Notes under the pieces: model-generated
The model's input: only the letters and a program-made list of their open reading frames with translations
The model's database searches: none
Told to the model about the DNA's origin: nothing
Source: Peptococcaceae bacterium
GTDB lineage: Bacteria; Bacillota; Dehalobacteriia; UBA4068; UBA4997
Reading direction: 5' to 3'
Assembly: GCA_022797295.1 (NCBI GenBank)
Contig: JAAWKH010000001.1
Location: 186,060-250,059 of the forward strand
DNA length: 64,000 bases
Shown here: positions 1 to 64,000 of the stretch, piece after piece
How the letters are laid out: each line of letters starts with the position of its first letter
How positions within the stretch are numbered: position 1 is the stretch's first letter
Made by a program: the position numbers and the translations under genes

Positions 1-1412
1 AACAAAATTATCGTAGCACCAAAAATATTTTGGACGCGGCAAACAGCGTTATTGAGCACAACACCCAGCGCAAGCCTAAAGCGCTGTGGACGGACGCGCC
101 GGCGGGCGAACTGATTGAATATCAGGAGCTGCCGGATGATCGGTCGGAGGGTATGTTTGCAGTGGAAACCATTGCTATGATGCGTGAACAAGGCTACGGT
201 TACAAGGATTTTGCGGTGGTTTATCGCACGCACACTCAAGCCCGCGTGTTGGAGGATGCTTTGTTGAAATATGGCTATCCTTATCACATTTATGGTGGCA
301 TGAAGTTTTACGAGCGTAAGGAAATTAAGGACACGCTGGCCTATTTGCGCTTGTTGGTAAACCCAGATGATAACCTGAGCTTGGGCCGGATTATCAATGA
401 GCCTAAGCGTAGCATTGGCGTGGGCAGTTATCAGAAATTGGAGGATGGCGCAGCCCAGCTGGGGCTTTCTGTCTATCGGGTACTGTCAATGCCGGAAGTT
501 CTGCAAAACCTTTCGCCTACAGCGCAAAAAAGCGTAGGGCGTTTTGTGACCCTGATTACGCATTTGCGCAGTCTGGTACATGAGGTGGAAATTCCTGAGC
601 TACTGGACGCGCTTTGGTCGGAAACTGGCTATTTTGATTATCTGGAAAAGCAGGATCCAACCTCGGCCGAATCACGTATTGAAAACCTGAAGGAATTTGC
701 GGCTTCAGCAGTTGAATTTATGGAAAATATGGCTGAGGCGCAGCAAATGGCTGGGGAAGATGAGTTTGATGATGCGGACGATAATTCGCCAACCTTGGAA
801 AACTTTTTGGCGCGCATTGCTTTGATTACTGATACGGACAGCTATGACAGCGAAGATGGCAGCATTACATTGCTGACTATGCACGCTGCTAAGGGTTTGG
901 AGTTTCCGGTTGTATTTATGGTGGGTTTGGAAGAGAAAATTTTCCCGCACGCCAGGGCGCTTACTGATGAAGATGATATGGAGGAAGAGCGTCGTCTGTG
1001 TTATGTGGCGATGACCCGTGCCAAGGAACGTTTGATTATTACTAGGGCTATTCGTCGCAATCTGTTTGGACAATATGTCAACCTACCGCCTAGCCGTTTT
1101 GTGGGAGAAATTCCACCAGAGCTTTTGAATATGCACACATTAAGCTACCGGCGGCCGGAGCTTAAACGTGAACCGGCACCGCCGGCCACCTCATTGTTTG
1201 TCAGCCGGGCCAAGCGTACTTTTGAGCCACAGCCAGAGTCTAAAACTCAACTTATTAATATCGGCGACAAGGTTCAGCATACCAAATTTGGCTTGGGCGT
1301 GGTGGTGAAAATTGAAGGCAGCGGCGAGGAAGCCTCGCTTTCCATTGCTTTTCCTGGGCAGGGCATTAAGGTGCTGATTCAAAAATATGCTCCGCTAAAG
1401 CTAATGAAATAA
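1..1412 (+). CDS. pcrA: ATP-dependent DNA helicase PcrA/UvrD family, C-terminal part (5' end lies outside window)
   Basis: Frame of ORF 30..1412 is open to position 3 (QNYRSTKNILDAANSV...). C-terminal region (KVQHTKFGLGVVVKIEG...) is typical of PcrA. Confidence 0.8.
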   Translation, partial: QNYRSTKNILDAANSVIEHNTQRKPKALWTDAPAGELIEYQELPDDRSEGMFAVETIAMMREQGYGYKDFAVVYRTHTQARVLEDALLKYGYPYHIYGGMKFYERKEIKDTLAYLRLLVNPDDNLSLGRIINEPKRSIGVGSYQKLEDGAAQLGLSVYRVLSMPEVLQNLSPTAQKSVGRFVTLITHLRSLVHEVEIPELLDALWSETGYFDYLEKQDPTSAESRIENLKEFAASAVEFMENMAEAQQMAGEDEFDDADDNSPTLENFLARIALITDTDSYDSEDGSITLLTMHAAKGLEFPVVFMVGLEEKIFPHARALTDEDDMEEERRLCYVAMTRAKERLIITRAIRRNLFGQYVNLPPSRFVGEIPPELLNMHTLSYRRPELKREPAPPATSLFVSRAKRTFEPQPESKTQLINIGDKVQHTKFGLGVVVKIEGSGEEASLSIAFPGQGIKVLIQKYAPLKLMK

Positions 1413-1447
1413 AGCTGATAAAATGATTGCTGAGGGCAGATGTTTTT

Positions 1448-1891
1448 ATGGAATATCAAGAGGTTAAGCAGGATTTGTTCACGGCGCCGTCAGATTATTA
1501 TTTGGCCCATTGTATCAGTGCGGATTTTGCTATGGGTAAGGGAATTGCCGTGCAATTTAATCAGCATTTTGATATGCGAAACAAATTGCAAGCGGCCTTT
1601 CCTGGTTATTTGGCAACTTGGCAGGCGCAAGGGCGCAGTTTTGACTGTCTGTTGCAGGGTCGGGTTTTTAATTTGATAACCAAGGAAAGATATTATCATA
1701 AACCGACTTATCAAAGCTTGCAAGGCGCATTGGAGATAATGCGCGATTTATGTCGCCAGCGGCAAATTCAACATTTGGCGATGCCACTGATTGGTTGTGG
1801 TTTGGATAAATTGCAATGGTCACAGGTTTCAGCCATCGTTCAGCAGGTTTTTGCAGCGGACGAGGGGCAAATTCTGGTTTGTATAAAATAA
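1448..1891 (+). CDS. macro domain (ADP-ribose binding/processing) protein
   Basis: Macro-domain-like motifs (HCISADFAMGKGIA, AMPLIGCGLDKL). ATG at 1448 in frame with the ORF 1427 alt start; GAGGG lies upstream. Confidence 0.5.
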   Translation: MEYQEVKQDLFTAPSDYYLAHCISADFAMGKGIAVQFNQHFDMRNKLQAAFPGYLATWQAQGRSFDCLLQGRVFNLITKERYYHKPTYQSLQGALEIMRDLCRQRQIQHLAMPLIGCGLDKLQWSQVSAIVQQVFAADEGQILVCIK

Positions 1892-1960
1892 AGATATTAA
1901 GCATTTTTGCGGCGTACTTTTCATATGCCTAAGTAATAAGGCATAGGAGGTGCGCCGTTT

Positions 1961-2545
1961 TTGGTTAATTTGATTTGGTTTTTGTTGCTGTTGGCTGGTT
2001 TTGCAGCGGCCGCTTGGCAGGGTAATATTGGTTTGGTGACGCAGGCGGCCTTTGCTGGGGCTAACAAAAGCGTGAGTTTAATCATCTCGCTAGCCGGGGT
2101 GTTGATGCTGTGGTTGGGAGTTTTGGCATTGCTGGAGCAAAGCGGGCTGCTGGCTAAGCTGGGCCGCTTTTTTGCTCCCCTGCTGCACCGGCTTTTTCCA
2201 GAACTGCCGGCAGATAGCCCGGCTTTTTCTGGCATTGTGTTAAACTTTTGCGCCAATCTTCTGGGCTTGGGCAATGCGGCCACTCCCTTTGGTTTGCAGG
2301 CTATGCAGGAGCTACAACGGCTTAATCCCCGGCCGGACACGGCTAGCAATAGTATGATAACCTTGCTTTTGCTGAACACCAGCGCCGTCACCTTACTGCC
2401 AACTACGGTAATTGCTTTGCGCAGTAGTGCTGGTTCTGCTAACCCAGCGGAAATTGTAGGCCTGTGTATTTTATCCTCTGCTTTTGGTTTAGCAGTGGGG
2501 TTGTTGGCGCACACATTATGCCGACGGCTGGGCAGGGGGCGTTAA
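1961..2545 (+). CDS. spmA: spore maturation protein A (nucleoside-recognition/Gate domain membrane protein)
   Basis: Hydrophobic SpmA-like sequence. TTG start at 1961 with GGAGGTG 8 nt upstream. Directly followed by the spmB-like gene. Confidence 0.7.
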   Translation: MVNLIWFLLLLAGFAAAAWQGNIGLVTQAAFAGANKSVSLIISLAGVLMLWLGVLALLEQSGLLAKLGRFFAPLLHRLFPELPADSPAFSGIVLNFCANLLGLGNAATPFGLQAMQELQRLNPRPDTASNSMITLLLLNTSAVTLLPTTVIALRSSAGSANPAEIVGLCILSSAFGLAVGLLAHTLCRRLGRGR

Positions 2546-2546
2546 A

Positions 2547-3080
2547 ATGGCGGAAATTGTTTTAGAGCTTTCACAGTGGGCTATTCCTCTGTTTTTGATA
2601 TTAGCGCCTTTGTATGCATTGTTTAAGGGTGTGGATGTTTACAATGTTTTTTGCGAAGGGGCGGCTAAAGGTTTTGCTTTGCTGGTGCAAATTTTGCCTT
2701 TCCTGCTTGGTATGTTGATAGCGATAGAGGTTTTCAGCGTCAGTGGGGCTATGCAGCTGGTTTTGGGTTGGCTGGAGCCTTGGGCTAATCGCTTGGGATT
2801 ACCGCCGGATATTCTGCCCTTGGCTGTGCTGCGTTCTCTTTCCGGCAGCGGCGCTCTGGCATTATGTTCGCAAATTTTGGAAACACACGGGCCCGATAGT
2901 TTTGTTGGTCGCTTGGCTACCACTATGCAGGGCAGTACGGACACTACCTTTTATGTGCTGACGGTGTATTTTGGTTCAGTGGGCGTTTTGCGTTATCGTC
3001 ACGCGTTGGCAGTTGGTTTGCTGGCTGATTTGGCGGCTTTTGCGGCGGCATTTTGGCTTTGTTCAATGGTTTGGGGTTAA
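2547..3080 (+). CDS. spmB: spore maturation protein B
   Basis: SpmB-like membrane protein, translationally coupled to spmA. Confidence 0.7.
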   Translation: MAEIVLELSQWAIPLFLILAPLYALFKGVDVYNVFCEGAAKGFALLVQILPFLLGMLIAIEVFSVSGAMQLVLGWLEPWANRLGLPPDILPLAVLRSLSGSGALALCSQILETHGPDSFVGRLATTMQGSTDTTFYVLTVYFGSVGVLRYRHALAVGLLADLAAFAAAFWLCSMVWG

Positions 3081-3103
3081 TAAATGTTTCTGAAAAATAA
3101 ACG

Positions 3104-3132
3104 TTGCTTTAACGGCTTTTTTTTGTTATAAT
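3104..3132 (+). promoter_or_regulatory. sigma-A type promoter (TTGCTT-17-TATAAT with TG extension) for gene 3167..3604
   Basis: -35 at 3104-3109, 17-nt spacer, -10 TATAAT at 3127-3132 preceded by TG. Confidence 0.55.
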
Positions 3133-3166
3133 TGGGATAGATAAATTAAAATGAGGAGGTCAGGCT

Positions 3167-3604
3167 ATGACGATTACGGAAATGGTGCAAAATCAGCAGC
3201 AGCAAAGAGGCCGCGAGCTTGCTCAAAAGCAGTCTGGTAAACCGCATGTGAATCCTTATGGAACGCCGGGTATGAGCTTGAACAATGCTGGTGACTTCCG
3301 AAAGACTGTCGCCGTGGATGAAAATGTGGTGCAGCAGGTTAAACAAATTGCTTTTGATCATATGAAAAATGGTTATGGAATGAGCAATGGTGAGGATATT
3401 AGCCAGGTTATTAAAAACTATGTGCTGTCTATTGAGCCGGAGCAGCGTTTGAGCGCCTCCTGGACCTTAAATGAAATTTTTCACAAAGAGGCTGTTCGAT
3501 TGGGCGATTTTGTGCAGCAGCAAAATCCTGGCTGGAATTGGGGCGAAGCCTTTGATACCAGCATTTTAGATAACTATCAGCAGGGCTTTAATATTAAAAT
3601 ATAA
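3167..3604 (+). CDS. hypothetical protein (Gln-rich N-terminus)
   Basis: ATG preceded by AGGAGG at optimal spacing and a strong promoter. No recognisable domain. Confidence 0.5.
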   Translation: MTITEMVQNQQQQRGRELAQKQSGKPHVNPYGTPGMSLNNAGDFRKTVAVDENVVQQVKQIAFDHMKNGYGMSNGEDISQVIKNYVLSIEPEQRLSASWTLNEIFHKEAVRLGDFVQQQNPGWNWGEAFDTSILDNYQQGFNIKI

Positions 3605-3618
3605 TTGCGGATAAAGAA

Positions 3619-4338
3619 ATGCAGGAAAGATTACAGAAAATTTTGGCGCAGCATAATGTGGCCTCTCGTCGGGCGGCGGAACAGTTGATTTTAGCTGGTC
3701 GAGTTCTGCTAAATGGCCAGGTGGCGCAGTTGGGCGATAAGGCGGACGCAGTTGAGGATGAAATTTTGCTGGATGGCAAGCCGTTGCCGCCTTTGGCTGG
3801 TTTACGCTATTTTTTGCTTTACAAGCCGGCAGGCTATATCACTAGCGCGCACGATGAAAGAGGCCGCCGCACAGTGTTGGATTTGCTGCCTGTAGACGGC
3901 GAGCGTTTATATCCGGTGGGCCGTTTGGATTATGCAACCTCCGGTGTGTTGTTGCTGACAAATGACGGAGAGCTGACTCAGGCCTTGTTGCATCCTAAGG
4001 GAGAGATTACGAAAGTTTACCAATGTGCGGTAAAGGGTGCGCTTACGATAGAAAAATTGCGCCAGCTTGAGCAAGGCGTTTTGCTTGACGATGGTTGGAC
4101 GGCCCCTGCCAAGGCCTGCCGACTGAAAGAAAATGTGCTGGAGTTGGCTATTCATGAGGGGCGTAACCGTCAGGTACGCCGGATGATGGCCGCTTTGGGT
4201 TTGGAGGTTATTTGGCTGAAAAGGGTTAGTTTTGCCGGCTTAACCTTGCAGGGATTGAGGCCTGGCCAGTGGCGAGAGTTAACCGCGCCAGAGTTGGACA
4301 GGCTGCTCCGGCTAAAGGCGTGTGGACAAAATATATAA
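3619..4338 (+). CDS. rluB: rRNA pseudouridine synthase (S4 + RsuA/RluB family)
   Basis: N-terminal S4 domain and VGRLDYATSGVLLLTNDGEL catalytic motif. Confidence 0.8.
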   Translation: MQERLQKILAQHNVASRRAAEQLILAGRVLLNGQVAQLGDKADAVEDEILLDGKPLPPLAGLRYFLLYKPAGYITSAHDERGRRTVLDLLPVDGERLYPVGRLDYATSGVLLLTNDGELTQALLHPKGEITKVYQCAVKGALTIEKLRQLEQGVLLDDGWTAPAKACRLKENVLELAIHEGRNRQVRRMMAALGLEVIWLKRVSFAGLTLQGLRPGQWRELTAPELDRLLRLKACGQNI

Positions 4339-4372
4339 AAACATATAATAAACAAGATGGAGGCGAGGGACG

Positions 4373-4870
4373 ATGACAGAAATTAAAAGAAAAGGCGAAA
4401 ACACTGAGGAAAGAATGGAAATGGCCTATGAGGGCGCTCGTGGCTATTTTCGGCAGGGCTTAAACTGTGCAGAGTGTGTGCTTAAAGCTTTTATGGAGGT
4501 TTATGATACCGGCTTGCCTGCAGAAAGCGTGGCGATGGCCACTGGTTTTGGCGCTGGATTGGGGCACACCAAGGAGGGTGTTTGCGGAGCCATCTCTGGT
4601 GCGGTTATGGCTTTAGGCACTGTTAAGGGCCGTCGGAACCCAATGGAGGGCGAGGATATGGCGGAGCGAGTGGCTAAGCTCCAGCAGGAAATTTATCCGC
4701 TGTTTGGCGATTTGGTGCGGGAAATTCAAGCGGCCAATAATGGTTGTTTGCTATGCAAGGATTTGGTGGCGCCTTTTGAGGATTTCAACGATAAACCGCG
4801 CAAAAAATTCTGTATGCAGATGATTGCTGAATGTGCCAAGATGGCAGCTAAGCATGCAGATAAGGAATAA
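4373..4870 (+). CDS. C_GCAxxG_C_C family redox protein
   Basis: CAECVLKAF and GVCGAISGA motifs characteristic of the C_GCAxxG_C_C family. Confidence 0.6.
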   Translation: MTEIKRKGENTEERMEMAYEGARGYFRQGLNCAECVLKAFMEVYDTGLPAESVAMATGFGAGLGHTKEGVCGAISGAVMALGTVKGRRNPMEGEDMAERVAKLQQEIYPLFGDLVREIQAANNGCLLCKDLVAPFEDFNDKPRKKFCMQMIAECAKMAAKHADKE

Positions 4871-4906
4871 ATAAATTTAAACATATGAAATTGGAGGGCG
4901 AACATT

Positions 4907-5452
4907 ATGGAGGCAGAAAGAACCCGCTTGCAGCAGGGAATGGTTCAGGTTTACACCGGCAATGGCAAAGGCAAAAGCACAGCGGCTTTTGGTTTGGCTT
5001 TGCGGGCAGCCGGCTGCAATATGCATGTGGTGATTATTCAATTTATGAAAGTGAGCGGTCATTATGCCGAGGATGAGGGCATTCGCCGTTTGGGTGAAAC
5101 TGTGGAGCATTATTGCTTTGGTAATCCGGGTTGGGTGAAAAAGGGCGAGGGCAGCGAGGCTGATTATGCCCAGGCCAAGGCTGCTATGGACAAGGCCCGC
5201 GAGGCTTTGCAGGACCCTGACGTGGATATTGTGATTTTGGATGAGATTAACAATGCGCTTTACTTTGAGCTGGTGACAGAGGCTGAGGTTTTGGAGCTGA
5301 TGAAAAACAAGCTGCCTAATATTGAGCTGTTGATGACCGGCCGCAACGCGCCGGACGCGATTATGGAAGCTGCTGATTTGGTGACGGAAATGCGCGAGGT
5401 TAAGCATTACTACACCAAAGGCGTGCCGGTGCGTCGGGGAATTGAGTTTTAA
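4907..5452 (+). CDS. cobO: cob(I)yrinic acid a,c-diamide / cob(I)alamin adenosyltransferase
   Basis: GMVQVYTGNGKGKSTAAFG P-loop region typical of CobO/BtuR. Confidence 0.8.
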   Translation: MEAERTRLQQGMVQVYTGNGKGKSTAAFGLALRAAGCNMHVVIIQFMKVSGHYAEDEGIRRLGETVEHYCFGNPGWVKKGEGSEADYAQAKAAMDKAREALQDPDVDIVILDEINNALYFELVTEAEVLELMKNKLPNIELLMTGRNAPDAIMEAADLVTEMREVKHYYTKGVPVRRGIEF

Positions 5453-6025
5453 ATGCAGCAAAAGACAATGGATGTTCAGTTATATTTTGATACGGAAGAT
5501 TTGGGGCCGCACCGTTCGACCAGCCATCCGCTTTTTCGTCAATATTTTGCAGATGATTTGTATTATGATTGCTGTGATGAGGACGCGCCTTTTGGCAGCG
5601 ATGAGGGAAACGACACTCTGTGGGAGCTTCAGAACATTCTGCGCAAAAAACAGGATGTGAACTTTGCTGATTTTCCCCGCTGGATGATTGAGGACGAATG
5701 GGGGCTGACTTATCTGCCGCCGCAAAGCGGGCAGACTGACGAACAGCTGTTGGAGCTGGCGGCCCAAAGCTATAACGGCCTGCCTGGCGATATGGAGCTG
5801 CTGAACACTGTGCAGGTTATTTTGGCGGCTGCCTTTGGCCAGCTGAAAATCGTCGGACAGCTGGACGAGGCTCTGCAAGCTTTGGCTTTTCTGGCTTTGG
5901 ATCGTTGGGAAAAAATGTACCGACTTTTATATGGCTGGTCTGAGGCGGAGCCGCCATATAATATAAGAATTATGCGGCGTGATTTAACGGTGTATGCAAA
6001 CAGCCGAAAGAGGTTGGAAGAATGA
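5453..6025 (+). CDS. hypothetical protein
   Basis: ORF starts on the cobO stop codon. No recognisable domain. The start may instead be ATG 5468. Confidence 0.4.
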   Translation: MQQKTMDVQLYFDTEDLGPHRSTSHPLFRQYFADDLYYDCCDEDAPFGSDEGNDTLWELQNILRKKQDVNFADFPRWMIEDEWGLTYLPPQSGQTDEQLLELAAQSYNGLPGDMELLNTVQVILAAAFGQLKIVGQLDEALQALAFLALDRWEKMYRLLYGWSEAEPPYNIRIMRRDLTVYANSRKRLEE

Positions 6026-7296
6026 CAAACGTTTTGGTGATTGGCGGCGGCGCTGCCGGTTGCATGGCGGCGATTACAGCAGCCAAGGCGGGTGCGACTG
6101 TGACCCTTTGGGAAAAAAATGACCGCCTGGGCCGTAAACTAGCCATAACCGGCAAAGGCCGCTGCAATGTTACCAATGCTGCTCCGATTAATGAGCTGAT
6201 TGCTAATATCACCGGCAACGGCCGTTTTATGCACAGCGCTTTTGCAGCCTTTGATAATCAGGCTGTGATGGATTTTTTTGAAGGGTTGGGCGTGCCCTTA
6301 AAGGTAGAGCGTGGGCAGCGTGTTTTTCCGCAATCCGATAAAGCGGCTGATGTGATTTCCGCTTTGGAAAGAGAACTGAAACGTTTAAAAGTGGAAGTTT
6401 GCTTCAACACCTCAGCGCGACGATTGCTGTTGGCAGAAACAGCCGAGAGCCGGCAGGTGGTTGGTGCAATTTCCTCAGATGGCCGCAAAAAACAGGCAGA
6501 CGCGGTTATTTTAGCAACTGGCGGCGCAACCTATCGGGCAACTGGCAGCAGCGGCGATGGTTATGCTTTGGCAGCAGCGGTTGGGCATCGCATAATTGAG
6601 CCTTTGCCAGCATTGGTTCCGTTGGTAGCTGCTGAACCTTGGGTGGGCGAACTGGCTGGGCTTTCTCTGCGCAATGTGGAATTTAGCCTTTATAAAAATG
6701 GAATGGCAAGCAAAAAAAACTTGCTAGTTAAACTTTTTGGCGAGTTGCTTTTTACTCATTTTGGCCTTTCTGGTCCGGTAGTGTTGACCGCCTCCCGACA
6801 GGCGGCGCTGTTTTGGCGGGACAATCCAGAGCAGCAGTTGCTGGCGCAGCTCAATTTGAAGCCGGCGCTGACGCAGGAGCAACTGAATGCTCGTTTGGAG
6901 CGAGAGTTGGCAGCAGGCCCCAAACGCCATTTACACAATGTTTTGGCGGACTGGTTGCCTAAATCATTAATTTTCCCTTTTTGTCAGCAGGCAGGCTTGC
7001 CGGCAGATAAGCCGCTGAACGCTTTACAACATAAGGAACGGCAGCAACTTCTTCAAACTATTCAGGCTTTGCCGATTAGCTTAATTGGTACTAGGCCGTT
7101 GAATGAGGGTATTGTAACCTGCGGTGGAGTGTGCGTTAAGGAGGTTAATCCCAAAACCTTTGCTTCCAAGCTAGTTGCTGGATTGTTTTTTGTGGGCGAA
7201 CTGTTGGATGTTGACGCGCTGACTGGTGGTTATAATTTACAGATAGCATTCAGCAGTGGGCATGCAGCTGGAATGGCAGCAGCTTTGCCAAGATAA
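6022..7296 (+). CDS. NAD(P)/FAD-dependent oxidoreductase, HI0933/BaiN-like flavoprotein
   Basis: N-terminal VLVIGGGAAGCMAAITAAKAG FAD fold and HI0933-like length. Confidence 0.75.
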   Translation: MTNVLVIGGGAAGCMAAITAAKAGATVTLWEKNDRLGRKLAITGKGRCNVTNAAPINELIANITGNGRFMHSAFAAFDNQAVMDFFEGLGVPLKVERGQRVFPQSDKAADVISALERELKRLKVEVCFNTSARRLLLAETAESRQVVGAISSDGRKKQADAVILATGGATYRATGSSGDGYALAAAVGHRIIEPLPALVPLVAAEPWVGELAGLSLRNVEFSLYKNGMASKKNLLVKLFGELLFTHFGLSGPVVLTASRQAALFWRDNPEQQLLAQLNLKPALTQEQLNARLERELAAGPKRHLHNVLADWLPKSLIFPFCQQAGLPADKPLNALQHKERQQLLQTIQALPISLIGTRPLNEGIVTCGGVCVKEVNPKTFASKLVAGLFFVGELLDVDALTGGYNLQIAFSSGHAAGMAAALPR

Positions 7297-7313
7297 TGCT
7301 AGTTGTTAAATCA

Positions 7314-7356
7314 TAAAAAAACAGGCTGCTTTGAAACATAAGCAGTCTGTTTTTTA
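7314..7356. terminator. bidirectional rho-independent terminator between convergent genes
   Basis: CAGGCTGC...GCAGTCTG stem (one G-U wobble) flanked by an A-run on one side and a T-run on the other. Confidence 0.7.
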
Positions 7357-7371
7357 TGATTGTTATATTTT

Positions 7372-7638
7372 TTATTCAGCAGTGTAGGGCAGCAAAGCCA
7401 CGATGCGGCTGCGCTTGATAGCGTCAGTCAGCATACGCTGATGCTTGGCGCAGTTGCCAGAAACACGGCGGGGTAAAATCTTACCACGCTCAGTGATATA
7501 GTTGCGCAGGCGTGCAGTGTCTTTGTAGTCAATATACTGCGCTTTGTCAACGCAGAAGCGGCAAACACGACGACGGCTGCGGCGGCCACGATTGCCACGG
7601 AAAGGACGTCTTTCCTCCCTAGCTTTTTCTTCAGCCAT
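7372..7638 (-). CDS. rpsR: 30S ribosomal protein S18
   Basis: Typical S18 sequence (RRRVCRFC..., YKD...[16 protein letters not shown]). Confidence 0.9.
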
Positions 7639-7693
7639 GGGTCTTTCCTCCTTATATTATTGCAGTTAGCTGCAAAGTTTTCAATTAAATTTG

Positions 7694-8128
7694 TTAAAAC
7701 GGTAAATCATCGCTGGTGAGAGGCGCTGTGTTTTCAAAACTGTTGATGGCGCCCAGGTTAGGGGATTCATAGCCAGTGTTATTGCTGTTGCTGGAGGCAT
7801 TGCCCTCGTTGCGAGAGGACAAAAAGCGCACATTGTCCGCGATAACTTCAGTTACATAACGACGTTGACCGTCATTGCCATCATAGGAACGAATTTGCAG
7901 GCGGCCATCCACTGCGGCCAGTCGGCCTTTAGCCAAATACTGAGCGCAGTTTTCACCTTGTTTGTTCCAAACTACGATATTAATAAAATCCGTTTCCCGA
8001 TTGCCTTCCTGGTTGGTGAAAGGTCTATCCACAGCCAGGGTGAAAGAACAAACGGCGTGGCCGTTTGGCGTAAAACGCAGTTCAGGGTCTCGGGTTAATC
8101 TGCCGATTAAAACAATTCGGTTTAACAT
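7694..8128 (-). CDS. ssb: single-stranded DNA-binding protein
   Basis: OB-fold SSB sequence with acidic C-terminal tail ending DDLPF. Confidence 0.9.
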
Positions 8129-8140
8129 AAATCACACCTC

Positions 8141-8428
8141 TTATTCAGGCAAACGAGTGACAAGATAACGCAGAACGCTATCTGCAATTCGGAAATTACG
8201 CTCCAGTTCTTGCGGTAATTCCGGCTCAGCTTTAAAGGTTACCAAAACATAGTAGCCTTCGCGAAGTTTCTCGATTTCATAGGCAAGCTTTCTTTTGCCC
8301 CAAATATCGGTTTTCACAACTTCGCCGCCATTTGCCTGAATCAATGCGTTGAACTTTTCCACAGCAGCAGTATATTCCTCCTCGGTCATTTCCGGGCGCA
8401 GAATATATAAAGCCTCGTAATCACGCAT
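8141..8428 (-). CDS. rpsF: 30S ribosomal protein S6
   Basis: Typical S6 sequence. First gene of the rpsF-ssb-rpsR operon. Confidence 0.9.
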   Translation of the reverse strand: MRDYEALYILRPEMTEEEYTAAVEKFNALIQANGGEVVKTDIWGKRKLAYEIEKLREGYYVLVTFKAEPELPQELERNFRIADSVLRYLVTRLPE

Positions 8429-8564
8429 GTCAGCACCTCCCTTCGGACTTCTGGCTGTTTCAGATTAAACTAAAACAGCAGGGATAATTTCACTCGGTGA
8501 GCCGTTTTTTTAAGCTTTTACAGCCCATCTTTTATATTATAGCAGATGTTTTTGCCAAAAACAA
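8429..8564 (-). promoter_or_regulatory. rpsF promoter (TTGTTT-17-TGcTATAAT) and ~100-nt structured leader (candidate S6:S18 autoregulatory leader)
   Basis: Minus-strand -35 at 8559-8564 and -10 at 8536-8541 with TG extension. Leader contains the hairpin GCUGUUU...AAACAGC and ends in GGGAGGUG before the ATG. Confidence 0.5.
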
Positions 8565-8598
8565 GCCCCTAAAGGCAAAAATTCTCAGAAAAAAACAC

Positions 8599-8648
8599 TT
8601 GCAAAAAAAACGTATGTTCGTTATAATATTAAAAGAACGATTGTTTGT
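8599..8648 (+). promoter_or_regulatory. sigma-A promoter (TTGCAA-17-TATAAT) with two LexA/Cheo-box-like sites
   Basis: -35 at 8599-8604 and -10 at 8622-8627. AAACGTATGTTCG (8608-8620) sits in the spacer and GAACGATTGTTTG (8635-8647) near +1. Both are 1-2 mismatches from GAAC-N4-GTTC. Confidence 0.6.
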
Positions 8649-8678
8649 GATTTGTTAGGTGCTGGAGAGTGTTGCTTT

Positions 8679-9953
8679 ATGAATATGAAAAATAGAACTT
8701 ATCTTTGCATTGATCTTAAATCATTCTATGCCTCGGTGGAATGTGTGGAACGTGGCTTGGATCCTATGACGGCCCGTTTGGTGGTGGCCGATCCTGAGCG
8801 TGGTCCTAAAACCATTTGTTTAGCTGTTACGCCAGCCTTAAAAGCTTTGGGGATTGGTGGGCGTTGCCGTGTTTTTGAAATTCCGCCAGCTTTGGATTAT
8901 ATTATGGCGCCGCCTAGAATGCAGCTTTATATTGATTATGCAGCTGAGATTTACGGTATTTATCTTCGTTATATTGCTAAGGAAGATATTCATGTTTATT
9001 CAGTGGATGAAGCTTTTTTAGATGTGACTCCTTATCTGCATACCTATGGCTTGACGGCTAAACAGTTAGCCTTAAAGTTGATGGATGAGATTTTGACAGA
9101 AATTGGCGTGCGGGCAACCTGTGGTATTGGCAGTAATTTGTATCTAGCTAAAATCGCTTTGGATATTACAGCCAAGCATTCTGATGATTTTATTGGTGAG
9201 CTGGATGAATATAGCTATCGGGAAAAGCTTTGGCAGCACAGGCCGCTGACAGATTTTTGGCGTGTGGGCCGTGGTACTATGCAGCGTTTAGCTGCTTATG
9301 GTATTTATACTATGCAGCAAGTGGCTCAAGCTGACGAGGCGTTGCTTTATAAGCTTTTTGGTATTGATGCGGAATTGTTGATTGACCACGCCTGGGGACG
9401 CGAGCCAGTGACGATTGCGGATATCAAGGCCTATCAGCCCAAGACTAACTGTTTAAGCAGTGGTCAGGTTTTGATGCGGGATTATTCTTTTGCAGAGGCC
9501 TGTTTAATTGTTAAGGAAATGGTTGATCAACTTTGTCTTGAACTGTTGGATAAACAGTTGGTTACGGCTTCGCTTAGTATTTATGTGGGATATAGCAACA
9601 ACTTGCACGCCGCAGCTTCTAAAGGTTCAGCCTGTTTGGCTTCAGCGGTCAGCTCTGATAAGGTCTTGATTCCGGCGGCAGTTGGTTTGTTTGAACAGAT
9701 TGTAGATAAAGACAAGCCAGTGCGTCGTATTAATATCAGTTTTAGTAATTGCTTGCCGGAGGGTAACCGGCAATTAAGCTTGTTTGATAATTTGGATGTA
9801 GTTTTGCAAAAAAATCAGCAGGTGCAAAGGACAGTTTTGCATTTGAAAAAGAAGTTTGGTAAGAATACTATTCTAAAAGGTATGGATTTGTCGCCGGCAG
9901 CGACTGCCAAAGAGCGTAACTGTCAGATTGGAGGACACAAAAGTGGGAACTAA
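8679..9953 (+). CDS. Y-family (UmuC/DinB-like) translesion DNA polymerase
   Basis: CIDLKSFYASVE, SVDEAFLDVT and GIGSNLYLAKIA motifs of Y-family polymerases. ATG at 8679 with GGAGAG upstream. Confidence 0.8.
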   Translation: MNMKNRTYLCIDLKSFYASVECVERGLDPMTARLVVADPERGPKTICLAVTPALKALGIGGRCRVFEIPPALDYIMAPPRMQLYIDYAAEIYGIYLRYIAKEDIHVYSVDEAFLDVTPYLHTYGLTAKQLALKLMDEILTEIGVRATCGIGSNLYLAKIALDITAKHSDDFIGELDEYSYREKLWQHRPLTDFWRVGRGTMQRLAAYGIYTMQQVAQADEALLYKLFGIDAELLIDHAWGREPVTIADIKAYQPKTNCLSSGQVLMRDYSFAEACLIVKEMVDQLCLELLDKQLVTASLSIYVGYSNNLHAAASKGSACLASAVSSDKVLIPAAVGLFEQIVDKDKPVRRINISFSNCLPEGNRQLSLFDNLDVVLQKNQQVQRTVLHLKKKFGKNTILKGMDLSPAATAKERNCQIGGHKSGN

Positions 9954-10293
9954 ACCGAAAGGTAAAATGCCAGTGATTGAACGAGCTAAGCAGTTTATGC
10001 CATTTGCAGCCGTGCGTGGCTTGCAGTTGGCATTGCGCCGCAAGGAGCAAGAGTTAGTTCAGGTGCCGCCTAAAATTATGGCAGAGGAGGCTGCCGCTGA
10101 GCTGGACGCTAAGCTGCGTCAACTTTATAAAGGCAGGCCAGTGCTTATAACCTACTTCTTTGCTGGTAATTATCAAAAAGTTAGTGGTAAGGTTTTGCGT
10201 TTGGATAACGTACATTGTCAGTTGCTTTTGCAAGGGAAAGATGAACGTTGGCAGATAAACTTTTCTGATATAATAGATTTGGTTTTGGTATAG
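9943..10293 (+). CDS. YolD-like protein (accessory partner of Y-family polymerases)
   Basis: Small protein immediately downstream of and overlapping the polymerase gene, as yolD/yqjX does in Bacillus. GTG at 9943 has GGAGGA 7 nt upstream, but the start could instead be ATG 9964. Confidence 0.55.
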   Translation: MGTKPKGKMPVIERAKQFMPFAAVRGLQLALRRKEQELVQVPPKIMAEEAAAELDAKLRQLYKGRPVLITYFFAGNYQKVSGKVLRLDNVHCQLLLQGKDERWQINFSDIIDLVLV

Positions 10294-10315
10294 TTAAGGC
10301 TTGTTTATGACTATC

Positions 10316-13300
10316 TTAATCTATGCTTGATAAAATAATGTTGGTATCAGCAGCGATAGTGTATGTGTGCGAGCAACCAGCCTCCAGCATATTTGAATAG
10401 TACCAACTGTCAGGTAGATTGTCTGACCAGTTAGGCAGCTCTTGTTCGTTTATTAAATGCTCAGTACAAGATGTACGATTGAATAACAAATTAAGCAAGG
10501 TTACAGCTTCCGCGCGACTGATTGGTTGATTGGGCCTGAAGCTGCCGTCAGGATAGCCGTGTAATAAGCCGAGATCAGTTGCCTGATTAATGACATCTGC
10601 TGCCCAATGTTCTGCAATATCAGGAAAGGCTTTTGAAATTGAGCGCCCAACAGGGCTAGGTTCATCACTTGTTTGTAAATTATATATACGTATGGCAAGT
10701 GTGGCTAATTCTGCTCGTGTTAGGTAGGAGTTGGGTTTAAAACTGCCATCCTGGTAGCCTTGCAGCAAGCTGTTCTGTTTAAGAAAATCAACAGCAGTGT
10801 CATACCAATTTATTTCAGCGCTTGTTACTGTTTCAGAAGCGTTTGGATTTAGCAAACGATAAAGCATAACTGCTGCTTCTGCTCTGCTTAAATAAGCGTT
10901 TGGTCGTATGGTGCCATCACCATAACCATTAATATAAGCAAAATGTAAAAGTTGCTGATTGTTGGATGTTTGAATAGCTTCTTCTGGTTGAGATTGCGTT
11001 GGTTGTTTTTGTATGCTTCCAGAGCTACTGCTGCTAGGTCTGTTATCTGGATGGTTTTCAGGATAGCCCTCTTGCCAGACGGCATAAAGTGTGATGCTTG
11101 GCTGATTTTGACTTAATATTATTTGATTTCCTGCTTGGTAAATTGTTTCGCTGTTTGTGGGGGTTAATGCCCAACCTATGAAAGTGTAACCGTTTCGCTT
11201 TGGCTTTTCAGCCGTTATTTCAAATTGGTATTTTTCAGCTGTGCTGTAGCAAATTTGTTCCGCTGGTGTATCAAAACCGCCATTGCTATGGTAATACAGG
11301 CAATAAGCTGTTTCTAGCGGCTCTTGCAGGGGAGGTTGAGGAGTGCCAGGTTCTGGTTTTAAGTTATCGTTCAGTTGCCAAACTGCGTAGAGAGTTAGCT
11401 CTGGCGTTTCTTTATAAAGAAGAATTTGGTCTTCCGGTTGATATACTGCGTAATTAGCATTAGCTTGAGGAGCCCAGCCAATAAATTTGTAATTGTGGCG
11501 TGTTGGCTCTTCTTTGGGGATGAAAAAAGTATAGTTTTCAGTTTGAGCAGTAGCTGTTTGAGGGTAAGGCGCGTTGACGCCACCATTGCCGTTAAAGGAA
11601 AGCTTGTATTGATAAAGAGGGAGAGGTGGTGCAGGTTCGGTGCAAATTAGCTTAAAGCAAGGAAGATGTGAGTTGTTTGTTTGCCAGTTTTGTGTTGAGC
11701 TTTTATAATATAATTGTACGGTTTGCTCGTTTTCAGCCCCTAATACAAGCTTGTGCGGGCCATATGTTGTGTTGTATCGTTCAATGTAAGGTTGGGCCTG
11801 AAAGGTTAGCAAACAGCAATATCCGCTGTTGGAATAAGGCAGGCTTGGGCCAATTTGCAGGCCGTTTTGTTCCAGATTTAGGCCAATAGGATAATGCTCC
11901 GTTTGGCTGGCATTGATACATTCTAGTTGAATAGGCGTTGACGTACCTAGAATTTGCGCCAGTTCAGCATAAGTAGGCCTGGCTGGCGCGTGGCAATTTA
12001 TTATGAAAGTGCTATTATAATTGGGCGTTGTAATCCAGGCCTTGTTTTCTTCATCATAAAATAAGGTTAATAACTCCTTAGCTGATGAGTAAGTTGCTAT
12101 CAGCTTGTGGCCGTCTATTCTGGTGTTGTAATCATTCAGATAAGCGGATGGTTTGATGTTTAGGGTGGCGGTAAAATTGTTACTGTTTGTTTGATTGATG
12201 TGAAAGCTGTAGCTGTTTTCTTTAAGTGCATAGCTGAAAGTTAAATGCCCAGCCGCAGTGTTAGCACATTCAAGTTTTACGGCTTCAGATCCTAAAAGCT
12301 CTTTTAGATAGCTATAAGTGGGCTCGTCTGGCAATTTCTGCCAAACAGCGTAAAGTATGGTTTGCTTTTCAGTGGTGATTAAACTGCCGCCAGGCTGGCA
12401 AATTGCTTGTGTTGCGTTGGCCTCTAGGGCCCAACCTAAAAATTTGTAATTAATGCGTTGTGGTATTATTTCTGAAATTGTAAATAGACAATTTGTTTCT
12501 GTGCCGGAGGCGTGTTGTTCGGCAGGAGTGTTAAAACCACCGTTGACGTTGTAATAAAGTGTATATTCAATCGGTTCCGGCTCGGGCGGTTGTTCCTGTT
12601 CTTGCCAGATAGCGTAAAGTACATTTTGTTCATTTAGTGCCAGAAAAACCTCATTTGGCTGAAATTTGGCAATCAATGCGTCAGCGTCTGTATGCCAGCC
12701 TAAAAAATTCCAACCAGGGCGAACTGGTTTTGCCTCTGTTATGGTAAACACATGAAAAAAATCGAAGTCATATTCAATTTGCGGTTCGGGAGCTGTGCTG
12801 CCGCCGTTAGCGTCATATATTAATATATAGCAATGTTCAAGCGGTTGTGGATTATCCTCTTGCCAAATAGCATAGAGAGTGGTTTGCGAATTAATAGCCC
12901 AAAATTCATCGCCAGAGAGAAATTCAGCAGACAGAGCTTCTGAAGAAGTACTCCAGCCTAAAAAAATATAACCAGCTCGCACGGGTTCGTCAGAGCTGAT
13001 TGTGAATTGACAGAATATTTCTGTCGTTTGTTTGGTTTGTGTTGTAGGTGCCTGTTCGCCACCGTTAGCGTCATAAAGCAGCGTGAAGGTTTGAACCGGT
13101 AACGCTTGGTTTGATTGCCAAACTGCATAAAGAATGGTTAGGGGTGTGTTTGAAAAAAAGATTTCGCCGGGCTGATATTCAGCTTGGATGGCATTGGGAG
13201 TGGTGGCCCAGCCAACAAATGTATTATCTGCCAGATTGGGAGTTTCATAAGAAATATAAAAGATGTTGGAGGTGTTCTGTTGCAAAGCCGGTGCATTATC

Positions 13301-13450
13301 ACCGCCGTTAGCGTCATAGATTAAAAAATATTGCGGAACGATTTCTTCATTGCTTGCTGGAATAATATTGTTTGCCATAACCGGGGTGTTGAATAAAAAA
13401 ATCTGCGTTAAAATTACGCAGAGATACAAAGAGAATTTTATTTTTTTCAT
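10316..13450 (-). CDS. large secreted surface protein: signal peptide, 6 Listeria-Bacteroides-type repeats, 2 novel ~115-aa Cys-containing repeats, Pro/Ser linker, 3 C-terminal SLH domains
   Basis: N-terminal MKKIKFSLYLCVILTQIFLF signal sequence. Repeated ...LYDANGG..AP...F.GW....A....G......TLYAVWQ units. C-terminal FAYINGYGDGTIRPNAYLSRAEAAVMLYRLL-type SLH motifs x3. GGGGTG RBS. Confidence 0.8.
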   Translation of the reverse strand: MKKIKFSLYLCVILTQIFLFNTPVMANNIIPASNEEIVPQYFLIYDANGGDNAPALQQNTSNIFYISYETPNLADNTFVGWATTPNAIQAEYQPGEIFFSNTPLTILYAVWQSNQALPVQTFTLLYDANGGEQAPTTQTKQTTEIFCQFTISSDEPVRAGYIFLGWSTSSEALSAEFLSGDEFWAINSQTTLYAIWQEDNPQPLEHCYILIYDANGGSTAPEPQIEYDFDFFHVFTITEAKPVRPGWNFLGWHTDADALIAKFQPNEVFLALNEQNVLYAIWQEQEQPPEPEPIEYTLYYNVNGGFNTPAEQHASGTETNCLFTISEIIPQRINYKFLGWALEANATQAICQPGGSLITTEKQTILYAVWQKLPDEPTYSYLKELLGSEAVKLECANTAAGHLTFSYALKENSYSFHINQTNSNNFTATLNIKPSAYLNDYNTRIDGHKLIATYSSAKELLTLFYDEENKAWITTPNYNSTFIINCHAPARPTYAELAQILGTSTPIQLECINASQTEHYPIGLNLEQNGLQIGPSLPYSNSGYCCLLTFQAQPYIERYNTTYGPHKLVLGAENEQTVQLYYKSSTQNWQTNNSHLPCFKLICTEPAPPLPLYQYKLSFNGNGGVNAPYPQTATAQTENYTFFIPKEEPTRHNYKFIGWAPQANANYAVYQPEDQILLYKETPELTLYAVWQLNDNLKPEPGTPQPPLQEPLETAYCLYYHSNGGFDTPAEQICYSTAEKYQFEITAEKPKRNGYTFIGWALTPTNSETIYQAGNQIILSQNQPSITLYAVWQEGYPENHPDNRPSSSSSGSIQKQPTQSQPEEAIQTSNNQQLLHFAYINGYGDGTIRPNAYLSRAEAAVMLYRLLNPNASETVTSAEINWYDTAVDFLKQNSLLQGYQDGSFKPNSYLTRAELATLAIRIYNLQTSDEPSPVGRSISKAFPDIAEHWAADVINQATDLGLLHGYPDGSFRPNQPISRAEAVTLLNLLFNRTSCTEHLINEQELPNWSDNLPDSWYYSNMLEAGCSHTYTIAADTNIILSSID

Positions 13451-13684
13451 AGATTTCTACACCCCAAATTGTAATATATTTTCAGTGGAAAATGGTTAGT
13501 AGATTTTTAAGTTTTTGACTATTCTTTATTAAAAATCTGATATTATTGCTTATTATAATACTTTTCATTGTTTTTCGCAAGCCTTTTTTGGTATTTTTTT
13601 CCAAATGAACAGATAATTGGAATTGTATTTATAAAGTATTTTGTATTTTATAATGTTTTTGGGGCAAATCTACAAAATAAATAT

Positions 13685-13712
13685 TTACTAATTTCTAAAA
13701 AAAGTGTATAAT
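13685..13712 (+). promoter_or_regulatory. sigma-A promoter of gdhA (TTTACT-16-TATAAT, with a tandem TATAAT)
   Basis: -35 at 13685-13690 and -10 at 13707-13712 with TG immediately upstream. Confidence 0.55.
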
Positions 13713-13734
13713 TATAATCAACTAAGAGCTTTAG

Positions 13735-15099
<1,365 letters not shown>

Positions 15100-15115
15100 A
15101 TTTTATTTGTTGATA

Positions 15116-15149
15116 AAAGCTGTCTGCTTGTTTGCAGGCAGCTTTTGTT
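15116..15149 (+). terminator. rho-independent terminator of gdhA
   Basis: AGCTGTCTGC-TTGTTT-GCAGGCAGCT stem-loop followed by TTTTGTT. Confidence 0.7.
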
Positions 15150-15180
15150 AATAAAAATCAGTAAGGGAGTTGTTGAATAA

Positions 15181-16023
15181 ATGTCTGTTAACGTGACGAT
15201 TAAATTGGCCGATCCGAAAAATGAATTGCAGATTAAAGATGTTCTTTTCAAAGGTATGCGTTATGGTATTATGGATGCTGCCTATAGATTGTCTGAAAAT
15301 GAAATTGGGGAAGTGATGGTTATTTTTAGTGAGGCCAATCTTTGCCGTGGATATGAGATTACATTGCCGCCAGGACAAATAGAGCTGCGCTTGCCAATTC
15401 CCACTAGCGATACGGATATTCGTTTTTTCTATAGTTTGGTGCAAAAGTTGTGCCAAAAGTTTGCAACAACTGATTTTTGGCGCGAGGATGAAAAGGGTAG
15501 CTTTGCGGAAATTCCTGATTATATTAAAGAGGATATTGGTTTAAGCGAGCGAACTTTGCTGATGATGGAGGAGGAAATTGATGCTGGCAAGTTTAATTCC
15601 TTGTATCTTTTTGGCGTTCTCAATCCGATTGCGATCAGCAAAAATGATTTACGGGAAATTGACGGCAGCTTGCAGAAACTGGCAGATTTTTTTCAACGGC
15701 ATCAAGCAATGGATGTTTACTATGCTAAACCTAGTGTTTACCAAAAAAATAACGAAAGCTTGTTTGGCGTGTATGTTCTGTCGGAAGATGTAGTGTCAGT
15801 TTTGCCTAATAAGCCTGGTTTGTTTATGGGACCTAAGGATATGCAGATAGCTGATTGGTATGTTGCCTTTGTTATCGATGATGATTTGGCTGGGACAATT
15901 TCCTATGCCGATTTTTTAGCCGACACTGAACCAAGCGCCGAATATGATGTTGAACATTTTATTATAAGTCTGAATAAAAGGCAGATGACCAAATTGCTGA
16001 GTTTTCATGCCGTACAGCCTTAA
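15181..16023 (+). CDS. hypothetical protein (280 aa, no domain recognised)
   Basis: Long ORF with its own terminator downstream. GGGAG lies 11 nt upstream of the ATG. Confidence 0.5.
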   Translation: MSVNVTIKLADPKNELQIKDVLFKGMRYGIMDAAYRLSENEIGEVMVIFSEANLCRGYEITLPPGQIELRLPIPTSDTDIRFFYSLVQKLCQKFATTDFWREDEKGSFAEIPDYIKEDIGLSERTLLMMEEEIDAGKFNSLYLFGVLNPIAISKNDLREIDGSLQKLADFFQRHQAMDVYYAKPSVYQKNNESLFGVYVLSEDVVSVLPNKPGLFMGPKDMQIADWYVAFVIDDDLAGTISYADFLADTEPSAEYDVEHFIISLNKRQMTKLLSFHAVQP

Positions 16024-16035
16024 ACAGTTTTAAGC

Positions 16036-16078
16036 AAAAGCCCTTTGCCGAAAATTTTTTCAACAAAGGGCTTTACAA
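16036..16078 (+). terminator. rho-independent terminator
   Basis: AAAGCCCTTTG...CAAAGGGCTTT inverted repeat followed by T-rich sequence. Confidence 0.6.
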
Positions 16079-16113
16079 ATTGCCTAAAAAATGGTATAGT
16101 ATATAGGTATTCT

Positions 16114-16187
16114 GCGGGTGTAGTTTAATGGCAGAACAAGAGCTTCCCAAGCTTTTAGCGAGGGTTCGATTCCCTTCACCCGCTCCA
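16114..16187 (+). tRNA. tRNA-Gly (anticodon CCC)
   Basis: Cloverleaf folded by eye. Acceptor stem GCGGGTG/CACCCGC, anticodon loop TTCCCAA, T-loop GGTTCGATTCC, 3' CCA encoded. Confidence 0.85.
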
Positions 16188-16193
16188 TTTGAA

Positions 16194-16224
16194 AAGGTTG
16201 TCTGTTGCAGGCAGCCTTTTTGTG
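16194..16224 (+). terminator. rho-independent terminator after tRNA-Gly
   Basis: GGTTGTCTG-TTG-CAGGCAGCC stem (with G-U pairs) followed by TTTTT. Confidence 0.65.
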
Positions 16225-16434
16225 TATATAAATTCAGGAAATGAAAGCAATAAAATGAGAGATTTTATTAAAGATTTTACGCAAGCAATACAAAGCTTAT
16301 TATAGTTGATTATACCAACAATATTTTTTCTGGAAATTATCTTTTTAGGAGGCAAATTTTTGACGAAACTATTTTAGGCAGTGTTGTCCGAAAAGATAAT
16401 GAGCCGATGTTTGGTAGTTAAAATATATTTAGCA

Positions 16435-16469
16435 GAATGCGGCCATTTTCTAGGAAAATGGCCGCATTC
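16435..16469 (-). terminator. terminator of the glnN-amt operon (perfect 15-bp stem)
   Basis: GAATGCGGCCATTTT-CTAGG-AAAATGGCCGCATTC located just downstream (minus strand) of the amt stop codon. Confidence 0.7.
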
Positions 16470-16507
16470 GCTTGAGTATGAAAGAGTATTAACTTGATAG
16501 ATTCTAA

Positions 16508-18214
16508 TTATTTGTCAATTTCTGGATACTGTAAGGCGTCAAATCCCTCCTTACCGCTGCGCACCTGAATAACGTTCTGCACGTCATAAACGAAAATTTT
16601 GCCATCGCCGTATTCGCCAGAGTAGAGCACTTGTTTAGCAACTTCAACAATCGCATTTACGGGCACTTTAGAAACGATAACCTCCACCTTAACCTTAGGC
16701 ACAAGCTTAGTTTCCATAGCGATGCCGCGGTAAAACTCTGTGGCTCCTTTCTGCAAACCGCAGCCCATAACCTCAGTGACGGTCATACCTGTAACGCCTA
16801 GGGCTGATAAAGCATTTTTTAGGGCTTCAAAGCGAGTGCGCCGGGTGATGATAACCACCTTACTGATACCGCTGTTGCAGGTTGCTGTTTCTGGAATAGT
16901 TTCCGCAGAATTGGGCAGTTTGACCGGAGCAATGTTGTTGTTCTGTGGTTCTGTATCTTCATAAATATTGTGAGTGACGGACATAAAATCTGCATAGGAG
17001 CTTACCAAACCATGTTCAGTAATATCTAAACCGGCAATTTCTTCGGCTGTGGTAACACGCAGGCCAATAGTTTTTTTCAGTATATTAAAGATGATAAACA
17101 TTGTAACGGCCACCCAGGCGATAACACTGACAACGCCCAAGGTTTGCACTGCTAGAAAATGTATGCCATTGCCATAAAGCAATCCTTCATCTATGGAAAA
17201 CAAACCAAGCAACAATGTGCCGCTAGCGCCGCAAACCCCGTGAACCGCAATGGCGCCAACCGGATCGTCAATTTTCAGCACTTTATCAATAAACTCAACC
17301 GCAAACACCACCAGCACGCCGCAGATAGCTCCAATAAGGGCCGCGCCTAGCGGCGAAACTGCGTCGCAGCCGGCGGTGATACCCACCAAACCGGCTAAAG
17401 AGCCGTTCAAGGTCATCGAAACATCTGGTTTGCCGTAACGTACCCAAGTCAACAGCATAGTAATCAAGGTGGCAGTTGCAGCGGACAGGTTGGTTGTTAC
17501 AAAAATGGAAGCAGCTGATGTGGCGCTTTCCAGAGAGGATAGGGCAGTGGTTGAACAGCCGTTGAAGCCGAACCAGGCAAACCAAAGGATGAATACGCCT
17601 AATGCTCCAAGGGTTAGGCTATGGCCGGGAATGGCATGGCTTTTGCCGTTGCTGTCATATTTGCCAATACGAGGCCCAATGCAGGCAGCTCCAACTAGCG
17701 CGGCTACGCCGCCAACCATATGCACGGCGGTGGAACCGGCAAAATCGTGAAATCCCAGCTGGCTTAACCAACCGCCTCCCCAAATCCAGTGGCCGGAAAC
17801 GGGATAAATGCAAGCGCTGATAAGCAATGAATACAGACAATAGGTGGAGAATTTAGTGCGCTCGGCCATTGCCCCTGATACAATCGTGGCGGCTGTGGCA
17901 CAGAACACTGTTTGAAAGATGATAAAAGCAAATGAGGTGTAGCCGCTTTCAGCGCCATAATCGTTGCGGATTAAAAAATCCGGTGTGCCGATTATTCCGG
18001 CAATATCAGAACCAAACATTAAGCCAAAGCCCAGCAGCCAAAAGATAACACTACCAATCGCAAAATCCATTAAGTTTTTCATAATGATGTTACCGGCATT
18101 TTTGGCTCTGGTAAAACCGGTTTCCACCATTGCAAAGCCGGGCTGCATAAAAAACACCAATGCAGCGCCTAGCAACACCCAAAGAGTATCCAGTCCGATA
18201 ATAATTTCTTCCAT
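16508..18214 (-). CDS. amt: ammonium transporter (Amt) fused in-frame to a C-terminal nitrogen regulatory PII (GlnB/GlnK-like) domain
   Basis: N-terminal Amt transmembrane region (FFMQPGFAMVETG...). C-terminal ~112 aa match PII (GMTVTEVMGCGLQKG..., GDGKIFVYDV...). ATG at 18214 has GGAG 9 nt upstream. The ORF is continuous. Confidence 0.8.
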   Translation of the reverse strand: MEEIIIGLDTLWVLLGAALVFFMQPGFAMVETGFTRAKNAGNIIMKNLMDFAIGSVIFWLLGFGLMFGSDIAGIIGTPDFLIRNDYGAESGYTSFAFIIFQTVFCATAATIVSGAMAERTKFSTYCLYSLLISACIYPVSGHWIWGGGWLSQLGFHDFAGSTAVHMVGGVAALVGAACIGPRIGKYDSNGKSHAIPGHSLTLGALGVFILWFAWFGFNGCSTTALSSLESATSAASIFVTTNLSAATATLITMLLTWVRYGKPDVSMTLNGSLAGLVGITAGCDAVSPLGAALIGAICGVLVVFAVEFIDKVLKIDDPVGAIAVHGVCGASGTLLLGLFSIDEGLLYGNGIHFLAVQTLGVVSVIAWVAVTMFIIFNILKKTIGLRVTTAEEIAGLDITEHGLVSSYADFMSVTHNIYEDTEPQNNNIAPVKLPNSAETIPETATCNSGISKVVIITRRTRFEALKNALSALGVTGMTVTEVMGCGLQKGATEFYRGIAMETKLVPKVKVEVIVSKVPVNAIVEVAKQVLYSGEYGDGKIFVYDVQNVIQVRSGKEGFDALQYPEIDK

Positions 18215-18255
18215 TGTAAAATCACTCCAATTTAGTATAGTAAAAAAATTTATAT

Positions 18256-18301
18256 AAAAAAGACGTGCTTTGCGAGGAGAAACCTCACTTGGCACGTCTT
18301 T
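18256..18301 (-). terminator. intergenic hairpin/terminator between glnN and amt
   Basis: Minus strand AAAGACGUGCCAAGUGAGG-UUUC-UCCUCGCAAAGCACGUCUUUUUU. Confidence 0.55.
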
Positions 18302-18321
18302 GTGTCGAATTGTAAAAAAAT

Positions 18322-20409
18322 TTAATAGAACAAAAGCTGACTATAGGTGGGGAAAGGCCAGTATTTAGCGGCGCACAGACCCTCCAGCTTATCAGCAACA
18401 GCTCGCAGCTCATTCATTTTTGGCAAAACAGTGTCGTGATAGTACATTGCTTTAGCCTCTGAGCTTGGTAAATCGCTGTTGTTCAGCAAACTCTGCAAGT
18501 CGGTAATATTTTGAGATAGGTTATCAGTGCATTCGGAAATTTGAGTTAATAATTTTTCCTCAGCAACATAACCAACGCCAGCAATTTGTTTTTTAGCCAG
18601 CAGGCAATCGGCTAATTCGTGTGAATAGGTGAGAACAGCCGGTAAAATTTCGGTTTGAGCCATCTCTAGCATAGTCAAAGCTTCAATATGCAAAACCTTG
18701 TGGTACTCATCCATAATACTTTCTGCACGCGCTTGCATTTCCTTGCGGCTGTAAATACCTTGACGAGCAAACATAGCCACGTTTTTGGTTTCCATGTAGT
18801 GTGGCAAAGCCTCAGGTGTGGATTTTAGATTTAGCAAGCCGCGCTTTTCAGCTTCATCAACCCATTCTGGTGAGTAATTGTTGCCGTTGAAGATAATACG
18901 TTTGTGAGCGAGCAGCTGTTTTTTTAGGAATTTATTAAGGGCTTCGTCAAATTCAGCCGGGTCAACAGTTTCTAACTCATCAGCAAATACGCACAAGGTG
19001 TCGGCCACAATGGCATTCAAGATGATATTTGGGCAAGCCAGCGAGAAGCCGGAGCCTAACATTCTAAATTCAAATTTGTTGCCGGTGAAAGCAAAGGGGG
19101 AAGTGCGGTTGCGGTCGGTGCTGTCCTTGGGCAGTTTGGGCATAGCGCGCACTCCAAAATCCAGATAATCATTGCCCAGCTCCTCATAGGTTTTGTCGTT
19201 GGCCAAAGATTCAATAACTGCTTCCAGTTCATCACCGATAAAAACTGAAACAATGGCCGGCGGGGCTTCATTGGCGCCTAAACGGTGGTCGTTGCCAGCG
19301 CTGGCAACAGAAATACGCATCAAATCCTGATAATCATCCACTGCTTTGATGATAGCAGTTAGGTACGTTAGGAACTGCATGTTTTCGCGTGGTGTTTTGC
19401 CAGGCTCCAGTAGATTTTCACCCAAATCAGTAGCTATAGACCAGTTGTTATGTTTGCCTGAACCATTTACACCTTCAAAAGGTTTTTCGTGAAGCAGACA
19501 GGTCAGGCCGTGTTTGGCAGCCACCTTTTTCATCATTTCCATCACCAGCTGATTGTTATCTGTGGCGTTGTTGGTGGTGGAGTAAATGGTTGCCAACTCA
19601 TGTTGGGCAGGAGCCACCTCATTATGCCGAGTTTTGGCTAAAATGCCAAGCTTCCAAAGCTCTTCGTCCAAGTCCTGCATAAAATTGATAACGCGAGGCC
19701 GGATAGCGCCGAAATAATGGTCTTCCAGCTCTTGCCCTTTGGGAGGCATTGCGCCAAAGAGGGTGCGGCCGGTGAAGCGCAGATCCGCCCTTTGTTTAAA
19801 CATTTCCGCATCAATTAGGAAATATTCCTGCTCCGGCCCAACCGTGGTGCTGACGTGGGTGGCTTCAGTGTTGCCAAACAGGCGCAAAATGCGCAGGGCT
19901 TGTCTGTTGATAGCTTCCATTGAACGCAGCAGAGGAATTTTTTTATCCAGCACCTCGCCGCCATATGAGCAGAATGTGGTGGGGATACACAGGGTGTTAT
20001 CCTTGATGAAAGCGTAAGATGTTGGGTCCCAGGCGGTGTAACCGCGCGCCTCAAAGGTGGAGCGCAAACCGCCGGATGGGAATGAGGAGGCGTCTGGCTC
20101 GCCCTGGATTAAGTTGCGGCCGGAAAACTCCATAATCACGTTGCCACCTTCAGTGGGCTCAATAAAGCTATCGTGTTTTTCTGCGGTGAAGCCGGTTAAA
20201 GGCTGGAACCAATGGGTGTAGTGGGTTACTCCTTTCTGGATCGCCCAGTCCTTCATGGCCACCGCAACGGATTCTGCCAGGGAAGGGTCAAGTGGGTTGC
20301 CGGATTGAATGGTTTTTTTCAAAGCTTTGTAAACAGCTTTGGGCAAGCGTTCCTTCATTACGTTTTCATTAAAGACATTGCTGCCAAACAACTCAGGAAC
20401 ATTAGACAT
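18322..20409 (-). CDS. glnN: glutamine synthetase type III
   Basis: ~700-aa GS with type III N-terminal region. ATG at 20409 preceded by GGAGGTG. Confidence 0.85.
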
Positions 20410-20446
20410 AAAATGCACCTCCAAAATTTCTTCCAATCTTTTTATT

Positions 20447-20477
20447 TGTTAACGAATGTTAACGAAAATTGTAAACA
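20447..20477 (-). promoter_or_regulatory. tandem TGTTAACGAA direct repeats (plus a third TGTAAAC) in the glnN 5' leader; candidate operator
   Basis: TGTTAACGAA at 20447-20456 and again at 20457-20466, then AATTGTAAACA. TGTNA half-sites at helical phasing. Confidence 0.4.
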
Positions 20478-20486
20478 GTTTTAATG

Positions 20487-20521
20487 AAAAAAAGCGCCGC
20501 AGGTAATATCCCCGCAGCGCC
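20487..20521 (-). terminator. intrinsic terminator-like hairpin located between the glnN promoter and the glnN start codon
   Basis: Minus strand GCGCUGCGGG-GAUAUUA-CCUGCGGCGC followed by UUUUUUU. Confidence 0.65.
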
Positions 20522-20539
20522 TTTGCTGAATACTCTAAT

Positions 20540-20568
20540 ATTATATGCCCTGCGCGTTTATTTGTCAA
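20540..20568 (-). promoter_or_regulatory. consensus sigma-A promoter TTGACA-17-TATAAT reading toward glnN
   Basis: Minus-strand -35 at 20563-20568 and -10 at 20540-20545, exact consensus hexamers with a 17-nt spacer. Confidence 0.7.
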
Positions 20569-20636
20569 TAGGGTAAATGCAAATATTTTTAATTTTTTTG
20601 TGCAAGTTACAAGCCTTTAGATGAAGCAAGATAAAC

Positions 20637-21404
20637 TTAGTTGTTCATAAAACGGCTTAAAAATTCCTGTGTACGCGGGTTTTGTGGGGCAGTGAATATT
20701 TGCTTTGGTGGGCCAGCCTCGGCAATAACACCAGCGTTCATAAAAATAGTGTGTGTGCTCACGTCGCGGGCAAACGCCATCTCGTGCGTTACAATAATCA
20801 TTGTCATGCCTTCCTCAGCCAGGCTGCGGATAACATCCAACACCTCGCCAACCATTTCCGGGTCCAGGGCGGAGGTGGGCTCGTCAAAAAGCAGTACCTC
20901 TGGCTGCATAGAAAGCGCACGGGCAATGGCCACCCGCTGCTTTTGGCCGCCGGAAATCTGGTTGGGCTTGGCCTTGATGTAAGGATCCATACCAACCTTG
21001 GTTAGGTATTTCATTGCCACTTCCTCGGCGTAGGCTTTGTTCTGCTTCAAAACCTGGGTAATACCTATCGTGCAGTTATCCAAAACAGTCATATTGTTGA
21101 ATAAATTAAAGCTTTGAAATACCATTCCCACTTTGGCGCGATATTTGGTGACGTTATTTTTTTTGTCCAAAATATTAACGCCTTTGTGCAGAATTTCACC
21201 ACCGGAAGGTGTTTCCAGCACATTAATACAACGCAAAAGGGTGCTTTTGCCGGAGCCGGAAGCGCCGATAATGCTGGTAACATCGCCGGGATAAATGGAA
21301 AAGTCAATATCCTTGAGCACCTGGTGGTTGCCAAAGGATTTTTGCAGATGCTTGACCTCCAAAATTGGTTCTCTGGTTGTTGATTGAATTGTTTGTTCTG
21401 GCAT
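20637..21404 (-). CDS. amino acid (Gln/polar) ABC transporter ATP-binding protein
   Basis: Walker [18 protein letters not shown] signature, Walker [23 protein letters not shown]. Confidence 0.85.
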
Positions 21405-21407
21405 TAT

Positions 21408-22205
21408 TTATACCCCCCTTTTATCGTGTTGGGTAGGAGCTGAAGTCATCCCGCTGGTGTGGGCCAATGTGTCGGTGGTGGATAAATCGTAATTATCCGC
21501 GCCGTCGATACGTTTTTCCACCAGGCGCAGCAGTCGGGAGGAAATCAGGGTCATTGTCAGATAAACGGCGCAGGCAATGCTCATTGATTCAAAATAGGTG
21601 TAATATACGCCAGAAACGGAGCGGGCGAAGAACATTAATTCAGTGGTGGAGATAACCGAAAGCACGGAGCTATCCTTAATATTAATGATGAAATTGTTGC
21701 CAATTTGCGGCATAATATTACGGATAGCCTGTGGCAGCACCACAAAAAGCATCGTCTGAACGTGATTCATACCAATAGCCTTGGCTGCCTCGGTTTGTCC
21801 TTTATCCACTGAAAAAATGCCGCCGCGCATAGTTTCAGCCATATAAGCGCCTGTGTTGATGGAGATAACAAAGAAGCCGGCAAAAAGCGGATCAATATGA
21901 TAAGATGTGTATTGAATGATACCGTAATAAATGAAACCGGCCTGCACCATCATTGGAGTGCCGCGGAAAAATTCCACATAAACACCAATTAAACACTTGG
22001 CTAAACGGACGACAATTTTTTTTGCGGGGCTGTCATTTTTTTCGACTGGAATGGTTTGAACAATGCCGCAGATGAAGCCGATTAAACAGCCGAAAAAGGT
22101 GCCGACAAGCGCCAGAAGCAATGTGATTTTGGCGCCGTCCAGATAACCGGGGCCGTAAGTTTGTATCAAAAATTGAACTTTTTCAAAAAAATTTTTTTCT
22201 GCCAT
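21408..22205 (-). CDS. amino acid ABC transporter permease (His/Glu/Gln/Arg/opine family)
   Basis: Polytopic membrane protein with the EAA-like loop motif. GAGAGGA RBS. Confidence 0.8.
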   Translation of the reverse strand: MAEKNFFEKVQFLIQTYGPGYLDGAKITLLLALVGTFFGCLIGFICGIVQTIPVEKNDSPAKKIVVRLAKCLIGVYVEFFRGTPMMVQAGFIYYGIIQYTSYHIDPLFAGFFVISINTGAYMAETMRGGIFSVDKGQTEAAKAIGMNHVQTMLFVVLPQAIRNIMPQIGNNFIINIKDSSVLSVISTTELMFFARSVSGVYYTYFESMSIACAVYLTMTLISSRLLRLVEKRIDGADNYDLSTTDTLAHTSGMTSAPTQHDKRGV

Positions 22206-22250
22206 TTTAATCCTCTCATTTACAGGTTGGTCAGTACAATTACACGCTCA

Positions 22251-22280
22251 AAAGGAGAGGCTGAAAAACGTCTCTCCTTT
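22251..22280 (-). terminator. intra-operon hairpin (partial terminator) between the binding-protein and permease genes
   Basis: Minus strand AAAGGAGAG-ACGUUUUUCAGC-CUCUCCUUUU. Confidence 0.5.
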
Positions 22281-22309
22281 CGGGCGGAAAATATTAAAAT
22301 TTTTGCATC

Positions 22310-23182
22310 TTATTCATTGGTCAAAGGCTGAATTTCAATGGCTTGGTTCATCATTTCCACAAAGTCCTCTTCAGTCATGTTGTTCAAAACGCTGTTCAGC
22401 TTGTCCAACAGCTCGGTATTACCTTTTTTCAGGGAGATACCAATGTTGATGTCCTCCTGGGAGGCTACAAAATCTTTGCCTTCTTCCATTTCCAGCAGCA
22501 CGAAGTTGGGGTAAACCAGCTTAGCGGCCATAGCGGTGGGTTGGTCTGTCACAATCAAGTCAACCGCACTGCTGTTTAAGGCAACCAACATCAAGGGTGC
22601 GCTTTCCATAGCCGGTTGAATGTCGGCGTCCGGGATTTGGGGCAGCATAACGTCGTACCAAACGGTTTTCAGCTGAGAGGTGCATTTGGCGCCGGCCAAT
22701 GCTTCAACGGAAGTGGCGTTGGCGTATGGCGTATCGTCACGCGTAACGGCGATAATTGAAGCATAATAGTAAGGAGCGGTGAAATCTACGCTTTCCATAC
22801 GCTCGGAAGTGATGGATTGGCCGGCAATGGCGCAATCAATAACGCCAGACTGCACAGCAATCGGCAGACTGTCCCAGTCGATTTTGTGAATTTCCAGTTC
22901 GTAGCCAATCTGGTCGGCCAGATACTTGGCCATCATAACGTCGTAGCCGTTGGCGTAGCTGTTGGTGTCCACAATCGGCACGGCGCCATTGCTGTCATCA
23001 TTTTGCATCCAGTTGTAGGGCGCATAGCCACATTCCATACCAACTCGTAATACTTTACCTTGTTCTTGGTCTTGAGTGCCGCCCTGATTGGTGGCTGGTT
23101 CCTTGCTGGTGCAGGCGCTCAGCCCAGCCAGCATACCGCACAGCAACAGCGCGGCGGTGATTAAATAAGCTAACTTTTTCAT
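22310..23182 (-). CDS. amino acid ABC transporter substrate-binding lipoprotein
   Basis: Signal peptide plus lipobox LSAC. Periplasmic binding protein family 3-like sequence. Confidence 0.8.
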   Translation of the reverse strand: MKKLAYLITAALLLCGMLAGLSACTSKEPATNQGGTQDQEQGKVLRVGMECGYAPYNWMQNDDSNGAVPIVDTNSYANGYDVMMAKYLADQIGYELEIHKIDWDSLPIAVQSGVIDCAIAGQSITSERMESVDFTAPYYYASIIAVTRDDTPYANATSVEALAGAKCTSQLKTVWYDVMLPQIPDADIQPAMESAPLMLVALNSSAVDLIVTDQPTAMAAKLVYPNFVLLEMEEGKDFVASQEDINIGISLKKGNTELLDKLNSVLNNMTEEDFVEMMNQAIEIQPLTNE

Positions 23183-23273
23183 TTTTTAATTCAATCCTTT
23201 CCATTTTTAGTAGCTTTTGGTTGGGGTTAAACTACATTTGTGACAAAATGCAGCAGAAAAACATTATATTATA

Positions 23274-23302
23274 ATTTTAATTTGATATTGCATTGATGTC
23301 AA
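23274..23302 (-). promoter_or_regulatory. sigma-A promoter (TTGACA-17-TAAAAT) of the ABC transporter operon
   Basis: Minus-strand -35 at 23297-23302 and -10 at 23274-23279. Confidence 0.5.
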
Positions 23303-23477
23303 GAGAGAAAGCATAAATTAATAAAGAACTTTGTATAATAAATACTATTGAGATTGGATTGTATTTTTTTTGTTCAAGGTATGGTAATTTAAATTTAGCT
23401 TTGTTATAATTAATAAAACAGGTTGCTAGCAGATTGATCTCAATAAGTTTTCATTATTTAAGGGGAGGAATATTCTT

Positions 23478-23963
23478 ATGAGTTTTATGGAAAAATTAAC
23501 TGATATGGCCAAAAATGCCGGCGGGGTTGCTCAGGATTTGGCTAAAAACGCTGGTGAGGCTGCGCAGGAGCTGGCCAAGGCGGCTCAGGACAAAGCGGCT
23601 TATTTGAAGGAGTTGCAAGGACTAAAATCCGCTATTCGGGAGCAGGAAGGGCTTATTGCTAAGGCTAAGATAGCGATTGCCGATAAAATTTTGGAAGCCA
23701 CAGACGGCCAAATTAGCCAAGAGGTGCAGGAGCTTTGCGCTAAGGTGCGTGAGGCCAAAAGTATGATTACTGGCCTAAAAAATCAAATTGAAAGCTTGCG
23801 CGCTTCAGCTGCGGTGAAAAATCCTGAAGTGGAAAAGGAGATCAATAAGGCGATTGCTGAAATTGACCGCCAAAATGCTTTGGATATAGCAGCTGATGTG
23901 GAGGAGGCAGCTGCCGAAGCAGAGGCCAAAATTGAGGCTGAAGCGGAAGTAAAGGCAGAATAA
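23478..23963 (+). CDS. hypothetical Ala/Glu/Lys-rich coiled-coil protein
   Basis: AAGGGGAGG RBS. Amphipathic low-complexity helical sequence with no TM segment. Confidence 0.5.
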   Translation: MSFMEKLTDMAKNAGGVAQDLAKNAGEAAQELAKAAQDKAAYLKELQGLKSAIREQEGLIAKAKIAIADKILEATDGQISQEVQELCAKVREAKSMITGLKNQIESLRASAAVKNPEVEKEINKAIAEIDRQNALDIAADVEEAAAEAEAKIEAEAEVKAE

Positions 23964-23968
23964 AGCTG

Positions 23969-25147
23969 ATGTTTGGTTTTCGTAAAAAATCCCCTGTTGA
24001 ATCAGGGGCTGCTGGTGAACCTGAAAGAGATTATACAGTATTTGCTGAAGGAATGCAGCAATTCTGGCGCCGCAGATTGCCTGGTGCAGAGTTGGGCCAA
24101 GACGGTGTAATTACAGTACCGGAGCTTGGTTTGCGTTTGTGGCAGGAGTTTTACCAACAACATCCGCAGATTTTGCAAATGGTTTTGCATTGCAATCATC
24201 CAGATTTTACAGATGACTTGACGGAGTTGCTGGTTGCCACTGGCGCCGATCCTGAAGAACAGCTGCAAGGCATGGCTGATCAGGTGGAGAGATTGGTGCT
24301 GGAGCCTTTGCTGAATGCTTTACAAGGACAAAATGGTACTTGGGAGGCTTGGCGTTTGCAAGGACGCGAGCATCTTTTTTTGGCTTGCGAAAGCTTACTT
24401 ATGGGGCGTTGTAAAGCTCAAGAGATCTTTGAGGAAAATGTACCGCAAAGCAGTTTGTGGCAGCGTTTTAAAGCTGAAATCATTCCTTATCTGGGTTGTA
24501 AGCGCAATTACTGGCTAAAGCTTTATCAAAGCAACTTTGCCAATGAGCTTAATTGTGAGGTGCGTATTAATGAGCGATTAGTGCCGGAGCTTAGTGAGCT
24601 TTTAACTCAGGACGCGCAAAAATATGCTGTAACAGATTGGGATCAAAAGCAAACCGTTATGTTGTTGCAGGATACGGCCACCAGCCTTGATTATCCTTTT
24701 AGCGCAGCTAAGGTGCGGGAATATGCTTTGCAGGCATTGAGGATGTTTGCGGCTGGTCAGGATAGCGATACAGTTTTTCAACGGTTGTGGGCTGATTGTG
24801 GTGATGTTTCTTTGAGCTGTGATTTGGCACATTATTTGCCGGAAATTTGCTGCTTTAAATGTGTGCGGGAGGCGGATACGCCTAACAAAACTTTTATTCT
24901 GCGCAGCAAGGGTTGGGCAGATGATTTGCAGCTTCGGGAAACTCAAATTGGCTGTTACGATTGGTGTGAACAGGCCATTAATGAGTTTTTCTCGGTTGAT
25001 AAGCCCAGCCGTGATACATTGACGCAGATAATTAGCTATGGCGCAACGGCCAAAGCGATGAATGCAGCTATTCAAAAGGGATCGCAGACCAAAAATATGC
25101 GTTTTAGCATGTTGTTTTGGGTACCGGATGATTATATACTGCGTTAA
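23969..25147 (+). CDS. hypothetical protein (392 aa, Cys/Trp-rich, no domain recognised)
   Basis: Begins 6 nt after the upstream stop (likely co-translated). Ends at a perfect palindromic terminator. Confidence 0.5.
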   Translation: MFGFRKKSPVESGAAGEPERDYTVFAEGMQQFWRRRLPGAELGQDGVITVPELGLRLWQEFYQQHPQILQMVLHCNHPDFTDDLTELLVATGADPEEQLQGMADQVERLVLEPLLNALQGQNGTWEAWRLQGREHLFLACESLLMGRCKAQEIFEENVPQSSLWQRFKAEIIPYLGCKRNYWLKLYQSNFANELNCEVRINERLVPELSELLTQDAQKYAVTDWDQKQTVMLLQDTATSLDYPFSAAKVREYALQALRMFAAGQDSDTVFQRLWADCGDVSLSCDLAHYLPEICCFKCVREADTPNKTFILRSKGWADDLQLRETQIGCYDWCEQAINEFFSVDKPSRDTLTQIISYGATAKAMNAAIQKGSQTKNMRFSMLFWVPDDYILR

Positions 25148-25191
25148 ACATTAAAGTACCACTGCTTTTTAAGCAGTGGTACTTTAATGTT
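25147..25191. terminator. bidirectional terminator: perfect 21-bp inverted repeat with 3-nt loop
   Basis: AACATTAAAGTACCACTGCTT-TTT-AAGCAGTGGTACTTTAATGTT between convergent genes. Confidence 0.8.
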
Positions 25192-25214
25192 ATTAATGAT
25201 TAATTTGTGTGAAA

Positions 25215-25463
25215 TCAGGCTTGTTCCGCCAGGCAAAGTCTGATAGCCTTGGCAATTTGGTCTGGACAGGAGGTTGGGCGGTTTCCACAGCGGGTGCCGT
25301 TTAGTAGTTCTGCTGTTTCCTGGGCTGGGCGGTTTAACACCAGCTTGGTGATGCCTTGCAGATTGCCGTTACAACCGCCTAAAATTTCCAGTTTGGTAAT
25401 TAAACCGTTTTCAATTTCAATTTCAATTTGGCGTGAACATACGCCTTTGGGAATGTAAATCAA
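25215..25463 (-). CDS. TSCPD domain protein (TIGR03905-like)
   Basis: YIPKGVCSRQI... and RPTSCPDQIAKAI motifs. Start probably the internal TTG (MIYIPKG) after GGAAAGGAAG. Confidence 0.55.
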   Translation of the reverse strand: MIYIPKGVCSRQIEIEIENGLITKLEILGGCNGNLQGITKLVLNRPAQETAELLNGTRCGNRPTSCPDQIAKAIRLCLAEQA

Positions 25464-25712
25464 TATGTTTCGCTTCCTTTCCAAAATATTCTTAAAAACT
25501 GATGTTATAATTATAGCATAATCTGTTATGAATTACAAACCTAAATCCATATTTGGAAAAAAAATTGTATCTTTCCTGATATTTTTCTAAAAAAATACAT
25601 AATAGTACTTGATTTTTTTAGCGAATGTTGTTATCTTAATATTAAAGACTATTATTTTAATGTCTTAAATATTATTAGGGGTAAGATATTTTATTTGAGG
25701 AGGTAATTTACT

Positions 25713-25886
25713 ATGATGAAAATTACAGATGAATGTATTGCCTGCGGCACTTGCCAAGGGGTTTGCCCAGCTGAGGCTGTGGAAACTAATGACGCTGGCG
25801 ACGGCTTCAAAATTAATCCGGATCTTTGTCTGGAATGTGGCGCTTGCGCTGCTGCTTGCCCGGTTGGGGCCATTGTGGAAGAGTAA
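25713..25886 (+). CDS. ferredoxin, 2x[4Fe-4S] clostridial type (57 aa; absent from ORF track)
   Basis: MMKITDECIACGTCQGVCPAEAV...PDLCLECGACAAACPVGAIVEE with two CxxCxxCxxxCP motifs. GGAGG 8 nt upstream. Confidence 0.8.
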   Translation: MMKITDECIACGTCQGVCPAEAVETNDAGDGFKINPDLCLECGACAAACPVGAIVEE

Positions 25887-25962
25887 ACTTTGGCTCAATC
25901 AACCAGCCGCCAGCCTCAAAGGGCGCGACTGGTTGAAATGGTTCTCACTAAGCTTTGTCTGC

Positions 25963-25999
25963 GTCCACTAAAGTGGACTTGCCAATCGCTAAGTGTTCA
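25963..25999 (+). repeat. copy A of a repeated 3'-region element: small hairpin + TTGCCAATCGCTAAGTGTTCA
   Basis: GTCCAC-TAAA-GTGGAC hairpin followed by the 21-nt motif. A near-identical copy lies at 63966..63997. Confidence 0.6.
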
Positions 26000-26009
26000 C
26001 ACAAAACAT

Positions 26010-26044
26010 AAAACGGCTGCTTTTTGTTAGGCAGCCGTTTTTGT
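26010..26044 (+). terminator. rho-independent terminator after the ferredoxin gene
   Basis: AACGGCTGC-TTTTTGTTAG-GCAGCCGTT followed by TTTTG. Confidence 0.7.
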
Positions 26045-26158
26045 GTGAAAACATTCATTTAGCTTTAGGCAAATGGAATCTTTAATAAAATGGTTGTTTT
26101 GTAGGCAAAAGTATGATATAATAATAAGAATATTGGGATAATTTTTGGATGTGATTTT

Positions 26159-26917
26159 ATGGATTTGGCTTATATTAATGATTTTTCGGCCCGATTGGGT
26201 TTGCCGTTTGAACCGGAACTGGTGCCAAAGCATGTGGCGATTGTGATGGATGGCAATGGTCGTTGGGCCAAACAGCGCGGTCAGGAGCGTAATTTTGGTC
26301 ATCGACGCGGCGTGGAAGCATTGGAAAATGTGGTTATCGGTTGCCGCAAGCTGGGTGTGCGTTATCTGACGGTTTATGCTTTTTCTACTGAAAATTGGAG
26401 TCGTCCTAAAGCGGAAATTAGCATTTTAATGGGTTTGCTGAGCGAATTTGCAGATAAAAAGCTGGCTCGTTTGAAAGCTAATCAGGTGCGGGTTCAGGTA
26501 ATAGGTGATTTTGCTGGTTTGCCAATGCTGCAACGCCTGGCCTTGCGTCATTTGTTGGATGAAACAGCTAACGAGCAGGAGTTAGTCTTAAACTTAGCCT
26601 TAAATTATGGTGGTCGAGCGGATATTTTACAGGCTATTAAACAGGCTGCTTATCAGTTGCCGCCAGATAAGTTGCAAGCTATGACTGAAGCTGAATTTAA
26701 CGGTTTTTTGCAGACTGCCGGTCAACCCGACCCAGACTTGTTGATTAGAACCAGCGGCGAGTTGCGTTTGAGTAACTTTTTGCTGTGGCAGTTGGCTTAC
26801 GCAGAATTTTATTTTACAGATGTACTTTGGCCTGATTTTGATGAAGCAGAGCTATTCCGGGCCATCTGTGCCTATCAGAAACGTTCTCGGCGGTTTGGAG
26901 CTGTTGTGGAGGCTTAA
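26159..26917 (+). CDS. uppS: isoprenyl transferase (undecaprenyl diphosphate synthase)
   Basis: HVAIVMDGNGRWA, YLTVYAFSTENW and other UppS motifs. Confidence 0.9.
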   Translation: MDLAYINDFSARLGLPFEPELVPKHVAIVMDGNGRWAKQRGQERNFGHRRGVEALENVVIGCRKLGVRYLTVYAFSTENWSRPKAEISILMGLLSEFADKKLARLKANQVRVQVIGDFAGLPMLQRLALRHLLDETANEQELVLNLALNYGGRADILQAIKQAAYQLPPDKLQAMTEAEFNGFLQTAGQPDPDLLIRTSGELRLSNFLLWQLAYAEFYFTDVLWPDFDEAELFRAICAYQKRSRRFGAVVEA

Positions 26918-26932
26918 CAATGAAGCGGAGGT

Positions 26933-27736
26933 TTGCAAATGTTTAGAGAGCGGGTTTTTAGTAGCATTGGCATTGTCCTGGTGCTTGGTTTGGGGATGTA
27001 TGTGGGCGGATTGGTTTGGGTTGCTCTGATTACGCTTTTGATTTGGGGCGCGTTAAAGGAATATGCCGATATGCTTATGCCTCAGGGATACAAGGTGCCG
27101 TTGCCGCTTTTAATGCTTTTGGCGGTTTTTATGGCGGCTTTACAAAGCTATAATATTGGTATTATAAGCGAGCTTGCTTTGTTGGTAGCTTTTATTGCTA
27201 TGGTGGTTTGGCTGGTTACCACACAGGATGGTTTTGCTAATTTTGCCTTTGGTTTTATGGGATATATGATGATCGCCTGGACGCTTTCCTTTTTGGTTTG
27301 TTTGGAGGCAATGGGCGAGGGATGGCGTTTTACATTGCTGGCTTTTTTGATAGTTTGGGCCACAGACGCTGGAGCTTACTGCACTGGAATGCTTTTTGGT
27401 CGGCACAAAATGGCGCCGGTTATCAGTCCAAAAAAAAGCTGGGAAGGCGCCGTTGGCGGCGTACTCTGCTGTTTGTTGGCTGTTATTGTATATAACAGCC
27501 TGGTGCTGGATTACACCTGGCGTTTTGTACTTTCGGCGGCTTTGGTTTGCTCTATTTTTGGGCAAATTGGCGATTTGTTGGAGTCCTGGCTGAAGCGTTG
27601 GGCTGGGGTTAAGGATTCTGGCAATTTGATTCCGGGCCATGGTGGTTTGATGGATCGTTTTGATTCTTTGATGATGGTAGCGCCGTTGTTGTATTATCTT
27701 TTGATTATCTATCATAGTATTAATATCTACTTTTAA
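26933..27736 (+). CDS. cdsA: phosphatidate cytidylyltransferase
   Basis: CTP_transf_1 signature region (KKSWEG..., GHGGLMDRFDS). Confidence 0.85.
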   Translation: MQMFRERVFSSIGIVLVLGLGMYVGGLVWVALITLLIWGALKEYADMLMPQGYKVPLPLLMLLAVFMAALQSYNIGIISELALLVAFIAMVVWLVTTQDGFANFAFGFMGYMMIAWTLSFLVCLEAMGEGWRFTLLAFLIVWATDAGAYCTGMLFGRHKMAPVISPKKSWEGAVGGVLCCLLAVIVYNSLVLDYTWRFVLSAALVCSIFGQIGDLLESWLKRWAGVKDSGNLIPGHGGLMDRFDSLMMVAPLLYYLLIIYHSINIYF

Positions 27737-27752
27737 TACTATGGAGGCGCTA

Positions 27753-28640
27753 ATGCTGGCTGCTCTGTTGACGCCTTTTTTGTTGGCGCTGTTGTTTTCT
27801 TTGGTTTTGGAACCGCCTATTGCCTTGTTGACTAAGTTTTATGGCAGCAGACGTTTGGCTGCTCTGTTAATTTTTGGTTTGTTTTTGGCGCTGTTGTTGC
27901 TGGGTGCAGGTTTTGGTTTGGCTCGTTTGTTTGCCGAAGCGCAAAAGCTGTTGCTTTATTTAACTCGCTGGGAACTGACGACAGATTGGTGGCGTTCTGA
28001 TTGGGAAGTTTATCTGGCTGATTATGGAATGGAATTAGCCGCTGGCTTGGTTCATTTGCTACAGGCCACGCCATCGGCAATGGTTTCTTTGTTTGTCACG
28101 CTGTTTGCAACCTATTATCTTTGTGTGGAGCCAGATTTGCCGTTGCGTTTGCTGGCTTTGCTTTTGCCAAAGGCCTGGCTTGGACGCTTGCATTTGGTTT
28201 ATCAAAGCGCTTTGGCTGCGTTCAGCGCTTATTTGCGGGCTCAGGCGGTGGTTATGTTGACCAGTACGCTTTGGGCAATGCTGGGGTTATATGTGTTAGG
28301 TGTGGATTATGTGTTGCTTTTAGGCTTGTTGATTGGCCTTTGTGATTTACTGCCGGTACTAGGTCCAGGAACTTTGCTGTTGCCTTGGGCGCTTTTGGTT
28401 GCTCTGCAAGGTGATAGCCATTTAGCAATAGGCCTTTTGGTTATTTACCTGGTGATTTTAATTAGCCGACAACTGCTTGAACCAAAGATTATGGCTGCTG
28501 GTTTGGGTTTACATCCAATGGCCGCTTTGGCGGCCGGTTTCGTGGGGTTAACTTTCTTGGGGCCTTTTGGCTTGCTGATAGGCCCTCTGCTAACCAGTCT
28601 GGGTTATTGTATTTATCGTGAAGGCTGGCGACAAGCCTGA
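27753..28640 (+). CDS. AI-2E family transporter (YtvI/UPF0118-like membrane protein)
   Basis: Polytopic membrane protein with LCDLLPVLGPGTLLLPWALL-type motif. ATG 27753 has GGAGG 5 nt upstream, or the ORF start 27741 could be used. Confidence 0.55.
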   Translation: MLAALLTPFLLALLFSLVLEPPIALLTKFYGSRRLAALLIFGLFLALLLLGAGFGLARLFAEAQKLLLYLTRWELTTDWWRSDWEVYLADYGMELAAGLVHLLQATPSAMVSLFVTLFATYYLCVEPDLPLRLLALLLPKAWLGRLHLVYQSALAAFSAYLRAQAVVMLTSTLWAMLGLYVLGVDYVLLLGLLIGLCDLLPVLGPGTLLLPWALLVALQGDSHLAIGLLVIYLVILISRQLLEPKIMAAGLGLHPMAALAAGFVGLTFLGPFGLLIGPLLTSLGYCIYREGWRQA

Positions 28641-28699
28641 GTTTTGCAGATTGGCAGTCTGTTTATAGCAGTTTATTGTTTAGGAAGTGAAGTTTTGCA

Positions 28700-29875
28700 A
28701 TGAAAAACATAATTATATGCGGTAGCACCGGTTCGATTGGCCGACAAGCTTTGGCGGTTTGCGAATGGTTTCCGCAGCAGCTGCGTCCGGTGGCTTTGGT
28801 GGGTGGTAGCAATATTGAATTGCTGGCTGAGCAGGTGCGCAAATTTAAGCCGGAGGCTGTAGCTCTGGCTGATGAAAGTAAATATCTTGAGTTTAAGCAG
28901 ATACTGGGTGATACGTCGACTGAGATTTTGGTTGGTGAAGCCGGCGTGTTGCAAGTTGCTGCTTGGCCAGGTGCAGATATGCAGGTGGCGGCGATTTCCG
29001 GCCTGGCTGGCTTAAAGCCAACTTTGCAAGGATTAGCTGCCGGTTTGGGGATTGCTTTTGCTAACAAGGAGGTTTTGGTTGCTGCCGGTGAACTGGTGAT
29101 GGAACAGGTGGCCACAGGTCGAGGTTGCTTTTTGCCGGTCGATAGTGAACACTCAGCTATTTGGCAATGTTTGGGAGCTCCGGCTCGGCCTTGGGAGGCG
29201 CAGCCTGAGGTTGCTTCACTGTTGCTTACCTGTTCAGGCGGGCCTTTTAGGGAGGCTGACGCTGCCACGATTGCGAATGCTGGCTCACAAGAAACTTTGC
29301 GTCATCCAACTTGGCAGATGGGAGCTAAAATTACAGTTGATTCGGCTACCCTGCTGAATAAAGGCTTGGAAGTTATTGAAGCGCATTGGTTGTTTAATCT
29401 GCCATATGAGCAGATTGAGGTGATAATTCATCCTGAAAGTATCATTCATTCAATGGTACAATATCGGGACGGGGCTTTGCTGGCCCAGCTGAGCTATCCA
29501 GATATGTGCTTGCCAATTCAGTATGCACTTTCCTATCCAGAACGTTGGCCTAATCAGTTGCGGTCGCTAAATTTTGCTGAAATTGCCAGTTTGACTTTTC
29601 AAAAGCCGGATGAACAGCGTTTTCCTTGCTTCCGTTTGGCCAGGGAAGCTGGCCTGGCGGGCGGCACAATGCCAGCAGTGCTTTCTGGCGCTAATGAGGC
29701 TTTGGTGTCAGCTTTTCTGGCTGGTCGTATTCGATTAGGGCAAATTGCGGATGGATTGGCGGCGGCTTTGGCGGCGCATCAAAGCATCGCTAAACCGGAT
29801 TTGCCAGCTATTGTGCAGGCTGACTCTTGGGCCAGAAATTTTGTAACAGAATGGCTACATAGGCATACGTTTTAA
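28700..29875 (+). CDS. dxr: 1-deoxy-D-xylulose 5-phosphate reductoisomerase
   Basis: IIICGSTGSIGRQAL NADPH fold and Dxr-conserved regions. Confidence 0.9.
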   Translation: MKNIIICGSTGSIGRQALAVCEWFPQQLRPVALVGGSNIELLAEQVRKFKPEAVALADESKYLEFKQILGDTSTEILVGEAGVLQVAAWPGADMQVAAISGLAGLKPTLQGLAAGLGIAFANKEVLVAAGELVMEQVATGRGCFLPVDSEHSAIWQCLGAPARPWEAQPEVASLLLTCSGGPFREADAATIANAGSQETLRHPTWQMGAKITVDSATLLNKGLEVIEAHWLFNLPYEQIEVIIHPESIIHSMVQYRDGALLAQLSYPDMCLPIQYALSYPERWPNQLRSLNFAEIASLTFQKPDEQRFPCFRLAREAGLAGGTMPAVLSGANEALVSAFLAGRIRLGQIADGLAAALAAHQSIAKPDLPAIVQADSWARNFVTEWLHRHTF

Positions 29876-29995
29876 AAATTTTAGAATATTTTTAGAAAAA
29901 TAGCGTTTTGACTATTTAAAAATAGCAGATAATTTTATATAATAAATAGATATTGATTGAATGTGAGATAAGTGTAATGTCAAGGGAGGTATTAG

Positions 29996-31003
29996 ATGAA
30001 CATTGTTTACACGTTGATTATTCTGTGTGCGTTGGTGTTGGTGCATGAGTTTGGGCATTTTGCAGTTGCCAAGCTTAATGATGTTTACGTTGAGGAATTT
30101 TCAATAGGGATGGGGCCAAAGCTGTTTAGTTGGGGTAAAGGGGAAACAAAGTATTCAATCCGATTGTTGCCCATTGGCGGTTATGTGAAAATGGTAGGCG
30201 AAGATGAAGATAGCGATAATGAGCGCGCTTTTTGTAACAAAAGCGTGCCGGCACGTTTGGCGGTTACTTTTGCCGGGCCGGCAATGAACTTTATTTTTGC
30301 AATTATCTTTTTTATGATAGCGTTTATGTATTTTGGCTCGCCAGCCACTAACGGGCTGATTGGCACTGTTGAGCCAGGTAGCTCGGCTGATTTGGCTGGC
30401 GTGCAACAGGGCGATGTGCTGGTGGCTTTGGATGATTTTCAGATAAACACTTGGGATGATATTAGCGCTTTTATGCAGCAGGCTGAGGTTGGCCAACAAG
30501 TTCAGGTTAGCTACACGCGTGAGGGAGAGCTTTTAGTTTCGCAAACACAGCTTGTTGCTAATGAAAATGGTCAGGCCATACTTGGCATACGTCAGGGAAT
30601 ACAGCGGGCTGATTTGTTTAGCTCAATTAAACGTGGCGTTGTGACCACTGTGGAGTTTACGGCGTTGATGTTGACCTCTCTTTGGCAGATGATAACTGGT
30701 CAGGTGGAAATGGAAGTGGCCGGGCCGGTTGGGATGGTTTCTATGGTTGGTGAATATGCCGATGTTGGGCTGATGTATTTGTTCCTGTTTGCGGGCATAT
30801 TAAGCACTAACCTGGGAGTGATGAATTTGCTGCCTATTCCAGCGTTAGATGGAGCCCGGCTGGTGTTTTTGATTATTGAGGGAATTCGTCATAAGCCGAT
30901 TGACCGCAACAGGGAAGCTATGGTGCATTTTGTTGGCTTTGTGCTGCTAATGACCCTAATGTTGGTGATTACCTACTGCGATATTGAGCGGCTGTTGAGT
31001 TAG
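29996..31003 (+). CDS. rseP: RIP zinc metalloprotease RseP (site-2 protease)
   Basis: HEFGHF zinc motif in TM1, PDZ-like middle region, C-terminal LDG motif. Confidence 0.85.
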   Translation: MNIVYTLIILCALVLVHEFGHFAVAKLNDVYVEEFSIGMGPKLFSWGKGETKYSIRLLPIGGYVKMVGEDEDSDNERAFCNKSVPARLAVTFAGPAMNFIFAIIFFMIAFMYFGSPATNGLIGTVEPGSSADLAGVQQGDVLVALDDFQINTWDDISAFMQQAEVGQQVQVSYTREGELLVSQTQLVANENGQAILGIRQGIQRADLFSSIKRGVVTTVEFTALMLTSLWQMITGQVEMEVAGPVGMVSMVGEYADVGLMYLFLFAGILSTNLGVMNLLPIPALDGARLVFLIIEGIRHKPIDRNREAMVHFVGFVLLMTLMLVITYCDIERLLS

Positions 31004-31092
31004 CAAGGTTGGGATTACAACGGTCAAAGCTATGGGCAGAGATATTCTTCAGCCCAAGGACGTTTGCTTTATGCTTAAAAGGATTATCGACA

Positions 31093-32184
31093 ATGAACAA
31101 ATATAATATGATAGAACGCAAAAAGACTAAGCAGGTTATGGTGGGAAACGTGCCGATTGGCGGCGGTTCGCCAGTGGTTATTCAATCGATGACCAACACG
31201 GACACTGCCGATATGCCGGCTACTCTGCGACAGATTAACGAGTTGTCTGAGGCCGGCTGTCAGCTGGTTCGGATTACGGTGCCAGATGAGGCTGCCGCGG
31301 CAGTTTTGCCAAAGCTAACGGCGCAAAGCCCGGTGCCATTGATTGCTGATATTCACTTTGATTATCGTTTGGCGCTGGCTGCTATTCAGGCTGGCATTGC
31401 TGGCTTACGTTTAAACCCAGGCAATATCGCTGACGCGGATAAGGTGCGTCAAGTTGCGCGAGAGGCTAAAGCTGCTGGTGTGCCAATTCGAGTTGGAGTC
31501 AACAGCGGTTCTTTATCCAAAAAAATGTTGGCGCAGCATGGTGGCGTTGTGCCGGCCGCTTTAGTGGAAAGCGCTTTGGAAGAAATAGCTCAGCTGGAGG
31601 CGGAGGATTTTTTTGATATTGTGGTTTCGCTGAAAGCTTCCAACGTGCCGTTGATGTTGGCTGCTTATCGTGAGATAGCGGAGCGTGTAGATTACCCCTT
31701 GCATATTGGTGTAACAGAGGCTGGCACGCCTAAACGTGGTAGTATTAAATCTGCGGTGGGAATTGGCGCTTTGCTAGCCGAGGGGTTAGGCGATACTCTG
31801 CGGGTTTCTCTGAGTGGGGATCCTGTGCAGGAGATTTTTGTGGCTAAGGAAATTTTGCGTAGCCTGGGATTGTATAAAACAGGCGTGGAATATATTGTTT
31901 GTCCAACTTGCGGACGAACAAAAATAGACCTACCGGCTATTGCGGAGGAAATTGAGCAGCGGGTGGAGGCTTTGCATATTTCCAAGCCGCTAAAATTGGC
32001 TATAATGGGTTGTGTGGTAAACGGACCCGGCGAGGCGCGCGAGGCTGATTTTGGTTTGGCCGGCGGCAACAATGAGGGCGTTTTATTTGCTAAAGGGCAA
32101 ATTATAGGCAAGTATCCAGCGGCTGTTCTGGTGGACGAGTTTATGAGTTTAGTGCAAAATAATATAGATATAGAAGTTCTTTAA
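31093..32184 (+). CDS. ispG: 4-hydroxy-3-methylbut-2-enyl diphosphate synthase (flavodoxin-dependent)
   Basis: GcpE family sequence. ORF 31009 is trimmed to ATG 31093 (MNKYNMIERKK...). Confidence 0.85.
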   Translation: MNKYNMIERKKTKQVMVGNVPIGGGSPVVIQSMTNTDTADMPATLRQINELSEAGCQLVRITVPDEAAAAVLPKLTAQSPVPLIADIHFDYRLALAAIQAGIAGLRLNPGNIADADKVRQVAREAKAAGVPIRVGVNSGSLSKKMLAQHGGVVPAALVESALEEIAQLEAEDFFDIVVSLKASNVPLMLAAYREIAERVDYPLHIGVTEAGTPKRGSIKSAVGIGALLAEGLGDTLRVSLSGDPVQEIFVAKEILRSLGLYKTGVEYIVCPTCGRTKIDLPAIAEEIEQRVEALHISKPLKLAIMGCVVNGPGEAREADFGLAGGNNEGVLFAKGQIIGKYPAAVLVDEFMSLVQNNIDIEVL

Positions 32185-32197
32185 GGAGGATTATTTG

Positions 32198-33910
32198 ATG
32201 AAAGCAAGCAATATGTTTGCCCCCACATTAAGGGAGGTTCCGGCTGAGGCGGAAATCATCAGCCACAAGCTGATGCTGCGGGCTGGTATGCTGCGCAAAA
32301 CAGCTTCAGGCGTATATACTTATTTGCCTTTGGCTTGGCGTTCCATTCGCAAAATTGAGGAGATTGTGCGCCAGGAGATGGACGCCAAGGGCGGGCAGGA
32401 GCTTTTAATGCCGGCGGTGCAGCCGGCGGAAATTTGGCAGGAAAGCGGGCGTTGGGATGTTTATGGTGCGGAGCTGTGGCGGGTTAAAGACCGCAATGGC
32501 CGCGATTTTTGCCTGGGGCCAACGCATGAGGAAATGATTAGCATTATTTTCCGCAATGATGTGCGTTCCTACAAACAGCTGCCGCAGCTGTGGTATCAAA
32601 TTCAAACCAAATATCGGGACGAGCGGCGGCCGCGTTTTGGCTTAATGCGCAGCCGTGAGTTTATTATGAAAGATTTGTATTCCTTTGATTTGGACGAGGC
32701 CGGTTTGGCTAAAAGCTATGATTTGATGTATGACGCATATAGCAGAGTGTTTGCGCGCTGCGGTTTGAACTTCCGCCCGGTGGAAGCAGATAGTGGAGCG
32801 ATTGGCGGCAAGGGCAGTCATGAGTTTATGGCTTTGGCGGAAAGCGGCGAAAGTGCAATTTTATATTGTGATACCTGTGATTGGGCTGCCACTGACGAGA
32901 TTGCCGGGCGCGAGCCTTTGCCGGTGCCGGCGGAAGAGATGTTGCCTGTGGAAAAGGTGGACACTCCTGATTGTGGTACTGTGGAGGATGTGGCTAAATT
33001 TTTGCAGGTTCCCACCAATCGCATTGTCAAAACGATGTATTATCAGGCGGACGAGCAGCTGGTGATTGCTTTGGTGCGTGGAGATCGTCGAATTAATGAA
33101 ATTAAGCTGCAAGGCTTGCTAGGTTGTAATGAGCTGACATTGGCTGAAAATGCCGCTTTGGAGGTGCATGGTCAAAAGGTTGGCTATCTGGGGCCGGTTG
33201 GTGTTGATGGCGTTAAGATTGTGGCCGACGCTGAAGTACCGTTGATGTTCAATGTGATTGTTGGCGCAAACGACGGCGAACGCCATTTGTTGAATGTAAA
33301 CTATCAGCGGGGTGATTTCCGCATTGACCAGGTGGCTGATTTGCGTTATCTGGAGGAGGGCGAGCAGTGTCCGCATTGTCAAGGGCATTTGAAGTTAGCA
33401 CGCGGTATTGAGGTTGGTCAAATTTTTAAGCTGCACACCAAGTACAGCGATTCTTTGCATGTTGTCTATGCAGGCGAGGATGGCCAGGAGCACCCGGTGG
33501 TGATGGGTTGCTATGGTATTGGAATTGGCCGCACTTTGGCCGCGGTGGTTGAGCAATGCAATGATGCCGATGGTATTATCTGGCCGATGGCTGTGGCGCC
33601 TTATCAGGCGGTTATTATTCCGGTAAACGATCGAGAGCCAGAGCTGAAAGAAGCGGCAGAGCGCATTTATGCTGAGCTTGAAACGGCTGGTGTGGAAGTG
33701 GTTTTGGATGACCGTCAAGAACGCGCTGGGGTTAAATTTAAGGATGCGGATTTAATTGGTTATCCAGTTCGCATTACAGTTGGCGCCAAAGCGTTGGCCC
33801 GTGGTAATGTGGAAGTGCGTTTGCGCAAAAATGGTGAAATGCAGGAGATTGCTTTGGACAGCCTGACAGATTGGTTGAAAGCTTATATTTTGGTTGAAAG
33901 CTTATATTGA
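32198..33910 (+). CDS. proS: proline--tRNA ligase (bacterial type with editing domain)
   Basis: Class II aaRS motifs and ProRS INS/editing domain length. ATG at 32198, 7 nt after AGGAGGA. Confidence 0.9.
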   Translation: MKASNMFAPTLREVPAEAEIISHKLMLRAGMLRKTASGVYTYLPLAWRSIRKIEEIVRQEMDAKGGQELLMPAVQPAEIWQESGRWDVYGAELWRVKDRNGRDFCLGPTHEEMISIIFRNDVRSYKQLPQLWYQIQTKYRDERRPRFGLMRSREFIMKDLYSFDLDEAGLAKSYDLMYDAYSRVFARCGLNFRPVEADSGAIGGKGSHEFMALAESGESAILYCDTCDWAATDEIAGREPLPVPAEEMLPVEKVDTPDCGTVEDVAKFLQVPTNRIVKTMYYQADEQLVIALVRGDRRINEIKLQGLLGCNELTLAENAALEVHGQKVGYLGPVGVDGVKIVADAEVPLMFNVIVGANDGERHLLNVNYQRGDFRIDQVADLRYLEEGEQCPHCQGHLKLARGIEVGQIFKLHTKYSDSLHVVYAGEDGQEHPVVMGCYGIGIGRTLAAVVEQCNDADGIIWPMAVAPYQAVIIPVNDREPELKEAAERIYAELETAGVEVVLDDRQERAGVKFKDADLIGYPVRITVGAKALARGNVEVRLRKNGEMQEIALDSLTDWLKAYILVESLY

Positions 33911-33979
33911 AGCTGAAATTGCTGCTTGCAACTGTAAATAATTTGGTACGTTTTGGGGATTATTGAACTGGGGGTTTTT

Positions 33980-34759
33980 ATGTTAGAGCTTGGGCTGCAA
34001 CATTCTGCTATGCAGGAGCGCCTGCTGGCAGTGCGCGCGCATCTTGATAAGGTTTATCAGCCTTATGCTGAACGATTGCCGCTATTTTGTCAGCCAACAT
34101 TGGATTGGTTGAATCAAGATTTGCTGCCAACGTTAGTTTTGTTGCCCAATATTGGGGAAGCCGCCGAGGAAGCGCACAATTTGGCATTGGCGCTGGAGAT
34201 TAGTTTTTTGGCTGGCCGGGTGCATGATTTGGCGGCTTTGGCCAGAAAATCACAACCATCATCAAATAAACTTACCAGCCAGGCTATTTTAGTGGGTGAT
34301 TATCTTTATGCTGCGGCGGCGATTAAAATGGTGAATTCTGGTTACAATCAATGGTTGGGCCAGGTGGGCCGCACGCTTTGCCGACGCTCAGAGGGCAAGC
34401 TGGCTCGTTTAAGTTGGCAAACGCGTGCCTATGTGCCGGAAACAGAGCGTATTCTTAATATACATAAGGAGAATGCCGAGGGCCTTGCTTTGGCGGCGGA
34501 GTTGGCAGTGGCTAAATTGGCTTGGTCGCCGAAAGAACGTCAGGCCTGGACGGAATTTGGGTTTTATGTGGGGCAGGCTCAGGGCATACTCTTACTTGAA
34601 CCGCTTTTGCGACGGTCTGATTGCTTGGCTTTTGAGGACGCTTTGTTGCAGGCTGAACGAGCTTTGTTTAATTTGCCAAATTTGCAAGCTGTTGCTAAAG
34701 AACTTATTCTGAAGCGTTTATTTAATTATGATGGAGATAATAAGAAAAATATTAAATGA
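33980..34759 (+). CDS. polyprenyl synthase-like protein lacking DDxxD motifs (candidate non-catalytic subunit of a heterodimeric prenyl diphosphate synthase)
   Basis: ILVGDYLYAAAAIKM resembles the prenyl synthase chain-length region, but the first Asp-rich motif is replaced by VHDLAAL. The stop overlaps the next gene. GGGGGT upstream of ATG 33980. Confidence 0.45.
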   Translation: MLELGLQHSAMQERLLAVRAHLDKVYQPYAERLPLFCQPTLDWLNQDLLPTLVLLPNIGEAAEEAHNLALALEISFLAGRVHDLAALARKSQPSSNKLTSQAILVGDYLYAAAAIKMVNSGYNQWLGQVGRTLCRRSEGKLARLSWQTRAYVPETERILNIHKENAEGLALAAELAVAKLAWSPKERQAWTEFGFYVGQAQGILLLEPLLRRSDCLAFEDALLQAERALFNLPNLQAVAKELILKRLFNYDGDNKKNIK

Positions 34760-35790
34760 AAAAGCTGTTAAATAGAAAAACCACTGAACAAAAACTTTCT
34801 GCCAAATGGCGCCGGATTGTTAAGCAGGAGCTTGGCTGTTTGGAGGGTTATCTGCGGGATAGTATAACATCTGATGATGTTTTGCTGCAAAATGCAGCTT
34901 TGGGGCTGATTGAAGCTGGTGGCAAACGTTTGCGTCCGGCTTTGGCCTATTTGGCGGCGCGGCTGTGGGATGCTAAGGTTGAAGATTTACTGCCTCTGTT
35001 GGCCGCCTTGGAGCTTATTCACACTGGCAGTTTGGTGCATGATGATATTATTGACGAAGCAAAATTACGGCGCGGTCAGCCAACAGTAAATCACGTTTAT
35101 GGTGATTCGGCGGCTTTTTATGTAGGTGACTATCTGATTGGCCGAGCAATGGAATTGATTGCTCTTTGTCAGGATGAGCGGCTGGATTTAAGCTTGAACC
35201 GAACAATTTTACAGATGTGTTTGGGTGAGTTAAAGCAGGAACGGGACTTTTTCCGGCAAGAACAGAGTTATCGGGATTATTTTAATCGCATTCGTCGCAA
35301 AACGGCCCTGTTGTTTGCTGGCAGTTGTGAATGTGGCGCTATTTTGGCTAAGGCTTCTGTTGAGGGCGTTGATTCTCTTTGGCGTTGGGGTTATAATCTG
35401 GGGATGGCTTTTCAGATTATTGACGATATGTTGGACTTGGCGGCAGATGAAAAAATGCTGGGTAAACCGACCGGCAATGATTTGCGACAAGGTAATCTTT
35501 CTTTGGCGGTGCTTTACACAATACGTCGGGGCGATGAGGTTGCTGATTGTTTGGCTCATTACATTAATGCACTGCAAAATGGTGATGAATCAGTGTTGCC
35601 ACAAGCTTTGGCGTTGGTGCGTCAATCGGGCGGATTAAGTTTTGCAGCGGAAACGGCAAATCGTTTTTTGCAAAATTGTGAAAGGGAACAAGACAACTGG
35701 CCAAACACTGCTGGTTATATAAGGCAGGCCTTAAATGAGGTGTTACAGGAATTTAGGGTTCAGATGAAAAATCTGGTGGGAGATTTTTAG
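34756..35790 (+). CDS. polyprenyl diphosphate synthase (catalytic subunit, HepT/IspB-like)
   Basis: Both Asp-rich motifs are present (LVHDDIIDEA, FQIIDDMLD). Confidence 0.8.
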   Translation: MKKLLNRKTTEQKLSAKWRRIVKQELGCLEGYLRDSITSDDVLLQNAALGLIEAGGKRLRPALAYLAARLWDAKVEDLLPLLAALELIHTGSLVHDDIIDEAKLRRGQPTVNHVYGDSAAFYVGDYLIGRAMELIALCQDERLDLSLNRTILQMCLGELKQERDFFRQEQSYRDYFNRIRRKTALLFAGSCECGAILAKASVEGVDSLWRWGYNLGMAFQIIDDMLDLAADEKMLGKPTGNDLRQGNLSLAVLYTIRRGDEVADCLAHYINALQNGDESVLPQALALVRQSGGLSFAAETANRFLQNCEREQDNWPNTAGYIRQALNEVLQEFRVQMKNLVGDF

Positions 35791-35833
35791 CTAAAATAGC
35801 TGATTATATATTAAAATTTTAGGAGGAATAAAC

Positions 35834-36415
35834 ATGGCAATCGAAAAATATTTGGAGCATTTGCCCAAAATCAATCCCAAAAGTTATATTGCGGATTCGG
35901 CTGTAATTATGGGTATGGTAGAGCTGGACGAGGGCACTAGCGTGTGGCCAAACGCCACTATGCGTGGTGACGTAAATTATATTAAGATGGGCAAATTCAG
36001 CAATGTGCAGGACAATGCTGTTGTGCACGTGGCAGCGCAACCATGTCCAACTATTATTGGCGATCACGTGACCATTGGCCATGGCGCTATTGTACACGCC
36101 TGTATTATTGAGGATAACTGCCTGATTGGAATGGGGGCTGTTGTGTTGGACGGCGCCATTATTGGGCGCGGTTCCATTGTGGGCGCCGGTGCAGTGGTGG
36201 CGCCTGGAAAAATTATTCCGCCATATTCCAAGGTTATGGGTATCCCTGGCAAAGTTGTGGCAACTATGACTGAGGACGATGAGCAGGAGCGTATTAAGCA
36301 CGCCCGGCGTTACTGGAACCTGGCCGCTCAGTATATTGAGGGCGGCGAGGCTTATATGCTGGATGAGCCGGAAATTCCGATTGAAACCGACGAGCCCTAT
36401 CAAAAGTATCTGTAA
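35834..36415 (+). CDS. gamma-class carbonic anhydrase family protein (hexapeptide repeat)
   Basis: Left-handed beta-helix hexapeptide repeats. TAGGAGG RBS. Confidence 0.75.
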
Positions 36416-36428
36416 GCGGAGGTATGTT

Positions 36429-37478
36429 ATGTCTGATAAATCAACAGCTTTAGAGGCTGCATTGCAGCAAATTGAAAAAAACTTTGGCAAGGGTTCTATT
36501 ATGAAGCTGGGATCTGGCGCTGCTCAGGGTATTGAGGTTATTTCTACTGGTTGTTTGCCGTTGGATATTGCCTTAGGCGTGGGAGGTATTCCACGTGGGC
36601 GTATTATTGAAATTTATGGGCCGGAATCTTCCGGTAAAACCACGGTGGCCTTGCATATTGCGGCTCAAGCGCAGAAGATGGGTGGCGTGGCTGCCTTTAT
36701 TGATGCTGAGCACGCTTTGGATCCGGTTTATGCGCACAATTTGGGTATAAACTTAGATGAGCTTTTGGTTTCTCAACCAGACACAGGCGAGCAGGCTTTG
36801 GAAATTGCCGAGGCATTGGTGCGCAGCGGCGCGGTTGACGTTGTGGTGGTAGACTCCGTGGCTGCATTGGTGCCGCGGGCAGAGTTGGAAGGCGATATGG
36901 GGGATTCTCACGTTGGTTTGCAGGCTCGTTTGATGAGCCAGGCTTTGCGCAAGCTGACGGGAGCTGTTAACAAAAGCCGTACGGCAATCGTTTTCATCAA
37001 TCAACTGCGCGAAAAAATTGGTGTGATGTTTGGCAACCCAGAAACTACTGCTGGTGGACGAGCCTTAAAATATTACGCTACAGTGCGTATTGATATTCGC
37101 CGCTCAGAAACTCTCAAGCAGGGTAGCGATATGGTTGGCAATCGCACAAAGGCGAAGATTGTGAAGAACAAAGTGGCGCCGCCATTTAAAATTGCCGAGT
37201 TTGATATTGTATTTGGCGAGGGTATTTCGCAGGCAGGTTCGTTGGTTGATTTGGGCGTGAATTTAGGCGTTATCAAAAAGAGTGGCTCTTGGTTTTCATA
37301 TAACGAAGAAAAAATTGGCCAAGGTCGTGAGAATGCTAAAAAATACTTAAAGAATAACCCGGAAATTTTTGCAGAAATTGAAACTAAGGTGCGTGAGCTT
37401 TCGGTAACTTCCAACCGTTTGTCATTTGGAACTACTGATGAAGAAAACGCTGAAAATGCGGAATCAGAAGCACAATAA
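36429..37478 (+). CDS. recA: recombinase RecA
   Basis: Unmistakable RecA sequence (GPESSGKTT Walker A, etc.). The ORF track's N-terminal extension is trimmed to ATG 36429, 7 nt after GGAGG. Confidence 0.95.
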
Positions 37479-37496
37479 ATTAATTTACTAAATTTA

Positions 37497-37793
37497 ATTA
37501 TCCACAAAAAACAGTGTGCAATTTTCACACTGTTTTTTGTGTGCTTTTTTATATGTTCGGTTCGTTTTTGTTGACTAACCTGTGGAAAAGCCTATATAGA
37601 GAGGCTTTAAGGGGTCTAAACCTTTGTTCGGTGGATTTTTTGTGAATAGTTGTTAAAGCTGTGGAAAATGTGGAAAATAGACCGATTTGACCTAAAAATT
37701 TTTGCTAAAATCCTTTAAGTGAAAAAAAATTATTATAGTGTTTTTAGATACCAAAGCCGAAATTTATAGTCCTCAAGGTTGTTATAATCCACA
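37497..37793. promoter_or_regulatory. cluster of DnaA-box-like 9-mers upstream of the dcw operon
   Basis: Perfect TTATCCACA at 37497-37505. TGTGGAAAA at 37581-37589, 37660-37668 and 37669-37677 (tandem). TGTGAATAG at 37642-37650 (approximate coordinates). TAATCCACA at 37785-37793. Each is at most 1 mismatch from TTATNCACA or its complement. Confidence 0.5.
37511..37539 (+). terminator. rho-independent terminator of recA
   Basis: ACAGTGTG-CAATTTT-CACACTGT followed by TTTTTT. Confidence 0.8.
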
Positions 37794-37892
37794 AATTATT
37801 TTGGTTGTTGGGTAAAACTCCCTTTTTATAGCGTATAAACAGTCTGTTTTTGTAGTTAAAAAGAGGGCAAAGAGGCTTGCTTTTTGAGCTAA

Positions 37893-37966
37893 AAATGGTT
37901 AAAATTATGTCAAGGGTGTTAAAAAGTGGTTTAAAAGTGTTGATGTGTGTTAAAAAGTGGTAAAAA
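37893..37966 (+). promoter_or_regulatory. mraZ promoter (TTGATG-16-TGgTAAAAA) overlapped by a 10-11-bp phased array of AAAGTG[G/T] repeats (candidate MraZ boxes)
   Basis: AAAGTGG at 37923, AAAGTGT at 37934 and AAAGTGG at 37954. Degenerate copies at 37893, 37913 and 37944. The -10 lies at 37961-37966. Confidence 0.5.
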
Positions 37967-37992
37967 AACTTGGTCACGGGAGGTGAGAGCTA

Positions 37993-38439
37993 ATGTCATT
38001 CATGGGAACGTACCAAAATAATGTTGACCCTAAAGGTAGAGTGAGCATTCCCGTGAAATACAGAGAGGCTCTCGGTGAACGTTTTTTTGTGACCAAAGGT
38101 TTTGACAGCTGCATCGATATTTACACCGTGGAGGAGTGGGAAAAGTTTGCTGAAAAGCTGCATAAGCTCTCTGTCACCAAGCGTGATATGCGTGATTTTG
38201 TGCGTTTTATCTTTGGCAACGCCACTGAGGTGGAGCTTGACAAGCAGGGACGTATTCTGCTGCCGGCAATGCTGCGTGAAACGGTTGGTATCGAAAAAGA
38301 AGTGATAGTGATGGGCGTGGGGAACAAGGTGGAGATTTGGGACAAGGTCGCCTGGGATGAACGCCAGCAGGCAATCTCGCAGCATATTTCAGAGATTTCA
38401 GAAAATCTGGGCGCCTTTGATGTGGATTTTGATTTTTAA
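37993..38439 (+). CDS. mraZ: division/cell wall cluster transcriptional regulator MraZ
   Basis: MFMGxY-type N-terminus (MSFMGTYQNNVDPKGRVSIP) and duplicated SpoVT/AbrB-like halves. GGAGGTG RBS. Confidence 0.9.
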   Translation: MSFMGTYQNNVDPKGRVSIPVKYREALGERFFVTKGFDSCIDIYTVEEWEKFAEKLHKLSVTKRDMRDFVRFIFGNATEVELDKQGRILLPAMLRETVGIEKEVIVMGVGNKVEIWDKVAWDERQQAISQHISEISENLGAFDVDFDF

Positions 38440-38559
38440 GCCAAATTTGTAAATTGTTTTCCAGATCGTTTTAGTGTAATAGTGTTAAATATAATTTGAG
38501 ATTTGCTAAATTAAGATTATATAATGTGAGCTTTAAAAGCGGATTAAAGAGGTGACTAA

Positions 38560-39498
38560 TTGGAGTTTCAGCATCAACCAGTTTTGATGAACCAAACATT
38601 AAATAGCTTAAAGCTGCGGCCAGGTGGTGTTTATCTGGATGGCACGCTAGGTGGCGGTGGCCACACTGAGGCCATTTTGCAGGCTACGGAGCCTGATGGA
38701 AAAGTGATTGGTTTGGATCAGGATGATGAGGCTTTGGCGGCCGCCAGCCAGCGGCTGAAACCTTTTGGTGAGCGATTTTGCCCAATCCGGGCCAACTTTG
38801 CTGAAATGGAGCAGGTGTTAGCGGCGGAGGGTATTGCCGGGCTGGATGGGGTGTTGCTGGATATTGGCGTTTCATCTCATCAGTTGGACGAGCCCGACCG
38901 AGGTTTTTCCTATATGCAGGACGGCCCGCTAGATATGCGCATGGACAGGCGCGGCGGCCAAACGGCGGCAGACCTTGTGGCAGAGCTTTCCGAATCGGAG
39001 CTGGCAAATTTAATTTATCGTTATGGTGAGGAAAAATTTTCACGACGAATTGCTCGGCGGATTGTGGAGCAAAGAGCACAAACGCCGATTGAAAGTACCA
39101 AACAGTTGGCGGAGCTGATAAGCGCGGCAATTCCTGCGGCTCAACGGCGTAAGGAAAAACAACACCCGGCCAAGCGTACTTTTCAAGCTTTGCGAATTGC
39201 AGTAAATGATGAATTAGGTGTTTTGGAACGTGGCCTGGTTGCAGCTTTTGCTAGTTTGAAATCAGGTGGCAGATTATCTGTAATCACCTTTCATTCGCTG
39301 GAGGACAGAATTGTTAAAAACTATTTTGCGGGATTAGCCAAAGGCTGCGAGTGCCCGCCGGAGTTTCCGGTTTGCGTTTGCGGCAAGCAACCTCAGGCTT
39401 TGCTCATTACTAGACACCCGCAAACAGCCACAGAGGATGAATTACAAAGTAATCCACGGGCTCGCAGTGCTAAGCTGCGTACAGTTGAAAAACTTTAA
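38560..39498 (+). CDS. rsmH: 16S rRNA (cytosine1402-N4)-methyltransferase
   Basis: SAM-binding motifs (YLDGTLGGGGHT, DLGVSS). Confidence 0.9.
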   Translation: MEFQHQPVLMNQTLNSLKLRPGGVYLDGTLGGGGHTEAILQATEPDGKVIGLDQDDEALAAASQRLKPFGERFCPIRANFAEMEQVLAAEGIAGLDGVLLDIGVSSHQLDEPDRGFSYMQDGPLDMRMDRRGGQTAADLVAELSESELANLIYRYGEEKFSRRIARRIVEQRAQTPIESTKQLAELISAAIPAAQRRKEKQHPAKRTFQALRIAVNDELGVLERGLVAAFASLKSGGRLSVITFHSLEDRIVKNYFAGLAKGCECPPEFPVCVCGKQPQALLITRHPQTATEDELQSNPRARSAKLRTVEKL

Positions 39499-39569
39499 GT
39501 TGAAAATTTTAAATTGAACAGCTTTAGGAATTAGTTAAGATTAGGATTTTTAAGGAAAGCAGATAGATA

Positions 39570-40166
39570 ATGCTTTCAGAAAGGATGTGGCCCAAATTGC
39601 AGACAGCCTACAAATATAAGCCAACAGAAGCAGAACAACGTCGAGCAGAATTCAGGGTCTATGAATCCGGAGCTGAAAGCGACAAGCAGAAAGCACTAAA
39701 AAAACGTAGAAGATTACGTTTTCGTCAGCGAGCACAGGTTTTGGCTTCAGTATTTTTAATTTTTATGATGAGCATGGGGTATATGATGTTAAACACCCAG
39801 ATAACAATGCTAGGTTATGAAATCAATAAAACAATGGCGGCTATTGATTCATTGTCCAACGATAATGCCAAACTGCTGCTGGAGATTGAAACTGCAACCT
39901 CGCCGGAAAAAGTGAATGCTTATGCAATGGAGCATTTTAATATGGTTGCGGCAACTGAGGATTCAGTGGTTTACTATGAAAAATCTTTGCAAAATGATTA
40001 TCAGGTGGCAAACAACGGTATGGCGATGGATCCTGCGGTGCTGGGTTATGGCTCAGTTGAGGTTTTGGAGCAGGATTCGGAGAAAAATATCTTAGATACA
40101 ATCAGTTCGCTTTGGCGTTCTTTCACCACTGATGACAGAAATGTTCAGGTGGGTATGAGGAATTAG
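39570..40166 (+). CDS. ftsL: cell division protein FtsL-like (single TM + coiled coil)
   Basis: Basic N-terminus, one TM helix and a leucine-zipper-like periplasmic segment. Position between rsmH and the PBP gene. Confidence 0.6.
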   Translation: MLSERMWPKLQTAYKYKPTEAEQRRAEFRVYESGAESDKQKALKKRRRLRFRQRAQVLASVFLIFMMSMGYMMLNTQITMLGYEINKTMAAIDSLSNDNAKLLLEIETATSPEKVNAYAMEHFNMVAATEDSVVYYEKSLQNDYQVANNGMAMDPAVLGYGSVEVLEQDSEKNILDTISSLWRSFTTDDRNVQVGMRN

Positions 40167-40182
40167 CTTAATAATAACCGGG

Positions 40183-40238
40183 GAATAAAGCCTGTTTGCT
40201 TGCTTTTGATTGCAGTAAAGGCTTTATTCTCTGCTTTT
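40183..40238 (+). terminator. strong hairpin (11-bp stem) with T-rich tail between ftsL and the PBP gene
   Basis: GAATAAAGCCT...AGGCTTTATTC followed by TCTGCTTTT. Confidence 0.5.
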
Positions 40239-40297
40239 AAGGGAATTTTTTAGCTACAAGGTCAATATGTTTATAAGTAAAAGGAGGGGATGCTTTT

Positions 40298-42463
40298 TTG
40301 AAGCACAGTAATTTTGCCGTCAAAAAAAATTTGGCTGGGGTTTTTATGCTAATTACTTTTTGCTTTGTGGCAGTTGGCGTTGGTTTGGGTTATCGCACCT
40401 TGGTGCAAGGGGCGGAATTGCAATCTAAGGCGGAAAACACCCGTACTCGTTCGGTAACCGTGGCGGCTAACCGCGGCACAATATATGACCGTACTGGTTC
40501 AGTGTTGGCGGTTAGTGTTAGCACTGATTCTGTGGCTGTTAATCCAAGTCAGATTGATGATAAGGATCTGCCGGGTGTGGCTGAAAAGCTTTCCGCCATT
40601 TTGGAGCTGGAATATAACAGTGTATATCAACGCCTAACCAAAAATTCGTATTTTGAGTGGATTAAGCGCCGGGCTGATTTTGAAGATGTGGAGGAGCTGA
40701 ATAAGGAAATTGAGGCTAAGGAATTGCCTGGTGTAATGATGGTGGAGGAAACGCAGCGTTATTATCCCAAAGTGACCCTAGCTGCCAATTTGCTGGGCTT
40801 TGCCGGCATTGACAACCAAGGATTGGAGGGAATTGAATATTCCTATGATGAAATTCTAAAAGGTGTGGATGGTAGTATTGTTACTGAATGTGATAGCAAC
40901 AATAATATCATTCAACAGGCTATTCAGGAATATAATCAGCCACAGGATGGTTATAATATATATCTGACGATTGACGAAAACATCCAATATTTTGCGGAGC
41001 GGGAGCTGGATAACCTGATGAACAGCGAAACCCCGCCTAAGGCGGCGGCTGTTTTGGCGATGAATCCGAAAACAGGCGAGATTTTGGCCTGGGCCAATCG
41101 GCCAACCTATGATCCTAACAATTATAAGGATTATGACGACAGCTATCGTCGTAATATGTTGATTACGGATGTTTATGAGCCAGGCTCAACATTTAAGATT
41201 ATCACTGCTTCGGCCGCTTTGGACAGCGGCGCAGTAACAGTTAACGATCGTTTTTATGACCCTGGCTACGTACAGATTGGCTCCAACAAAATCAGTTGCT
41301 GGCGTGATTATCGTCCACATGGTAGTCAAAGCTTTGCGGAGATTGTCCAAAATTCCTGCAATCCGTGTTTTGTTAATTTGGTGCAGCGAATGGAGGAAAT
41401 GCAAAAAGGCACCTTTTATAAGTATATCGACGCTTTTGGCTTTGGTCAAATAACTGGCCTGGGCTTACAAGGCGAGTCTAAAGGTTTGGTTATCAATCCT
41501 GATAAGGTGTCAACATTGGATATTTCCACAATGTCTATTGGTCAAAGCATTGCCGTAACCCCTTTGCAGTTGGTGACAGCTGTTTCGGCGGTGGCTAATG
41601 GCGGCATTTTGTTGCAGCCACAAATTATTTATCGCATTACTGACCGGGAAGGCAATATTGTGCAGGATTTTGAGAAAAAAGAGGTACGTCGGGTTATATC
41701 AGAGGATGTAGCGGATACTGTTTGCTTGATGTTGGAAAACGTGGTTACGAAAGGTACTGGTTCAAAGGCCTATGTGCCTGGCTATCGGGTTGGCGGCAAA
41801 AGCGGTACAGCTGAAAAGCCTGGTGTGGGCGGTTATATGGAGGGGAAATATATTGCCTCGTTCTGTGCGATTGCACCGGTGGATGACCCTCAGGTTGTTA
41901 TGTTGGTTATATTGGATGAACCAAGCGGCGACCTTTATCAGGGCGGCCAGGTGGCAGCCCCGGTTTTGCAGTTGATTATGGCTGATACATTGCGCTATTT
42001 GGGTGTGGTTTCCCAATTACAAGATATTAAAACCGAAAAAATAAATTTTAAGGCAGAGCAGCTGACTTCTGTGCCTGATGTTCGTAATCTGACCGTGGAA
42101 GAAGCCCAAAAGGTAATCTCCGTGGCTGGTCTTAACTATGAATTGCAGGGCGGCGGTACTTATGTGGGTAGTCAAACGCCGGCTTCTTTCAGTCAGGTTG
42201 CCGTAGGTACAACTATTTTGTTGGATACTGTTGGCAGCGCTGGCAGCGATAGTGTGATAGTACCGGATTTAACTGGTAAATATGTGCGTCAGGTGGCGGA
42301 AATTTTGAATGCAATGGGCTTAAAGGTGAAAACCGAGGGCGGCGGCAGAGCCTATGAGCAAAGTCCGGTGCCAGGCTCCAGTGTAAAGCGCGGCGATGTG
42401 ATTACGGTATATTTTCAGAATGAAAATCAACTACCTGTAGAAAATTTAGAGGAACCTTACTAA
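40298..42463 (+). CDS. penicillin-binding protein 2B / FtsI-SpoVD family transpeptidase with two C-terminal PASTA domains
   Basis: PBP dimerisation and transpeptidase domains (STFK, SxN and KSG motifs) plus two PASTA repeats. TTG start at 40298, 8 nt after AAGGAGGGG. Confidence 0.85.
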   Translation: MKHSNFAVKKNLAGVFMLITFCFVAVGVGLGYRTLVQGAELQSKAENTRTRSVTVAANRGTIYDRTGSVLAVSVSTDSVAVNPSQIDDKDLPGVAEKLSAILELEYNSVYQRLTKNSYFEWIKRRADFEDVEELNKEIEAKELPGVMMVEETQRYYPKVTLAANLLGFAGIDNQGLEGIEYSYDEILKGVDGSIVTECDSNNNIIQQAIQEYNQPQDGYNIYLTIDENIQYFAERELDNLMNSETPPKAAAVLAMNPKTGEILAWANRPTYDPNNYKDYDDSYRRNMLITDVYEPGSTFKIITASAALDSGAVTVNDRFYDPGYVQIGSNKISCWRDYRPHGSQSFAEIVQNSCNPCFVNLVQRMEEMQKGTFYKYIDAFGFGQITGLGLQGESKGLVINPDKVSTLDISTMSIGQSIAVTPLQLVTAVSAVANGGILLQPQIIYRITDREGNIVQDFEKKEVRRVISEDVADTVCLMLENVVTKGTGSKAYVPGYRVGGKSGTAEKPGVGGYMEGKYIASFCAIAPVDDPQVVMLVILDEPSGDLYQGGQVAAPVLQLIMADTLRYLGVVSQLQDIKTEKINFKAEQLTSVPDVRNLTVEEAQKVISVAGLNYELQGGGTYVGSQTPASFSQVAVGTTILLDTVGSAGSDSVIVPDLTGKYVRQVAEILNAMGLKVKTEGGGRAYEQSPVPGSSVKRGDVITVYFQNENQLPVENLEEPY

Positions 42464-42548
42464 AAATGGCGAATTATATATAGTTACGTATTTTTATTGT
42501 TATGACTTTAATGCGTCGACGTTAATGGGACAGAGAGGAGGCAAGAAA

Positions 42549-44045
42549 ATGAGATTAAGAGATATTGCAGTTTATTTGGGTATCAGTCCTGATAGCGTGC
42601 CGGATATTAATGTGAAAAATTTGCATTATGATTCGCGCACAGTGCAGCCGGAGGATGTGTTTATTGCTTTGGTTGGCACGAACACAGATGGACATAATTA
42701 TATTGAACACGCTGTTGCTAATGGAGCGGTTGCGGTGATTGCTGAATATGCACCGCCTAGTGTGGCTGCTCATACGCCGGTGCTGGTGGTAAAGGACACC
42801 AGAGAGGTTATCTCTTTGCTGGCTGAGTTGGTGCACGATTTTCCTGACCGCAAGCTGAACATTGTGGGTGTTACTGGTACCAATGGCAAAACCACTACCA
42901 CCAATTTAATTCGTTATTTTTGGCAGCGCCGCCAGCTAAAAGCAGGCTTGATTGGTACTATTTGTAATTATTGTAATGAGCGTCGATTGCCGGCGGTGAA
43001 CACTACGCCGGAGCCTCTGCATTTGGCAGAGTTACTCTCGCAGTTGGTGGAGGAGGAATGTACACATTTGGTTATGGAAGTTTCCTCGCACGCTCTTAAA
43101 CAAAAGCGGGTGGATGCTTTGCGTTTTCAAGGGGCTGTGTTTACCAATTTAACACAGGACCATTTGGATTATCATCGTACCTTTGAGGATTATCTGGAAG
43201 CTAAATTGCAGCTGTTTAGGATGTTAGGCCGTGACCAAGCCAGCGAGGCAACAGCTGCTCAGGCGCGTTTTGCGGTTGTGAACATTGACGACCCACGCGC
43301 TACGCATTTTTGCCAGGCGGCCGAGGAAGCCAAAGCGCAGCTTTGGACGTATAGTCTGGAACAACCGGCCACCTTACAGGCTCAGAATTATCATCTGACC
43401 AGGCGCGGCGCTGAGTTTGAACTGCTTTATCAGGGGCAGTCTTATGCGGCAAGCTTGCCGCTTTCCGGTAAATTCAACGTTTATAATGCAATGGCGGCTT
43501 TGTGTGTTTTGCTGGCTGAGGGATTTGCTTTGTCTGAACTTTTGCTGGATTTGCAGGAGGCTCCACAAGTGCCTGGCCGTTTTGAAAAGATTGAGGAAGG
43601 GCAGCCTTTTAGTGTGATTGTTGATTATGCGCACACGCCGGACGGTTTGGAAAATGTTCTGCATACGGCGCGTGAGTTGGTGTCTGGCCGTTTGATAACT
43701 GTGTTTGGTTGTGGAGGCGACCGTGATCATGGAAAACGCCCGCAAATGGGTGAGTTGGCTGGCCGTTTGAGTGATTATGCGATTATTACTTCAGATAATC
43801 CGCGTACCGAAGACCCTCTGGCCATTATTGCGGATGTTGAAGCAGGTATTAAACCTGTAAGCCAGAATTACATGGTGGAACCGGATCGGCGAGCAGCTAT
43901 CGGCATGGCTTTGGCAATGGCAGGGCCGGATGATTTGGTGTTGATTGCCGGCAAAGGCCATGAGGATTACCAACTTGTGAATGGCCGAGTGCTAGATTTT
44001 GATGACCGCAAGGTGGCGCGAGAGTTTTTAACTGACGCAAAATAA
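42549..44045 (+). CDS. murE: UDP-N-acetylmuramoyl-L-alanyl-D-glutamate--2,6-diaminopimelate ligase
   Basis: Mur ligase motifs (GTNGKTT). The DNPR motif (ITSDNPRTEDP) suggests meso-DAP specificity. ATG 42549 follows AGAGGAGG. Confidence 0.85.
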   Translation: MRLRDIAVYLGISPDSVPDINVKNLHYDSRTVQPEDVFIALVGTNTDGHNYIEHAVANGAVAVIAEYAPPSVAAHTPVLVVKDTREVISLLAELVHDFPDRKLNIVGVTGTNGKTTTTNLIRYFWQRRQLKAGLIGTICNYCNERRLPAVNTTPEPLHLAELLSQLVEEECTHLVMEVSSHALKQKRVDALRFQGAVFTNLTQDHLDYHRTFEDYLEAKLQLFRMLGRDQASEATAAQARFAVVNIDDPRATHFCQAAEEAKAQLWTYSLEQPATLQAQNYHLTRRGAEFELLYQGQSYAASLPLSGKFNVYNAMAALCVLLAEGFALSELLLDLQEAPQVPGRFEKIEEGQPFSVIVDYAHTPDGLENVLHTARELVSGRLITVFGCGGDRDHGKRPQMGELAGRLSDYAIITSDNPRTEDPLAIIADVEAGIKPVSQNYMVEPDRRAAIGMALAMAGPDDLVLIAGKGHEDYQLVNGRVLDFDDRKVAREFLTDAK

Positions 44046-44073
44046 GTTTTTTTGATTGGCGGAGGCTTGGTTT

Positions 44074-45060
44074 ATGGAGAAAGCGATGATTGCTTTGGCA
44101 GCGGCGTTTGCTGTGGCTGTGCTGTTGGGCCCGGTTTTAATTGCCGGGCTTAGGGTGCTGAAATTTGGACAAACCATTCGAGATGATGGGCCAAAAAGAC
44201 ATTTGCTGAAATCTGGCACGCCAACAATGGGCGGGGTTATCTTTTTGCTGCCCTTTGTGCTGGCTTCGTTGCTGCTGACTGACAGATCGCCGGTGGTGAT
44301 GCTGTTTGTTGGCACAGTGTTGCTTTTTGGCTTGATTGGTTTTGTGGATGATGGTATTATTGTTATGCTACATCGTTCCTTGGGTTTGACAGCCAAACAA
44401 AAACTATTGCTGCAATTTGTTTTCGCTTTTGGTTTCATTTACTTGGCCGAACAGCATTTGGGGCGTGGTACGGATTTGATTTTTCCTGTCACTGGCTATA
44501 AATGGGAGCTGGGCTGGGTATATTATCCTTTGCTGGCCACTTATATGGTGTTTATTGTAAATGCGGTTAATTTAACGGATGGTTTGGACGGTTTGGCCGG
44601 GGGTATCAGTTTTTTGGTGCTGCTGGGCTATTTGCTTATTTGTTTGACCGCGTCCTTGCAGCCGCCGTTGCCTGGTTTGGATTATCAAATGCTGGCAATG
44701 ACGGCGGCCGCTTTGGCTGGTGGCTTGCTTGGCTTTTTGCTTTTCAACAAATATCCGGCTAAAGTTTTTATGGGAGACACAGGCTCTCTGGCTTTGGGCG
44801 CGGCGGTGTTTGCGCTGGCGATACTCACCAAAACCGAAGTTGTTTTTGTGCTATTGGGTTTAGTGTATATTGTGGAAGCGCTTTCGGTGGTTATTCAGGT
44901 GACTAGCTTTAAGCTTTTTGGCCGCCGGGTGTTTAAGATGAGCCCTTTACATCATCATTTTGAGATGTGCGGTTGGAGCGAGGTGCGTATTGTGCGCAGC
45001 TTTTGGGCGGCAGCAGCTCTTTTTGTGCTGCTGGGTCTGTTGCTTTTAGCGATAAGCTGA
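44074..45060 (+). CDS. mraY: phospho-N-acetylmuramoyl-pentapeptide-transferase
   Basis: Typical MraY membrane protein. ATG 44074 lies 8 nt after GGAGG. Confidence 0.9.
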   Translation: MEKAMIALAAAFAVAVLLGPVLIAGLRVLKFGQTIRDDGPKRHLLKSGTPTMGGVIFLLPFVLASLLLTDRSPVVMLFVGTVLLFGLIGFVDDGIIVMLHRSLGLTAKQKLLLQFVFAFGFIYLAEQHLGRGTDLIFPVTGYKWELGWVYYPLLATYMVFIVNAVNLTDGLDGLAGGISFLVLLGYLLICLTASLQPPLPGLDYQMLAMTAAALAGGLLGFLLFNKYPAKVFMGDTGSLALGAAVFALAILTKTEVVFVLLGLVYIVEALSVVIQVTSFKLFGRRVFKMSPLHHHFEMCGWSEVRIVRSFWAAAALFVLLGLLLLAIS

Positions 45061-45111
45061 GTAGCCTGCTTGTTGTAATAAATAAAACCTGAAAAAGGGG
45101 TGGGGATAATT

Positions 45112-46482
45112 TTGCAAGATTTGTCTAATAAAAAAGTTTTGGTGATTGGCGCTGGCCTTTCCGGCCGGGCAGCGGCGATTTTTTTGGCGACCAAAGGCGC
45201 TAAAGTTACTTTAACCGATAACAAAACTGCCGCAGATTTGGATGGTTTGGCAGATTTGTCGGAAAAAAATGGGGTGCGCTTGCTGTTGGGCGGTATGCCA
45301 GAGGGCGAGGCTGTTGAGGATTATCAGTTGGCTGTTATCAGCCCTGGAATACCGTTGGATAATCCCACTGCTTTAAGCGTACAACAAGCCGGTGTGCCGT
45401 TGCTGGGCGAGCTGGAGCTGGCTTATCAGTTTAGTCACAATCCTTTTTTGGCAATTACCGGCACTAATGGCAAAACTACCACCACCTCGCTTTTAGGTTA
45501 CATACTTGAGCAATCAGGTAAACAGTGCATAATCGGCGGAAATATAGGTAAACCTTTGGTGAATACGGTTGAGGATTTGCCGCCGGACGCTTGTGTGGTG
45601 GCGGAGCTTTCCAGTTTTCAGTTGGAAACAGCGCAAGAATTTAAGGCTCACATTGGCGCTTTTTTGAACCTGACCCCCGACCATTTGTATCGACATGGGG
45701 ATATGGCTAATTACGGTGCGATTAAAGCCAAAATTTTTGCACACCAAACCCCGGCTGATTTTGCAGTTTTGAATTATGACGATGAATTGGTACGGGCCTG
45801 GGCGCCGAAGCTTGGCGGCACGGTGGTGTTTTTCAGCCGGCAGGTAGACTTATCGGAGGGTATGCTGGCGCAAAACGGACGTTTGCTTTGGCGTTGGCAA
45901 GGCCGGGAAGTTGATATTATGCCTGCGGATGAAGTTTTAATTAAAGGGCCGCATAATTTAGAAAATGCTTTGGCGGCGGCGGCAATGGCTCTTTTGGCTG
46001 GAGTGGAGCCGCGACAGGTGCGTTTGGCTTTGCAAAGTTTTCCCGGTGTTGAACATCGCCAGGAGCGGGTTGGGGAATTTGGCGGCGTGCTTTATGTGAA
46101 TGATTCCAAAGGAACCAATCCTGATTCCACTATTATGGCTCTTAGGGCGTGCACCAGGCCAACGGTGCTTATCTTAGGCGGCTATGAAAAAAATTCTGAT
46201 TTTAGCTCTTTGTTGCCTTTGATTAAGGAAAAGGTTAAACATATTGTGCTGGTGGGGCAAACGGCGGAGCGAATTGCTGAAACCTTGCAGGCCGGCGGCT
46301 TTAAGGCATATGAAAGCGCTGGGATGGATTTTGAACGTTGTGTGCAGTTGGCGGCGGCTGCCGCTGAGCCTGGTGATGAGGTTTTGCTATCGCCAGCTAG
46401 CGCTAGTTGGGGAATGTTCAATAATTTTGAGGAACGCGGTGAATGTTTTAAGCAGTTGGTGCACAAGCTTGGCAACTTATAG
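45112..46482 (+). CDS. murD: UDP-N-acetylmuramoylalanine--D-glutamate ligase
   Basis: KKVLVIGAGLSG N-terminal fold and GTNGKTTT motif. Start is TTG 45112 after GGGGTGGGG, or alternatively GTG 45100. Confidence 0.85.
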   Translation: MQDLSNKKVLVIGAGLSGRAAAIFLATKGAKVTLTDNKTAADLDGLADLSEKNGVRLLLGGMPEGEAVEDYQLAVISPGIPLDNPTALSVQQAGVPLLGELELAYQFSHNPFLAITGTNGKTTTTSLLGYILEQSGKQCIIGGNIGKPLVNTVEDLPPDACVVAELSSFQLETAQEFKAHIGAFLNLTPDHLYRHGDMANYGAIKAKIFAHQTPADFAVLNYDDELVRAWAPKLGGTVVFFSRQVDLSEGMLAQNGRLLWRWQGREVDIMPADEVLIKGPHNLENALAAAAMALLAGVEPRQVRLALQSFPGVEHRQERVGEFGGVLYVNDSKGTNPDSTIMALRACTRPTVLILGGYEKNSDFSSLLPLIKEKVKHIVLVGQTAERIAETLQAGGFKAYESAGMDFERCVQLAAAAAEPGDEVLLSPASASWGMFNNFEERGECFKQLVHKLGNL

Positions 46483-46626
46483 GTTTAACTGGAATAATCT
46501 TGTTGATATTGGTATATGAGGGCGGTCTTTAGCATAATTTTTAGATAGCTCGGTCTGGAATATGGGGAGGGCTTTTTGTTACAATAATAAAGGAATTTAA
46601 GCATCGTCAGAAGAGGAGGAATTGGC

Positions 46627-47739
46627 TTGGCCAATAAAAAAGGACGGATTGATTACTGGCTGTTTTTAATTGTCTTCATTTTGGTTTGCATTGGCCTTGT
46701 GATGGTTCTTTCGGCCAGCCAATATACCGCAACCTACGAAAAGGGCGATTCCTATTATTACCTTAAACGGCAGCTGGTTAATGGAGCGTTGGGTTTGGTG
46801 GTAATGGTTTTGGCTATCAATATTGATTATCGCGTTTATGGCAAAATGCACAATATCATATTCTGGACTGGTGTTGCTTTGATGGTGCTGGGTATGTTTA
46901 CCACGATGGGTGAAACCGGCGGTAGCGGCGAGGGGTCTAAACGTTGGCTTGAAATTGGCGGTATTCGTTTTCAGCCATCAGATGTTATGAAGCTTTCTAT
47001 GATTGTGCAAATTTCCTATTTGCTTTCAATCCGCACCAAACCTTTTAAGAGCTTTATGAAAGATTTTGTACCCTATTTGATATTCACTGGTTTTTGCTGT
47101 GGTCTGGTTGCCTTAATGGATTTGGGTACCGGCATTGCAATGGGTATTACTTTAATGTTGATATTCCTGATTGTGGGCGTGCCAAAACGCTATTTGCTGG
47201 CTTTGATACTTGCTGCTCTTGGGGCGGTGGCCGGATTGGTTGCGATGAAGCCTTATCGCTTGCAACGCTTAACCAGCTTTTTAGACCCCTGGGCAGATTA
47301 CTATGGCAAAGGCTATCAGGTTATTCAATCCCTGCTGGCCATTGGCTCCGGTGGCCTGATGGGCGTTGGCCTGGGCCAGGGCGGCGCCAAATGGTATTAT
47401 CTGCCGGAACAGCATACGGATTTCATTTTTTCCACTTTGGTAGAGGAGGGCGGTATGTTGGCTGGGTTGGTGGTGCTGTTGTTGTTTTTGGCTTTCACCT
47501 GGCGTGGTTTGACTATCGCCTTGAAAGTTAATGATTATTTTGGTACACTGTTGGCTACTGGTTTAACTTTGTTGGTTAGCGTGCAAGCTTTGGTAAATAT
47601 TGCCATTGCTTTGGGCCTGATGCCAGTTACCGGTATTACATTGCCGTTTATTAGCTACGGCGGCACTTCATTGGTAATTTCTTTGGCGGCGGTGGGTGTT
47701 CTGCTGAATATATCACGTCACGCTAGGTTGGAAAAATAG
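46627..47739 (+). CDS. ftsW: SEDS-family peptidoglycan glycosyltransferase FtsW/SpoVE
   Basis: 10-TM SEDS sequence. TTG start at 46627, 7 nt after GAGGAGG. Confidence 0.85.
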   Translation: MANKKGRIDYWLFLIVFILVCIGLVMVLSASQYTATYEKGDSYYYLKRQLVNGALGLVVMVLAINIDYRVYGKMHNIIFWTGVALMVLGMFTTMGETGGSGEGSKRWLEIGGIRFQPSDVMKLSMIVQISYLLSIRTKPFKSFMKDFVPYLIFTGFCCGLVALMDLGTGIAMGITLMLIFLIVGVPKRYLLALILAALGAVAGLVAMKPYRLQRLTSFLDPWADYYGKGYQVIQSLLAIGSGGLMGVGLGQGGAKWYYLPEQHTDFIFSTLVEEGGMLAGLVVLLLFLAFTWRGLTIALKVNDYFGTLLATGLTLLVSVQALVNIAIALGLMPVTGITLPFISYGGTSLVISLAAVGVLLNISRHARLEK

Positions 47740-47777
47740 TTAGCAAAATAAATTTTAAAATAAATGGAGGGATATTT

Positions 47778-48902
47778 ATGAATGTAATGCTAAGCGGCGG
47801 CGGCACTGGCGGGCATATTTACCCAGCTTTGGCTGTGGCTGAGGCTATTCGTCAAAAATATCCCGACTCACGTTTGGTTTATGTTGGCAATGTTGATGGT
47901 ATGGAGCATGAGCTGGCCAAGGAGGCTGGTTATGAGTTTATACCGGTGAGCGTGGCCGGTTTTAAAGGCCGAGGGCCGCTGCAAATGTTGCAAATGCTCT
48001 ACAAAAATTGGCGCGGTTTGGCTGAGGCAAAGGCGTTACTGCGACAGTTTCACCCGGATTTGGTGATTGGTACCGGCGGTTACGCCTGCGGGCCGTTGCT
48101 TTTGGAGGCCACTCGTTTGCACATTCCAACTCTTTTGCATGAGCAAAATGCAATTATGGGCAAAACTAACAAGATTTTGAGCCGTCACGTGAATAAAATT
48201 TGCCTGACATTTCCGATTGCTAATTTACCGGATGCTGTGTCTGCTAAGTGTGAACTGACTGGTTTGCCAGTGCGTCGGGCAATTTTGGAAACGGATACCG
48301 CTGCTGCTCGTCAGCATTTAGGCTTGGCTGTTGATAAGCCGGTGCTGGTGGTAACTGGTGGTAGTCAGGGGGCCAGGCATATTAATCAAGCAATGGCTGA
48401 GCTTTGGCCAGAGTTGTTGGCGGCTGGTGTGCAAATTGTGCACATTACAGGAGAAAAGCTGTTTGATGAAACAGCACAACTGGCCCGCCGGAACGGCTTG
48501 CCAGTTGATCCGAAAACCCAGCAGGCCAAAGATGGTTTTTTGTTGTTGCCTTATCTGCATCATATGGAATATGCTTTGGCCGCTGCGGATTTGGTAATCA
48601 GTCGGGCGGGAGCTTCCTTTTTGGCTGAAGTTATGGCTTTAGGACGGGCGGCTATTTTGGTGCCTTATCCTTATGCGGCGGGAAATCATCAGGTTTATAA
48701 TGCGCAAGCATTGGTGGAGGCTGGGGCCGCTTTGTTGATTGAGGACGCGGCGTTGTCTGCTCAGAGTTTGCGGCAGGCTTTACAAAAAGCGCTTTTTGAT
48801 ATAAATTTAAGGGAAAAAATGGCGGCAAATTCCGCTGCTTTAGGCAAACGGGAGGCCGCAACAGCTATAATTGGCGTTGCAGCTGCCGTAGCCAGGCTTT
48901 AA
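47778..48902 (+). CDS. murG: undecaprenyldiphospho-muramoylpentapeptide beta-N-acetylglucosaminyltransferase
   Basis: GGTGGHIYPALAV N-terminus typical of MurG. GGAGGG RBS. Confidence 0.9.
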   Translation: MNVMLSGGGTGGHIYPALAVAEAIRQKYPDSRLVYVGNVDGMEHELAKEAGYEFIPVSVAGFKGRGPLQMLQMLYKNWRGLAEAKALLRQFHPDLVIGTGGYACGPLLLEATRLHIPTLLHEQNAIMGKTNKILSRHVNKICLTFPIANLPDAVSAKCELTGLPVRRAILETDTAAARQHLGLAVDKPVLVVTGGSQGARHINQAMAELWPELLAAGVQIVHITGEKLFDETAQLARRNGLPVDPKTQQAKDGFLLLPYLHHMEYALAAADLVISRAGASFLAEVMALGRAAILVPYPYAAGNHQVYNAQALVEAGAALLIEDAALSAQSLRQALQKALFDINLREKMAANSAALGKREAATAIIGVAAAVARL

Positions 48903-48933
48903 TGGCCTAAGGTTGATTGGGGAGGAATAGGTT

Positions 48934-50325
48934 TTGTTGAATACGGTTAAGCATGTACATTTTGTAGCCATTGGCGGCATTGGTATGAGCGCCTTGGCTC
49001 GCATACTAAATGGCTGGGGCGTTAAGGTTTCCGGCTCGGATGTGGTGGATAGTGTTATGACGCGTGAGTTGGCTGGCCTGGGGGTTACGGTATACCAAGG
49101 CCACGATGTGGCAAATCTGGCAGATGATGTGGATTTGCTGGTGTATTCGTCAGTTATTCATCAAGATAATCCAGAATATGCTGAAGCCAAGCGGCGGGGT
49201 ATCCGTATTATGTGTCGCGCAGAGCTGTTGGCAGAAATGCTACGTTTGCGTCAAGGCATTGCGGTGGCAGGCGCGCACGGCAAAACTACTACCACCGGTA
49301 TGATTGGCACCGCTTTGCTGCAAATGCAGCAGGAGCCCACGATTGTGGTGGGTGGGGTGCTTTCCACAATCAAGGCCAATTCCTGTTGGGGGTTGGGCAA
49401 CTATATGGTTGCCGAGGCTGATGAAAGCGACGGTTCGTTTTTGATGCTGCCAACTAAGGTGGCGGTGGTTACCAATGTGGAAAATGATCATCTTGACCAT
49501 TATGGTAGTATGGAAAATATTATTAAGGCCTTTGAGCAGTTTGTAAATCAGTTGCCGTCGGACGGCCGGGCTGTAATAGGGTTGGATTGCCCTGTGTTGC
49601 GGGAAATGTTGCCTAGAGTTTCCAGCCAGTGCGTAACATTTGCTTTGCATGACTCAAAAGCGGATTATACGACCAGCGAAATTCATTATCAGGGATTTGG
49701 CAGTTCAACTCAAGTTTTTTGTCGCGGCCAGCTTTTGGGTGATTTGCATTTGGCTGTGCCAGGTGAATATAATGTGGCCAATGCTTTGGCCGCAGTGGCC
49801 ACCCTGCATAGTTTGGGCTTTGCTTTTGCGGATATTGCCGCCGGTTTAGCTGCTTTTAAGGGCACGGTGCGTCGCTTTGAAAAGTTAGGTCAGGATACGG
49901 CGCGACAGATTACGGTTTATGATGACTATGCACATCATCCCAGTGAAATTAAGGCCCTGTTGCAGGGTGCGCGTAATTTGGCAGCCAAACGTTTGGTGGT
50001 GGTTTTTCAGCCGCATCGTTACAGCCGAACGCAGCTTTTGTTCCGAGAATTTGCCTCTGCCTTTGACCAGTCCGACGTTTTGGTGCTGAATGAAATTTAT
50101 CCGGCTTTTGAGGAGCCGATAGACGGGATAAATTCACAAGCTTTGGCCAAGGCTGTGCGTAGCCGGGGTAAGAAGTTTCCGGTTTACTATGCACGTACTG
50201 AAAAGGATGTTTTGCAAACCCTGGATCGAATTGTGGAGAATGGCGATTTGGTGCTGATTGCCGGAGCTGGTAATATTAGGCATACTGGCGAGGTTTATGC
50301 TGCACAAATTGAAGGTGGTAATTAA
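48934..50325 (+). CDS. murC: UDP-N-acetylmuramate--L-alanine ligase
   Basis: HFVAIGGIGMSALA N-terminus and GAHGKTTTT motif. TTG start after GGGGAGGA. Confidence 0.9.
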   Translation: MLNTVKHVHFVAIGGIGMSALARILNGWGVKVSGSDVVDSVMTRELAGLGVTVYQGHDVANLADDVDLLVYSSVIHQDNPEYAEAKRRGIRIMCRAELLAEMLRLRQGIAVAGAHGKTTTTGMIGTALLQMQQEPTIVVGGVLSTIKANSCWGLGNYMVAEADESDGSFLMLPTKVAVVTNVENDHLDHYGSMENIIKAFEQFVNQLPSDGRAVIGLDCPVLREMLPRVSSQCVTFALHDSKADYTTSEIHYQGFGSSTQVFCRGQLLGDLHLAVPGEYNVANALAAVATLHSLGFAFADIAAGLAAFKGTVRRFEKLGQDTARQITVYDDYAHHPSEIKALLQGARNLAAKRLVVVFQPHRYSRTQLLFREFASAFDQSDVLVLNEIYPAFEEPIDGINSQALAKAVRSRGKKFPVYYARTEKDVLQTLDRIVENGDLVLIAGAGNIRHTGEVYAAQIEGGN

Positions 50326-50345
50326 CAGAGAGAGTTGGGAGAAGA

Positions 50346-51308
50346 TTGACTATAGCTATAAATAATCAGGATTTGAATGGGAAAATGGCGGAGCTGTCTG
50401 CTGAGTTTATCGGTACAATTCGTCAGAATGTTTCAATGCAGGAATATACATCTTGGCGGATTGGCGGTTCTGCTGATTGGTTGGTGGAGCCGGCTAATCA
50501 GTCAGAGGTTATACGTGTGCTGGATTTTTGCGCAGACAATGCGGTGCCTTTAACGATAATTGGCCGCGGAAGTAATTTGCTGGTTTCTGATGCGGGCATT
50601 GCCGGACTGGTGTTGCGTATTGGGGAAAATTTGAGCCGTGTGGAGATTGAGCCTCAAGCTGATAATTATTTAGTGAGGGCGGAATGCGGCGTTCTTTTAG
50701 CCGCTTTAAGCCGGCAAACAGCGGAGGCTGGCGTTGGCGGTTTGGAATGGGCTTGTGGAATTCCTGGCAACTTAGGCGGCGCTTTGATGATGAATGCTGG
50801 CGCTTACGGCGCTTCGATTGGTGAATTTGTCACTGAGGTGCAGGTTGCTGCATATACTGGGGCAGAAAAACGGAAGGCGGTTTTGCAGACTTTGCATGGA
50901 GATGATTTGCATTTTGCATATCGCAGTGGTTGTTTACCAGAAAACACAGTGGCGCTTAATGTTGCTTTGTGTTTACCTGCTGGCAATCGCGAGGATTCTT
51001 TGATGCGTATAAGCGAGATTTTAAGCTCTCGCCGGCAAAATCAGCCTTTGGAGTATCCCTCTGCTGGTAGTGTTTTTCGCAATCCGCCGGGATCACACGC
51101 TGGCTATTTGGTTGAGCAGTCTGGTTGTAAGGGTTTAACTGTGGGTGGCGCTCAGGTTTCAGAAAAGCATGGCAATTTTATCATCAATTTGGGCGGAGCC
51201 ACGGCAGCAGATGTGCTTAGTCTTATTGAACAGGTGCAACAAATTGTGGCCAAAAAAACTGGCTATGATTTGGAAACGGAGGTGCGTTTGCTGGGCAGAC
51301 AAAATTAA
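50346..51308 (+). CDS. murB: UDP-N-acetylenolpyruvoylglucosamine reductase
   Basis: FAD-binding MurB sequence. Start codon uncertain: TTG 50346 or ATG 50385. Confidence 0.8.
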   Translation: MTIAINNQDLNGKMAELSAEFIGTIRQNVSMQEYTSWRIGGSADWLVEPANQSEVIRVLDFCADNAVPLTIIGRGSNLLVSDAGIAGLVLRIGENLSRVEIEPQADNYLVRAECGVLLAALSRQTAEAGVGGLEWACGIPGNLGGALMMNAGAYGASIGEFVTEVQVAAYTGAEKRKAVLQTLHGDDLHFAYRSGCLPENTVALNVALCLPAGNREDSLMRISEILSSRRQNQPLEYPSAGSVFRNPPGSHAGYLVEQSGCKGLTVGGAQVSEKHGNFIINLGGATAADVLSLIEQVQQIVAKKTGYDLETEVRLLGRQN

Positions 51309-51348
51309 ACGGGCCGGGGGATGCGACGACATAGGGGAGGCTGGCCTG

Positions 51349-52653
51349 ATGGAAAGACTTTTGATTAATGGCGGCAGAAAACTAGATGGAGAAGTGCAGA
51401 TAAGCGGCGCTAAAAATGCTGTTTTGCCAATTTTGGCAGCATCTTTGCTAACTAATGGCTGTTGCGTTATTAAAAATGTGCCAAAGCTGGATGATGTTTA
51501 CGTAATGCTTTCAGTTTTGGAGGAGCTCTCGGTGCGTGTCAGCTGGCAACGAAACGAGCTGCGTTTGGACTGTTCCAGAGTGGCGCCAGCTGCTCCAAAC
51601 CCAGAAATTTTGGGTAAGATAAGAGCCTCCAATTTGATTTTGGGACCGCTTTTGGGTCGTTTTAAGGAAGCTGAAATTGGAGCCTGCGGTGGTTGTTCCA
51701 TTGGTAGCCGCCCAATGAATTTGCATTTTGCGGCGTTGGAGGTTTTGGGAGCCAAGGTTTTGCCTTTGGAGGCAGGTTATTTTGTTTTTGCCAAAGCTTT
51801 GCGTGGTGGCGAGGTACATTTAGCATTTCCTAGTGTTGGAGCAACGGAAAATTTGTTGATGGCCGCCAGTTTAGCTGAGGGTAAAACGGTGCTTTATAAT
51901 GCTGCGACTGAGCCTGAAATTGTTGATTTGGCAGGTTTTATCAATGCTATGGGTGGCAAAATTAGTGGCGCAGGTAGCGATGTTATTACGATTGAGGGAG
52001 TTAAGAGACTCGGCGGAGCGGAATATACAATAATGCCAGACCGTATTGAAACAGGCACTTTGTTGGTGGCTGGGGCGATGTGTGGTGGACGTTTGCATTT
52101 GTCTGGCGCTCGGCCGGAGCATAATCAGGCTTTATTGCAAGCATTGCAGCAGGCAGGAATTAGTTTTACATATAATATTGGTGACAGTAAAGAAAGCTTT
52201 ATTGAGATTTGCGGCTGTGCTGGCCGTCCCTTGCCTTTACAAATAACCACAGCATCTTATCCCGGTTTCCCCACGGATATGCAGCCGCAGCTTGCGGCAA
52301 TGCTTAGCTTGTCACAAGGGCAATCTGTAATTTGTGAACGAATTTTTGAAAATCGTTTTCGTTTTGTGGATGAATTAAAAAAAATGGGAGCCTCTATACA
52401 ATTACGTGGTAATTGTGCTATAATAGATGGTGTGACGAGGTTGCACGGAATGTCAGTTTGCGCTACTGACCTGCGGGCAGGTGCGGCTATGGTGTTGGCA
52501 GGTTTGGCGGCAACTGGGCGAACAGTGGTTGAACAGGTTGAATATATTGACCGTGGCTATGAGGATTTTGCAGGTAAGCTAAACTGCTTGGGAGCTGATA
52601 TTTGTCGGCTAGATAATTTTGGTAATGAAAAAGGCTGTAAATTGGTGGTTTGA
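51349..52653 (+). CDS. murA: UDP-N-acetylglucosamine 1-carboxyvinyltransferase
   Basis: EPSP-synthase-fold MurA sequence. ORF 51145 is trimmed to ATG 51349 (MERLLINGG...), 8 nt after GGGGAGG. Confidence 0.9.
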   Translation: MERLLINGGRKLDGEVQISGAKNAVLPILAASLLTNGCCVIKNVPKLDDVYVMLSVLEELSVRVSWQRNELRLDCSRVAPAAPNPEILGKIRASNLILGPLLGRFKEAEIGACGGCSIGSRPMNLHFAALEVLGAKVLPLEAGYFVFAKALRGGEVHLAFPSVGATENLLMAASLAEGKTVLYNAATEPEIVDLAGFINAMGGKISGAGSDVITIEGVKRLGGAEYTIMPDRIETGTLLVAGAMCGGRLHLSGARPEHNQALLQALQQAGISFTYNIGDSKESFIEICGCAGRPLPLQITTASYPGFPTDMQPQLAAMLSLSQGQSVICERIFENRFRFVDELKKMGASIQLRGNCAIIDGVTRLHGMSVCATDLRAGAAMVLAGLAATGRTVVEQVEYIDRGYEDFAGKLNCLGADICRLDNFGNEKGCKLVV

Positions 52654-52683
52654 TTTTTAGATTAGCGAATAAAAACGTTTGGT

Positions 52684-53511
52684 TTGTTGGCAGGTGGCAA
52701 ATTGGGCAAAGTAGTTTCATTTGAAGCAGAAGTGAATAAGCGAAAAAAACGTCGGGTGGGCAGTTTGGCCTGGATAGGCTGGGTTTGTTTGATGCTGATT
52801 GCCCTAGCGTTGGGCTATGGTTTTGCCCAATCATCAATATTTAATGTGCGTAGTATTGAAGTGAATGGGGTTAGCCGAATTTCAAAGGAAGATATTGTGG
52901 CGCTTTCTGGTTTCACTTTAGGAGGTCATATTTATGAGGCAAACCTCAACAAGGCGCAAACGATGATTAAAACCAATTTGTGGGTGGAGCAGGTGAGCGT
53001 TGAACGACGCCTGCCCTCCACGTTGGTAATCAATGTGATAGAACGGGTGCCAGTGGCTGCTATCATCACGCAGGATTCCCTTTATATTGTGGATTTTAGT
53101 GGAACCCTGCTGTTAAAGCAAAAGCTTTTGGATGGTTTGGCGGTTATTGCTGTTTCCGGGATTACTGGACTTGATCCTGATATTAAATTAGGGTCGGTGC
53201 TGGAACCGGAGGGGGTTGGAGTGGCTTTGTCTGTTATCAAGCAGATGGACGAGCGTTCAGCGGCAGTGGTTTCAGAATTAGACGTCAGCAACACACAAGA
53301 TATTGTGGCCCATTTGAGTTATGGCGTTGATTGCCATTTGGGAGACAAAAGTGATTTTGGCAAAAAATTTACAGTAGCAATGGAAATTATTGATAGTGAA
53401 CGCCGTAAGGGTTTGCTGGAAAGTGTGGATTATATTGATGTTTCCTTGCCTGAGCAGCCGGTTTTGTCGTATCTGAATTTGGAACCAACGGAACCTTGGC
53501 CGGTTTATTGA
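52684..53511 (+). CDS. ftsQ: cell division protein FtsQ/DivIB (POTRA domain)
   Basis: Basic N-terminus, single TM and POTRA-like region. Start codon uncertain (TTG 52684, TTG 52708 or GTG 52729). Confidence 0.65.
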   Translation: MLAGGKLGKVVSFEAEVNKRKKRRVGSLAWIGWVCLMLIALALGYGFAQSSIFNVRSIEVNGVSRISKEDIVALSGFTLGGHIYEANLNKAQTMIKTNLWVEQVSVERRLPSTLVINVIERVPVAAIITQDSLYIVDFSGTLLLKQKLLDGLAVIAVSGITGLDPDIKLGSVLEPEGVGVALSVIKQMDERSAAVVSELDVSNTQDIVAHLSYGVDCHLGDKSDFGKKFTVAMEIIDSERRKGLLESVDYIDVSLPEQPVLSYLNLEPTEPWPVY

Positions 53512-53614
53512 TGATAAATAATATAGTGACAAATTAAAAAAAATAAAAAAACAGCTTATGATAGCAGGATTTAGAGAAAATGTGCCGAAATAATTCAAGA
53601 TTAAGTATGTTAAT

Positions 53615-53691
53615 TAGCATTTTTTGTGTAGCATTATTTTAATTTAGTATTGTAGTTTAGCATTGAAAGTTATCAACAGGCGGGTTATATT
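53615..53691 (+). promoter_or_regulatory. four TAG(C/T)ATT direct repeats overlapping a putative ftsZ promoter (TTGAAA-17-TATATT)
   Basis: TAGCATT at 53615, 53629 and 53658. TAGTATT at 53645. -35 at 53663-53668 and -10 at 53686-53691. Confidence 0.45.
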
Positions 53692-53745
53692 CAAAATTTT
53701 ACTTTGCTTTTATGGCGTTGTATGGCCCGGAAAGGGGTTAGAAGA

Positions 53746-54918
53746 ATGGGAAACCAAGAAACTGGTTATCAAAATGACAATGCGAAGATTTTTGTGGTTG
53801 GTGTTGGTGGCGGTGGCAACAATGCCGTGAACCGTATGATAGATTGTGGGTTGGATACAGTGGAGTTTTTGGCCTTGAACACAGACAGCCAAGCTTTACA
53901 AGTTTCGCGTGCCAAGCAAAAAATTCAGATTGGCACTAAGCTGACTAAAGGCTTGGGCGCGGGGGCGGATCCGGAAGTTGGCCGCAAAGCGGCTGAGGAA
54001 AGCCGCGAGGAAATTAAGAATAAACTTCAAGGCGCGGATATGATATTTATCACTGCTGGAATGGGCGGTGGCACCGGCACCGGCGCTGCGCCGGTTGTGG
54101 CTGATTTGGCCAGAGAAATGGGCGCTTTGACGGTTGGCGTGGTGACCAAACCATTTAGCTTTGAAGGGCGCAAACGTGCTCAGCAGGCGGAAATGGGTAT
54201 TACAGATTTGAAAGAAAAGGTAGACGCGATTATTACGATACCTAACGATAAAATTTTGCAGATGATTGACAAAAAAACTTCAATGGCCGAGGCCTTTTCC
54301 TATGCAGACGAAGTTTTGCGTCAAGGTGTGCAAGGTATATCTGATTTGATTTCTAAATCGGCATTTATTAATGTTGACTTTGCGGATGTTAAAACTATCA
54401 CCAAGAATGCAGGCACTACAATGATGGGTATTGGTATTGCCGATGGTGAGAACAAGGCTTTGGAGGCTGCTCAAGCAGCTATTTCCAGCCAGTTGTTGGA
54501 AACCAGCATTGACGGCGCCAAGGGCATTTTGTTTAACATTACTGGTGGTAGCAGTTTGTCTATGATGGATATTAATGAAGCTTCTGACTTCATTTCCAGC
54601 GTGGCTGACCCAGACGCTAACATTATTATGGGCGCAGGCTATGATGATTCTTTGGGTGAGGCAATCCGGGTTACCGTAGTTGCAACCGGCTTTGACGGCA
54701 AACCTAAGAGTAGCACTCCGTTTACGCTTCCCACTCGTAATTTGAATGTACCGGTGGGACGTGCTGTAAACACTCCCAGCAATAATGGTGGTGGAATTAA
54801 TCTGCCAACACGCCGGGAACAGCCTGAAGTTCCTGCTGCTCCGGCTGCGCCAGAGCCTCCGTCTTTCAAGGTGCCTTCTTTTGATGATGTAGAACTGCCG
54901 TCGTTTTTGCGTAAATAG
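53746..54918 (+). CDS. ftsZ: cell division GTPase FtsZ
   Basis: GGGTGTG tubulin signature ([20 protein letters not shown]). ORF is trimmed to ATG 53746, 7 nt after AAAGGGGT. Confidence 0.95.
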
Positions 54919-54969
54919 AGCCAAAAATTGCCAATGAATTTTAGCTGAAAATAAAACATGGTAAAGCAT

Positions 54970-55003
54970 AAGGCGGCTTTTCTTTACGGAAGGCCGCCTT
55001 TGA
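54970..55003 (+). terminator. terminator-like hairpin after ftsZ
   Basis: AAGGCGGCTTTTC-TTTAC-GGAAGGCCGCCTT. The T-tract is weak. Confidence 0.5.
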
Positions 55004-55053
55004 TATTAAAATGAATAGAACCGTCTTGATTGGTAACGAACAGGAGGGAAAAA

Positions 55054-57306
55054 ATGAAATCTGAACAACAGGTTGCGACAACCTTTGATGAATTGTTGGC
55101 GCAAATTCGTGAATATAATCCCAGCTGTGATGAGGAACGTATTCGGCAAGCCTATGAATTGGCTGATCGCTTGCATAAGGATCAGTTGCGGGATTCCGGC
55201 GAACCTTATATTATGCACCCAATGGCCGTGGCTAGTATTCTGGCCAGTTTGCATATGGACGACACTACAATTATGGCTGGTTTGATGCATGATGTGGTAG
55301 AAGATACAGAGATGACTCTGGATGATATTCGCGAGCTTTACGGTCCAGAAATGGTTCTGCTGTTAGATGGTGTTACCAAGCTTTCTAAACTGGCTTTTCG
55401 TTCTAAACAGGAGCGTCAGGTGGAAAACCTGCGCAAAATGTTTTTGGCAATGAGCAAGGATATTCGTATTATTATTATCAAATTGGCTGACCGTCTACAT
55501 AATATGCGTACGCTTGCTTCGCATCATTCAGAACTGCGCAAAAAGGAAATCGCTCTGGAAACTCAGGAGATCTTTGCTCCTTTGGCGCACCGTTTGGGCA
55601 TTTATAAAATTAAATGGGAGCTTGAGGACCTATGCTTGCGTTATCTGGAGCCGGACGCTTATCGAAATTTGGTGGAGCAGATTACGATGCGACGAGATGA
55701 GCGCGAACAGTTACTTAATCAGGTTGGCGAAACCATTCAGAAGCATTTACAGGAGGCAAATATTAAGGCTGAGATTAGTGGGCGGCCAAAAAACTTTTAC
55801 TCAATATATCGAAAAATGCAGCGTCAGAACAAAAACCTGAATGAAATTTATGATATTCATGCGGTTCGGGTACTGGTGGACAACGTGAAAGATTGTTATG
55901 GCGCTTTAGGCACTGTTCACACTCTTTGGAAGCCAATGCCTGGCCGGTTTAAGGATTACATTGCTATGCCAAAGGCCAATATGTACCAAAGCCTGCATAC
56001 AACTGTTATTGGGCCGTCTGGCCAACCTGTTGAGGTGCAAATCCGTACCTATGAAATGCATAGGGTGGCGGAATATGGTATTGCTGCACACTGGAAATAT
56101 AAAGAGGGCAAGGTTGGTTTGGATAACACCAGCAATGTGCGCGATATGGATAATCGTCTGGCTTGGATGCGTCAAATGTTAGATTGGCAGAAAGAGGTTA
56201 GCGACGCCAGAGAGTTTGTGGAAAATGTTAAGGGCGATTTGTTTGGCGATTTGTCGGTTTTTGTGTTTACACCAGCTGGTGATGTGATGGAGTTACCCTA
56301 TGGCGCTACGCCGATTGATTTTGCTTATCGTATTCACACTCAGGTGGGGCACCAATGTGTTGGCGCTAAAGTGGACGGTCGTATTGTACAGTTGGATACA
56401 ACGTTGGAAAATGGTAATATTGTTGAAGTTTTAACTACCCGTGGCACTGGACCAAGCCGGGATTGGTTAAAAATCGCTAAAACCAGTCAGGCTAAAAACA
56501 AAATTCGTCAATGGTTCCGACAAAAAGGTCGGGATGAGTTTTCTGTGCAAAAAGGCCGCACGATGCTGGAGAAAGAGGCCGAAAAACAGAATATGGACAC
56601 GGCGGCAATGTTCAAGAGCGATAGGATTGCGGATATTAGCAAAAAAGCCAATTTTGTTTCGGCTGAAGATATGTATGTGGCTTTGGCGGAAGGTGCTATC
56701 ACAGCGATTGGCATTATTAACCGTATAAAAGATGACAATGCACTGCGCAAAGCGTTGTTTTTAGAGCCTGAACAGCAAGCTGTTAGCAAAACGGCAGCCT
56801 CAACAATGAAGCTTCGTCCTTTTAGCAATGAGAATGCTACCCATGATAAAGGCGTTTGGGTGAAAGGCGAGGCTGATTTAATGGTGCGTATTGCTAACTG
56901 TTGCCGTCCACTGCCTGGTGATGAAATTATTGGTTATATTACCAGAGGGCGCGGTGTTTCCGTGCATAAGGTGGATTGTCCCAATATGAATTATTATCGT
57001 CGCCATGAATCGGAACGTTTGGTGGATGTGCAATGGGATAATGAAAACACTGGCGTTTTCCAGGCGGAGCTGGGTTTGACGGCTGTTGACCGTGACGCGC
57101 TTGCGATGAATGTTATGGCGGCGATTTCGGAAACCAAAACTCGTATCAATTCCATTAGCTTTGATGTTGATGCTGATAAAATTTGTCATGGCACAATTCG
57201 TATTGAAATTAATAATTTGAATCAGTTGGAATATATTATAAATAAATTAAAGAAAATTCGCGGTGTTACTAATGTTTACCGTAGAACTCAGGGAGAAAAA
57301 AACTGA
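55054..57306 (+). CDS. relA: bifunctional (p)ppGpp synthetase/hydrolase Rel (RSH)
   Basis: HD hydrolase, synthetase, TGS and ACT regions. ATG 55054 follows AGGAGGG. Confidence 0.9.
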
Positions 57307-57307
57307 G

Positions 57308-57763
57308 ATGAGAGCAGTTGTGCAAAGAGTAACTTCAGCTAGAGTGTTGTTGCAGGAGCAAGATGGGCGCGAGGCAGGACGAATTGGTCGTGGTTTGGCT
57401 GTGCTTTTGGGCGTTGGCAAGGAGGATGGGCCGGCGGACGCCCGCTGGTTGGCTGAAAAAATTGTTAATCTGCGAGTTTTTGCTGATGCGGATGGTAAAA
57501 TGAATCGCGGCCTGTTAGATGTTGGCGGAGAGGTTTTGGCAGTTTCCCAGTTTACGCTTTATGGTGATTGTCGGCGCGGTCGACGGCCGGGGTTTGACCA
57601 AGCGGCTCCGCCAGCGGAGGCTGACGCGCTTTATCAGCTTTTTGTGGCGGAGTTGCAAAAAGCTGTGCCAGTAGCCTGCGGCGTTTTTCAAACGGATATG
57701 TTGGTGGAGATTAATAACGACGGCCCGGTAACGTTGCTGTTGGACAGTCAAAAACTTTTTTAA
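57308..57763 (+). CDS. dtd: D-aminoacyl-tRNA deacylase
   Basis: MRAVVQRV... and SQFTLYGD motifs. The start overlaps the rel stop. Confidence 0.9.
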
Positions 57764-57789
57764 TAGATGACGGGGAGGTAGTTTGATTA

Positions 57790-58434
57790 ATGTTTGAATA
57801 TAAGTTGACAGATGAAAATTTGCTTTTACAAAGGTTTGAGCTGGGGCAGATATATACAAACTGCTACTTGGTGGCAGATAAAGAGGCAAAAGAATTGGCT
57901 GTGGTTGACCCCGCCGGTGATTTTGATGTTTTGCAGGCTGCGATTGACCAGACCGGCTGTGAGGTAAAATATATTTTTAACACTCATGGCCATTGGGATC
58001 ACGTGGGGGCCAATGCGCAACTACGCGAATATACTGGTGCGCCGATTTTAATTCATAAAGATGACGCTCCGATGTTAAAACAGGGATATGACACTGTTTT
58101 TCAAGTGCGAACAGAACCATCAGCTGCTGATAAGTTTCTGGAGGAGGGGCAGACATGGTCTCTTGGCCGTTATAATATAGAAGTTTTGCACACGCCAGGA
58201 CATACTAAAGGCGGCGTTTCGCTGGTGATACCTGGGCAACTGGTTTTTTCCGGCGACACTCTTTTTCAGCTTTCTATTGGACGAACTGACTTGTTGGGCG
58301 GTAGCTTCAACGAGCTTATGGATAGTATTCGCAACAAGCTTTTTAAGTTGCCCGATGAACTACTGGTTTTTTCCGGCCATGGCGCACATACCTATATTGG
58401 CGAGGAGAAGAAATATAATCCGTTTTTGAATTAA
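57790..58434 (+). CDS. MBL-fold metallo-hydrolase (glyoxalase II-like)
   Basis: HxHxDH motif (THGHWDHVG). Confidence 0.75.
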   Translation: MFEYKLTDENLLLQRFELGQIYTNCYLVADKEAKELAVVDPAGDFDVLQAAIDQTGCEVKYIFNTHGHWDHVGANAQLREYTGAPILIHKDDAPMLKQGYDTVFQVRTEPSAADKFLEEGQTWSLGRYNIEVLHTPGHTKGGVSLVIPGQLVFSGDTLFQLSIGRTDLLGGSFNELMDSIRNKLFKLPDELLVFSGHGAHTYIGEEKKYNPFLN

Positions 58435-58468
58435 ATTAAAGCCTAAGCTTTTGGAGGTTGTAAGATTT

Positions 58469-59734
58469 ATGCTGACGAAAAGGCCGCGAGGTACAAATGA
58501 TTTTTTGCCGGAGGACACTGCTAAATGGCAGTATTTGGAAAAGCTATTACGGGAAATTTGCCAACAGTTTGGTTATGCAGAGCTGCGAACGCCTATATTT
58601 GAGGAAACCGCCTTGTTTCTGCGGGGCGTTGGCGATACGACGGATATTGTCCAAAAAGAGATGTATACATTTGAGGATTCCGGCGGGCGTAGCCTGACAT
58701 TGCGGCCGGAAAACACAGCTTCTGCGGTGCGGGCTTATGTGGAAAACAAGCTTTTTGCTGGTCAACAACCAGTTCGCTTGTTTTATATGGGGCCGATGTT
58801 TCGTTATGAACGTCCACAGGCGGGGCGTTTTCGGCAGTTTCATCAATTTGGAGTGGAGTGCTTTGGTGCGGCTTCACCGGCGGCTGACGCTGAGGTTATT
58901 GCTTTGGCCTGGGAGTTTTACCGTCGGCTTGGTTTGCAAGGTTTGGAGTTAAATTTGAACAGCGTGGGCTGCCCAAACTGTCGGCCGACATATCGTCAGG
59001 CCTTACAGGATTTTCTGCGTCCGCATTTGGACGAGCTTTGTCCAACCTGTCAGGAGCGTTTTGAAAAAAATCCCTTACGGATTTTGGATTGCAAAAATCC
59101 GCAGTGTCAACAGTTTTTACATGGTGCGCCAACCACTTTGGATGCGCTTTGTGATGATTGTCGGGTGCATTTCGACGCGGTGCAGGAATATTTGCAGGCT
59201 GCGGCTATTCCTTATCGTTTGAACACCAATCTGGTGCGAGGTTTGGATTATTACACTAACACGGCGTTTGAAATTTTGCTTTCTGATATTGGAGCACAAA
59301 GTGCTGTTTGCGGCGGCGGGCGTTACAATGGCCTGGTTGAGGAGTTGGGCGGCAAGCCGGCGCCTGGCGTTGGCTTTGCCTTAGGTATGGAGCGCGTTTT
59401 CAGCGCCTTAAATGCGCAGGGATTGGAGCTGCCAGTTGCACCAGGGCTGGATGTTTTTGTGGCAGTGCTGGACAAGCAAGCTCAAAAGCAGGCCTTTCAG
59501 TTGGCCTGTGCGTTGCGAAGTCAGGGTTTGGCCGTGGGTTATGATACCTTGGAGCGCAGCCTGAAAGCTCAGTTGAAATATGCGGACAGTCAAAGGGCGG
59601 CATATACGTTGCTGGTTGGCGGCGATGAGCTAGCTCGTGGCAGCGTAGTGCTGCGTGATATGCAAAGCAGTGAGCAAAGCGAATTTCCCATTGAGGAGAT
59701 TGGTGCGGTTTTGACAGCACGATTGTTGAATTAA
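58469..59734 (+). CDS. hisS: histidine--tRNA ligase
   Basis: Class II aaRS HisRS motifs. ORF is trimmed to ATG 58469 (MLTKRPRGTNDFLPE). Confidence 0.9.
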   Translation: MLTKRPRGTNDFLPEDTAKWQYLEKLLREICQQFGYAELRTPIFEETALFLRGVGDTTDIVQKEMYTFEDSGGRSLTLRPENTASAVRAYVENKLFAGQQPVRLFYMGPMFRYERPQAGRFRQFHQFGVECFGAASPAADAEVIALAWEFYRRLGLQGLELNLNSVGCPNCRPTYRQALQDFLRPHLDELCPTCQERFEKNPLRILDCKNPQCQQFLHGAPTTLDALCDDCRVHFDAVQEYLQAAAIPYRLNTNLVRGLDYYTNTAFEILLSDIGAQSAVCGGGRYNGLVEELGGKPAPGVGFALGMERVFSALNAQGLELPVAPGLDVFVAVLDKQAQKQAFQLACALRSQGLAVGYDTLERSLKAQLKYADSQRAAYTLLVGGDELARGSVVLRDMQSSEQSEFPIEEIGAVLTARLLN

Positions 59735-59827
59735 AATCGAAAAAAATAATTATTTCGGACTTGTTTGTAGATAAAATTGTGCTATAATATTTATATATTT
59801 TGTTGCTGTTATTAGGAGGAATATTTA

Positions 59828-61630
59828 ATGAGCGAGTCTTTGGCAGGATTGCGCCGTACTATGATGTGCGGTGAGGTTGGATTGCCTCAAGTTGGTAGCG
59901 AGGTTGTGCTGATGGGCTGGGTGCAGCGCCGGCGCGACCATGGCGGCCTGATTTTTATTGATTTGCGCGACCGCACAGGTTTAGTGCAGATTGTTTTTGA
60001 CCCTGAAAGTGGGCCGGATGCTTTTGGCAAAGCGGAACGGGTGCGTAATGAGTACGTTTTGGCAGCAGTGGGCAAGGTGCGCCCGCGGCCGGAGGGCACG
60101 GTGAACCCCAATTTGGCAACTGGTGAAATTGAGGTTTATATCAGTGAGCTAAGAGTGCTTGCCGCTTCCGCAACGCCGCCGTTTGCTGTGGAGGACGATG
60201 TGAATGTTGACGAGTTGGTGCGTTTGCAATATCGTTATCTGGATTTGCGCCGCCCGCAAATGCAGGCTAATTTGCAGTTGCGTCACAAGGTTGCTTTTGC
60301 TATGCGCGATTACTTGAACCGCAACGGCTTTTTGGAAATTGAAACGCCGGTTTTGGGTAAGAGTACGCCGGAGGGCGCTCGTGATTATCTGGTGCCTAGC
60401 CGAGTACATCCAGGCGAGTTTTATGCTTTGCCGCAATCACCGCAGCTTTACAAGCAGCTGTTGATGGTTTCCGGTTTTGATAAATATTTTCAGATTGCTC
60501 GTTGCTTCCGGGATGAGGATTTGCGGGCAGACCGGCAGCCTGAATTTACCCAGCTGGATTTGGAAATGTCCTTTATTGATGAAGAGCAAATTCAGGGGCT
60601 TATGGAGGGCCTGGTGGCAGAGGTTTTTGATAAAGCGCTGGGAGTTAAGATTCCCACTCCTTTTAAGCGTTTGACTTGGCACGTGGCTATGGAAACCTAT
60701 GGTTCAGACAAGCCTGATTTGCGTTTTGATTTGCCGCTGATTGATGTGGCTGATTTGGTTATTGATTCCGAATTTAAGGTGTTTGCTAATGTGGCTAAAA
60801 GCGGCGGCCGAGTGAAAGGCATTAATGCCAAAGGTTGCGCTAAATATTCTCGCCGGGAGATTGACGCTTTGACGGCCTATGTGGCTATTTACGGCGCTAA
60901 AGGTTTGGCTTGGCTGAAAGTGACAGAAAACGGTTTGGAATCATCAATCAGCAAATTTTTCACTGCTGAACAATTGGAAGCTTTGTGCCAGCGTATGCAG
61001 GCGCAGCCTGGTGATTTGCTGCTGTTTGTGGCTGATAAACCGTCGGTGGTGGCGGATGCGTTGGGCCATCTGCGTTGTGAAATTGCTAAACGCGAGGGCT
61101 TGATTGACGATAAAGAATTTAACTTCTGCTGGGTGGTTGAATTCCCGCTGTTGGAATGGTCTGAGGATGAGAAACGTTACACGGCAATGCACCATCCTTT
61201 TACCTGCCCAATGCTGGAGGACGTGGAATATTTGGACAATGAGCCTGGTCGTGTGCGGGCTCGTGCCTACGATATGGTGCTAAATGGCATTGAGTTGGGC
61301 GGCGGTTCCATTCGTATTCACAGCATGGAATTGCAGGAAAAAATGCTTGAGTGCTTGGGCTTTACTAAGGAGCGGGCCCATGAAAGCTTCGGTTTCCTGT
61401 TGGACGCTTTTGGCTATGGCGTGCCGCCGCATGGTGGTATGGCTTTTGGCCTTGATCGTATGATTATGTTGATGACTGGAGCTGAAAGTATTCGTGACGT
61501 TATTGCTTTCCCCAAAACACAAAGCGCTTCATGTATGTTGACTCAGGCTCCCGGCGAGGTTACCGATAAGCAGCTTAAAGAGCTGGCAATTCGGGTTAGT
61601 ATGCAAGCAAAAGTTGAAAAGCAAAAGTAA
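59828..61630 (+). CDS. aspS: aspartate--tRNA ligase
   Basis: OB-fold anticodon-binding domain, GAD insertion and class II motifs (FRDEDLRADRQPEFTQLD). AGGAGGA RBS. Confidence 0.9.
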   Translation: MSESLAGLRRTMMCGEVGLPQVGSEVVLMGWVQRRRDHGGLIFIDLRDRTGLVQIVFDPESGPDAFGKAERVRNEYVLAAVGKVRPRPEGTVNPNLATGEIEVYISELRVLAASATPPFAVEDDVNVDELVRLQYRYLDLRRPQMQANLQLRHKVAFAMRDYLNRNGFLEIETPVLGKSTPEGARDYLVPSRVHPGEFYALPQSPQLYKQLLMVSGFDKYFQIARCFRDEDLRADRQPEFTQLDLEMSFIDEEQIQGLMEGLVAEVFDKALGVKIPTPFKRLTWHVAMETYGSDKPDLRFDLPLIDVADLVIDSEFKVFANVAKSGGRVKGINAKGCAKYSRREIDALTAYVAIYGAKGLAWLKVTENGLESSISKFFTAEQLEALCQRMQAQPGDLLLFVADKPSVVADALGHLRCEIAKREGLIDDKEFNFCWVVEFPLLEWSEDEKRYTAMHHPFTCPMLEDVEYLDNEPGRVRARAYDMVLNGIELGGGSIRIHSMELQEKMLECLGFTKERAHESFGFLLDAFGYGVPPHGGMAFGLDRMIMLMTGAESIRDVIAFPKTQSASCMLTQAPGEVTDKQLKELAIRVSMQAKVEKQK

Positions 61631-61834
61631 ACTTTCTTATGCTTGCAATTACGCAAATTTTCCTTTAGCACAGCAGAGGTGAACCGTCCAAAATGGTATG
61701 GCTGAACCCAAATGATTGTAAAAGTCAAAAATATCTTGAATTGAGGTTAAACGCGCCAAAAAAATGAAAAGATATTTCTGGAATTTAATCCTCTTAACTG
61801 GTAAAAATTTGACAAGCTAAAAGGCTAATATAAC

Positions 61835-61865
61835 AAATATCCCTCAATTTAATTGGGGGATATTT
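61835..61865 (+). terminator. 13-bp hairpin with T-rich tail ~200 nt downstream of aspS
   Basis: AAATATCCCTCAA-TTTAA-TTGGGGGATATTT. Confidence 0.45.
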
Positions 61866-61976
61866 CTGCTTACTTTATTGAAGTGAGTGCAAAGTTAGTA
61901 ATTATATGCAAGAAATGTACTATACTTCAATTTTTGAACAATGTGAACACTCTTTCACAAAGGAGATATTTTTATA

Positions 61977-62429
61977 ATGGAGAAAATAAAAGATTTTTTG
62001 GCAGCTCCAGATAAAAAACAGGATGAGTTTTGGGAAAGCGATGTCCTTGTTTGGATTGATTGGCGGGAATATGACGAATATATTATTCAATATTTTAACG
62101 AAAAATTGCCTGATGAAGATAAAATTAGCTTTGAGTGTGTAGATATAGACAAAAAAAGAGGCGTTGACATTCTTTTGAAAAAAAATGGTGTTGAAACACC
62201 AATTCCTTATGCAGACGATTTTATGGATCGGGATATTACAATAAAAAGTGTTCAGAAATATTTATATCCAAAATATCAAATTCGTTTATATATTGATTCT
62301 TCGGGTTGTGATACACTTGCTTTTTGTATTTATCCAACTGAGCAATGGAATCAGCTGGAGCAGGAATTTGGTGCAGAAAAGGTCGCTTCTTATTTTCAGC
62401 CGATAAAGGCGAATAGTAAAATGTTTTAA
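61977..62429 (+). CDS. hypothetical protein encoded in an AT-rich islet (orphan, possibly horizontally acquired)
   Basis: AAAGGAGA RBS. Composition clearly more AT-rich than the flanking housekeeping genes. No domain recognised. Confidence 0.5.
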   Translation: MEKIKDFLAAPDKKQDEFWESDVLVWIDWREYDEYIIQYFNEKLPDEDKISFECVDIDKKRGVDILLKKNGVETPIPYADDFMDRDITIKSVQKYLYPKYQIRLYIDSSGCDTLAFCIYPTEQWNQLEQEFGAEKVASYFQPIKANSKMF

Positions 62430-62572
62430 ATAAATATAGTTTTATGTTGCATTATTTGTTTGTTTTGTTGTTATAACTATATTTTTTAAGTTTTATATAT
62501 CAATAGTCCAAAATAAATTGTTTATTCTTGTTTGTTTTGAAAAAAAGCGAATAATTGGCCTAAAATTTTTAT

Positions 62573-62827
62573 TGATATTTTCAAATATTGGTGCTATAAT
62601 GTTAGCAATAGCGGAATATAATATACTTGCCCGACAGTGTGCGAAGAGATGCTGATAAGTTTTGAGCCAACACTCAAAATATGGGATTCTTATATTTGTC
62701 TGTGGACTTAATGCCTCCATCGAGTGGACTAAGGAAGCAGCTTGCGGAAGCCCACCTGCATATGCAGGTTCAAAACATCGGCGTTGGACCGGCATTGTGG
62801 GGCATTTTTTTATTAGGAGGGGATTTT
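62573..62827 (+). promoter_or_regulatory. sigma-A promoter (TTGATA-16-TGcTATAAT) plus ~220-nt structured leader upstream of pyrF
   Basis: -35 at 62573-62578 and -10 at 62595-62600. The leader contains the palindrome CCTGCATATGCAGG (62755-62768) and a T7 run (62805-62811) directly before RBS AGGAGGGG. Confidence 0.5.
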
Positions 62828-63562
62828 GTGGCTTTAACACAACAAGAGGCTAAGGAAAAAATAATTGTGGCATTGGATGTGCCAAACCGAGAGCAGGCCT
62901 TACAGCTGGTGGAGCAGCTTTATGATGAAGTTGGCGCTTTCAAAATTGGTATGCAGTTATATAATGCTGAGGGGCCAAGTATTGTGAAGGAAATTCAGCG
63001 GCTTGGCGGCAAGGTGTTTATTGATTTGAAGCTGCATGACATACCAAACACTGTGGCCGAGGCTACCAAAGTGTTGACTAATTTGCAGGCTTTTATTATG
63101 ACTCTGCACGCAGGCGGCGGCAAAAAAATGCTGGCTGCGGCTGCCAAAGCGGTGGCGGAAAGTGTGCCGGAAAATGGCTGCAAACCGTTGGTGGTTGCGG
63201 TGACAGTTTTAACCAGTTTGAGTCAGCAGGAATTTACAGAAGAAATTGGTGTTGAGCGGTCGATTGCTGAACAGGTGGTTATTTGGGCAAAAATGGCCAA
63301 AGAAGCAGGTTTAGCTGGCGTTGTGGCTTCGCCGCAGGAAATTGAGGTTATCCGTCAGGCTTGCGGACCAGATTTTGTGATTATTACGCCGGGAATTAGG
63401 CCGCTTTGGGCCGCGGCAAATGACCAAAGCCGGATTATGACGCCAAAGCAGGCTGTGCAGGCAGGCGCAAATTACTTGGTGATTGGCCGGCCAATTACGG
63501 CGGATAAGGAGCCAAAGGCTGCTGCACGCCGTATTGTTGAGGAAATTATGGAGGTTCATTAA
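62828..63562 (+). CDS. pyrF: orotidine 5'-phosphate decarboxylase
   Basis: KIIVALDV, FKIGMQL, LKLHDIPNTV and VIGRPIT motifs. The in-frame ORF 62681 is trimmed to GTG 62828, 5 nt after AGGAGGGG. Confidence 0.85.
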   Translation: MALTQQEAKEKIIVALDVPNREQALQLVEQLYDEVGAFKIGMQLYNAEGPSIVKEIQRLGGKVFIDLKLHDIPNTVAEATKVLTNLQAFIMTLHAGGGKKMLAAAAKAVAESVPENGCKPLVVAVTVLTSLSQQEFTEEIGVERSIAEQVVIWAKMAKEAGLAGVVASPQEIEVIRQACGPDFVIITPGIRPLWAAANDQSRIMTPKQAVQAGANYLVIGRPITADKEPKAAARRIVEEIMEVH

Positions 63563-63564
63563 GC

Positions 63565-63951
63565 TTGAGCGATAAACAACAACTTTTATACTGTGCGGAC
63601 AAGGCCTTGTGTAGCTTGCAAAAAGCGCAAAAGAAATTATATAGCGCTCATAATATGGGTGTGTTTGATATTTGGGGAGGCGGTTTGCTGACCAGTATGG
63701 CTAAGCACGGTGATTTGAACGAAGCCAACTATTATCTGAAAGAAGCCAAACAAGATTTGGAAGTTTTGAAGGATCAGATGGGTGGGGTTGATTTGCAGAT
63801 TGATTTAGGCAGTGGATTGGAAGCTATTGATATTTGGCTTGACAACATATTTATAGATTTGACGGTTCAGGATAAAATCTGCGCTGCTCAGACGCAGGTT
63901 CATCAGGCTATTTCTCAGTTGCAAAGTATTATTGCAAAGCTTAAAGATTAG
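63565..63951 (+). CDS. hypothetical helical protein (128 aa)
   Basis: TTG start 10 nt after GGAGG. No domain recognised with confidence. Confidence 0.45.
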   Translation: MSDKQQLLYCADKALCSLQKAQKKLYSAHNMGVFDIWGGGLLTSMAKHGDLNEANYYLKEAKQDLEVLKDQMGGVDLQIDLGSGLEAIDIWLDNIFIDLTVQDKICAAQTQVHQAISQLQSIIAKLKD

Positions 63952-63965
63952 CTGTTAATATGCCG

Positions 63966-63997
63966 GCCTATCAGGCTTGCAAATCGCTAAGTGTTCA
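63966..63997 (+). repeat. copy B of the repeated 3'-region element: small hairpin + TTGCAAATCGCTAAGTGTTCA
   Basis: GCCT-ATC-AGGC hairpin followed by a motif 20/21 identical to 25979..25999. Cut by the window end. Confidence 0.6.
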
Positions 63998-64000
63998 TTA

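Follow-up and report, generated by a model that had tools for sequence, protein, structure and literature searches.

A probable stalk-type, SLH-anchored surface protein of an uncultured Peptococcaceae bacterium carries two copies of an uncurated extracellular domain with a Cys-His-His-Cys signature

The window analysed here, a single stretch of 64,000 nucleotides, comes from an uncultured gut-type Clostridia bacterium, the genome of which is labelled Peptococcaceae (Bacillota), an anaerobic clostridial family that here is represented by an uncultured member. On the minus strand, an open reading frame with an ATG start (10316..13450) encodes a 1044-aa protein that appears in the databases as a hypothetical protein and that JGI/IMG labels 'uncharacterized repeat protein (TIGR02543 family)'. 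The gene is monocistronic, with a putative leader of ~100 nt. The neighbouring gdhA shares at most 77% identity with the species-representative genomes, the matches being to Lachnospiraceae MAGs; because identity is only 77%, the host species is evidently absent from that collection, and gdhA is little guide to its taxonomy. A literature search on the assembly accession, or on Flg_new together with SLH, gave nothing specific. The features of the locus are as follows.

10316..13450, minus strand: complete CDS, 1044 aa plus stop, product identical to MCI9043998.1 'hypothetical protein [Peptococcaceae bacterium]'
13552..13580, minus strand: promoter-like site TTGCGA-17-TATAAT, ~100 nt 5′ of the ATG (consensus scan, 10/12 matches; consensus match alone)
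13373..13450, minus strand: putative Sec signal peptide, aa 1-26, cut after VMA (sequence inspection)
12332..13342, minus strand: Flg_new / Listeria-Bacteroides repeats 1-4, aa 37-114, 118-199, 204-285 and 292-373 (PF09479, local HMM, alignment)
11981..12334, minus strand: central 'CHHC' module copy 1, aa 373-490 (approximate), signature C395, H402, H448, W472, C486
11618..11980, minus strand: central 'CHHC' module copy 2, aa 491-611 (approximate), signature C511, H519, H566, W589, C603
11066..11620, minus strand: Flg_new repeats 5-6, aa 611-694 and 712-795 (PF09479, local HMM)
10973..11065, minus strand: Ser/Gln/Pro-rich low-complexity linker, aa 796-826 (composition)
10445..10972, minus strand: three SLH domains, aa 827-880, 881-940 and 948-1002 (PF00395, local HMM)
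10319..10444, minus strand: 42-aa C-terminal tail beyond the third SLH domain, no domain match

From the N-terminus, the protein thus consists of a putative signal peptide, four Flg_new repeats, two central modules, two further Flg_new repeats, a Ser/Gln/Pro linker and three SLH domains. An earlier note had read this open reading frame and architecture from the letters of the DNA, and both were borne out by Pfam, NCBIfam and local HMMs for Flg_new, the central module and SLH; the domain boundaries, set with the local HMMs, all fell within a few codons of the approximate coordinates proposed before. The Flg_new model PF09479 matched six stretches (E 1.9e-41, 140.5 bits against a cutoff of 27), TIGR02543 (List_Bact_rpt) scored 67.5 bits against a cutoff of 20.95, and the SLH model PF00395 matched three stretches (E 2.7e-32, 110.9 bits against a cutoff of 20.8). 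The N-terminus, MKKIKFSLYLCVILTQIFLFNTPVMA/NN, looks Sec-like by eye, with a basic n-region (KKIK), a hydrophobic core and an A-x-A-like site, and a 43-aa slice spanning the linker (aa 794-836) contains eight Ser, seven Gln and five Pro. No enzymatic domain or recognised tip domain was found in the 1044-aa protein, nor did any adhesive-domain family pass its Pfam threshold; the N-terminus opens directly with Flg_new. Searching the whole window with the three local HMMs revealed no paralogues of Flg_new, the central module or SLH elsewhere, and a scan of the species-representative genomes with the module gave no match.

The repeat-rich DNA had been flagged as an assembly hazard. However, the repeats are only 52-58% identical at the DNA level, their longest exact match is 17 nt, TRF reported no tandem repeats in the repeat DNA, and many independent assemblies encode an identical protein of 1044 aa, so that this concern is unsupported.

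Bacillota have other SLH-anchored, S-layer-associated surface proteins, among them the BSLs of Bacillus anthracis and, in clostridia, the anchoring proteins of cellulosomes, which end in an SLH triplet. Like these, the 1044-aa protein carries three tandem SLH domains with a (T/S)RAE motif (SRAEAA, TRAELA and SRAEAV, read from the translation) after a low-complexity linker; unlike them, its passenger consists of Flg_new and the new module only, with no cohesins and no enzymes. The TRAE-type SLH motif is implicated in binding pyruvylated wall polymer. Given the motif in all three SLH domains and the Bacillota label, anchoring through wall polymer binding is expected, whereas neither of the envelopes that the earlier note had deduced from SLH anchoring, an S-layer or an outer-membrane-tethered one, was shown. 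The triple SLH anchor, a mass of ~110 kDa, the putative signal peptide and the monocistronic gene with its promoter-like site and ~100-nt leader would also suit a self-assembling S-layer lattice protein rather than an individual stalk or adhesin. We consider this highly improbable: the protein has no recognisable self-assembly domain, its orthologues differ in repeat number (among the matches listed are full-length orthologues of the same architecture at 67%, 43% and 40% identity, and orthologue lengths of 1040, 1197 and 1350 aa), and its architecture is one of beads on a string with a flexible linker. Such an arrangement is typical of S-layer-associated proteins, not of lattice formers.

Flg_new or Listeria-Bacteroides repeat proteins (PF09479, TIGR02543), of which the InlB B-repeat is the prototype, share with the 1044-aa protein bona fide repeats of this type, here six. 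In contrast to InlB-type proteins, the present one is without a leucine-rich-repeat (LRR)/internalin domain and without an LPXTG or GW anchor, and it adds two copies of a module unrelated to Flg_new; kinship of the module to the protein's own Flg_new repeats was rejected at an hhalign probability of 1.2%. In the definition of Monzon et al. (PMC9210967), a fibrillar adhesin combines tandem stalk domains and a surface anchor, represented here by six Flg_new repeats and SLH, with a recognised adhesive domain that is usually distal to the anchor; no adhesive domain was recognised here. Surveys of fibrillar adhesins count Flg_new itself among the stalk domains (PMC9210967). Because the protein has no enzymatic or recognised tip domain, it is best read as stalk-type (fibrillar-adhesin-like), and any binding activity must reside in the repeats. 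By analogy and from domain position, we conclude that it is most likely a stalk-type, wall-anchored surface protein, and possibly an adhesin.

The two copies of the central module are 27% identical (BLASTP E 7e-12 in a single comparison), and the residues noticed earlier as common to both, PTY..L...LG(S), LEC, YNT, HKL, W.T, I.C and PA, are all present. A profile of the two copies, run exhaustively with HMMER against clusters formed at 50% identity, retrieved 391 cluster representatives with E ≤ 1e-3, of which 223 had E ≤ 1e-10 and 52 had E ≤ 1e-30. The 150 of these 391 representatives that were listed contain 2-10 tandem module copies per protein. When these 150 and the query (151 proteins) were scanned with the three local HMMs, Flg_new was also found in 73 and SLH in 40, while 58 consisted, as far as the three models detect, of module arrays only; in relatives, DUF11 and FctA domains also accompany it. 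The module was covered by no model of Pfam or NCBIfam, whether in the query or in a set of 86 diverse copies, and in one relative with six copies (P0031, 1623 aa) SLH was the sole precomputed Pfam match. A profile search of PDB sequences likewise returned nothing credible; its antibody and de novo protein matches were short and spurious. Thus, the domain search that had been proposed for the central module matched no curated family, and the claim that the module is novel stands in this respect, but not in the sense of a module unique to this protein, since 391 cluster representatives share it. Judged from sequence, the central module falls into an unnamed but large family of domains that occur as extracellular tandem repeats. 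The novelty lies in this family; the protein itself is of a familiar kind.

The earlier note had also thought of the module as a possible adhesin or ligand-binding domain. Were the module the adhesive part of the protein, its Cys/His cluster would help to form a site for binding or for metal-dependent recognition, with the Flg_new repeats as spacers; the module is the sole element of the protein that is neither stalk nor anchor, and according to surveys many stalk-only proteins must conceal unrecognised adhesive domains (PMC9210967). Similarities to adhesin-type Pfam families (Collagen_bind, DIPSY) point the same way, although all are weak, below threshold and inconsistent among members. However, the module lies in mid-chain and not at the wall-distal tip, its arrays of up to 10 copies, including the proteins with arrays only, are stalk-like among the matches listed, and its evolutionary rate equals that of the neighbouring domains, the module being neither more conserved nor more variable. 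We therefore regard an adhesive module as unlikely. By analogy with known stalks, the central module looks more like a stalk element, as it lies inside the chain, comes in tandem copies and evolves at an ordinary rate.

Structure prediction, which had also been suggested for the central module, gave a confident alpha/beta fold with AF2 (pLDDT 92.3 and pTM 0.84 for a single domain; pLDDT 90.0 and pTM 0.76 for the tandem pair, in which both copies share the topology). The predicted fold starts with a helix at the N-terminus, which is followed by two beta hairpins, another helix and four strands. Foldseek comparison of the model with the PDB and with the viral folds of BFVD found nothing at E ≤ 1e-3, the top match being an NTF2-like protein (E 0.1, TM 0.26), so that the lack of recognisable relatives reported earlier holds for Pfam, NCBIfam, PDB by sequence and PDB by fold. 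PF25155 (NTF2_YvbJ) touched 11 of the 86 diverse copies at E < 0.1 (best 0.0018, over the hairpin-helix-strand part) and reached a summed 27.4 bits, above its cutoff of 25, on one multi-copy relative in which no single stretch passes; in the query, copy 1 scored 15.9 bits and copy 2 had no match. Membership of the module in this family was rejected because no stretch reached 25 bits; moreover, its secondary-structure order is not that of the classical NTF2 cone, three helices then a sheet, and there is no structural match. Ubiquitin-like beta-grasp domains are likewise named among the closest known systems. On the strength of these models, the module fold is compact alpha/beta, confidently predicted and unlike any solved structure.

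An alignment of 523 domain copies, which are phylogenetically non-independent, revealed the family signature P-x17-C-x6-8-H ... Y ... H ... W ... C. Conservation is 99% at C26, 97% at H33, 99% at H81, 99% at W104 and 96% at C119, and C-H-H-W-C is complete in 475 of the 523 copies. The commonest variant replaces C119 by His (15 copies, spread over 12 proteins that share a median identity of 25%). Of the 22 exchanges at C119, 18 are to His or Glu (binomial p 9e-10 with a background of 20%, a value that is optimistic given the non-independent copies), and H, D, E or C accounts for 27 of 45 substitutions across the four signature Cys/His positions, again against a background of 20%; H33 shows no such enrichment (3 of 15 to metal-ligand residues). 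The positions of these residues were approached by mean-field DCA on gap-poor columns in the zero-sum gauge (~450 effective sequences), in which couplings between near-invariant columns are unreliable. DCA placed the first strand parallel to the last (register 22-115, 24-117, 26-119) and strand 81-86 antiparallel to the last (85-116, 84-118, 81-119), with hairpin contacts 27-34, 25-35 and 22-38. From these strand and hairpin contacts, all four Cys/His would lie at the same edge of the sheet. C26 would adjoin C119 on parallel neighbouring strands, an arrangement that is compatible with a disulfide too.

In stalk domains of Gram-positive bacteria, the first strand is commonly linked to the last by a covalent bond, and a disulfide from the first-strand to the last-strand Cys, as the earlier note had envisaged, would be in keeping with it; the conserved His would then have another role. 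Both Cys are 96-99% conserved and DCA sets them side by side. Yet their losses are unmatched, 21 copies being without C119 only, three without C26 only and one without both; the number of Cys per copy is even in 247 and odd in 276 of the 523 copies, half of which contain a third Cys without a partner column; the last Cys gives way mainly to His or Glu; and two equally invariant His are unaccounted for. The host is, moreover, labelled as belonging to a clostridial family of anaerobes. Exported proteins of anaerobic Firmicutes do not exclude Cys (PMC2823432). The pattern of a Cys2His2 site, conserved ligand residues that are exchanged for ligand-type residues, was found, save that H33 shows no enrichment of such exchanges, whereas the paired conservation or co-loss and even Cys number of a disulfide were not. 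Because Cys loss is unmatched, an even Cys bias is absent and C119 changes to His or Glu, a Cys2His2 metal site is favoured, and we hold the disulfide to be distinctly unlikely. From sequence variation, a putative metal site looks like the better fit.

Some stalk domains of Gram-positive fibrillar adhesins are stabilised by internal cross-links or by ions, among them the CnaB/FctA isopeptide domains and the Cpe0147-type Thr-Gln ester domains. The present protein resembles these in its tandem modules of ~100 aa between anchor and exterior and in a conserved feature that joins first and last strands. It differs in a predicted fold that is alpha/beta and not Ig-like, and in a conserved Cys-His-His-Cys in place of Lys/Asn/Asp or Thr/Gln; isopeptide or ester cross-links in the module were rejected in the absence of conserved Lys, Asn, Asp, Gln or Thr columns.

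Taken jointly, we think it somewhat probable that the locus encodes a Sec-exported, SLH-anchored stalk-type protein that contains a module family with a putative structural metal site. The protein would be exported by Sec and held non-covalently on the cell wall by its three C-terminal SLH domains, from which a flexible Ser/Gln/Pro linker would lead to eight globular modules in a row (from the N-terminus, four Flg_new, two central and two Flg_new). In each central module, the four Cys/His together at the sheet edge may coordinate a structural metal, for which Zn2+ is the most plausible candidate; the ion would tie the first strand, hairpin, middle strand and last strand together. Its stabilising role would be that of the isopeptide or ester bonds, disulfides or Ca2+ sites of other Gram-positive stalks.

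Practical consequences are modest, for a protein of an ordinary class whose function is only putative. A single window has exposed a family with hundreds of diverged members outside curated libraries and solved structures, and the domain boundaries, the signature and the 523 aligned copies are material for a Pfam-type model. For the surface proteins of uncultured gut anaerobes, annotation is largely missing, and definition of this family would improve the annotation of fibrillar surface proteins. If its Cys2His2 site binds metal, this would be an added way to stabilise Gram-positive stalks beside isopeptide, ester and Ca2+. More tentatively, and less probably than not, the module may represent an undescribed extracellular fold that binds metal through its invariant Cys-His-His-Cys and that anaerobic Bacillota widely display on their surfaces in tandem arrays. 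If so, module arrays could serve as metal-dependent mechanical clamps or, more speculatively, as metal-sensing, redox-sensing or metal-sequestering surface elements, and array rigidity or adhesion might be switched by the availability of metal or oxygen in the gut.

The surface protein is encoded exactly where the earlier note had placed it, and the architecture read there was borne out by Pfam, in which PF09479 (Flg_new, Listeria-Bacteroides repeats) matched in six places at E 1.9e-41 and SLH in three at E 2.7e-32; a TIGR02543 match from NCBIfam agrees with the former. Domain boundaries were taken as the envelopes of local HMMs.

Features of the surface protein
10316..13450, minus strand: coding sequence, ATG start, 1044 aa
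aa 37-114, 118-199, 204-285, 292-373, 611-694 and 712-795: Flg_new repeats (local HMM)
aa ~373-490 and ~491-611: central modules, copies 1 and 2 (local HMM)
aa 796-826: Ser/Gln/Pro-rich linker
aa 827-880, 881-940 and 948-1002: SLH domains (local HMM)

By inspection the N-terminus resembles a Sec signal peptide (putative), and a (T/S)RAE motif is present in each SLH domain. The two central copies share 27% identity (E 7e-12 in a single pairwise comparison) and have in common the residues listed for them in the earlier note. No enzyme or recognised adhesive tip was found among the domains, which include eight globular repeat modules. The exact protein is GenBank MCI9043998.1, a 'hypothetical protein [Peptococcaceae bacterium]' from a MAG, and its IMG name is 'uncharacterized repeat protein (TIGR02543 family)'.

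The repeat-rich DNA had been regarded as an assembly hazard, and this was wrong. Nucleotide identity between the repeat-coding segments is only 52-58%, with a longest exact run in common of 17 nt; Tandem Repeats Finder reported no tandem repeats in the repeat DNA of the gene, and a direct-repeat search returned only 19-33-nt patches of 60-90% identity. The length also agrees in independent assemblies. By index look-up, 66 blocks of the assembly collection hold the identical protein (24 contigs of these were read), and the four places listed for it are one NCBI MAG, one JGI metagenome and two separate sequencing runs. A ∼98% identical variant on a JGI metagenome contig is also 1044 aa long and has the same gene neighbourhood. 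Of the 116 members of the 90%-identity cluster 15 were listed, and 13 of these have that length.

The earlier note recognised nothing in the central module, and searches of Pfam, NCBIfam, PDB sequences and folds bear this out. No Pfam or NCBIfam model covers the module in the query, in ten relatives or in 86 diverse copies scanned singly, and PDB sequence searches with the whole protein and with a profile gave no match to it. The sole recurring signal was sub-threshold, to PF25155 (NTF2_YvbJ), at E < 0.1 in 11 of the 86 copies; membership of that family was rejected for the query, which scored 15.9 bits where 25 are required; a remote relationship is possible. Kinship with the protein's own Flg_new repeats was likewise rejected (hhalign probability 1.2%). 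An AlphaFold2 model of copy 2, built from the 86-copy alignment, had a mean pLDDT of 92.3 and a pTM of 0.84, with the predicted order helix, strand, short strands, long hairpin strand, helix and four strands. In a model of the tandem pair (pLDDT 90.0, pTM 0.76) the two copies share one topology, and this two-domain pTM suggests that their mutual orientation is fairly fixed. Foldseek against the PDB and viral models returned nothing at E <= 1e-3 (TM-scores <= ∼0.3).

The module is nevertheless not unique, which the earlier note could not have known. A profile of the two copies, run with HMMER exhaustively against 1.84 billion cluster representatives, matched 391 proteins at E <= 1e-3, of which 223 reach <= 1e-10 and 52 reach <= 1e-30; among the 150 of the 391 that were listed, each protein carries 2-10 copies. 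When these 150 and the query were scanned with HMMs from the query's own domains, Flg_new was also found in 73 of the 151, SLH in 40 and module arrays alone in 58, and individual relatives have a DUF11, an LPXTG anchor or a Spy0128-type isopeptide domain. Three full-length orthologues (67%, 43% and 40% identity) have the query's architecture, the latter two with additional Flg_new repeats. None of the proteins looked up had a functional name. A 1623-aa relative on a 2.5-Mb contig (L086, 3477-9872) has six module copies and three SLH domains, SLH being its sole precomputed Pfam match; a resolvase-family recombinase and a small HTH gene lie close upstream, a hint that its expression may be under invertible or phase-variable control.

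Conservation was counted over 523 near-full-length copies, and the best-conserved alignment columns are C26 (99%), H33 (97%), H81 (99%), W104 (99%), C119 (96%), P8 (95%) and Y69 (94%).

Query residues at columns C26, H33, H81, W104 and C119
Copy 1: C395, H402, H448, W472, C486
Copy 2: C511, H519, H566, W589, C603

The earlier note proposed that the module is stabilised by a disulfide. Mean-field DCA on ∼450 effective sequences, a shallow alignment for this method, paired the first and last strands in parallel (22-115, 24-117, 26-119), placed strand 81-86 antiparallel to the last strand (85-116, 84-118, 81-119) and gave a tight hairpin after C26 (27-34, 25-35, 22-38). These pairings would bring all four Cys and His residues to one sheet edge, a geometry in which C26 and C119 could also form a disulfide. 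Four findings favour a metal site over this bond, and the disulfide is probably wrong. First, the two His are as invariant as the Cys. Second, the commonest departure from the signature is Cys119 to His (15 copies in 12 proteins of ∼25% mutual identity, 13 of the copies keeping the other three residues), and His or Glu accounts for 18 of 22 substitutions at C119 (binomial p 9e-10 for a background of 20%, the copies not being independent); C26 and H81 are seldom substituted, and then mostly by Asp or Glu, and substitutions at H33 have no ligand bias. Third, the Cys are not lost jointly (C119 alone in 21 copies, C26 alone in 3, both in 1). Fourth, Cys counts have no even bias (247 copies even, 276 odd), and a third Cys, at a buried-looking strand position in half of the copies, has no partner column. 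Exported proteins avoid Cys in aerobic but not in anaerobic Firmicutes (PMC2823432), so free or metal-bound thiols are plausible on this cell surface.

The gene is solitary, divergent from gdhA, with a candidate promoter-like site ∼100 nt upstream, and convergent with a translesion/mutagenesis pair that ends 23 nt from its stop codon. An HMM search found Flg_new, SLH and the central module in no other gene of the window, which is otherwise ordinary chromosome (ribosomal protein S6, SSB, nitrogen assimilation, dcw cluster, RelA, aminoacyl-tRNA synthetases).

Other features of the window
8652-10293, plus strand: Y-family DNA polymerase (IMS/IMS_C), then an overlapping YolD-like gene
13741-20436: nitrogen-assimilation cluster of GdhA (plus), DUF4299 protein (plus), ammonium transporter-P-II fusion (minus) and type III glutamine synthetase (minus); Pfam labels from the identical contig L082
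16114-16187, plus strand: tRNA-Gly (anticodon CCC), the window's sole tRNA, between the DUF4299 and Amt-PII genes
23969-25147, plus strand: 392-aa protein, sole match DUF6348 (E 1.1e-18)
40298-50325, plus strand: dcw (cell-division and cell-wall) cluster that includes three Mur ligases and a PBP with two PASTA domains, in keeping with an envelope of the Bacillota type
62626-62807, plus strand: 6S RNA (RF00013), 87.3 bits, full length

The 6S RNA covers the 5′ end of a mechanically listed ORF (62681-63562), which, if real, probably starts further downstream. GdhA reaches at most 77% identity in the species-representative genomes, and its best matches are in Lachnospiraceae, whereas the label of the MAG is Peptococcaceae (Bacillota, class Clostridia); the species was not found among the representative genomes scanned. 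Positions 10001-14000, containing the surface-protein gene, have the window's lowest G+C (0.39-0.43 versus 0.43-0.50 elsewhere) and a plus-strand GC skew near +0.2 despite the minus-strand gene, so that its coding strand, unlike those of other genes, is C-rich and G-poor. This is probably due to a Gln/Pro/Thr/Asn-rich composition; alternatively, the gene may be a recent acquisition.

SLH triplets bind wall polymers non-covalently. The protein would be exported and held by its triple SLH anchor, with a flexible linker and eight globular modules in a row; a true S-layer lattice protein was considered as an alternative. Surveys of fibrillar adhesins class Flg_new among the stalk domains (PMC9210967), and we infer that the central module is a further stalk-type element. 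It may instead be the adhesive or ligand-binding part, with a direct binding role, but a stalk role fits its internal position, the arrays of as many as ten copies in which it occurs, and its rate of evolution, which matches that of neighbouring domains (identity to the 67% orthologue is 64-72% in the modules and 62-72% across Flg_new and SLH). In such a stalk, a Cys2His2-bound metal ion would rigidify each module by linking the first, middle and last strands, and a fixed orientation of tandem modules would suit a rod-like form. Surface proteins that are built of repeats and anchored by SLH domains are a well-known class; the novelty lies in the domain family, which is sizeable and unnamed, has a Cys-His-His-Cys signature and is confidently predicted to adopt a fold without solved relatives.

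Follow-up and report, generated by a model that had tools for sequence, protein, structure and literature searches.

In E. coli the gene order is glnK-amtB and the PII protein GlnK is uridylylated on Tyr51. In B. subtilis the order is amt then PII, and loss of a single stop codon would therefore yield a fusion of the two products. The E. coli complex consists of a GlnK trimer docked on an AmtB trimer at 1:1 (2NS1, 2NUU), in which Arg47 of GlnK blocks the exit of the AmtB pore (PMC4274968). A GlnK Y51A variant still joins and leaves AmtB upon ADP versus ATP/2-oxoglutarate, and an R47A variant is still able to bind AmtB (PMC4274968); binding thus does not depend on the Arg, which is the plug, and the fact that it is conserved is no proof of docking. 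The archaeal GlnK-Amt complex is favoured by ADP and disrupted by MgATP plus 2-oxoglutarate (PMC8395244). LacS-IIA and SbtA-SbtB provide a further parallel, since in both a cytoplasmic regulator that is fused to the transporter, or docks on it, gates transport (PMC10710835), although the transporter families are unrelated to Amt and the effectors are different. Finally, sensor Amt fusions combine an Amt and a C-terminal cytoplasmic signalling module in one chain; these include 6EU6 and the 644-661 aa chains named 'ammonium transporter' in 8QJ3, 8QJ4 and 8QPF. Structure 6EU6 presumably shows the Amt domain of an Amt-histidine kinase (Ks-Amt5 of Kuenenia), and 8QJ3 is taken here to be Shewanella Sd-Amt1 (Amt-HAMP-GGDEF).

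The window analysed here, a stretch of DNA of 64 kb, contains an amt::PII fusion gene (16508..18214, minus strand; 568 codons plus stop) identified from the ORF list, Pfam and NCBIfam. Linkage to an amt gene, a hallmark of GlnK, is taken in this case to its extreme, a translational fusion; unlike the separate polypeptides of E. coli and the two genes of B. subtilis, Amt and PII are covalently joined, in that order. A preliminary description of this DNA had claimed one continuous 568-codon ORF specifying an Amt domain, a linker and a complete PII fold at the C-terminus. The ORF list confirmed the first part, and Pfam, NCBIfam, PDB matches and an AF2 model agreed on the second; the gene is real. 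The ORF starts at the ATG at 18214, with a GGAG sequence 10 nt upstream, and homologues can be aligned from residue ~8. An alternative GTG start at 18295, which would render a protein of 595 aa, was rejected, since it falls within a terminator hairpin and lacks an RBS. An internal translation start that might produce free PII was also sought, but there was no Met, nor any convincing RBS plus start, at the junction; no second PII or Amt gene was detected by tblastn within the window. The product is quite probably a single-chain ammonium transporter-PII protein, equivalent to the Firmicute nrgA-nrgB (amtB-glnK) pair minus its intergenic stop codon, in which PII would serve as a tethered autoinhibitory plug.

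The identical 568-aa protein is encoded on 47 independently assembled contigs (NCBI, JGI, ENA, Logan), and has been deposited at NCBI as MCI9044001.1, "ammonium transporter [Peptococcaceae bacterium]". Relatives with 85% identity were found on 22 further contigs. The 47 assemblies replace the read pile-up that had been proposed as a check of the junction, and they reveal no hidden stop or frameshift. A survey of related genomes, also proposed, found the fusion in all 80 of the species-representative genomes fetched; in 79 it was complete, while in the remaining one (L054) it ended at residue 517 owing to the end of the contig. The carriers include Clostridia, Negativicutes, Erysipelotrichia and some Treponema and Sphaerochaeta. 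Both Pfam domains were present in 120/120 relatives among the matches listed (65-99% identity), and nearly all of the best 150 PII-domain cluster representatives from 1.84 billion proteins were longer proteins with the PII stretch as their C-terminal part. The notion that a frameshift, or a stop lost through sequencing, had artefactually joined separate amt and glnK genes has nothing in its favour except that fusions are, in general, rare in textbook organisms. Frameshift or misassembly is refuted by the 47 contigs, the relatives and the 80 genomes, and the two domains are joined by an in-frame linker of 45 residues rather than by a short overlap; the probability of an artefact is practically nil. 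The remark in the preliminary description that Amt and PII are usually separate genes requires qualification: the fusion itself is genuine, but in this lineage it is nothing out of the ordinary. Anaerobes of gut and sediment commonly carry it, and it is already present in public databases, where Pfam detects the Amt plus PII architecture automatically in many proteins. Public names such as "ammonium transporter" hide the PII domain, so PII inventories of gut Clostridia and Negativicutes will undercount.

The Amt domain (residues 11-403; 17006..18184, minus strand) matches PF00909 (Ammonium_transp) with an E value of 1.7e-125 and 419 bits (cutoff 23.2) over profile positions 1-396 of 399, and the NCBIfam model TIGR00836 'amt' with 441.8 bits (cutoff 343.3). 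In the AF2 model of the single chain, 11 long helices lie between residues 2 and 382, followed by short helices at 389-401, with a pLDDT of ~90. By homology to AmtB, the predicted topology is one of 11 TM helices plus a cytoplasmic C-terminal region, and the conserved sequence of the latter (GLRV..EE..GLD..EHG) is present; unlike E. coli AmtB, this Amt has no signal peptide. Conservation was assessed in 201 fusion proteins that are 54-99% identical overall. The positions aligned to E. coli F103, F107, W148, D160, H168, F215 and H318 are kept in 201/201 fusions, and the S219 equivalent, present in the query, in 180/201. Upon alignment to 1xqe the pore signature of the query is complete, with the Phe gate (F107/F215), the W148/S219 recruitment site, D160 and the twin His (H168/H318). 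By profile and pore signature, the domain belongs to the Amt/MEP/Rh ammonium transporters, with putative transport activity. Its relatives in the PDB are 6eu6, 8qj3, 2b2f and E. coli AmtB (1xqe).

The PII domain (residues 451-555 by Pfam; 16550..16864, minus strand), whose fold extends to residue ~561, matches PF00543 (P-II) with an E value of 6.7e-23 and 81.4 bits (cutoff 25) over profile positions 2-102 of 102. The profile-HMM check suggested in the preliminary description therefore gave matches above cutoff for both halves of the translation. The NCBIfam equivalog models for GlnB and GlnK gave 92 and 89.5 bits where 202 and 181 are required, so the domain, although a PII, is no equivalog of the enterobacterial GlnB/GlnK. 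The best PDB matches were 4r25/4rx6 (E 2.7e-34), the former being B. subtilis GlnK (PMC4335299), which is the closest solved PII; E. coli GlnK (2ns1_B) followed with 7.7e-25. AF2 returned the ferredoxin-like beta-alpha-beta-beta-alpha-beta fold (strand 450-458, helix 459-472, strand 478-486, loop, strand 503-514, helix 519-530, strand 538-545), in which strands 2 and 3 are joined by a long T-loop. The T-loop (residues 486-504, equivalent to PII positions 37-55; 16703..16759, minus strand) reads GLQKGATEFYRGIAMETKL in the translation, and the codon of Arg496, the equivalent of GlnK Arg47, lies at 16727..16729 (minus strand). The tip of the loop (R47 201/201, Y46 200/201, G48 201/201) and Q39 (200/201) are nearly invariant among the 201 fusions, as are the effector-site residues (K58 186/201, G87-D88-G89 200/201, K90 201/201, R103 197/201). 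The protein shares with the E. coli complex Tyr46-Arg47-Gly48, Q39, K58, R103 and the G87-K90 B-loop, together with the Amt pore residues and the C-terminal region of Amt. From the ATP/ADP plus 2-oxoglutarate site (Q39, K58, G87-G89, K90, R101, R103) only R101 is missing in the query: position 101 is Gln here, Lys in 181/201 fusions, Arg in E. coli and Asn in B. subtilis GlnK. Position 38 is Leu, not Arg as in E. coli.

The preliminary description had also claimed a T-loop without the modifiable Tyr, and rightly so: position 51 is occupied by Met500 (YRGIAM), it is V, L, M or I in 195/201 fusions, and Tyr is absent from the four commonest residues listed for this position in the 201 proteins. 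The domain is therefore not a member of the proteobacterial class of uridylylated GlnB/GlnK, in which Tyr51 (in Y-R-G-A-E-Y) is the substrate of GlnD. This is no peculiarity of the fusion, since the whole Firmicute NrgB-type GlnK class lacks Tyr51, and PII modification is unreported in Firmicutes (PMC4285133). The T-loop is of the type found in B. subtilis GlnK (GCGLQK..E.YRG[VI].[IM]E; YRGVKIES in 4R25), which is also unmodified and has no Tyr51. The PII domain is of the Bacillus NrgB/GlnK type, and its residues predict ligand binding. Loss of Tyr51, a hydrophobic residue instead of Arg at position 38 and the absence of Arg at position 101 might be read as signs that the domain has decayed or is purely structural, for instance a stabilising cytoplasmic cap. 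This is very improbable: the same substitutions occur in the functional B. subtilis GlnK and in archaeal GlnK, the residues of the effector site and of the T-loop tip show little or no variation in 201 proteins in which the adjoining linker varies, and AF2 folds the domain confidently.

The linker (residues 404-449; 16868..17005, minus strand), of about 45 residues, is poorly conserved and predicted to be disordered (AF2 pLDDT <50 at residues 408-447); across the 201 fusions its length ranges from 23 to 68 aa (median 50), with no sequence consensus. By homology, the most likely mechanism would be a tethered plug that docks upon binding ADP and undocks upon binding MgATP plus 2-oxoglutarate. 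As in the E. coli complex, a trimer would sit on a trimer at 1:1: the Amt domains of three chains would assemble into a trimer in the membrane, and below it their PII domains would make up a second trimer, each hanging from a flexible tether of ~45 residues. Under nitrogen sufficiency, with 2-oxoglutarate low and ADP in the PII sites, the three T-loops would extend and Arg496 would enter the cytoplasmic pore exits, shutting the channel; under nitrogen limitation, with MgATP and 2-oxoglutarate in these sites, the loops would retract and the PII trimer would undock, yet stay tethered, and the channel would conduct. Tyr51 being absent, gating would proceed without covalent modification. Fusion through the N-terminus of PII would leave its C-terminus free, which may be relevant to 2-oxoglutarate binding: a free GlnK C-terminus stabilises bound 2-oxoglutarate, and a hydrophobic residue 38 helps to bind ATP (PMC8395244). 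The tether would set the stoichiometry at 1:1 and raise the local concentration of PII, and would also keep it from roaming the cytoplasm toward other targets. In contrast, the free GlnK of B. subtilis has TnrA as a further partner and is able to detach from the membrane. Although AmtB-GlnK appears in a list of complexes that other genomes encode with fused subunits (PMC4009401), the searchable literature yielded no experiment on a naturally fused Amt-PII protein, and nothing on the function or structure of one, beyond that passing mention, and docking and undocking are for this reason inferred by homology only. A natural single-chain complex would be convenient for cryo-EM, and for the analysis of gating by effectors alone, without covalent modification.

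In sensor Amt fusions the kinase or cyclase output passes the signal onward, while in the tethered-plug model the appended module would be the transporter's own inhibitor. The closest solved relatives of the Amt domain are nevertheless of the sensor type (6eu6, E 8e-93; 8qj3/8qpf, 644-661 aa, ~9e-79; compare 4e-52 for E. coli AmtB), which raises the alternative that the fusion is mainly a receptor. The Amt domain would then sense external ammonium, changes in its C-terminal region would release or capture the T-loops of the tethered PII trimer, and the latter would be the output, recruiting or releasing a soluble partner, with plugging of the pore secondary; the arrangement would parallel the Amt-histidine kinase and Amt-diguanylate cyclase fusions. 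Candidate partners would be the type III glutamine synthetase (GSIII) encoded by the conserved neighbouring gene, a regulator of the antitermination system considered below, or a TnrA-like factor; B. subtilis GlnK bound to AmtB can in fact also bind TnrA, using its helices and not its T-loops (PMC4335299). This alternative seems rather unlikely. The partner is a candidate only, and no more than about half the loci have GSIII next to the fusion gene; the domain passes the NCBIfam 'amt' transporter cutoff; and its PII is of the GlnK/NrgB type, for which inhibition of Amt is the ancestral and best documented role (PMC4274968). The invariance of the pore residues in the fusions points the same way, although pore conservation cannot tell sensors from transporters, since 6eu6 keeps the same residues in the alignment.

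The GSIII gene (glnN-type; 18322..20409, minus strand) lies upstream of the fusion gene and specifies a protein of 695 aa with the domains and the size (about 700 aa) expected of this class, namely GSIII_N (PF12437, E 1.2e-81), the catalytic Gln-synt_C (PF00120, E 2.7e-23) and Gln-synt_C-ter (PF18318, E 6.4e-40). Its start is probably the ATG at 20409, which has a GGAGG RBS and gives the 695 aa of the orthologue in L081, rather than the TTG at 20436. The class had been correctly assigned, but the emphasis on its rarity needs correcting for these bacteria, in which GSIII is the usual partner: it lies directly upstream of the fusion, on the same strand, in 41/80 loci. The contexts without GSIII are heterogeneous (cardiolipin synthase, gltD-like, purF-like, argG, nifH), so the linkage is frequent, not obligatory. 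Upstream of GSIII are the genes of a polar amino-acid ABC transporter (SBP_bac_3, permease and ATPase by Pfam; 20637..23182, minus strand), with the same synteny in L081-L083. A glutamate dehydrogenase gene (13741..15099, plus strand; ELFV_dehydrog and ELFV_dehydrog_N), convergent with the fusion gene and also a neighbour in L081, belongs to the same nitrogen-assimilation neighbourhood.

The spacer between the GSIII and fusion genes contains an intrinsic terminator (18255..18304, minus strand; fold -24.4 kcal/mol, z -4.55), the 5' arm of which overlaps a mini-hairpin, CAC[AAAGAC]GUG, at 18293..18304. L081, a relative with 85% identity, keeps the terminator and shows compensatory changes in it, and a hairpin plus T-run is present in 21/41 related GSIII-to-fusion spacers; being separated by a conserved terminator, the two genes are therefore not simply co-transcribed. 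The promoter/terminator scan also defined a GSIII promoter and leader (20483..20568, minus strand; fold z -5.2), consisting of a 12/12 sigma-70 promoter (20568..20540) and a mini-hairpin, CAGC[AAAGGC]GCUG (20528..20515), that overlaps a terminator (20524..20490) followed by a T-run. This leader is kept in L081 with a compensatory change, and the same architecture was found in 28/34 related GSIII leaders. Apart from the gating of the channel, expression of the fusion gene and of GSIII is probably controlled by antitermination at the hexaloop-hairpin/terminator element that precedes each of them.

In both leaders, a hexaloop hairpin reminiscent of the targets of ANTAR proteins (EutV, NasR, AmiR) overlaps the terminator. 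The likeness, which applies to the leaders only, lies in A1 and G4 of the hexaloop and in the 3' half of the hairpin serving as the 5' arm of the terminator; in addition, AGCAAAGGCGCUG matches 11/13 positions of AGCAANGRRGCUY. ANTAR targets have been reported in association with nitrogen genes, including those for PII, Amt and glutamine synthase (PMC3369931). The canonical substrate is however a pair of hairpins, both required by EutV, while here only one is evident, 10-13 nt past a consensus -10 box: an AxxG-loop candidate for a second, tandem hexaloop hairpin (P1) was found in only 4/87 leaders, the consensus promoter filling the space. In an unbiased 8-mer test of stem covariation, 52, 53 and 46 of 60 were paired, as against 24, 24 and 26 of 63 in the controls. 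The 12-mer CAAAGRCGYKGC occurs 8 times in the window against 3.6 expected and is not enriched on this count alone, the signal being clear only across loci. Rfam at gathering thresholds found only 6S RNA and a tRNA in the whole window, and a permissive scan of 18150..20700 yielded only a chance snoRNA match; on reading the sequence, the GSIII leader contained no match to the GlnR/TnrA box (TGTNAN7TNACA). For work on nitrogen regulation in these bacteria, the leader hairpins may prove more useful than the fusion near which they lie.

A bolder proposal, itself improbable, is that the tethered PII is the primary nitrogen sensor of the cell, with docking set by Amt flux and by 2-oxoglutarate/ATP, and that undocked PII captures a soluble partner, such as GSIII or the kinase or regulator of an ANTAR-type antitermination system. 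If this were true, such a system would govern GSIII, the fusion gene and several enzymes that depend on glutamine, acting at a 5'-proximal hexaloop hairpin that is, unusually, single, and the fused sensor would be tied to an undescribed RNA-level nitrogen regulon. A weak search of the 64-kb window, by regex and by tblastn with an approximate AmiR probe, returned no ANTAR protein. In the related loci L010 and L025, an ANTAR-domain protein is encoded after glnA (PF03861, E 1.1e-15 for L010).

The fusion gene was found to be an uninterrupted ORF of 568 codons on the minus strand, running from an ATG at 18214 to a stop codon at 16508–16510. A GTG at 18295, offered as the start by the mechanical ORF list, was rejected since this codon lies within a strong hairpin; the ATG at 18214 has a GGAG 10 nt upstream, and alignments with homologues begin at residue ∼8. 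The coordinates assigned in the preliminary description, which had reported one continuous 568-codon ORF, are therefore right. The profile searches proposed there (Pfam) placed Ammonium_transp at residues 11–403 (E = 1.7e-125) and P-II at residues 451–555 (E = 6.7e-23), both far above the curated cutoffs, which bears out an Amt domain followed by a complete C-terminal PII domain. The protein also passed the NCBIfam ‘amt’ subfamily model (441.8 bits versus a cutoff of 343.3), and matched the enterobacterial GlnB/GlnK equivalog models with scores under their cutoffs. The earlier reading of the fusion was thus essentially right, and the finding real. In a single-chain AlphaFold2 model built from 92 family members, the eleven long helices (residues 2–382) had a pLDDT of ∼90, as did the short helices in the C-terminal region of Amt, while the linker (residues 408–447) fell below 50; residues 450–561 formed a beta-alpha-beta-beta-alpha-beta domain with a pLDDT of ∼80 and a T-loop of lower confidence. 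Across 201 aligned fusions the linker measured 23–68 residues (median 50) and had no consensus.

The fusion protein has the NCBI entry MCI9044001.1 (‘MAG: ammonium transporter [Peptococcaceae bacterium]’), and the identical 568-aa sequence was present in 47 contigs of a protein collection (NCBI, JGI, ENA, Logan). The proposed survey of related genomes found the same fusion throughout. PF00909 and PF00543 were both present in all 120 of the best database relatives listed (65–99% identity, 552–637 aa), which came from Oscillospiraceae, Clostridium, Herbinix, Acidaminococcaceae, other Negativicutes, Sphaerochaetaceae and Spirochaetia. When one genome per species was scanned, at least 80 loci gave a match; among the matches listed, 80 of 80 encoded the fusion, each with contiguous matches to Amt and PII. 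In 79 of these the match spanned the PII domain to query residue 561 or beyond, and in the other (L054) it stopped at residue 517, where the contig ends. The carriers listed include Clostridium methylpentosum, Anaerocolumna sedimenticola, Phascolarctobacterium succinatutens, Dialister, Blautia, Roseburia, Butyricicoccus and a Treponema MAG. When compared alone with 1.84 billion cluster representatives, the PII domain matched 116 clusters at E ≤ 1e-30; the PII stretch was C-terminal in a longer protein in nearly all of the best 150 clusters, many of which were fusion fragments ending at contig ends. This recurrence, and the residue conservation described below, count against an assembly artefact, a disfavoured explanation: the fusion is no artefact and it is not rare. 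Its architecture, of the Firmicute NrgA/NrgB type, is common and can be seen in databases. In Firmicutes the two genes run in the order nrgA-nrgB, which is also the domain order of the fusion, so that loss of a single stop codon would be enough to produce it. Because PII comes last, after Amt and the linker, its C-terminus is free; C-terminal tags on GlnK perturb 2-oxoglutarate binding (PMC8395244). In the searchable literature, the only acknowledgement of an Amt-PII fusion was the inclusion of AmtB-GlnK (2NS1) in a list of ‘prefusion’ complexes, which have subunits that occur fused elsewhere (PMC4009401), and a functional study was not found; what is already known of the fusion is its architecture. 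Three close PII-domain relatives of 247–362 aa from the cluster search (P0154, P0155 and P0232) contain two or three PII stretches and look like tandem PII-PII fusions. Separately, a contig whose record title is Escherichia coli ‘cleanbin’ (L012, CAVCLW010000009.1) carries an Amt-PII fusion, GSIII and leader hairpin almost identical to those of P. succinatutens (L007), and is probably mis-binned.

Residue conservation in the PII domain was analysed over the 201 fusions, with positions numbered as query residue minus 449 via alignment to 1GNK. G27, G35, G37, G41, R47, G48 and K90 were invariant; Q39, Y46 and G87-D88-G89 were retained in 200 of 201, R103 in 197 and K58 in 186. Position 38 was hydrophobic; the same is true of archaeal GlnK, in which ATP is contacted by Ile38 (PMC8395244). 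A decayed PII domain is disfavoured, the conservation and recurrence data both counting against it. The nearest solved PII structures were 4R25/4RX6 (E = 2.7e-34), which are B. subtilis GlnK (PMC4335299); that protein and the fusion share a T-loop type (GCGLQKAHTELYRGVKIES and GCGLQKGATEFYRGIAMET, respectively). The tyrosine modified in proteobacterial GlnK (Tyr51) had been noted as missing, which is correct for the fusion (position 51 is V, L, M or I in 195 of 201, and Tyr was not among the residues listed) but no peculiarity: its absence is normal for the whole NrgB-type class. Uridylylation is absent from B. subtilis GlnK (PMC4335299), and PII modification is without any report in Firmicutes or archaea (PMC4285133).

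In the Amt module, the equivalents of E. coli F103, F107, W148, D160, H168, F215 and H318 were invariant over the same 201 fusions, that of S219 was retained in 180, and the C-terminal motif GLR..EE..GLD..EHG was essentially invariant. The best solved relatives of this module were 6eu6 and 8qj3, ahead of AmtB. Both are sensor-type Amt fusions, and 6eu6 has the same pore residues as the fusion, so the Amt module might instead be mainly a receptor, with the tethered PII as a membrane hub, a reading we consider unlikely. In unfused pairs, GlnK contacts AmtB almost wholly via its T-loops, Arg47 blocking the pore exit, and the complex is promoted by ADP and disrupted by MgATP plus 2-oxoglutarate (PMC4274968; PMC8395244). 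The fusion conserves all the residues that these rules require, and the length of its variable linker would permit both docked and undocked states. On these grounds, and by analogy with the unfused pairs, we infer that the PII domain would be a tethered autoinhibitory plug on its own Amt channel, its docking and undocking driven solely by effector binding. With E. coli GlnK Y51A, AmtB on/off cycling upon ammonium shock persists (PMC4274968; PMC8395244). R47A GlnK retains AmtB binding (PMC4274968), so conservation of the arginine favours plugging rather than binding.

The gene 5′ of the fusion had been described as a type III glutamine synthetase, and GSIII_N was indeed matched (Pfam, E = 1.2e-81). 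Its probable start is the ATG at 20409 (minus strand), preceded by GGAGG, which gives a protein of 695 aa, equal to the orthologue in L081 (the 85%-identity relative). Of the 80 loci listed, 41 had GSIII directly upstream of the fusion and in the same orientation, and all GSIII matches in their flanks had this arrangement; loci without it had mixed neighbours (gltD-like, purF-like, argG, nifH, cardiolipin synthase).

Hairpins with a U-run were found on the minus strand between GSIII and the fusion gene (18255..18304; strong, z = −4.55) and in the GSIII leader (20483..20568; z = −5.2), the latter immediately after a 12/12 sigma-70 promoter. Both terminator hairpins are kept in L081 with compensatory changes. 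The terminator overlaps a mini-hairpin in 28 of 34 related GSIII leaders and in many fusion-gene leaders: its 5′ arm doubles as the mini-hairpin's loop and 3′ strand. The stem of the mini-hairpin, 3–5 bp long, is closed by a C-G pair, and the hexaloop reads AAAGGC or differs slightly from it, with A1 and G4 retained; the element is present at both window sites given above and occurs across L001–L081 (e.g. L016:3652, L029:3649, L040:3742 and L014:5911), in many Clostridia. In an unbiased stem test, 60 occurrences of the 8-mer CAAAGGCG with a T-run after them had complementary flanks at stem positions 1–4 in 52, 53, 46 and 37 cases, with many pair types, G-U included, whereas 63 occurrences of CAAAGGCG without a T-run gave 24, 24, 26 and 26, which is chance level; stem covariation is thus well above the control. 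The element was also present 5′ of type I glnA (an identity that Pfam supported in L010) and, as read from N-terminal sequences, apparently of pyrG, carA, purF and a divergently transcribed gene for a GltB-type amidotransferase subunit, whose 60-residue fragment had no Pfam match.

The element is similar to the P2 hairpin found in ANTAR targets, which have been reported 5′ of genes for PII, Amt and glutamine/glutamate synthase (PMC3369931): AGCAAAGGCGCUG matches the consensus AGCAANGRRGCUY at 11 of 13 positions. The canonical ANTAR substrate is, however, a dual hairpin, and here only one is evident, 10–13 nt past a consensus −10 box. In L010:9931..11943 (minus strand) and L025 (about 5640..7652, minus strand), glnA is preceded by the leader element and followed by a ∼190-aa ORF matching an ANTAR probe, a layout resembling a glnA-nitR operon; type I GS and ANTAR (PF03861, E = 1.1e-15) were confirmed by Pfam in L010. 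This ORF is a candidate regulator of the hairpin regulon. An ANTAR gene was not detected within the 64-kb window, a weak negative. A single-hairpin, ANTAR-like nitrogen regulon may merit separate study. In A. sedimenticola, the gene 3′ of the fusion (L005:8444..9265, plus strand) reads as a putative nifH, and a hexaloop-hairpin/terminator, TGAC[ACAGGC]GTCA, lies between the two at 8254, so the element may control nitrogenase genes too. A direct repeat, CGTTAACA-TT-CGTTAACA, which follows the GSIII leader terminator and precedes the RBS (20445..20470, minus strand), folds as a small hairpin (GUUAAC/GUUAAC) and is not conserved in L081.

L081 is syntenic with the window over the ABC amino-acid transporter, GSIII and Amt-PII block, with GDH nearby. 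GC skew is ∼0.00–0.05 over 16001..22000 and +0.11 to +0.29 in the remaining window; the genes in the 16–22 kb block (Amt-PII, GSIII, ABC ATPase, permease) are all on the minus strand, so the skew tracks gene orientation. Immediately 3′ of the fusion gene, and convergent with it, is a tRNA-Gly(CCC) (16114..16187, plus strand); a 6S RNA (62626..62807, plus strand; 87 bits) lies near the window end. The nitrogen cluster is flanked by DUF4299 and DUF6348 proteins (15181..16023 and 23969..25147, plus strand), the latter also a neighbour of the cluster in L081. The gene at 10316..13450 (minus strand) encodes a surface protein of 1044 aa that contains three SLH domains and five Listeria-Bacteroides repeats (Flg_new), and a protein resembling it adjoins the nitrogen cluster in L081.

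Follow-up and report, generated by a model that had tools for sequence, protein, structure and literature searches.

We found that glnN, a type III glutamine synthetase (GS) gene in the window (the whole 64-kb stretch of DNA analysed here), is likely subject to ANTAR-type antitermination at a transcription attenuator, comparable to that by NitR and GnfR, and that a second copy of the attenuator likely controls the following gene, whose product joins an ammonium transporter to a PII domain (Amt-PII). Five lines of evidence were obtained in this analysis: the anatomy of the leader, its conservation and covariation, the mutual exclusivity of a small hairpin and the terminator, the nitrogen-gene regulon, and the co-location of ANTAR genes in related genomes. 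From these we infer that the binding protein in the window's genome is an ANTAR protein and that a single hexaloop would be enough for antitermination. By analogy with NitR and GnfR, the response would be switched on under nitrogen limitation.

The elements between the glnN promoter and the gene are the following:

20540..20568, minus strand: sigma-A type consensus promoter, 12/12 match, with the -35 box TTGACA at 20568-20563, a 17-nt spacer and the -10 box TATAAT at 20545-20540.
20515..20528, minus strand: putative antiterminator mini-hairpin, stem C20528-C20525 / G20518-G20515, hexaloop AAAGGC at 20524-20519 with A1 and G4.
20487..20524, minus strand: intrinsic terminator, 5' arm AAAGGCGCUGCGGG at 20524-20511, loop at 20510-20504, 3' arm CCUGCGGCGCUUUU at 20503-20490, U7 at 20493-20487.
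20448..20463, minus strand: post-terminator hairpin GUUAAC-AUUC-GUUAAC, the same sequence as the tandem TGTTAACGAA repeats at 20447-20466.
20416..20422, minus strand: ribosome-binding site (RBS) GGAGGTG, 6 nt before the glnN ATG, conserved in the related loci L001-L008.
18322..20409, minus strand: glnN, type III glutamine synthetase, 695 aa (Pfam GSIII_N 1.1e-81, Gln-synt_C, Gln-synt_C-ter), the first gene under the proposed control.

Read along the minus strand, the promoter is followed by ATTAGAGTATT, CAGC AAAGGC GCTG (20528-20515), CGGG-GATATTA-CCTGCGGCGC and TTTTTTT (to 20487), after which comes an A/T-rich leader of ~65 nt that holds TTCGTTAACA twice. The promoter is the sole perfect TTGACA-17-TATAAT match across the 2 kb scanned, and its spacing places the predicted start near A20534/G20533, about 10 nt ahead of the terminator. 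The terminator stem-loop (20524-20490) comprises 14 pairs, including an A/U extension, and folds at -24.0 kcal/mol (z = -5.6), with 0 of 200 shuffles folding as well. An earlier note on this DNA had described the exact promoter, the stem-loop and U7 tract right behind it, the two perfect tandem 10-bp repeats, the RBS and the glnN ATG at 20409, and all of these proved to be present.

The terminator 5' arm consists of the hexaloop and the 3' arm of the mini-hairpin, and the two structures are mutually exclusive. CAGC-AAAGGC-GCUG is the minimum free energy structure of the nascent 24-mer (-4.2 kcal/mol); its energy alone is not separable from that of shuffles (z -0.4), and its support is comparative. 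Since the mini-hairpin is weak (-4.2 vs -24.0 kcal/mol), termination would be the default, and the mini-hairpin would need a stabilising factor.

For the comparison we used 80 loci from a GlnN scan of species-representative genomes, mostly Clostridia MAGs, nine of which share 78-95% GlnN identity with the window and the rest 58-65%. L001-L008 share the promoter, the leader GTAWTCAGCAAMGG and the terminator, but their sequences diverge between terminator and RBS. In close relatives the terminator 5' arm GGCGCUG shows no change, whereas substitutions in the 3' arm keep the pairing via G-U. This asymmetry indicates that the 5' arm is under a second constraint, and the alternative mini-hairpin would be that constraint. 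Since the terminator loop and flanks are not conserved, there is no pseudoknot partner.

The conserved core of the mini-hairpin is a stem of 4-5 bp closing the hexaloop AANGRY or, more narrowly, AANGGC. We aligned 34 distinct sequences: all of them have loop G4 and the closing C-G pair, and 32 have A1. In this alignment, whose fixed register is anchored on the loop motif and biases the pairing counts upward somewhat, 133 of the 136 cells of the four-pair core stem are paired and nine double changes fall over three pairs. The covariation score exceeded 500 of 500 shuffles and every slid control. Compensatory stem variants include CAAC/GUUG, UGGC/GCCA, AAAGC/GCUUU, CGGC/GUCG, GAAC/GUUC and ACAC/GUGU; the last two come from independent sites found later and point the same way as the anchored alignment.

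At E <= 0.01, a covariance model of leader plus terminator had matches immediately ahead of glnN in over 30 loci, all sharing one layout in which TTGACA-17-TAnnnT is followed, after a few nt, by the element. Because this arrangement recurs in dozens of related loci, the juxtaposition of promoter and terminator is beyond chance. A strict scanner returned 54 sites in 39 of the 80 loci, and by eye the element is also recognisable in some 16 loci that the strict filter rejects, Ruminiclostridium among them. Cultured carriers include Papillibacter cinnamivorans DSM 12816 (L020) and Ruminiclostridium papyrosolvens (L044). In 37 of 44 instances the distance from TTGACA-17-TAnnnT down to the mini-hairpin is 8-12 nt, which would place the beginning of the hairpin about 2-6 nt into the transcript. 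The promoter spacer varies in sequence among related loci, as expected of a promoter and not of an RNA structure.

Such a short distance from start to terminator is reminiscent of the Bacillus subtilis pyrG leader, where the start site lies very near the terminator. One might thus suppose that a nucleotide-sensitive reiterative start adds bases that pair with the terminator 5' arm, or else that the leader is a T-box or leader-peptide attenuator. We rejected all three from the anatomy of the leader and hold them to be extremely improbable. The start region is variable among relatives (AGAGUA, AAAGUA, CAGGGUA, AACAUA) and lacks a homopolymer run, and neither a T-box (~200 nt) nor a leader peptide would fit. 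The search for a T-box that the earlier note had advised gave no Rfam match in the leader. With Rfam 15, nothing in the leader reached the gathering threshold, the matches at E <= 10 covered only the terminator part of unrelated families, and neither site in the window matched any family.

A consensus promoter next to a strong terminator would by default also give an abundant short RNA. The unit might accordingly exist for a stand-alone RNA of ~45-50 nt, or as a fixed leaky terminator that sets a low level of glnN. We consider this quite unlikely: conservation sits on the alternative hairpin and its loop rather than on the terminator 3' arm or loop, and the device recurs without a promoter inside operons, as in the glnN-amt spacer, and before several nitrogen genes, which fits a regulon.

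The copy in the glnN-amt spacer and the gene behind it are laid out as follows:

18254..18304, minus strand: second attenuator, with mini-hairpin CAC-AAAGAC-GUG at 18304-18293 and U6 at 18261-18256.
18301-18292 and 18268-18259, minus strand: the two arms of the second terminator, AAAGACGUGC and GCACGUCUUU, enclosing a 23-nt loop.
16508..18214, minus strand: ammonium transporter fused to a PII domain, 568 aa from ATG 18214 (Pfam Ammonium_transp 2e-125, P-II 7e-23), the second gene under the proposed control.

This second terminator folds at -24.3 kcal/mol (z -6.5), and L001-L004 conserve the site ahead of Amt-PII, as acacAAAGACgtgt. With its 23-nt terminator loop, the window site had escaped the covariance model. 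With a design-specific scanner requiring a hexaloop, a stem of at least 3 bp, downstream re-pairing of the loop and 3' arm, and a U-tract, we obtained exactly two sites in the 64 kb, those before glnN and amt-PII, against 0.07 expected from shuffles. The amt-PII gene is called at 568 aa in the MAG carrying the window; a longer GTG-start ORF would overlap the second attenuator. Convergent with amt-PII lies a glutamate dehydrogenase ORF (13741-15099, plus strand), and this adjacency marks the region as a nitrogen-assimilation cluster. A 441-aa ORF without Pfam match (13762-15087, minus strand) runs antisense over nearly the whole glutamate dehydrogenase gene. The Rfam scan of the window also returned a 6S RNA gene (62626-62807, plus strand, 87 bits) and a tRNA gene (16114-16184, plus strand).

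Across the related loci, sites precede glnN, amt-PII, asnA, pdxS-pdxT, GOGAT-like genes and ANTAR regulator operons, which together would make up a coherent regulon of nitrogen assimilation genes. In L031, two tandem hexaloop/terminator attenuators stand between one promoter and glnN (3794-3898, plus strand), and a third precedes pdxS-pdxT (2276-2331). A Treponema MAG from yak rumen (L041) has an attenuator before glnN (3919-3988) and another before an Amt-PII fusion (7390-7439), which suggests either that the genes were transferred horizontally along with their leaders or that the binning is at fault.

The three genes upstream of glnN encode an amino-acid ABC transporter (Pfam). This operon has its own TTGACA-17-TAAAAT promoter (23298-23303 region, minus strand) upstream of the binding-protein gene, without a hexaloop/terminator leader. 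The earlier note had weighed two readings of the glnN leader, namely a promoter-proximal attenuator for the GS/Amt-PII operon, or a hairpin that terminates the ABC operon, with glnN under the control of the repeats and an undetected promoter. In the fuller form of the second reading considered here, that promoter lies downstream of the hairpin and a GlnR/TnrA-like DNA-binding protein acts at the TGTTAACGAA repeats. It is true that the repeats are exact and that the ABC operon has no other terminator before the glnN promoter. In the window its transcripts therefore probably stop at the glnN attenuator or run past it, and in L001-L004 too the hairpin probably stops the transcripts of this operon. 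As an account of the main function, however, the second reading is very improbable and appears largely refuted by the comparison of loci. In L005-L008 the upstream genes differ from the ABC transporter and the promoter-leader-terminator unit is nevertheless kept, so the hairpin is not merely the terminator of that operon; hairpin and promoter are likewise kept without an upstream ABC operon in L022, L024 and many other loci. In addition, our scan of the window showed no promoter-like site between the terminator and the glnN ATG, and in L022 and L024 the U-tract lies only ~20 nt from the ATG, a gap into which no second promoter fits, so that transcripts must cross the terminator. The attenuator reading of the earlier note is thus the one that held.

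The repeats themselves are unlikely to be an operator. On the plus-strand reading the two TGTTAACGAA copies occupy 20447-20456 and 20457-20466, and since GTTAAC is self-complementary they form an RNA hairpin. The tandem is the sole perfect period-10 repeat in the window, and 27% of shuffled windows have at least one perfect repeat of period 9-11; taken alone, the tandem 10-mer is not beyond chance. It is absent from all relatives compared, including L004 (95% GlnN identity), and the window holds no further copies of TGTTAACGAA or of the leader 15-mer beyond chance. At the equivalent position L004 has a hairpin of other sequence, UUUAGC-UUUC-GCUAAA, and no post-terminator hairpin was found in L002, L005, L007, L008, L022 or L024. 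This hairpin is therefore probably outside the conserved switch, a lineage-specific feature whose role is probably minor, and not an operator. The earlier note had likened the phasing of TGTNA half-sites in the leader to GlnR/TnrA sites, while conceding that no site fits TGTNA-N7-TNACA exactly. The concession was correct, as there is no such site in 20437-20580 even at one mismatch or fewer; the likeness itself found no support, given that no box is present, that the count over the window is at chance (26 vs 24.5 expected) and that the repeats are unconserved.

The attenuator reading gains from a comparison with known ANTAR systems, to which the earlier note had rightly pointed by proposing a comparison with ANTAR models, although it had not seen the small hexaloop hairpin that would be the regulatory core. 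In Geobacter sulfurreducens, CAGGCAANGGCGCC is found upstream of and overlapping intrinsic terminators in the nifH, glnK and amtB leaders, with one conserved site per leader that is not described as a hexaloop hairpin, and the REC-ANTAR protein GnfR binds an RNA fragment with CAGGCAANGGCGCC but not a mutated version (Ueki & Lovley 2010, PMC2995071). The window's CAGCAAAGGCGCUG shares with this site the AANGGC loop and the closing pair, the stem variants keep the pairing, and L023 carries the CAGGCAANGGCGCC consensus exactly. The sites described here therefore resemble the GnfR type in their CAGGCAANGGCGCC-like sequence, their overlap with a terminator and their position in leaders of nitrogen genes. 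They differ in that the Geobacter promoters are sigma-54 dependent, whereas here a sigma-A consensus lies directly upstream, and in that GnfR is activated through phosphorylation by GnfK, whereas the ANTAR proteins of the related loci have Asn at the position of the phospho-acceptor Asp and do not fit the picture of a phosphorylatable regulator with a partner kinase.

According to summaries in two papers (PMC6316151, PMC4676874), NitR of Clostridium saccharobutylicum is encoded directly downstream of a GS-I gene (glnA-nitR) and induces GS/GOGAT (gltAB) under nitrogen limitation, and in C. thermocellum a homologous REC-ANTAR gene adjoins a GS gene (Clo1313_2030/2031). We observed a comparable recurrent operon, in which a GS-I-like gene (399-442 aa) is followed by a pseudo-receiver ANTAR gene (L006:1809-3732, minus strand; L023, L025, L035, L039, L085, L089, L094), often with GOGAT: split GOGAT genes stand ahead of it in some cases, and pyrG follows in others. 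Unlike in the NitR system, control here would fall on a type III GS gene (glnN) with Amt-PII in an uncultured gut lineage, and no regulator was found near the window.

The canonical ANTAR target has short stems, a hexaloop with A1 and G4, and its P2 hairpin at the 5' base of a terminator (Ramesh 2012, PMC3369931). The window loops AAAGGC and AAAGAC both have A1 and G4, their stems have at least 3 bp with pairing conserved beyond the closing pair, the hairpin overlaps the terminator 5' arm at both sites, and the target genes are likewise tied to nitrogen metabolism. In the canonical eut (EutV), nasF (NasR) and amiE (AmiR) targets, however, a second hexaloop hairpin, P1, lies 5-12 nt upstream of P2, and its deletion abolishes EutV-dependent induction (PMC3369931). 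Here only ~2-6 nt separate the predicted start from the hairpin, and we found no P1 upstream, in the promoter region or in the terminator loops, nor at internal sites, which are free of the promoter constraint. On the other hand, a single hexaloop is what the ANTAR dimer touches in crystal structures, and EutV binds either P1 or P2 by itself as well as the pair (PMC8934654).

Clustering of ORFs over the 80 loci exposed genes with an ANTAR domain of the RAKxLLM type, which adjoin glnN in 11 motif-bearing loci. Seven encode stand-alone proteins of ~195 aa with a degenerate receiver (Pfam PF03861, E ~1e-14), located 1.5-2.5 kb from glnN (L006, L022, L023, L024, L025, L035, L039), whose closest solved structures are Rv1626, AmiR and NasR. 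In the other four (L052, L055, L063, L070) the domain is fused to PyrG, the ANTAR match lying at the 3' end of the CTP synthase ORF. The fusion was confirmed by Pfam on L052, where the CTP synthase with a C-terminal ANTAR (L052:1555-3303, minus strand; aa 529-575, E 1.4e-14) is divergent from an attenuator-bearing glnN. It appears restricted to a narrow Lachnospiraceae-like lineage, judging from matches at 77% identity or above, and we found no published description of it. The ANTAR proteins of the related loci also have SS/SA in place of the acidic pair, their Pfam Response_reg match does not reach the cut-off, and their genes have no kinase gene as a neighbour. With a degenerate receiver encoded beside a possible sensor gene, they recall AmiC-AmiR and NasS-NasT; the putative partner here, by contrast, is GS-I-like (or the fused CTP synthase) and not a periplasmic-binding-protein-like sensor. 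Some regulator operons are preceded by their own gaacAAAGGCgttc attenuator, namely those of L025 (GS-I-like then ANTAR) and of L022 and L024 (purA then ANTAR), which suggests autoregulation.

No ANTAR gene was detected in the 64-kb window (Pfam on 22 window ORFs; tblastn) or within ~10 kb on either side of it in the MAGs GCA_948752095.1 and GCA_948591185.1 (~84 kb in all). The ANTAR homologues P0012, P0014 and P0036 belong to other assemblies. L006 bears an ANTAR gene on its glnN contig, L005 and L007 presumably do likewise, and in the window's genome we expect such a gene elsewhere.

This lack of an ANTAR gene around the site, together with the missing second hairpin of the canonical target, would be compatible with a hexaloop/terminator switch worked by another factor, be it a different RNA-binding protein, a small RNA or a small-molecule ligand in the manner of a mini-riboswitch. 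We regard this as unlikely. The loop consensus AANGGC is that of the experimentally bound GnfR site, and both the 11 loci with adjoining ANTAR genes and the motif-preceded regulator operons tie the element to ANTAR proteins. Moreover, a hairpin of 14-16 nt is below the size of known metabolite aptamers, and neither an Rfam match nor a pseudoknot partner accompanies it.

For the ANTAR attenuator that we favour, we propose the following course of events. The consensus promoter, which is probably constitutive, would initiate transcription near 20534/20533, and nucleotides ~+6 to +20 would be able to form the weak 4-bp hairpin with its hexaloop AAAGGC. Without a factor, the far stabler terminator (-24 kcal/mol, U7) would capture the hairpin sequence and RNA polymerase would halt after about 45-50 nt. 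Under nitrogen limitation, a NitR/GnfR/AmiR-like RNA-binding protein with an ANTAR domain would bind the hexaloop and the closing pair and keep GCUG in the mini-hairpin, so that the terminator could not nucleate and the polymerase would enter glnN. The same decision would be repeated at 18304-18254 ahead of amt-PII.

The principle is already known, since ANTAR RNAs before GS and Amt genes of Clostridia were predicted in 2012, and ANTAR antitermination of nitrogen genes is established. The departure from the textbook would lie in the single hexaloop, its 5'-terminal placement and the pseudo-receiver regulators. Published genome-wide searches for ANTAR targets used a dual-hairpin model, and the authors of the structural study, which brought the minimal binding unit down to one hexaloop (PMC8934654), asked for a search for natural single-hexaloop sites. 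The glnN locus, with over 50 related sites, resembles natural single-hexaloop sites that act in antitermination. More tentatively, one 5'-terminal hexaloop hairpin without P1 may suffice for an ANTAR nitrogen regulon in many Clostridia, and the pseudo-receiver regulators may be set by a glutamine-handling partner, GS-I-like or a fused CTP synthase, instead of by phosphorylation; we offer this as a possibility that falls somewhat short of even odds.

The glnN locus and the related sites suggest that some systems can do without P1. A search model of a single hexaloop plus terminator would recover nitrogen regulons in abundant uncultured gut Clostridia, which dual-hairpin models may miss. The leader of ~50 nt would also provide a very small natural system for the kinetic race between antiterminator and terminator folding. 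Lastly, the GS-I-like/ANTAR neighbourhoods and the PyrG-ANTAR fusion offer a testable idea of how glutamine may be sensed.

Follow-up and report, generated by a model that had tools for sequence, protein, structure and literature searches.

The protein family closest to this locus among those already described is DUF6348 (Pfam PF19875), which is known but uncharacterised: a literature search for "DUF6348" or "PF19875" found no paper, and one relative of the protein studied here carries the NCBI name "DUF6348 family protein". We analysed two adjacent genes, A and B, in a 64-kb window (the whole stretch of DNA under study) and found that B encodes a new member of this family. The match to PF19875 (E = 1.1e-18; 68.4 bits against a gathering threshold of 27.7) spans aa 55–226 of B and profile positions 14–180 of 195. 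The same hit was precomputed in 8 of 8 close B homologues, and all 40 aligned members of the B family matched, among Pfam and NCBIfam families, DUF6348 alone. A first-pass annotation of the locus had found no recognisable catalytic or DNA-binding motif in either protein and taken both as of unknown function. For B, whose PF19875 match lies above the gathering threshold, this view has to be given up, whereas it stands in so far as no characterised family was found for A or B. The remote-homology search that the annotation had proposed accordingly placed B among the uncharacterised DUF6348 proteins and left A without a family match.

The window derives from an uncultured gut Bacillota bacterium and also holds GS-III/Amt genes and an amino-acid ABC transporter operon that is divergent from A. 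The features of the locus itself are collected in Table 1. Five bases (AGCTG) lie between the stop codon of A and the ATG of B, which places the start of B 6 nt past the final base of A, and a gene for a 57-aa ferredoxin with 2x[4Fe-4S] lies near the TSCPD gene. The two ORFs, their 6-nt spacing and the 21-bp inverted repeat described in the first-pass annotation were all found where it had located them, and the identities it had given to the neighbouring TSCPD and ferredoxin genes were borne out.

Table 1. Positions of genes and of predicted signals at the A–B locus, numbered within the 64-kb window.
Feature	Coordinates	Strand	Details	Basis
Gene A	23478..23963	+	ATG start, 161 aa	ORF
Gene B	23969..25147	+	ATG start, 392 aa	ORF
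TSCPD gene, convergent to B	25215..25484	−		
Predicted bidirectional intrinsic terminator of B (+) and the TSCPD gene (−)	25147..25191	.	21-bp perfect stem	
Probable A–B promoter	23382..23410	+	extended −10 and weak −35	read from sequence
Promoter-like site of the divergent amino-acid ABC transporter operon	23358..23387	−	TTACCA-18-TACAAT	consensus scan
Shine–Dalgarno sequence of A, AAGGGGAGG	23460..23468	+	ends 9 nt before the ATG	

The region upstream of A (23183–23477) is AT-rich and, in agreement with its earlier description as a promoter region, holds a conserved TGnTATAAT extended −10 element. In the window this element reads TGTTATAAT (23402–23410) and is preceded by a weak −35, TGGTAA (23382–23387); the pattern TGnTA(T/A)AAT was kept 46–81 nt 5′ of the A start in 6 of 6 relatives, including those lacking B. 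The pair of elements is probably the promoter of an A–B transcript. Blocks of TATGGTAA and ATTGTAT were likewise kept 5′ of A in four relatives (L015, L016, L017 and L002), and it is the minus-strand reading of these blocks that gives the promoter-like site of the ABC operon listed in Table 1. That site and the promoter of A stand back to back. At the position of the Shine–Dalgarno sequence of A, relatives carry GGAGG-like sequences. Between A and B we found no promoter-like or terminator-like element of note. The gap between the two genes measures 5 nt in the window and in L015, L016 and L002, and the A stop and the B start overlap as TAATG in L012/L017, which suggests translational coupling of A and B. 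From the common strand, the tight spacing, the promoter before A and the hairpin after B, the two genes appear very probably to be co-transcribed, and the operon of the first-pass annotation can be kept as two real genes with such a common transcript. We thus infer co-transcription, promoter use and termination at the locus from sequence features.

The hairpin after B is formed by two arms of 21 nt each (25147–25167 and 25171–25191) that are 100% complementary and separated by a 3-nt loop. Its first arm opens with the final base of the TAA of B, so that the repeat lies 0 nt from that stop, and 23 nt separate its far end from the TSCPD stop codon. Folding of the repeat as RNA yielded −32.9 kcal/mol (z = −7.3), with 0 of 200 shuffles as good; the inverted repeat is far beyond chance and represents the longest perfect hairpin of the window. 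A second perfect hairpin, of 16 nt, is located at 16435–16469 and is another example that looks like a bidirectional terminator. The GC-richer inner stem of the hairpin behind B (12 bp) reads GTACCACTGCTT, with TTTAATGTT following it on either strand. In L015, L016, L017 and L002 a strong hairpin of other sequence occupies the same junction. A simple terminator scan did not call the hairpin, since the T-rich tail is built into the stem itself, and an Rfam scan of 23100–26200 returned no RNA family, its matches on the terminator being hairpin look-alikes below threshold. With both a stem-loop and a U-rich tract present, we predict that the hairpin is a bidirectional intrinsic terminator. The earlier statement that the repeat is common to B and the convergent TSCPD gene is correct, since the perfect 21-nt repeat lies between both stops.

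B contains 12 Cys (3.1%) and 11 Trp (2.8%) in its 392 residues, as its earlier description as Cys/Trp-rich implied, has a pI of 4.9, lacks a TM segment and belongs to a family of cytoplasmic proteins. When 1.84 billion cluster representatives were searched exhaustively with phmmer, 176 relatives of B emerged at E ≤ 1e-3, 94 of them at ≤ 1e-10, and a profile search of a word-indexed database with alignment A1 (40 B-family sequences, 18–66% identical to B) added one more protein. Among the 150 representatives listed, the relatives were mostly 365–410 aa long and aligned end to end, over about residues 50–392, indicating that the family unit comprises the entire protein (about 380 aa), of which the Pfam model covers the N-terminal half. 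The C-terminal half of B (aa ~240–392) is conserved, lies outside the Pfam model and holds both residues that are invariant in A1, E292 and Q326. Nearly invariant were G176, Y181, E197, R199, N201, K227, Q234, P291, Y330, S358 and G371, and the strongest motifs were YLGxKKxYWIKLY, CEVRING, EKQFxxLxQD, FIPEIY and SQxRSY. About one third of the family members carry a short N-terminal tail, M-G-[LI]-F-x-x-F-K-K, followed by a disordered linker. TPR repeats were present N-terminal to the B homology in at least eight representatives, and two fusions of 802 and 876 aa are extended further at the N-terminus, where Pfam recognised nothing besides the TPR of P0090. These extra regions do not represent a second DUF6348 copy, and hhalign of B did not find an internal duplication. 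Neither PADLOC nor PHROGs gave a significant match to B, and tblastn found none in 72,556 plasmids and 50,697 phages; we therefore rejected B as a defence or mobile-element gene.

The cysteines of B had been read as CxxC-like pairs in CCFKC and CYDWC, and the alignment did not bear out such a site. In alignment A1, C294 and C298 were each present in 4 of 40 sequences, C329 in 3 and C333 in 1, all confined to the close clade, and a homologue with 64% identity (P0005) already has CYDWL in place of CYDWC. The commoner cysteines were C196 (30/40) and C295 (21/40). Since the paired cysteines are not conserved across the family, a CxxC-type metal or disulfide site lacks support; a metal-binding domain was not found in B with Pfam or NCBIfam either.

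We compared gene neighbourhoods among close relatives (all of them MAGs of uncultured Bacillota or gut metagenomes, one MAG being from mouse gut) and in more distant genomes. In the loci of the close relatives (L002–L005 and L012–L017) A and B are adjacent (B 64–90% and A 87–95% identical), in the order SBP-permease-ATPase(−) / A B(+) / TSCPD(−) / fdx(+) / uppS cdsA AI-2E dxr(+). In the more distant L006–L011, A occurs without B and is 52–53% identical, standing in like synteny between the ABC operon and fdx/(TSCPD)/uppS. Conversely, L001, L018, L020, L022, L024, L025 and L026 hold B-family genes without A: these seven comprise a 46% homologue from a Lachnospiraceae MAG and six more distant members, and tblastn of the flanks around the seven genes revealed no A-like gene. 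No two of their contexts agree: they are YdjM/HAD, NikA/relaxase (with the relaxase gene adjoining one distant B homologue), GH125/LRR, rpoC, a MatE gene, an ECF transporter gene and a short contig with unannotated neighbours. In total about ten B-family contexts were sampled, and a genome scan with the single B protein gave three MAG loci. The interval from A to uppS is itself variable, with TSCPD absent in L006, fdx differing in orientation among loci and an insertion in the closest relative (L015), where a 948-aa Sel1-repeat/double-AAA gene separates fdx from uppS. The most fitting description of B is that of an occupant of this variable slot, and gain of B in this clade and its loss in the L006/L009 lineages are indistinguishable.

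These contexts also bear on the redox or nitrogen-related role that the first-pass annotation had thought conceivable from position alone. On that reading the paired cysteines of B would form a metal or disulfide site tied to GS-III/Amt or to ferredoxin/TSCPD, and it is true that GS-III, the amino-acid ABC transporter, ferredoxin and TSCPD lie close by and that the neighbourhood is retained in close relatives. The cysteines concerned are nevertheless found in at most 4 of 40 family members, B genes elsewhere adjoin relaxase, glycoside hydrolase, rpoC, MatE or ECF genes and never nitrogen or redox genes, genomes with A only keep the ABC/fdx/uppS synteny without B, and the flanking genes of the window are on the opposite strand or beyond the terminator. 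We regard such a role as very improbable, having found nothing but position to link either gene with nitrogen or redox metabolism; the vicinity of GS-III, the ABC transporter, TSCPD and ferredoxin amounts to local synteny.

Phylogenetic profiling of the pair, also suggested in the first-pass annotation, had a divided outcome: the pair was kept where B was at least 64% identical and was split in all more distant genomes examined. The refuting outcome named in that annotation, a pair that does not co-occur in related genomes, was thus observed outside the immediate clade. We thus rejected A and B as a conserved two-gene module, given that they are adjacent only at B identities of at least 64% and that each occurs alone elsewhere. 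Nor do the two proteins evolve at the same pace. Compared with L016 and L017, B was 64% and A 87–88% identical, with all 11 neighbouring proteins at 74–92%, making B the fastest-evolving gene of the neighbourhood. The dN/dS values against L015 (A 0.041, B 0.059) are low, which points to strong purifying selection and shows both to be real functional genes. Horizontal transfer of B was considered on the basis of composition and dismissed, its GC and GC3 being like those of its neighbours.

We therefore consider the locus likely to be a bicistronic, lineage-specific unit of two independent genes and not a dedicated two-component system. A would be an ancestral syntenic gene of this uncultured Bacillota group that has a conserved extended −10 promoter of its own, and B a DUF6348 gene, solitary elsewhere, that in this clade sits directly behind A. 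Owing to this position B would be read from A's promoter, probably with translational coupling to A, and transcription would end at the bidirectional hairpin terminator common to the TSCPD gene. The tight junction, kept down to 64% B identity, is compatible with a real functional link of A and B within the clade, and the two proteins may or may not bind each other there. A stronger version of this link, in which A and B form a functional module of the clade, with A as scaffold, tether or regulator and B recruited for joint work, appears rather unlikely to us. It would account for the junction (5 nt or a TAATG overlap) being kept over considerable divergence, for the lack of an internal promoter or terminator and for the purifying selection on both genes, and the N-terminal tail and linker of the B family could dock on a partner. 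However, A without B and B without A were seen in every more distant genome examined, and A, at 87% identity against 64%, evolves at a far lower rate than B, with no sign of co-evolution.

Turning to the proteins themselves, A consists of 22% Ala, 14% Glu and 11% Lys, has a pI of 4.8 and contains no hydrophobic segment (maximum KD19 0.59), so that composition and hydropathy agree with its earlier description as an Ala/Glu/Lys-rich coiled coil without a TM segment. An AF2 model (pLDDT 73.7) showed a helix at residues 3–73, a turn, a helix at 81–114 and a low-confidence acidic helical tail, and A is accordingly modelled as an acidic antiparallel coiled-coil protein, i.e. a helical hairpin. The protein is well conserved in alignment A2 apart from the variable acidic tail; its conserved motif VKNPEVEKEINKAIAEID is written VKNPE(V/I)E(K/R)EINKAIAEID in that alignment. 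All homologues (n = 25) are small and without a Pfam domain, except for a few apparent mis-called chimeras, and A is a member of a small unnamed family of coiled-coil proteins. Searches of Pfam, NCBIfam, PADLOC, PHROGs and PDB with A gave only sub-threshold coiled-coil noise, and profile A2 found nothing meaningful in the PDB, CENP-K and Rad50 being coiled-coil matches. Membership in the PspA/ESCRT-III family was rejected (PspAA, 13.7 bits against a gathering threshold of 27), as were DUF948 and Snf7, whose matches were sub-threshold and present only in some A members. A would most likely act as an oligomerising coiled-coil scaffold.

For B, an AF2 model computed with alignment A1 reached a pLDDT of 91.8 and a pTM of 0.88, with disorder only at residues 1–16. 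The model consists, in order, of an alpha-beta4-alpha unit (23–119), beta-rich units (124–234) and a mostly helical domain (246–392). Searches of PDB and BFVD yielded no match (a PDB sequence match of A1 to StbA had E = 1.4), and Foldseek with the model found nothing at E < 1e-3. We infer that B is a soluble, non-metal, globular protein with an N-terminal alpha/beta sandwich and a helical C-terminal domain, as modelled. Its conserved polar residues, a putative cluster, are E197/R199/N201, K227/Q234, E292, Q326, Y330 and S358. Our best guess, a tentative and weakly supported one, is that B is a non-catalytic protein- or ligand-binding protein, that is, an adaptor; it is based on the generic sandwich fold, which is chaperone-like or adaptor-like, on the recurrent TPR fusions, and on the fast evolution and optional N-terminal tail of the protein. 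Almost as likely, though doubtful in itself, is that B is an uncharacterised enzyme that acts alone, with the polar cluster as its active site and A unrelated to it. In its favour, two invariant residues and about 15 that are nearly so, most of them polar, are concentrated in aa 176–371 of a family with only 20–30% identity; the predicted model is confident and compact, and the genes are solitary like those of many housekeeping enzymes. This sits poorly with the lack of likeness to any catalytic fold in our searches, the absence of a nucleotide- or cofactor-binding motif and an evolutionary rate that is high compared with neighbouring enzymes. A bolder and improbable view would credit the DUF6348 proteins of about 380 aa with a new fold and function: an alpha/beta sandwich joined to a helical domain, with a conserved polar pocket (E197-x-R-x-N201, K227, Q234, E292, Q326, Y330, S358) and an optional M-G-L-F-x-x-F-K-K tail whose disordered linker could tether the protein to a partner or to the membrane, the partner in this clade being A. 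If true, A and B would represent a new scaffold-plus-effector pair in gut Clostridia.

The practical value of these results is small: a speculative redox/nitrogen reading has been removed, and B has been assigned to DUF6348. They do reveal that the PF19875 model misses a conserved C-terminal domain with the only invariant residues of the family. Furthermore, a family with a confident predicted structure and no solved relative makes DUF6348 a reasonable target for structural and functional genomics in gut Clostridia. The locus also demonstrates that adjacency seen in one genome, even together with a common promoter and terminator, can fail under phylogenetic profiling.

Compared with known systems, the fold class of B is like that of two-layer alpha/beta sandwich binding modules, as in signal peptidase complex subunit 2, F-actin capping protein alpha/beta and HPF/YfiA, and further likenesses of this kind exist to LptE/PelC lipoproteins, type III secretion chaperones and the FP domain of PI31/Fbxo7. 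These sandwich modules share 3–15% identity with B and cover part of it, so that the similarity is a fold-class resemblance and not evidence of homology. A is like small bacterial coiled-coil or hairpin proteins (PspA/ESCRT-III-type, YtxH/DUF948, phasin-like or LEA-like Ala/Lys/Glu-rich proteins) in being all-helical with a long antiparallel hairpin, Ala/Lys/Glu-rich repeats and an acidic tail. It lacks the TM helix of DUF948 proteins and falls short of PspA in length; its matches to such hairpin families are far under the curated cutoffs and look like coiled-coil composition. The hairpin behind B differs from a textbook intrinsic terminator in that its U-tract is interrupted (UUUAAUGUU). It nevertheless resembles bidirectional intrinsic (Rho-independent) terminators, in which a GC-richer inner stem lies between an A-tract and a T-tract: as in these, the hairpin is placed between two convergent stops, and the tracts extend the stem and provide a U-rich tail on both strands.

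The conserved part of B, the 392-aa DUF6348-family (PF19875) protein encoded downstream of the coiled-coil gene A, extends beyond the Pfam model, which ends at residue ~226. The last ~150 residues are conserved family-wide, with E292 and Q326 as the sole invariant positions, and constitute a domain that the Pfam model of DUF6348 misses. At the opposite end, about one third of the full-length family members (P0039, P0044, P0047, P0055, P0107 and others) start with a short motif of hydrophobic and basic residues (pattern M-G/S/F-L/I/F-F-x-x-F/L-K/R-K; MGLFDTFKK is one example), followed by a variable, disordered linker up to the start of the fold. The 802-aa fusion P0039 retains this motif at its extreme N-terminus; it is mostly missing from members fused to N-terminal TPR repeats. 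The motif may represent a docking or membrane-targeting peptide.

Among the DUF6348 homologues examined, the most distant (20% identity), from a Clostridium sp. MAG (locus L018), directly follows NikA-like and relaxase genes, and some family members may thus travel on mobilisable elements. A search of a plasmid collection for DUF6348 members returned none.

Upstream of A, a conserved block of ~50 nt (ATTGTATTTTTT...TATGGTAATTT...TGnTATAAT) is common to both putative divergent promoters in the window and in the related loci L015, L016, L017 and L002. Since the –35 regions of the A promoter and the amino-acid ABC transporter promoter overlap, the two units could be co-regulated. Within the divergent TSCPD/ferredoxin intergenic region, an imperfect palindrome overlaps the TSCPD promoter-like site (graded good) and may serve as an operator. 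A second perfect hairpin, located between the tRNA gene and the 3′ end of a 595-aa ORF (16508..18295, –), is probably another bidirectional terminator; synteny with locus L012 indicates that the ORF probably encodes an ammonium transporter/P-II fusion. Further downstream, the 6S RNA gene is overlapped by a mechanical ORF (62681..63562).

Positions of features in the window and in two related loci
Feature	Location	Strand	Details
tRNA gene	window 16114-16184	+	
Perfect hairpin	window 16435-16469		16-nt arms, 3-nt loop
Back-to-back promoters, A/ABC operon	window 23358-23410
N-terminal motif region of B	window 23969-24030		MFGFRKK
C-terminal domain of B	window 24680-25147		aa ~240-392
Imperfect palindrome	window 25488-25538		26 nt, 77%
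TSCPD promoter-like site	window 25538..25510	-	TTGTAA-17-TATAAT, TG extension
6S RNA (SsrS) gene	window 62626-62807	+	Rfam RF00013, 87.3 bits
Inserted gene, ferredoxin/uppS	L015 3120-5966		948 aa
DUF6348 homologue, neighbourhood	L018 3928-6140

The A–uppS interval is an accessory-gene hotspot. In the window, the site between the ferredoxin gene and uppS spans just ~270 nt, whereas the closest relative, L015 (90-95% amino-acid identity), carries an additional gene there, whose product, read by eye, combines Sel1-like repeats with two AAA+ ATPase modules resembling SpoVK/CbbX.
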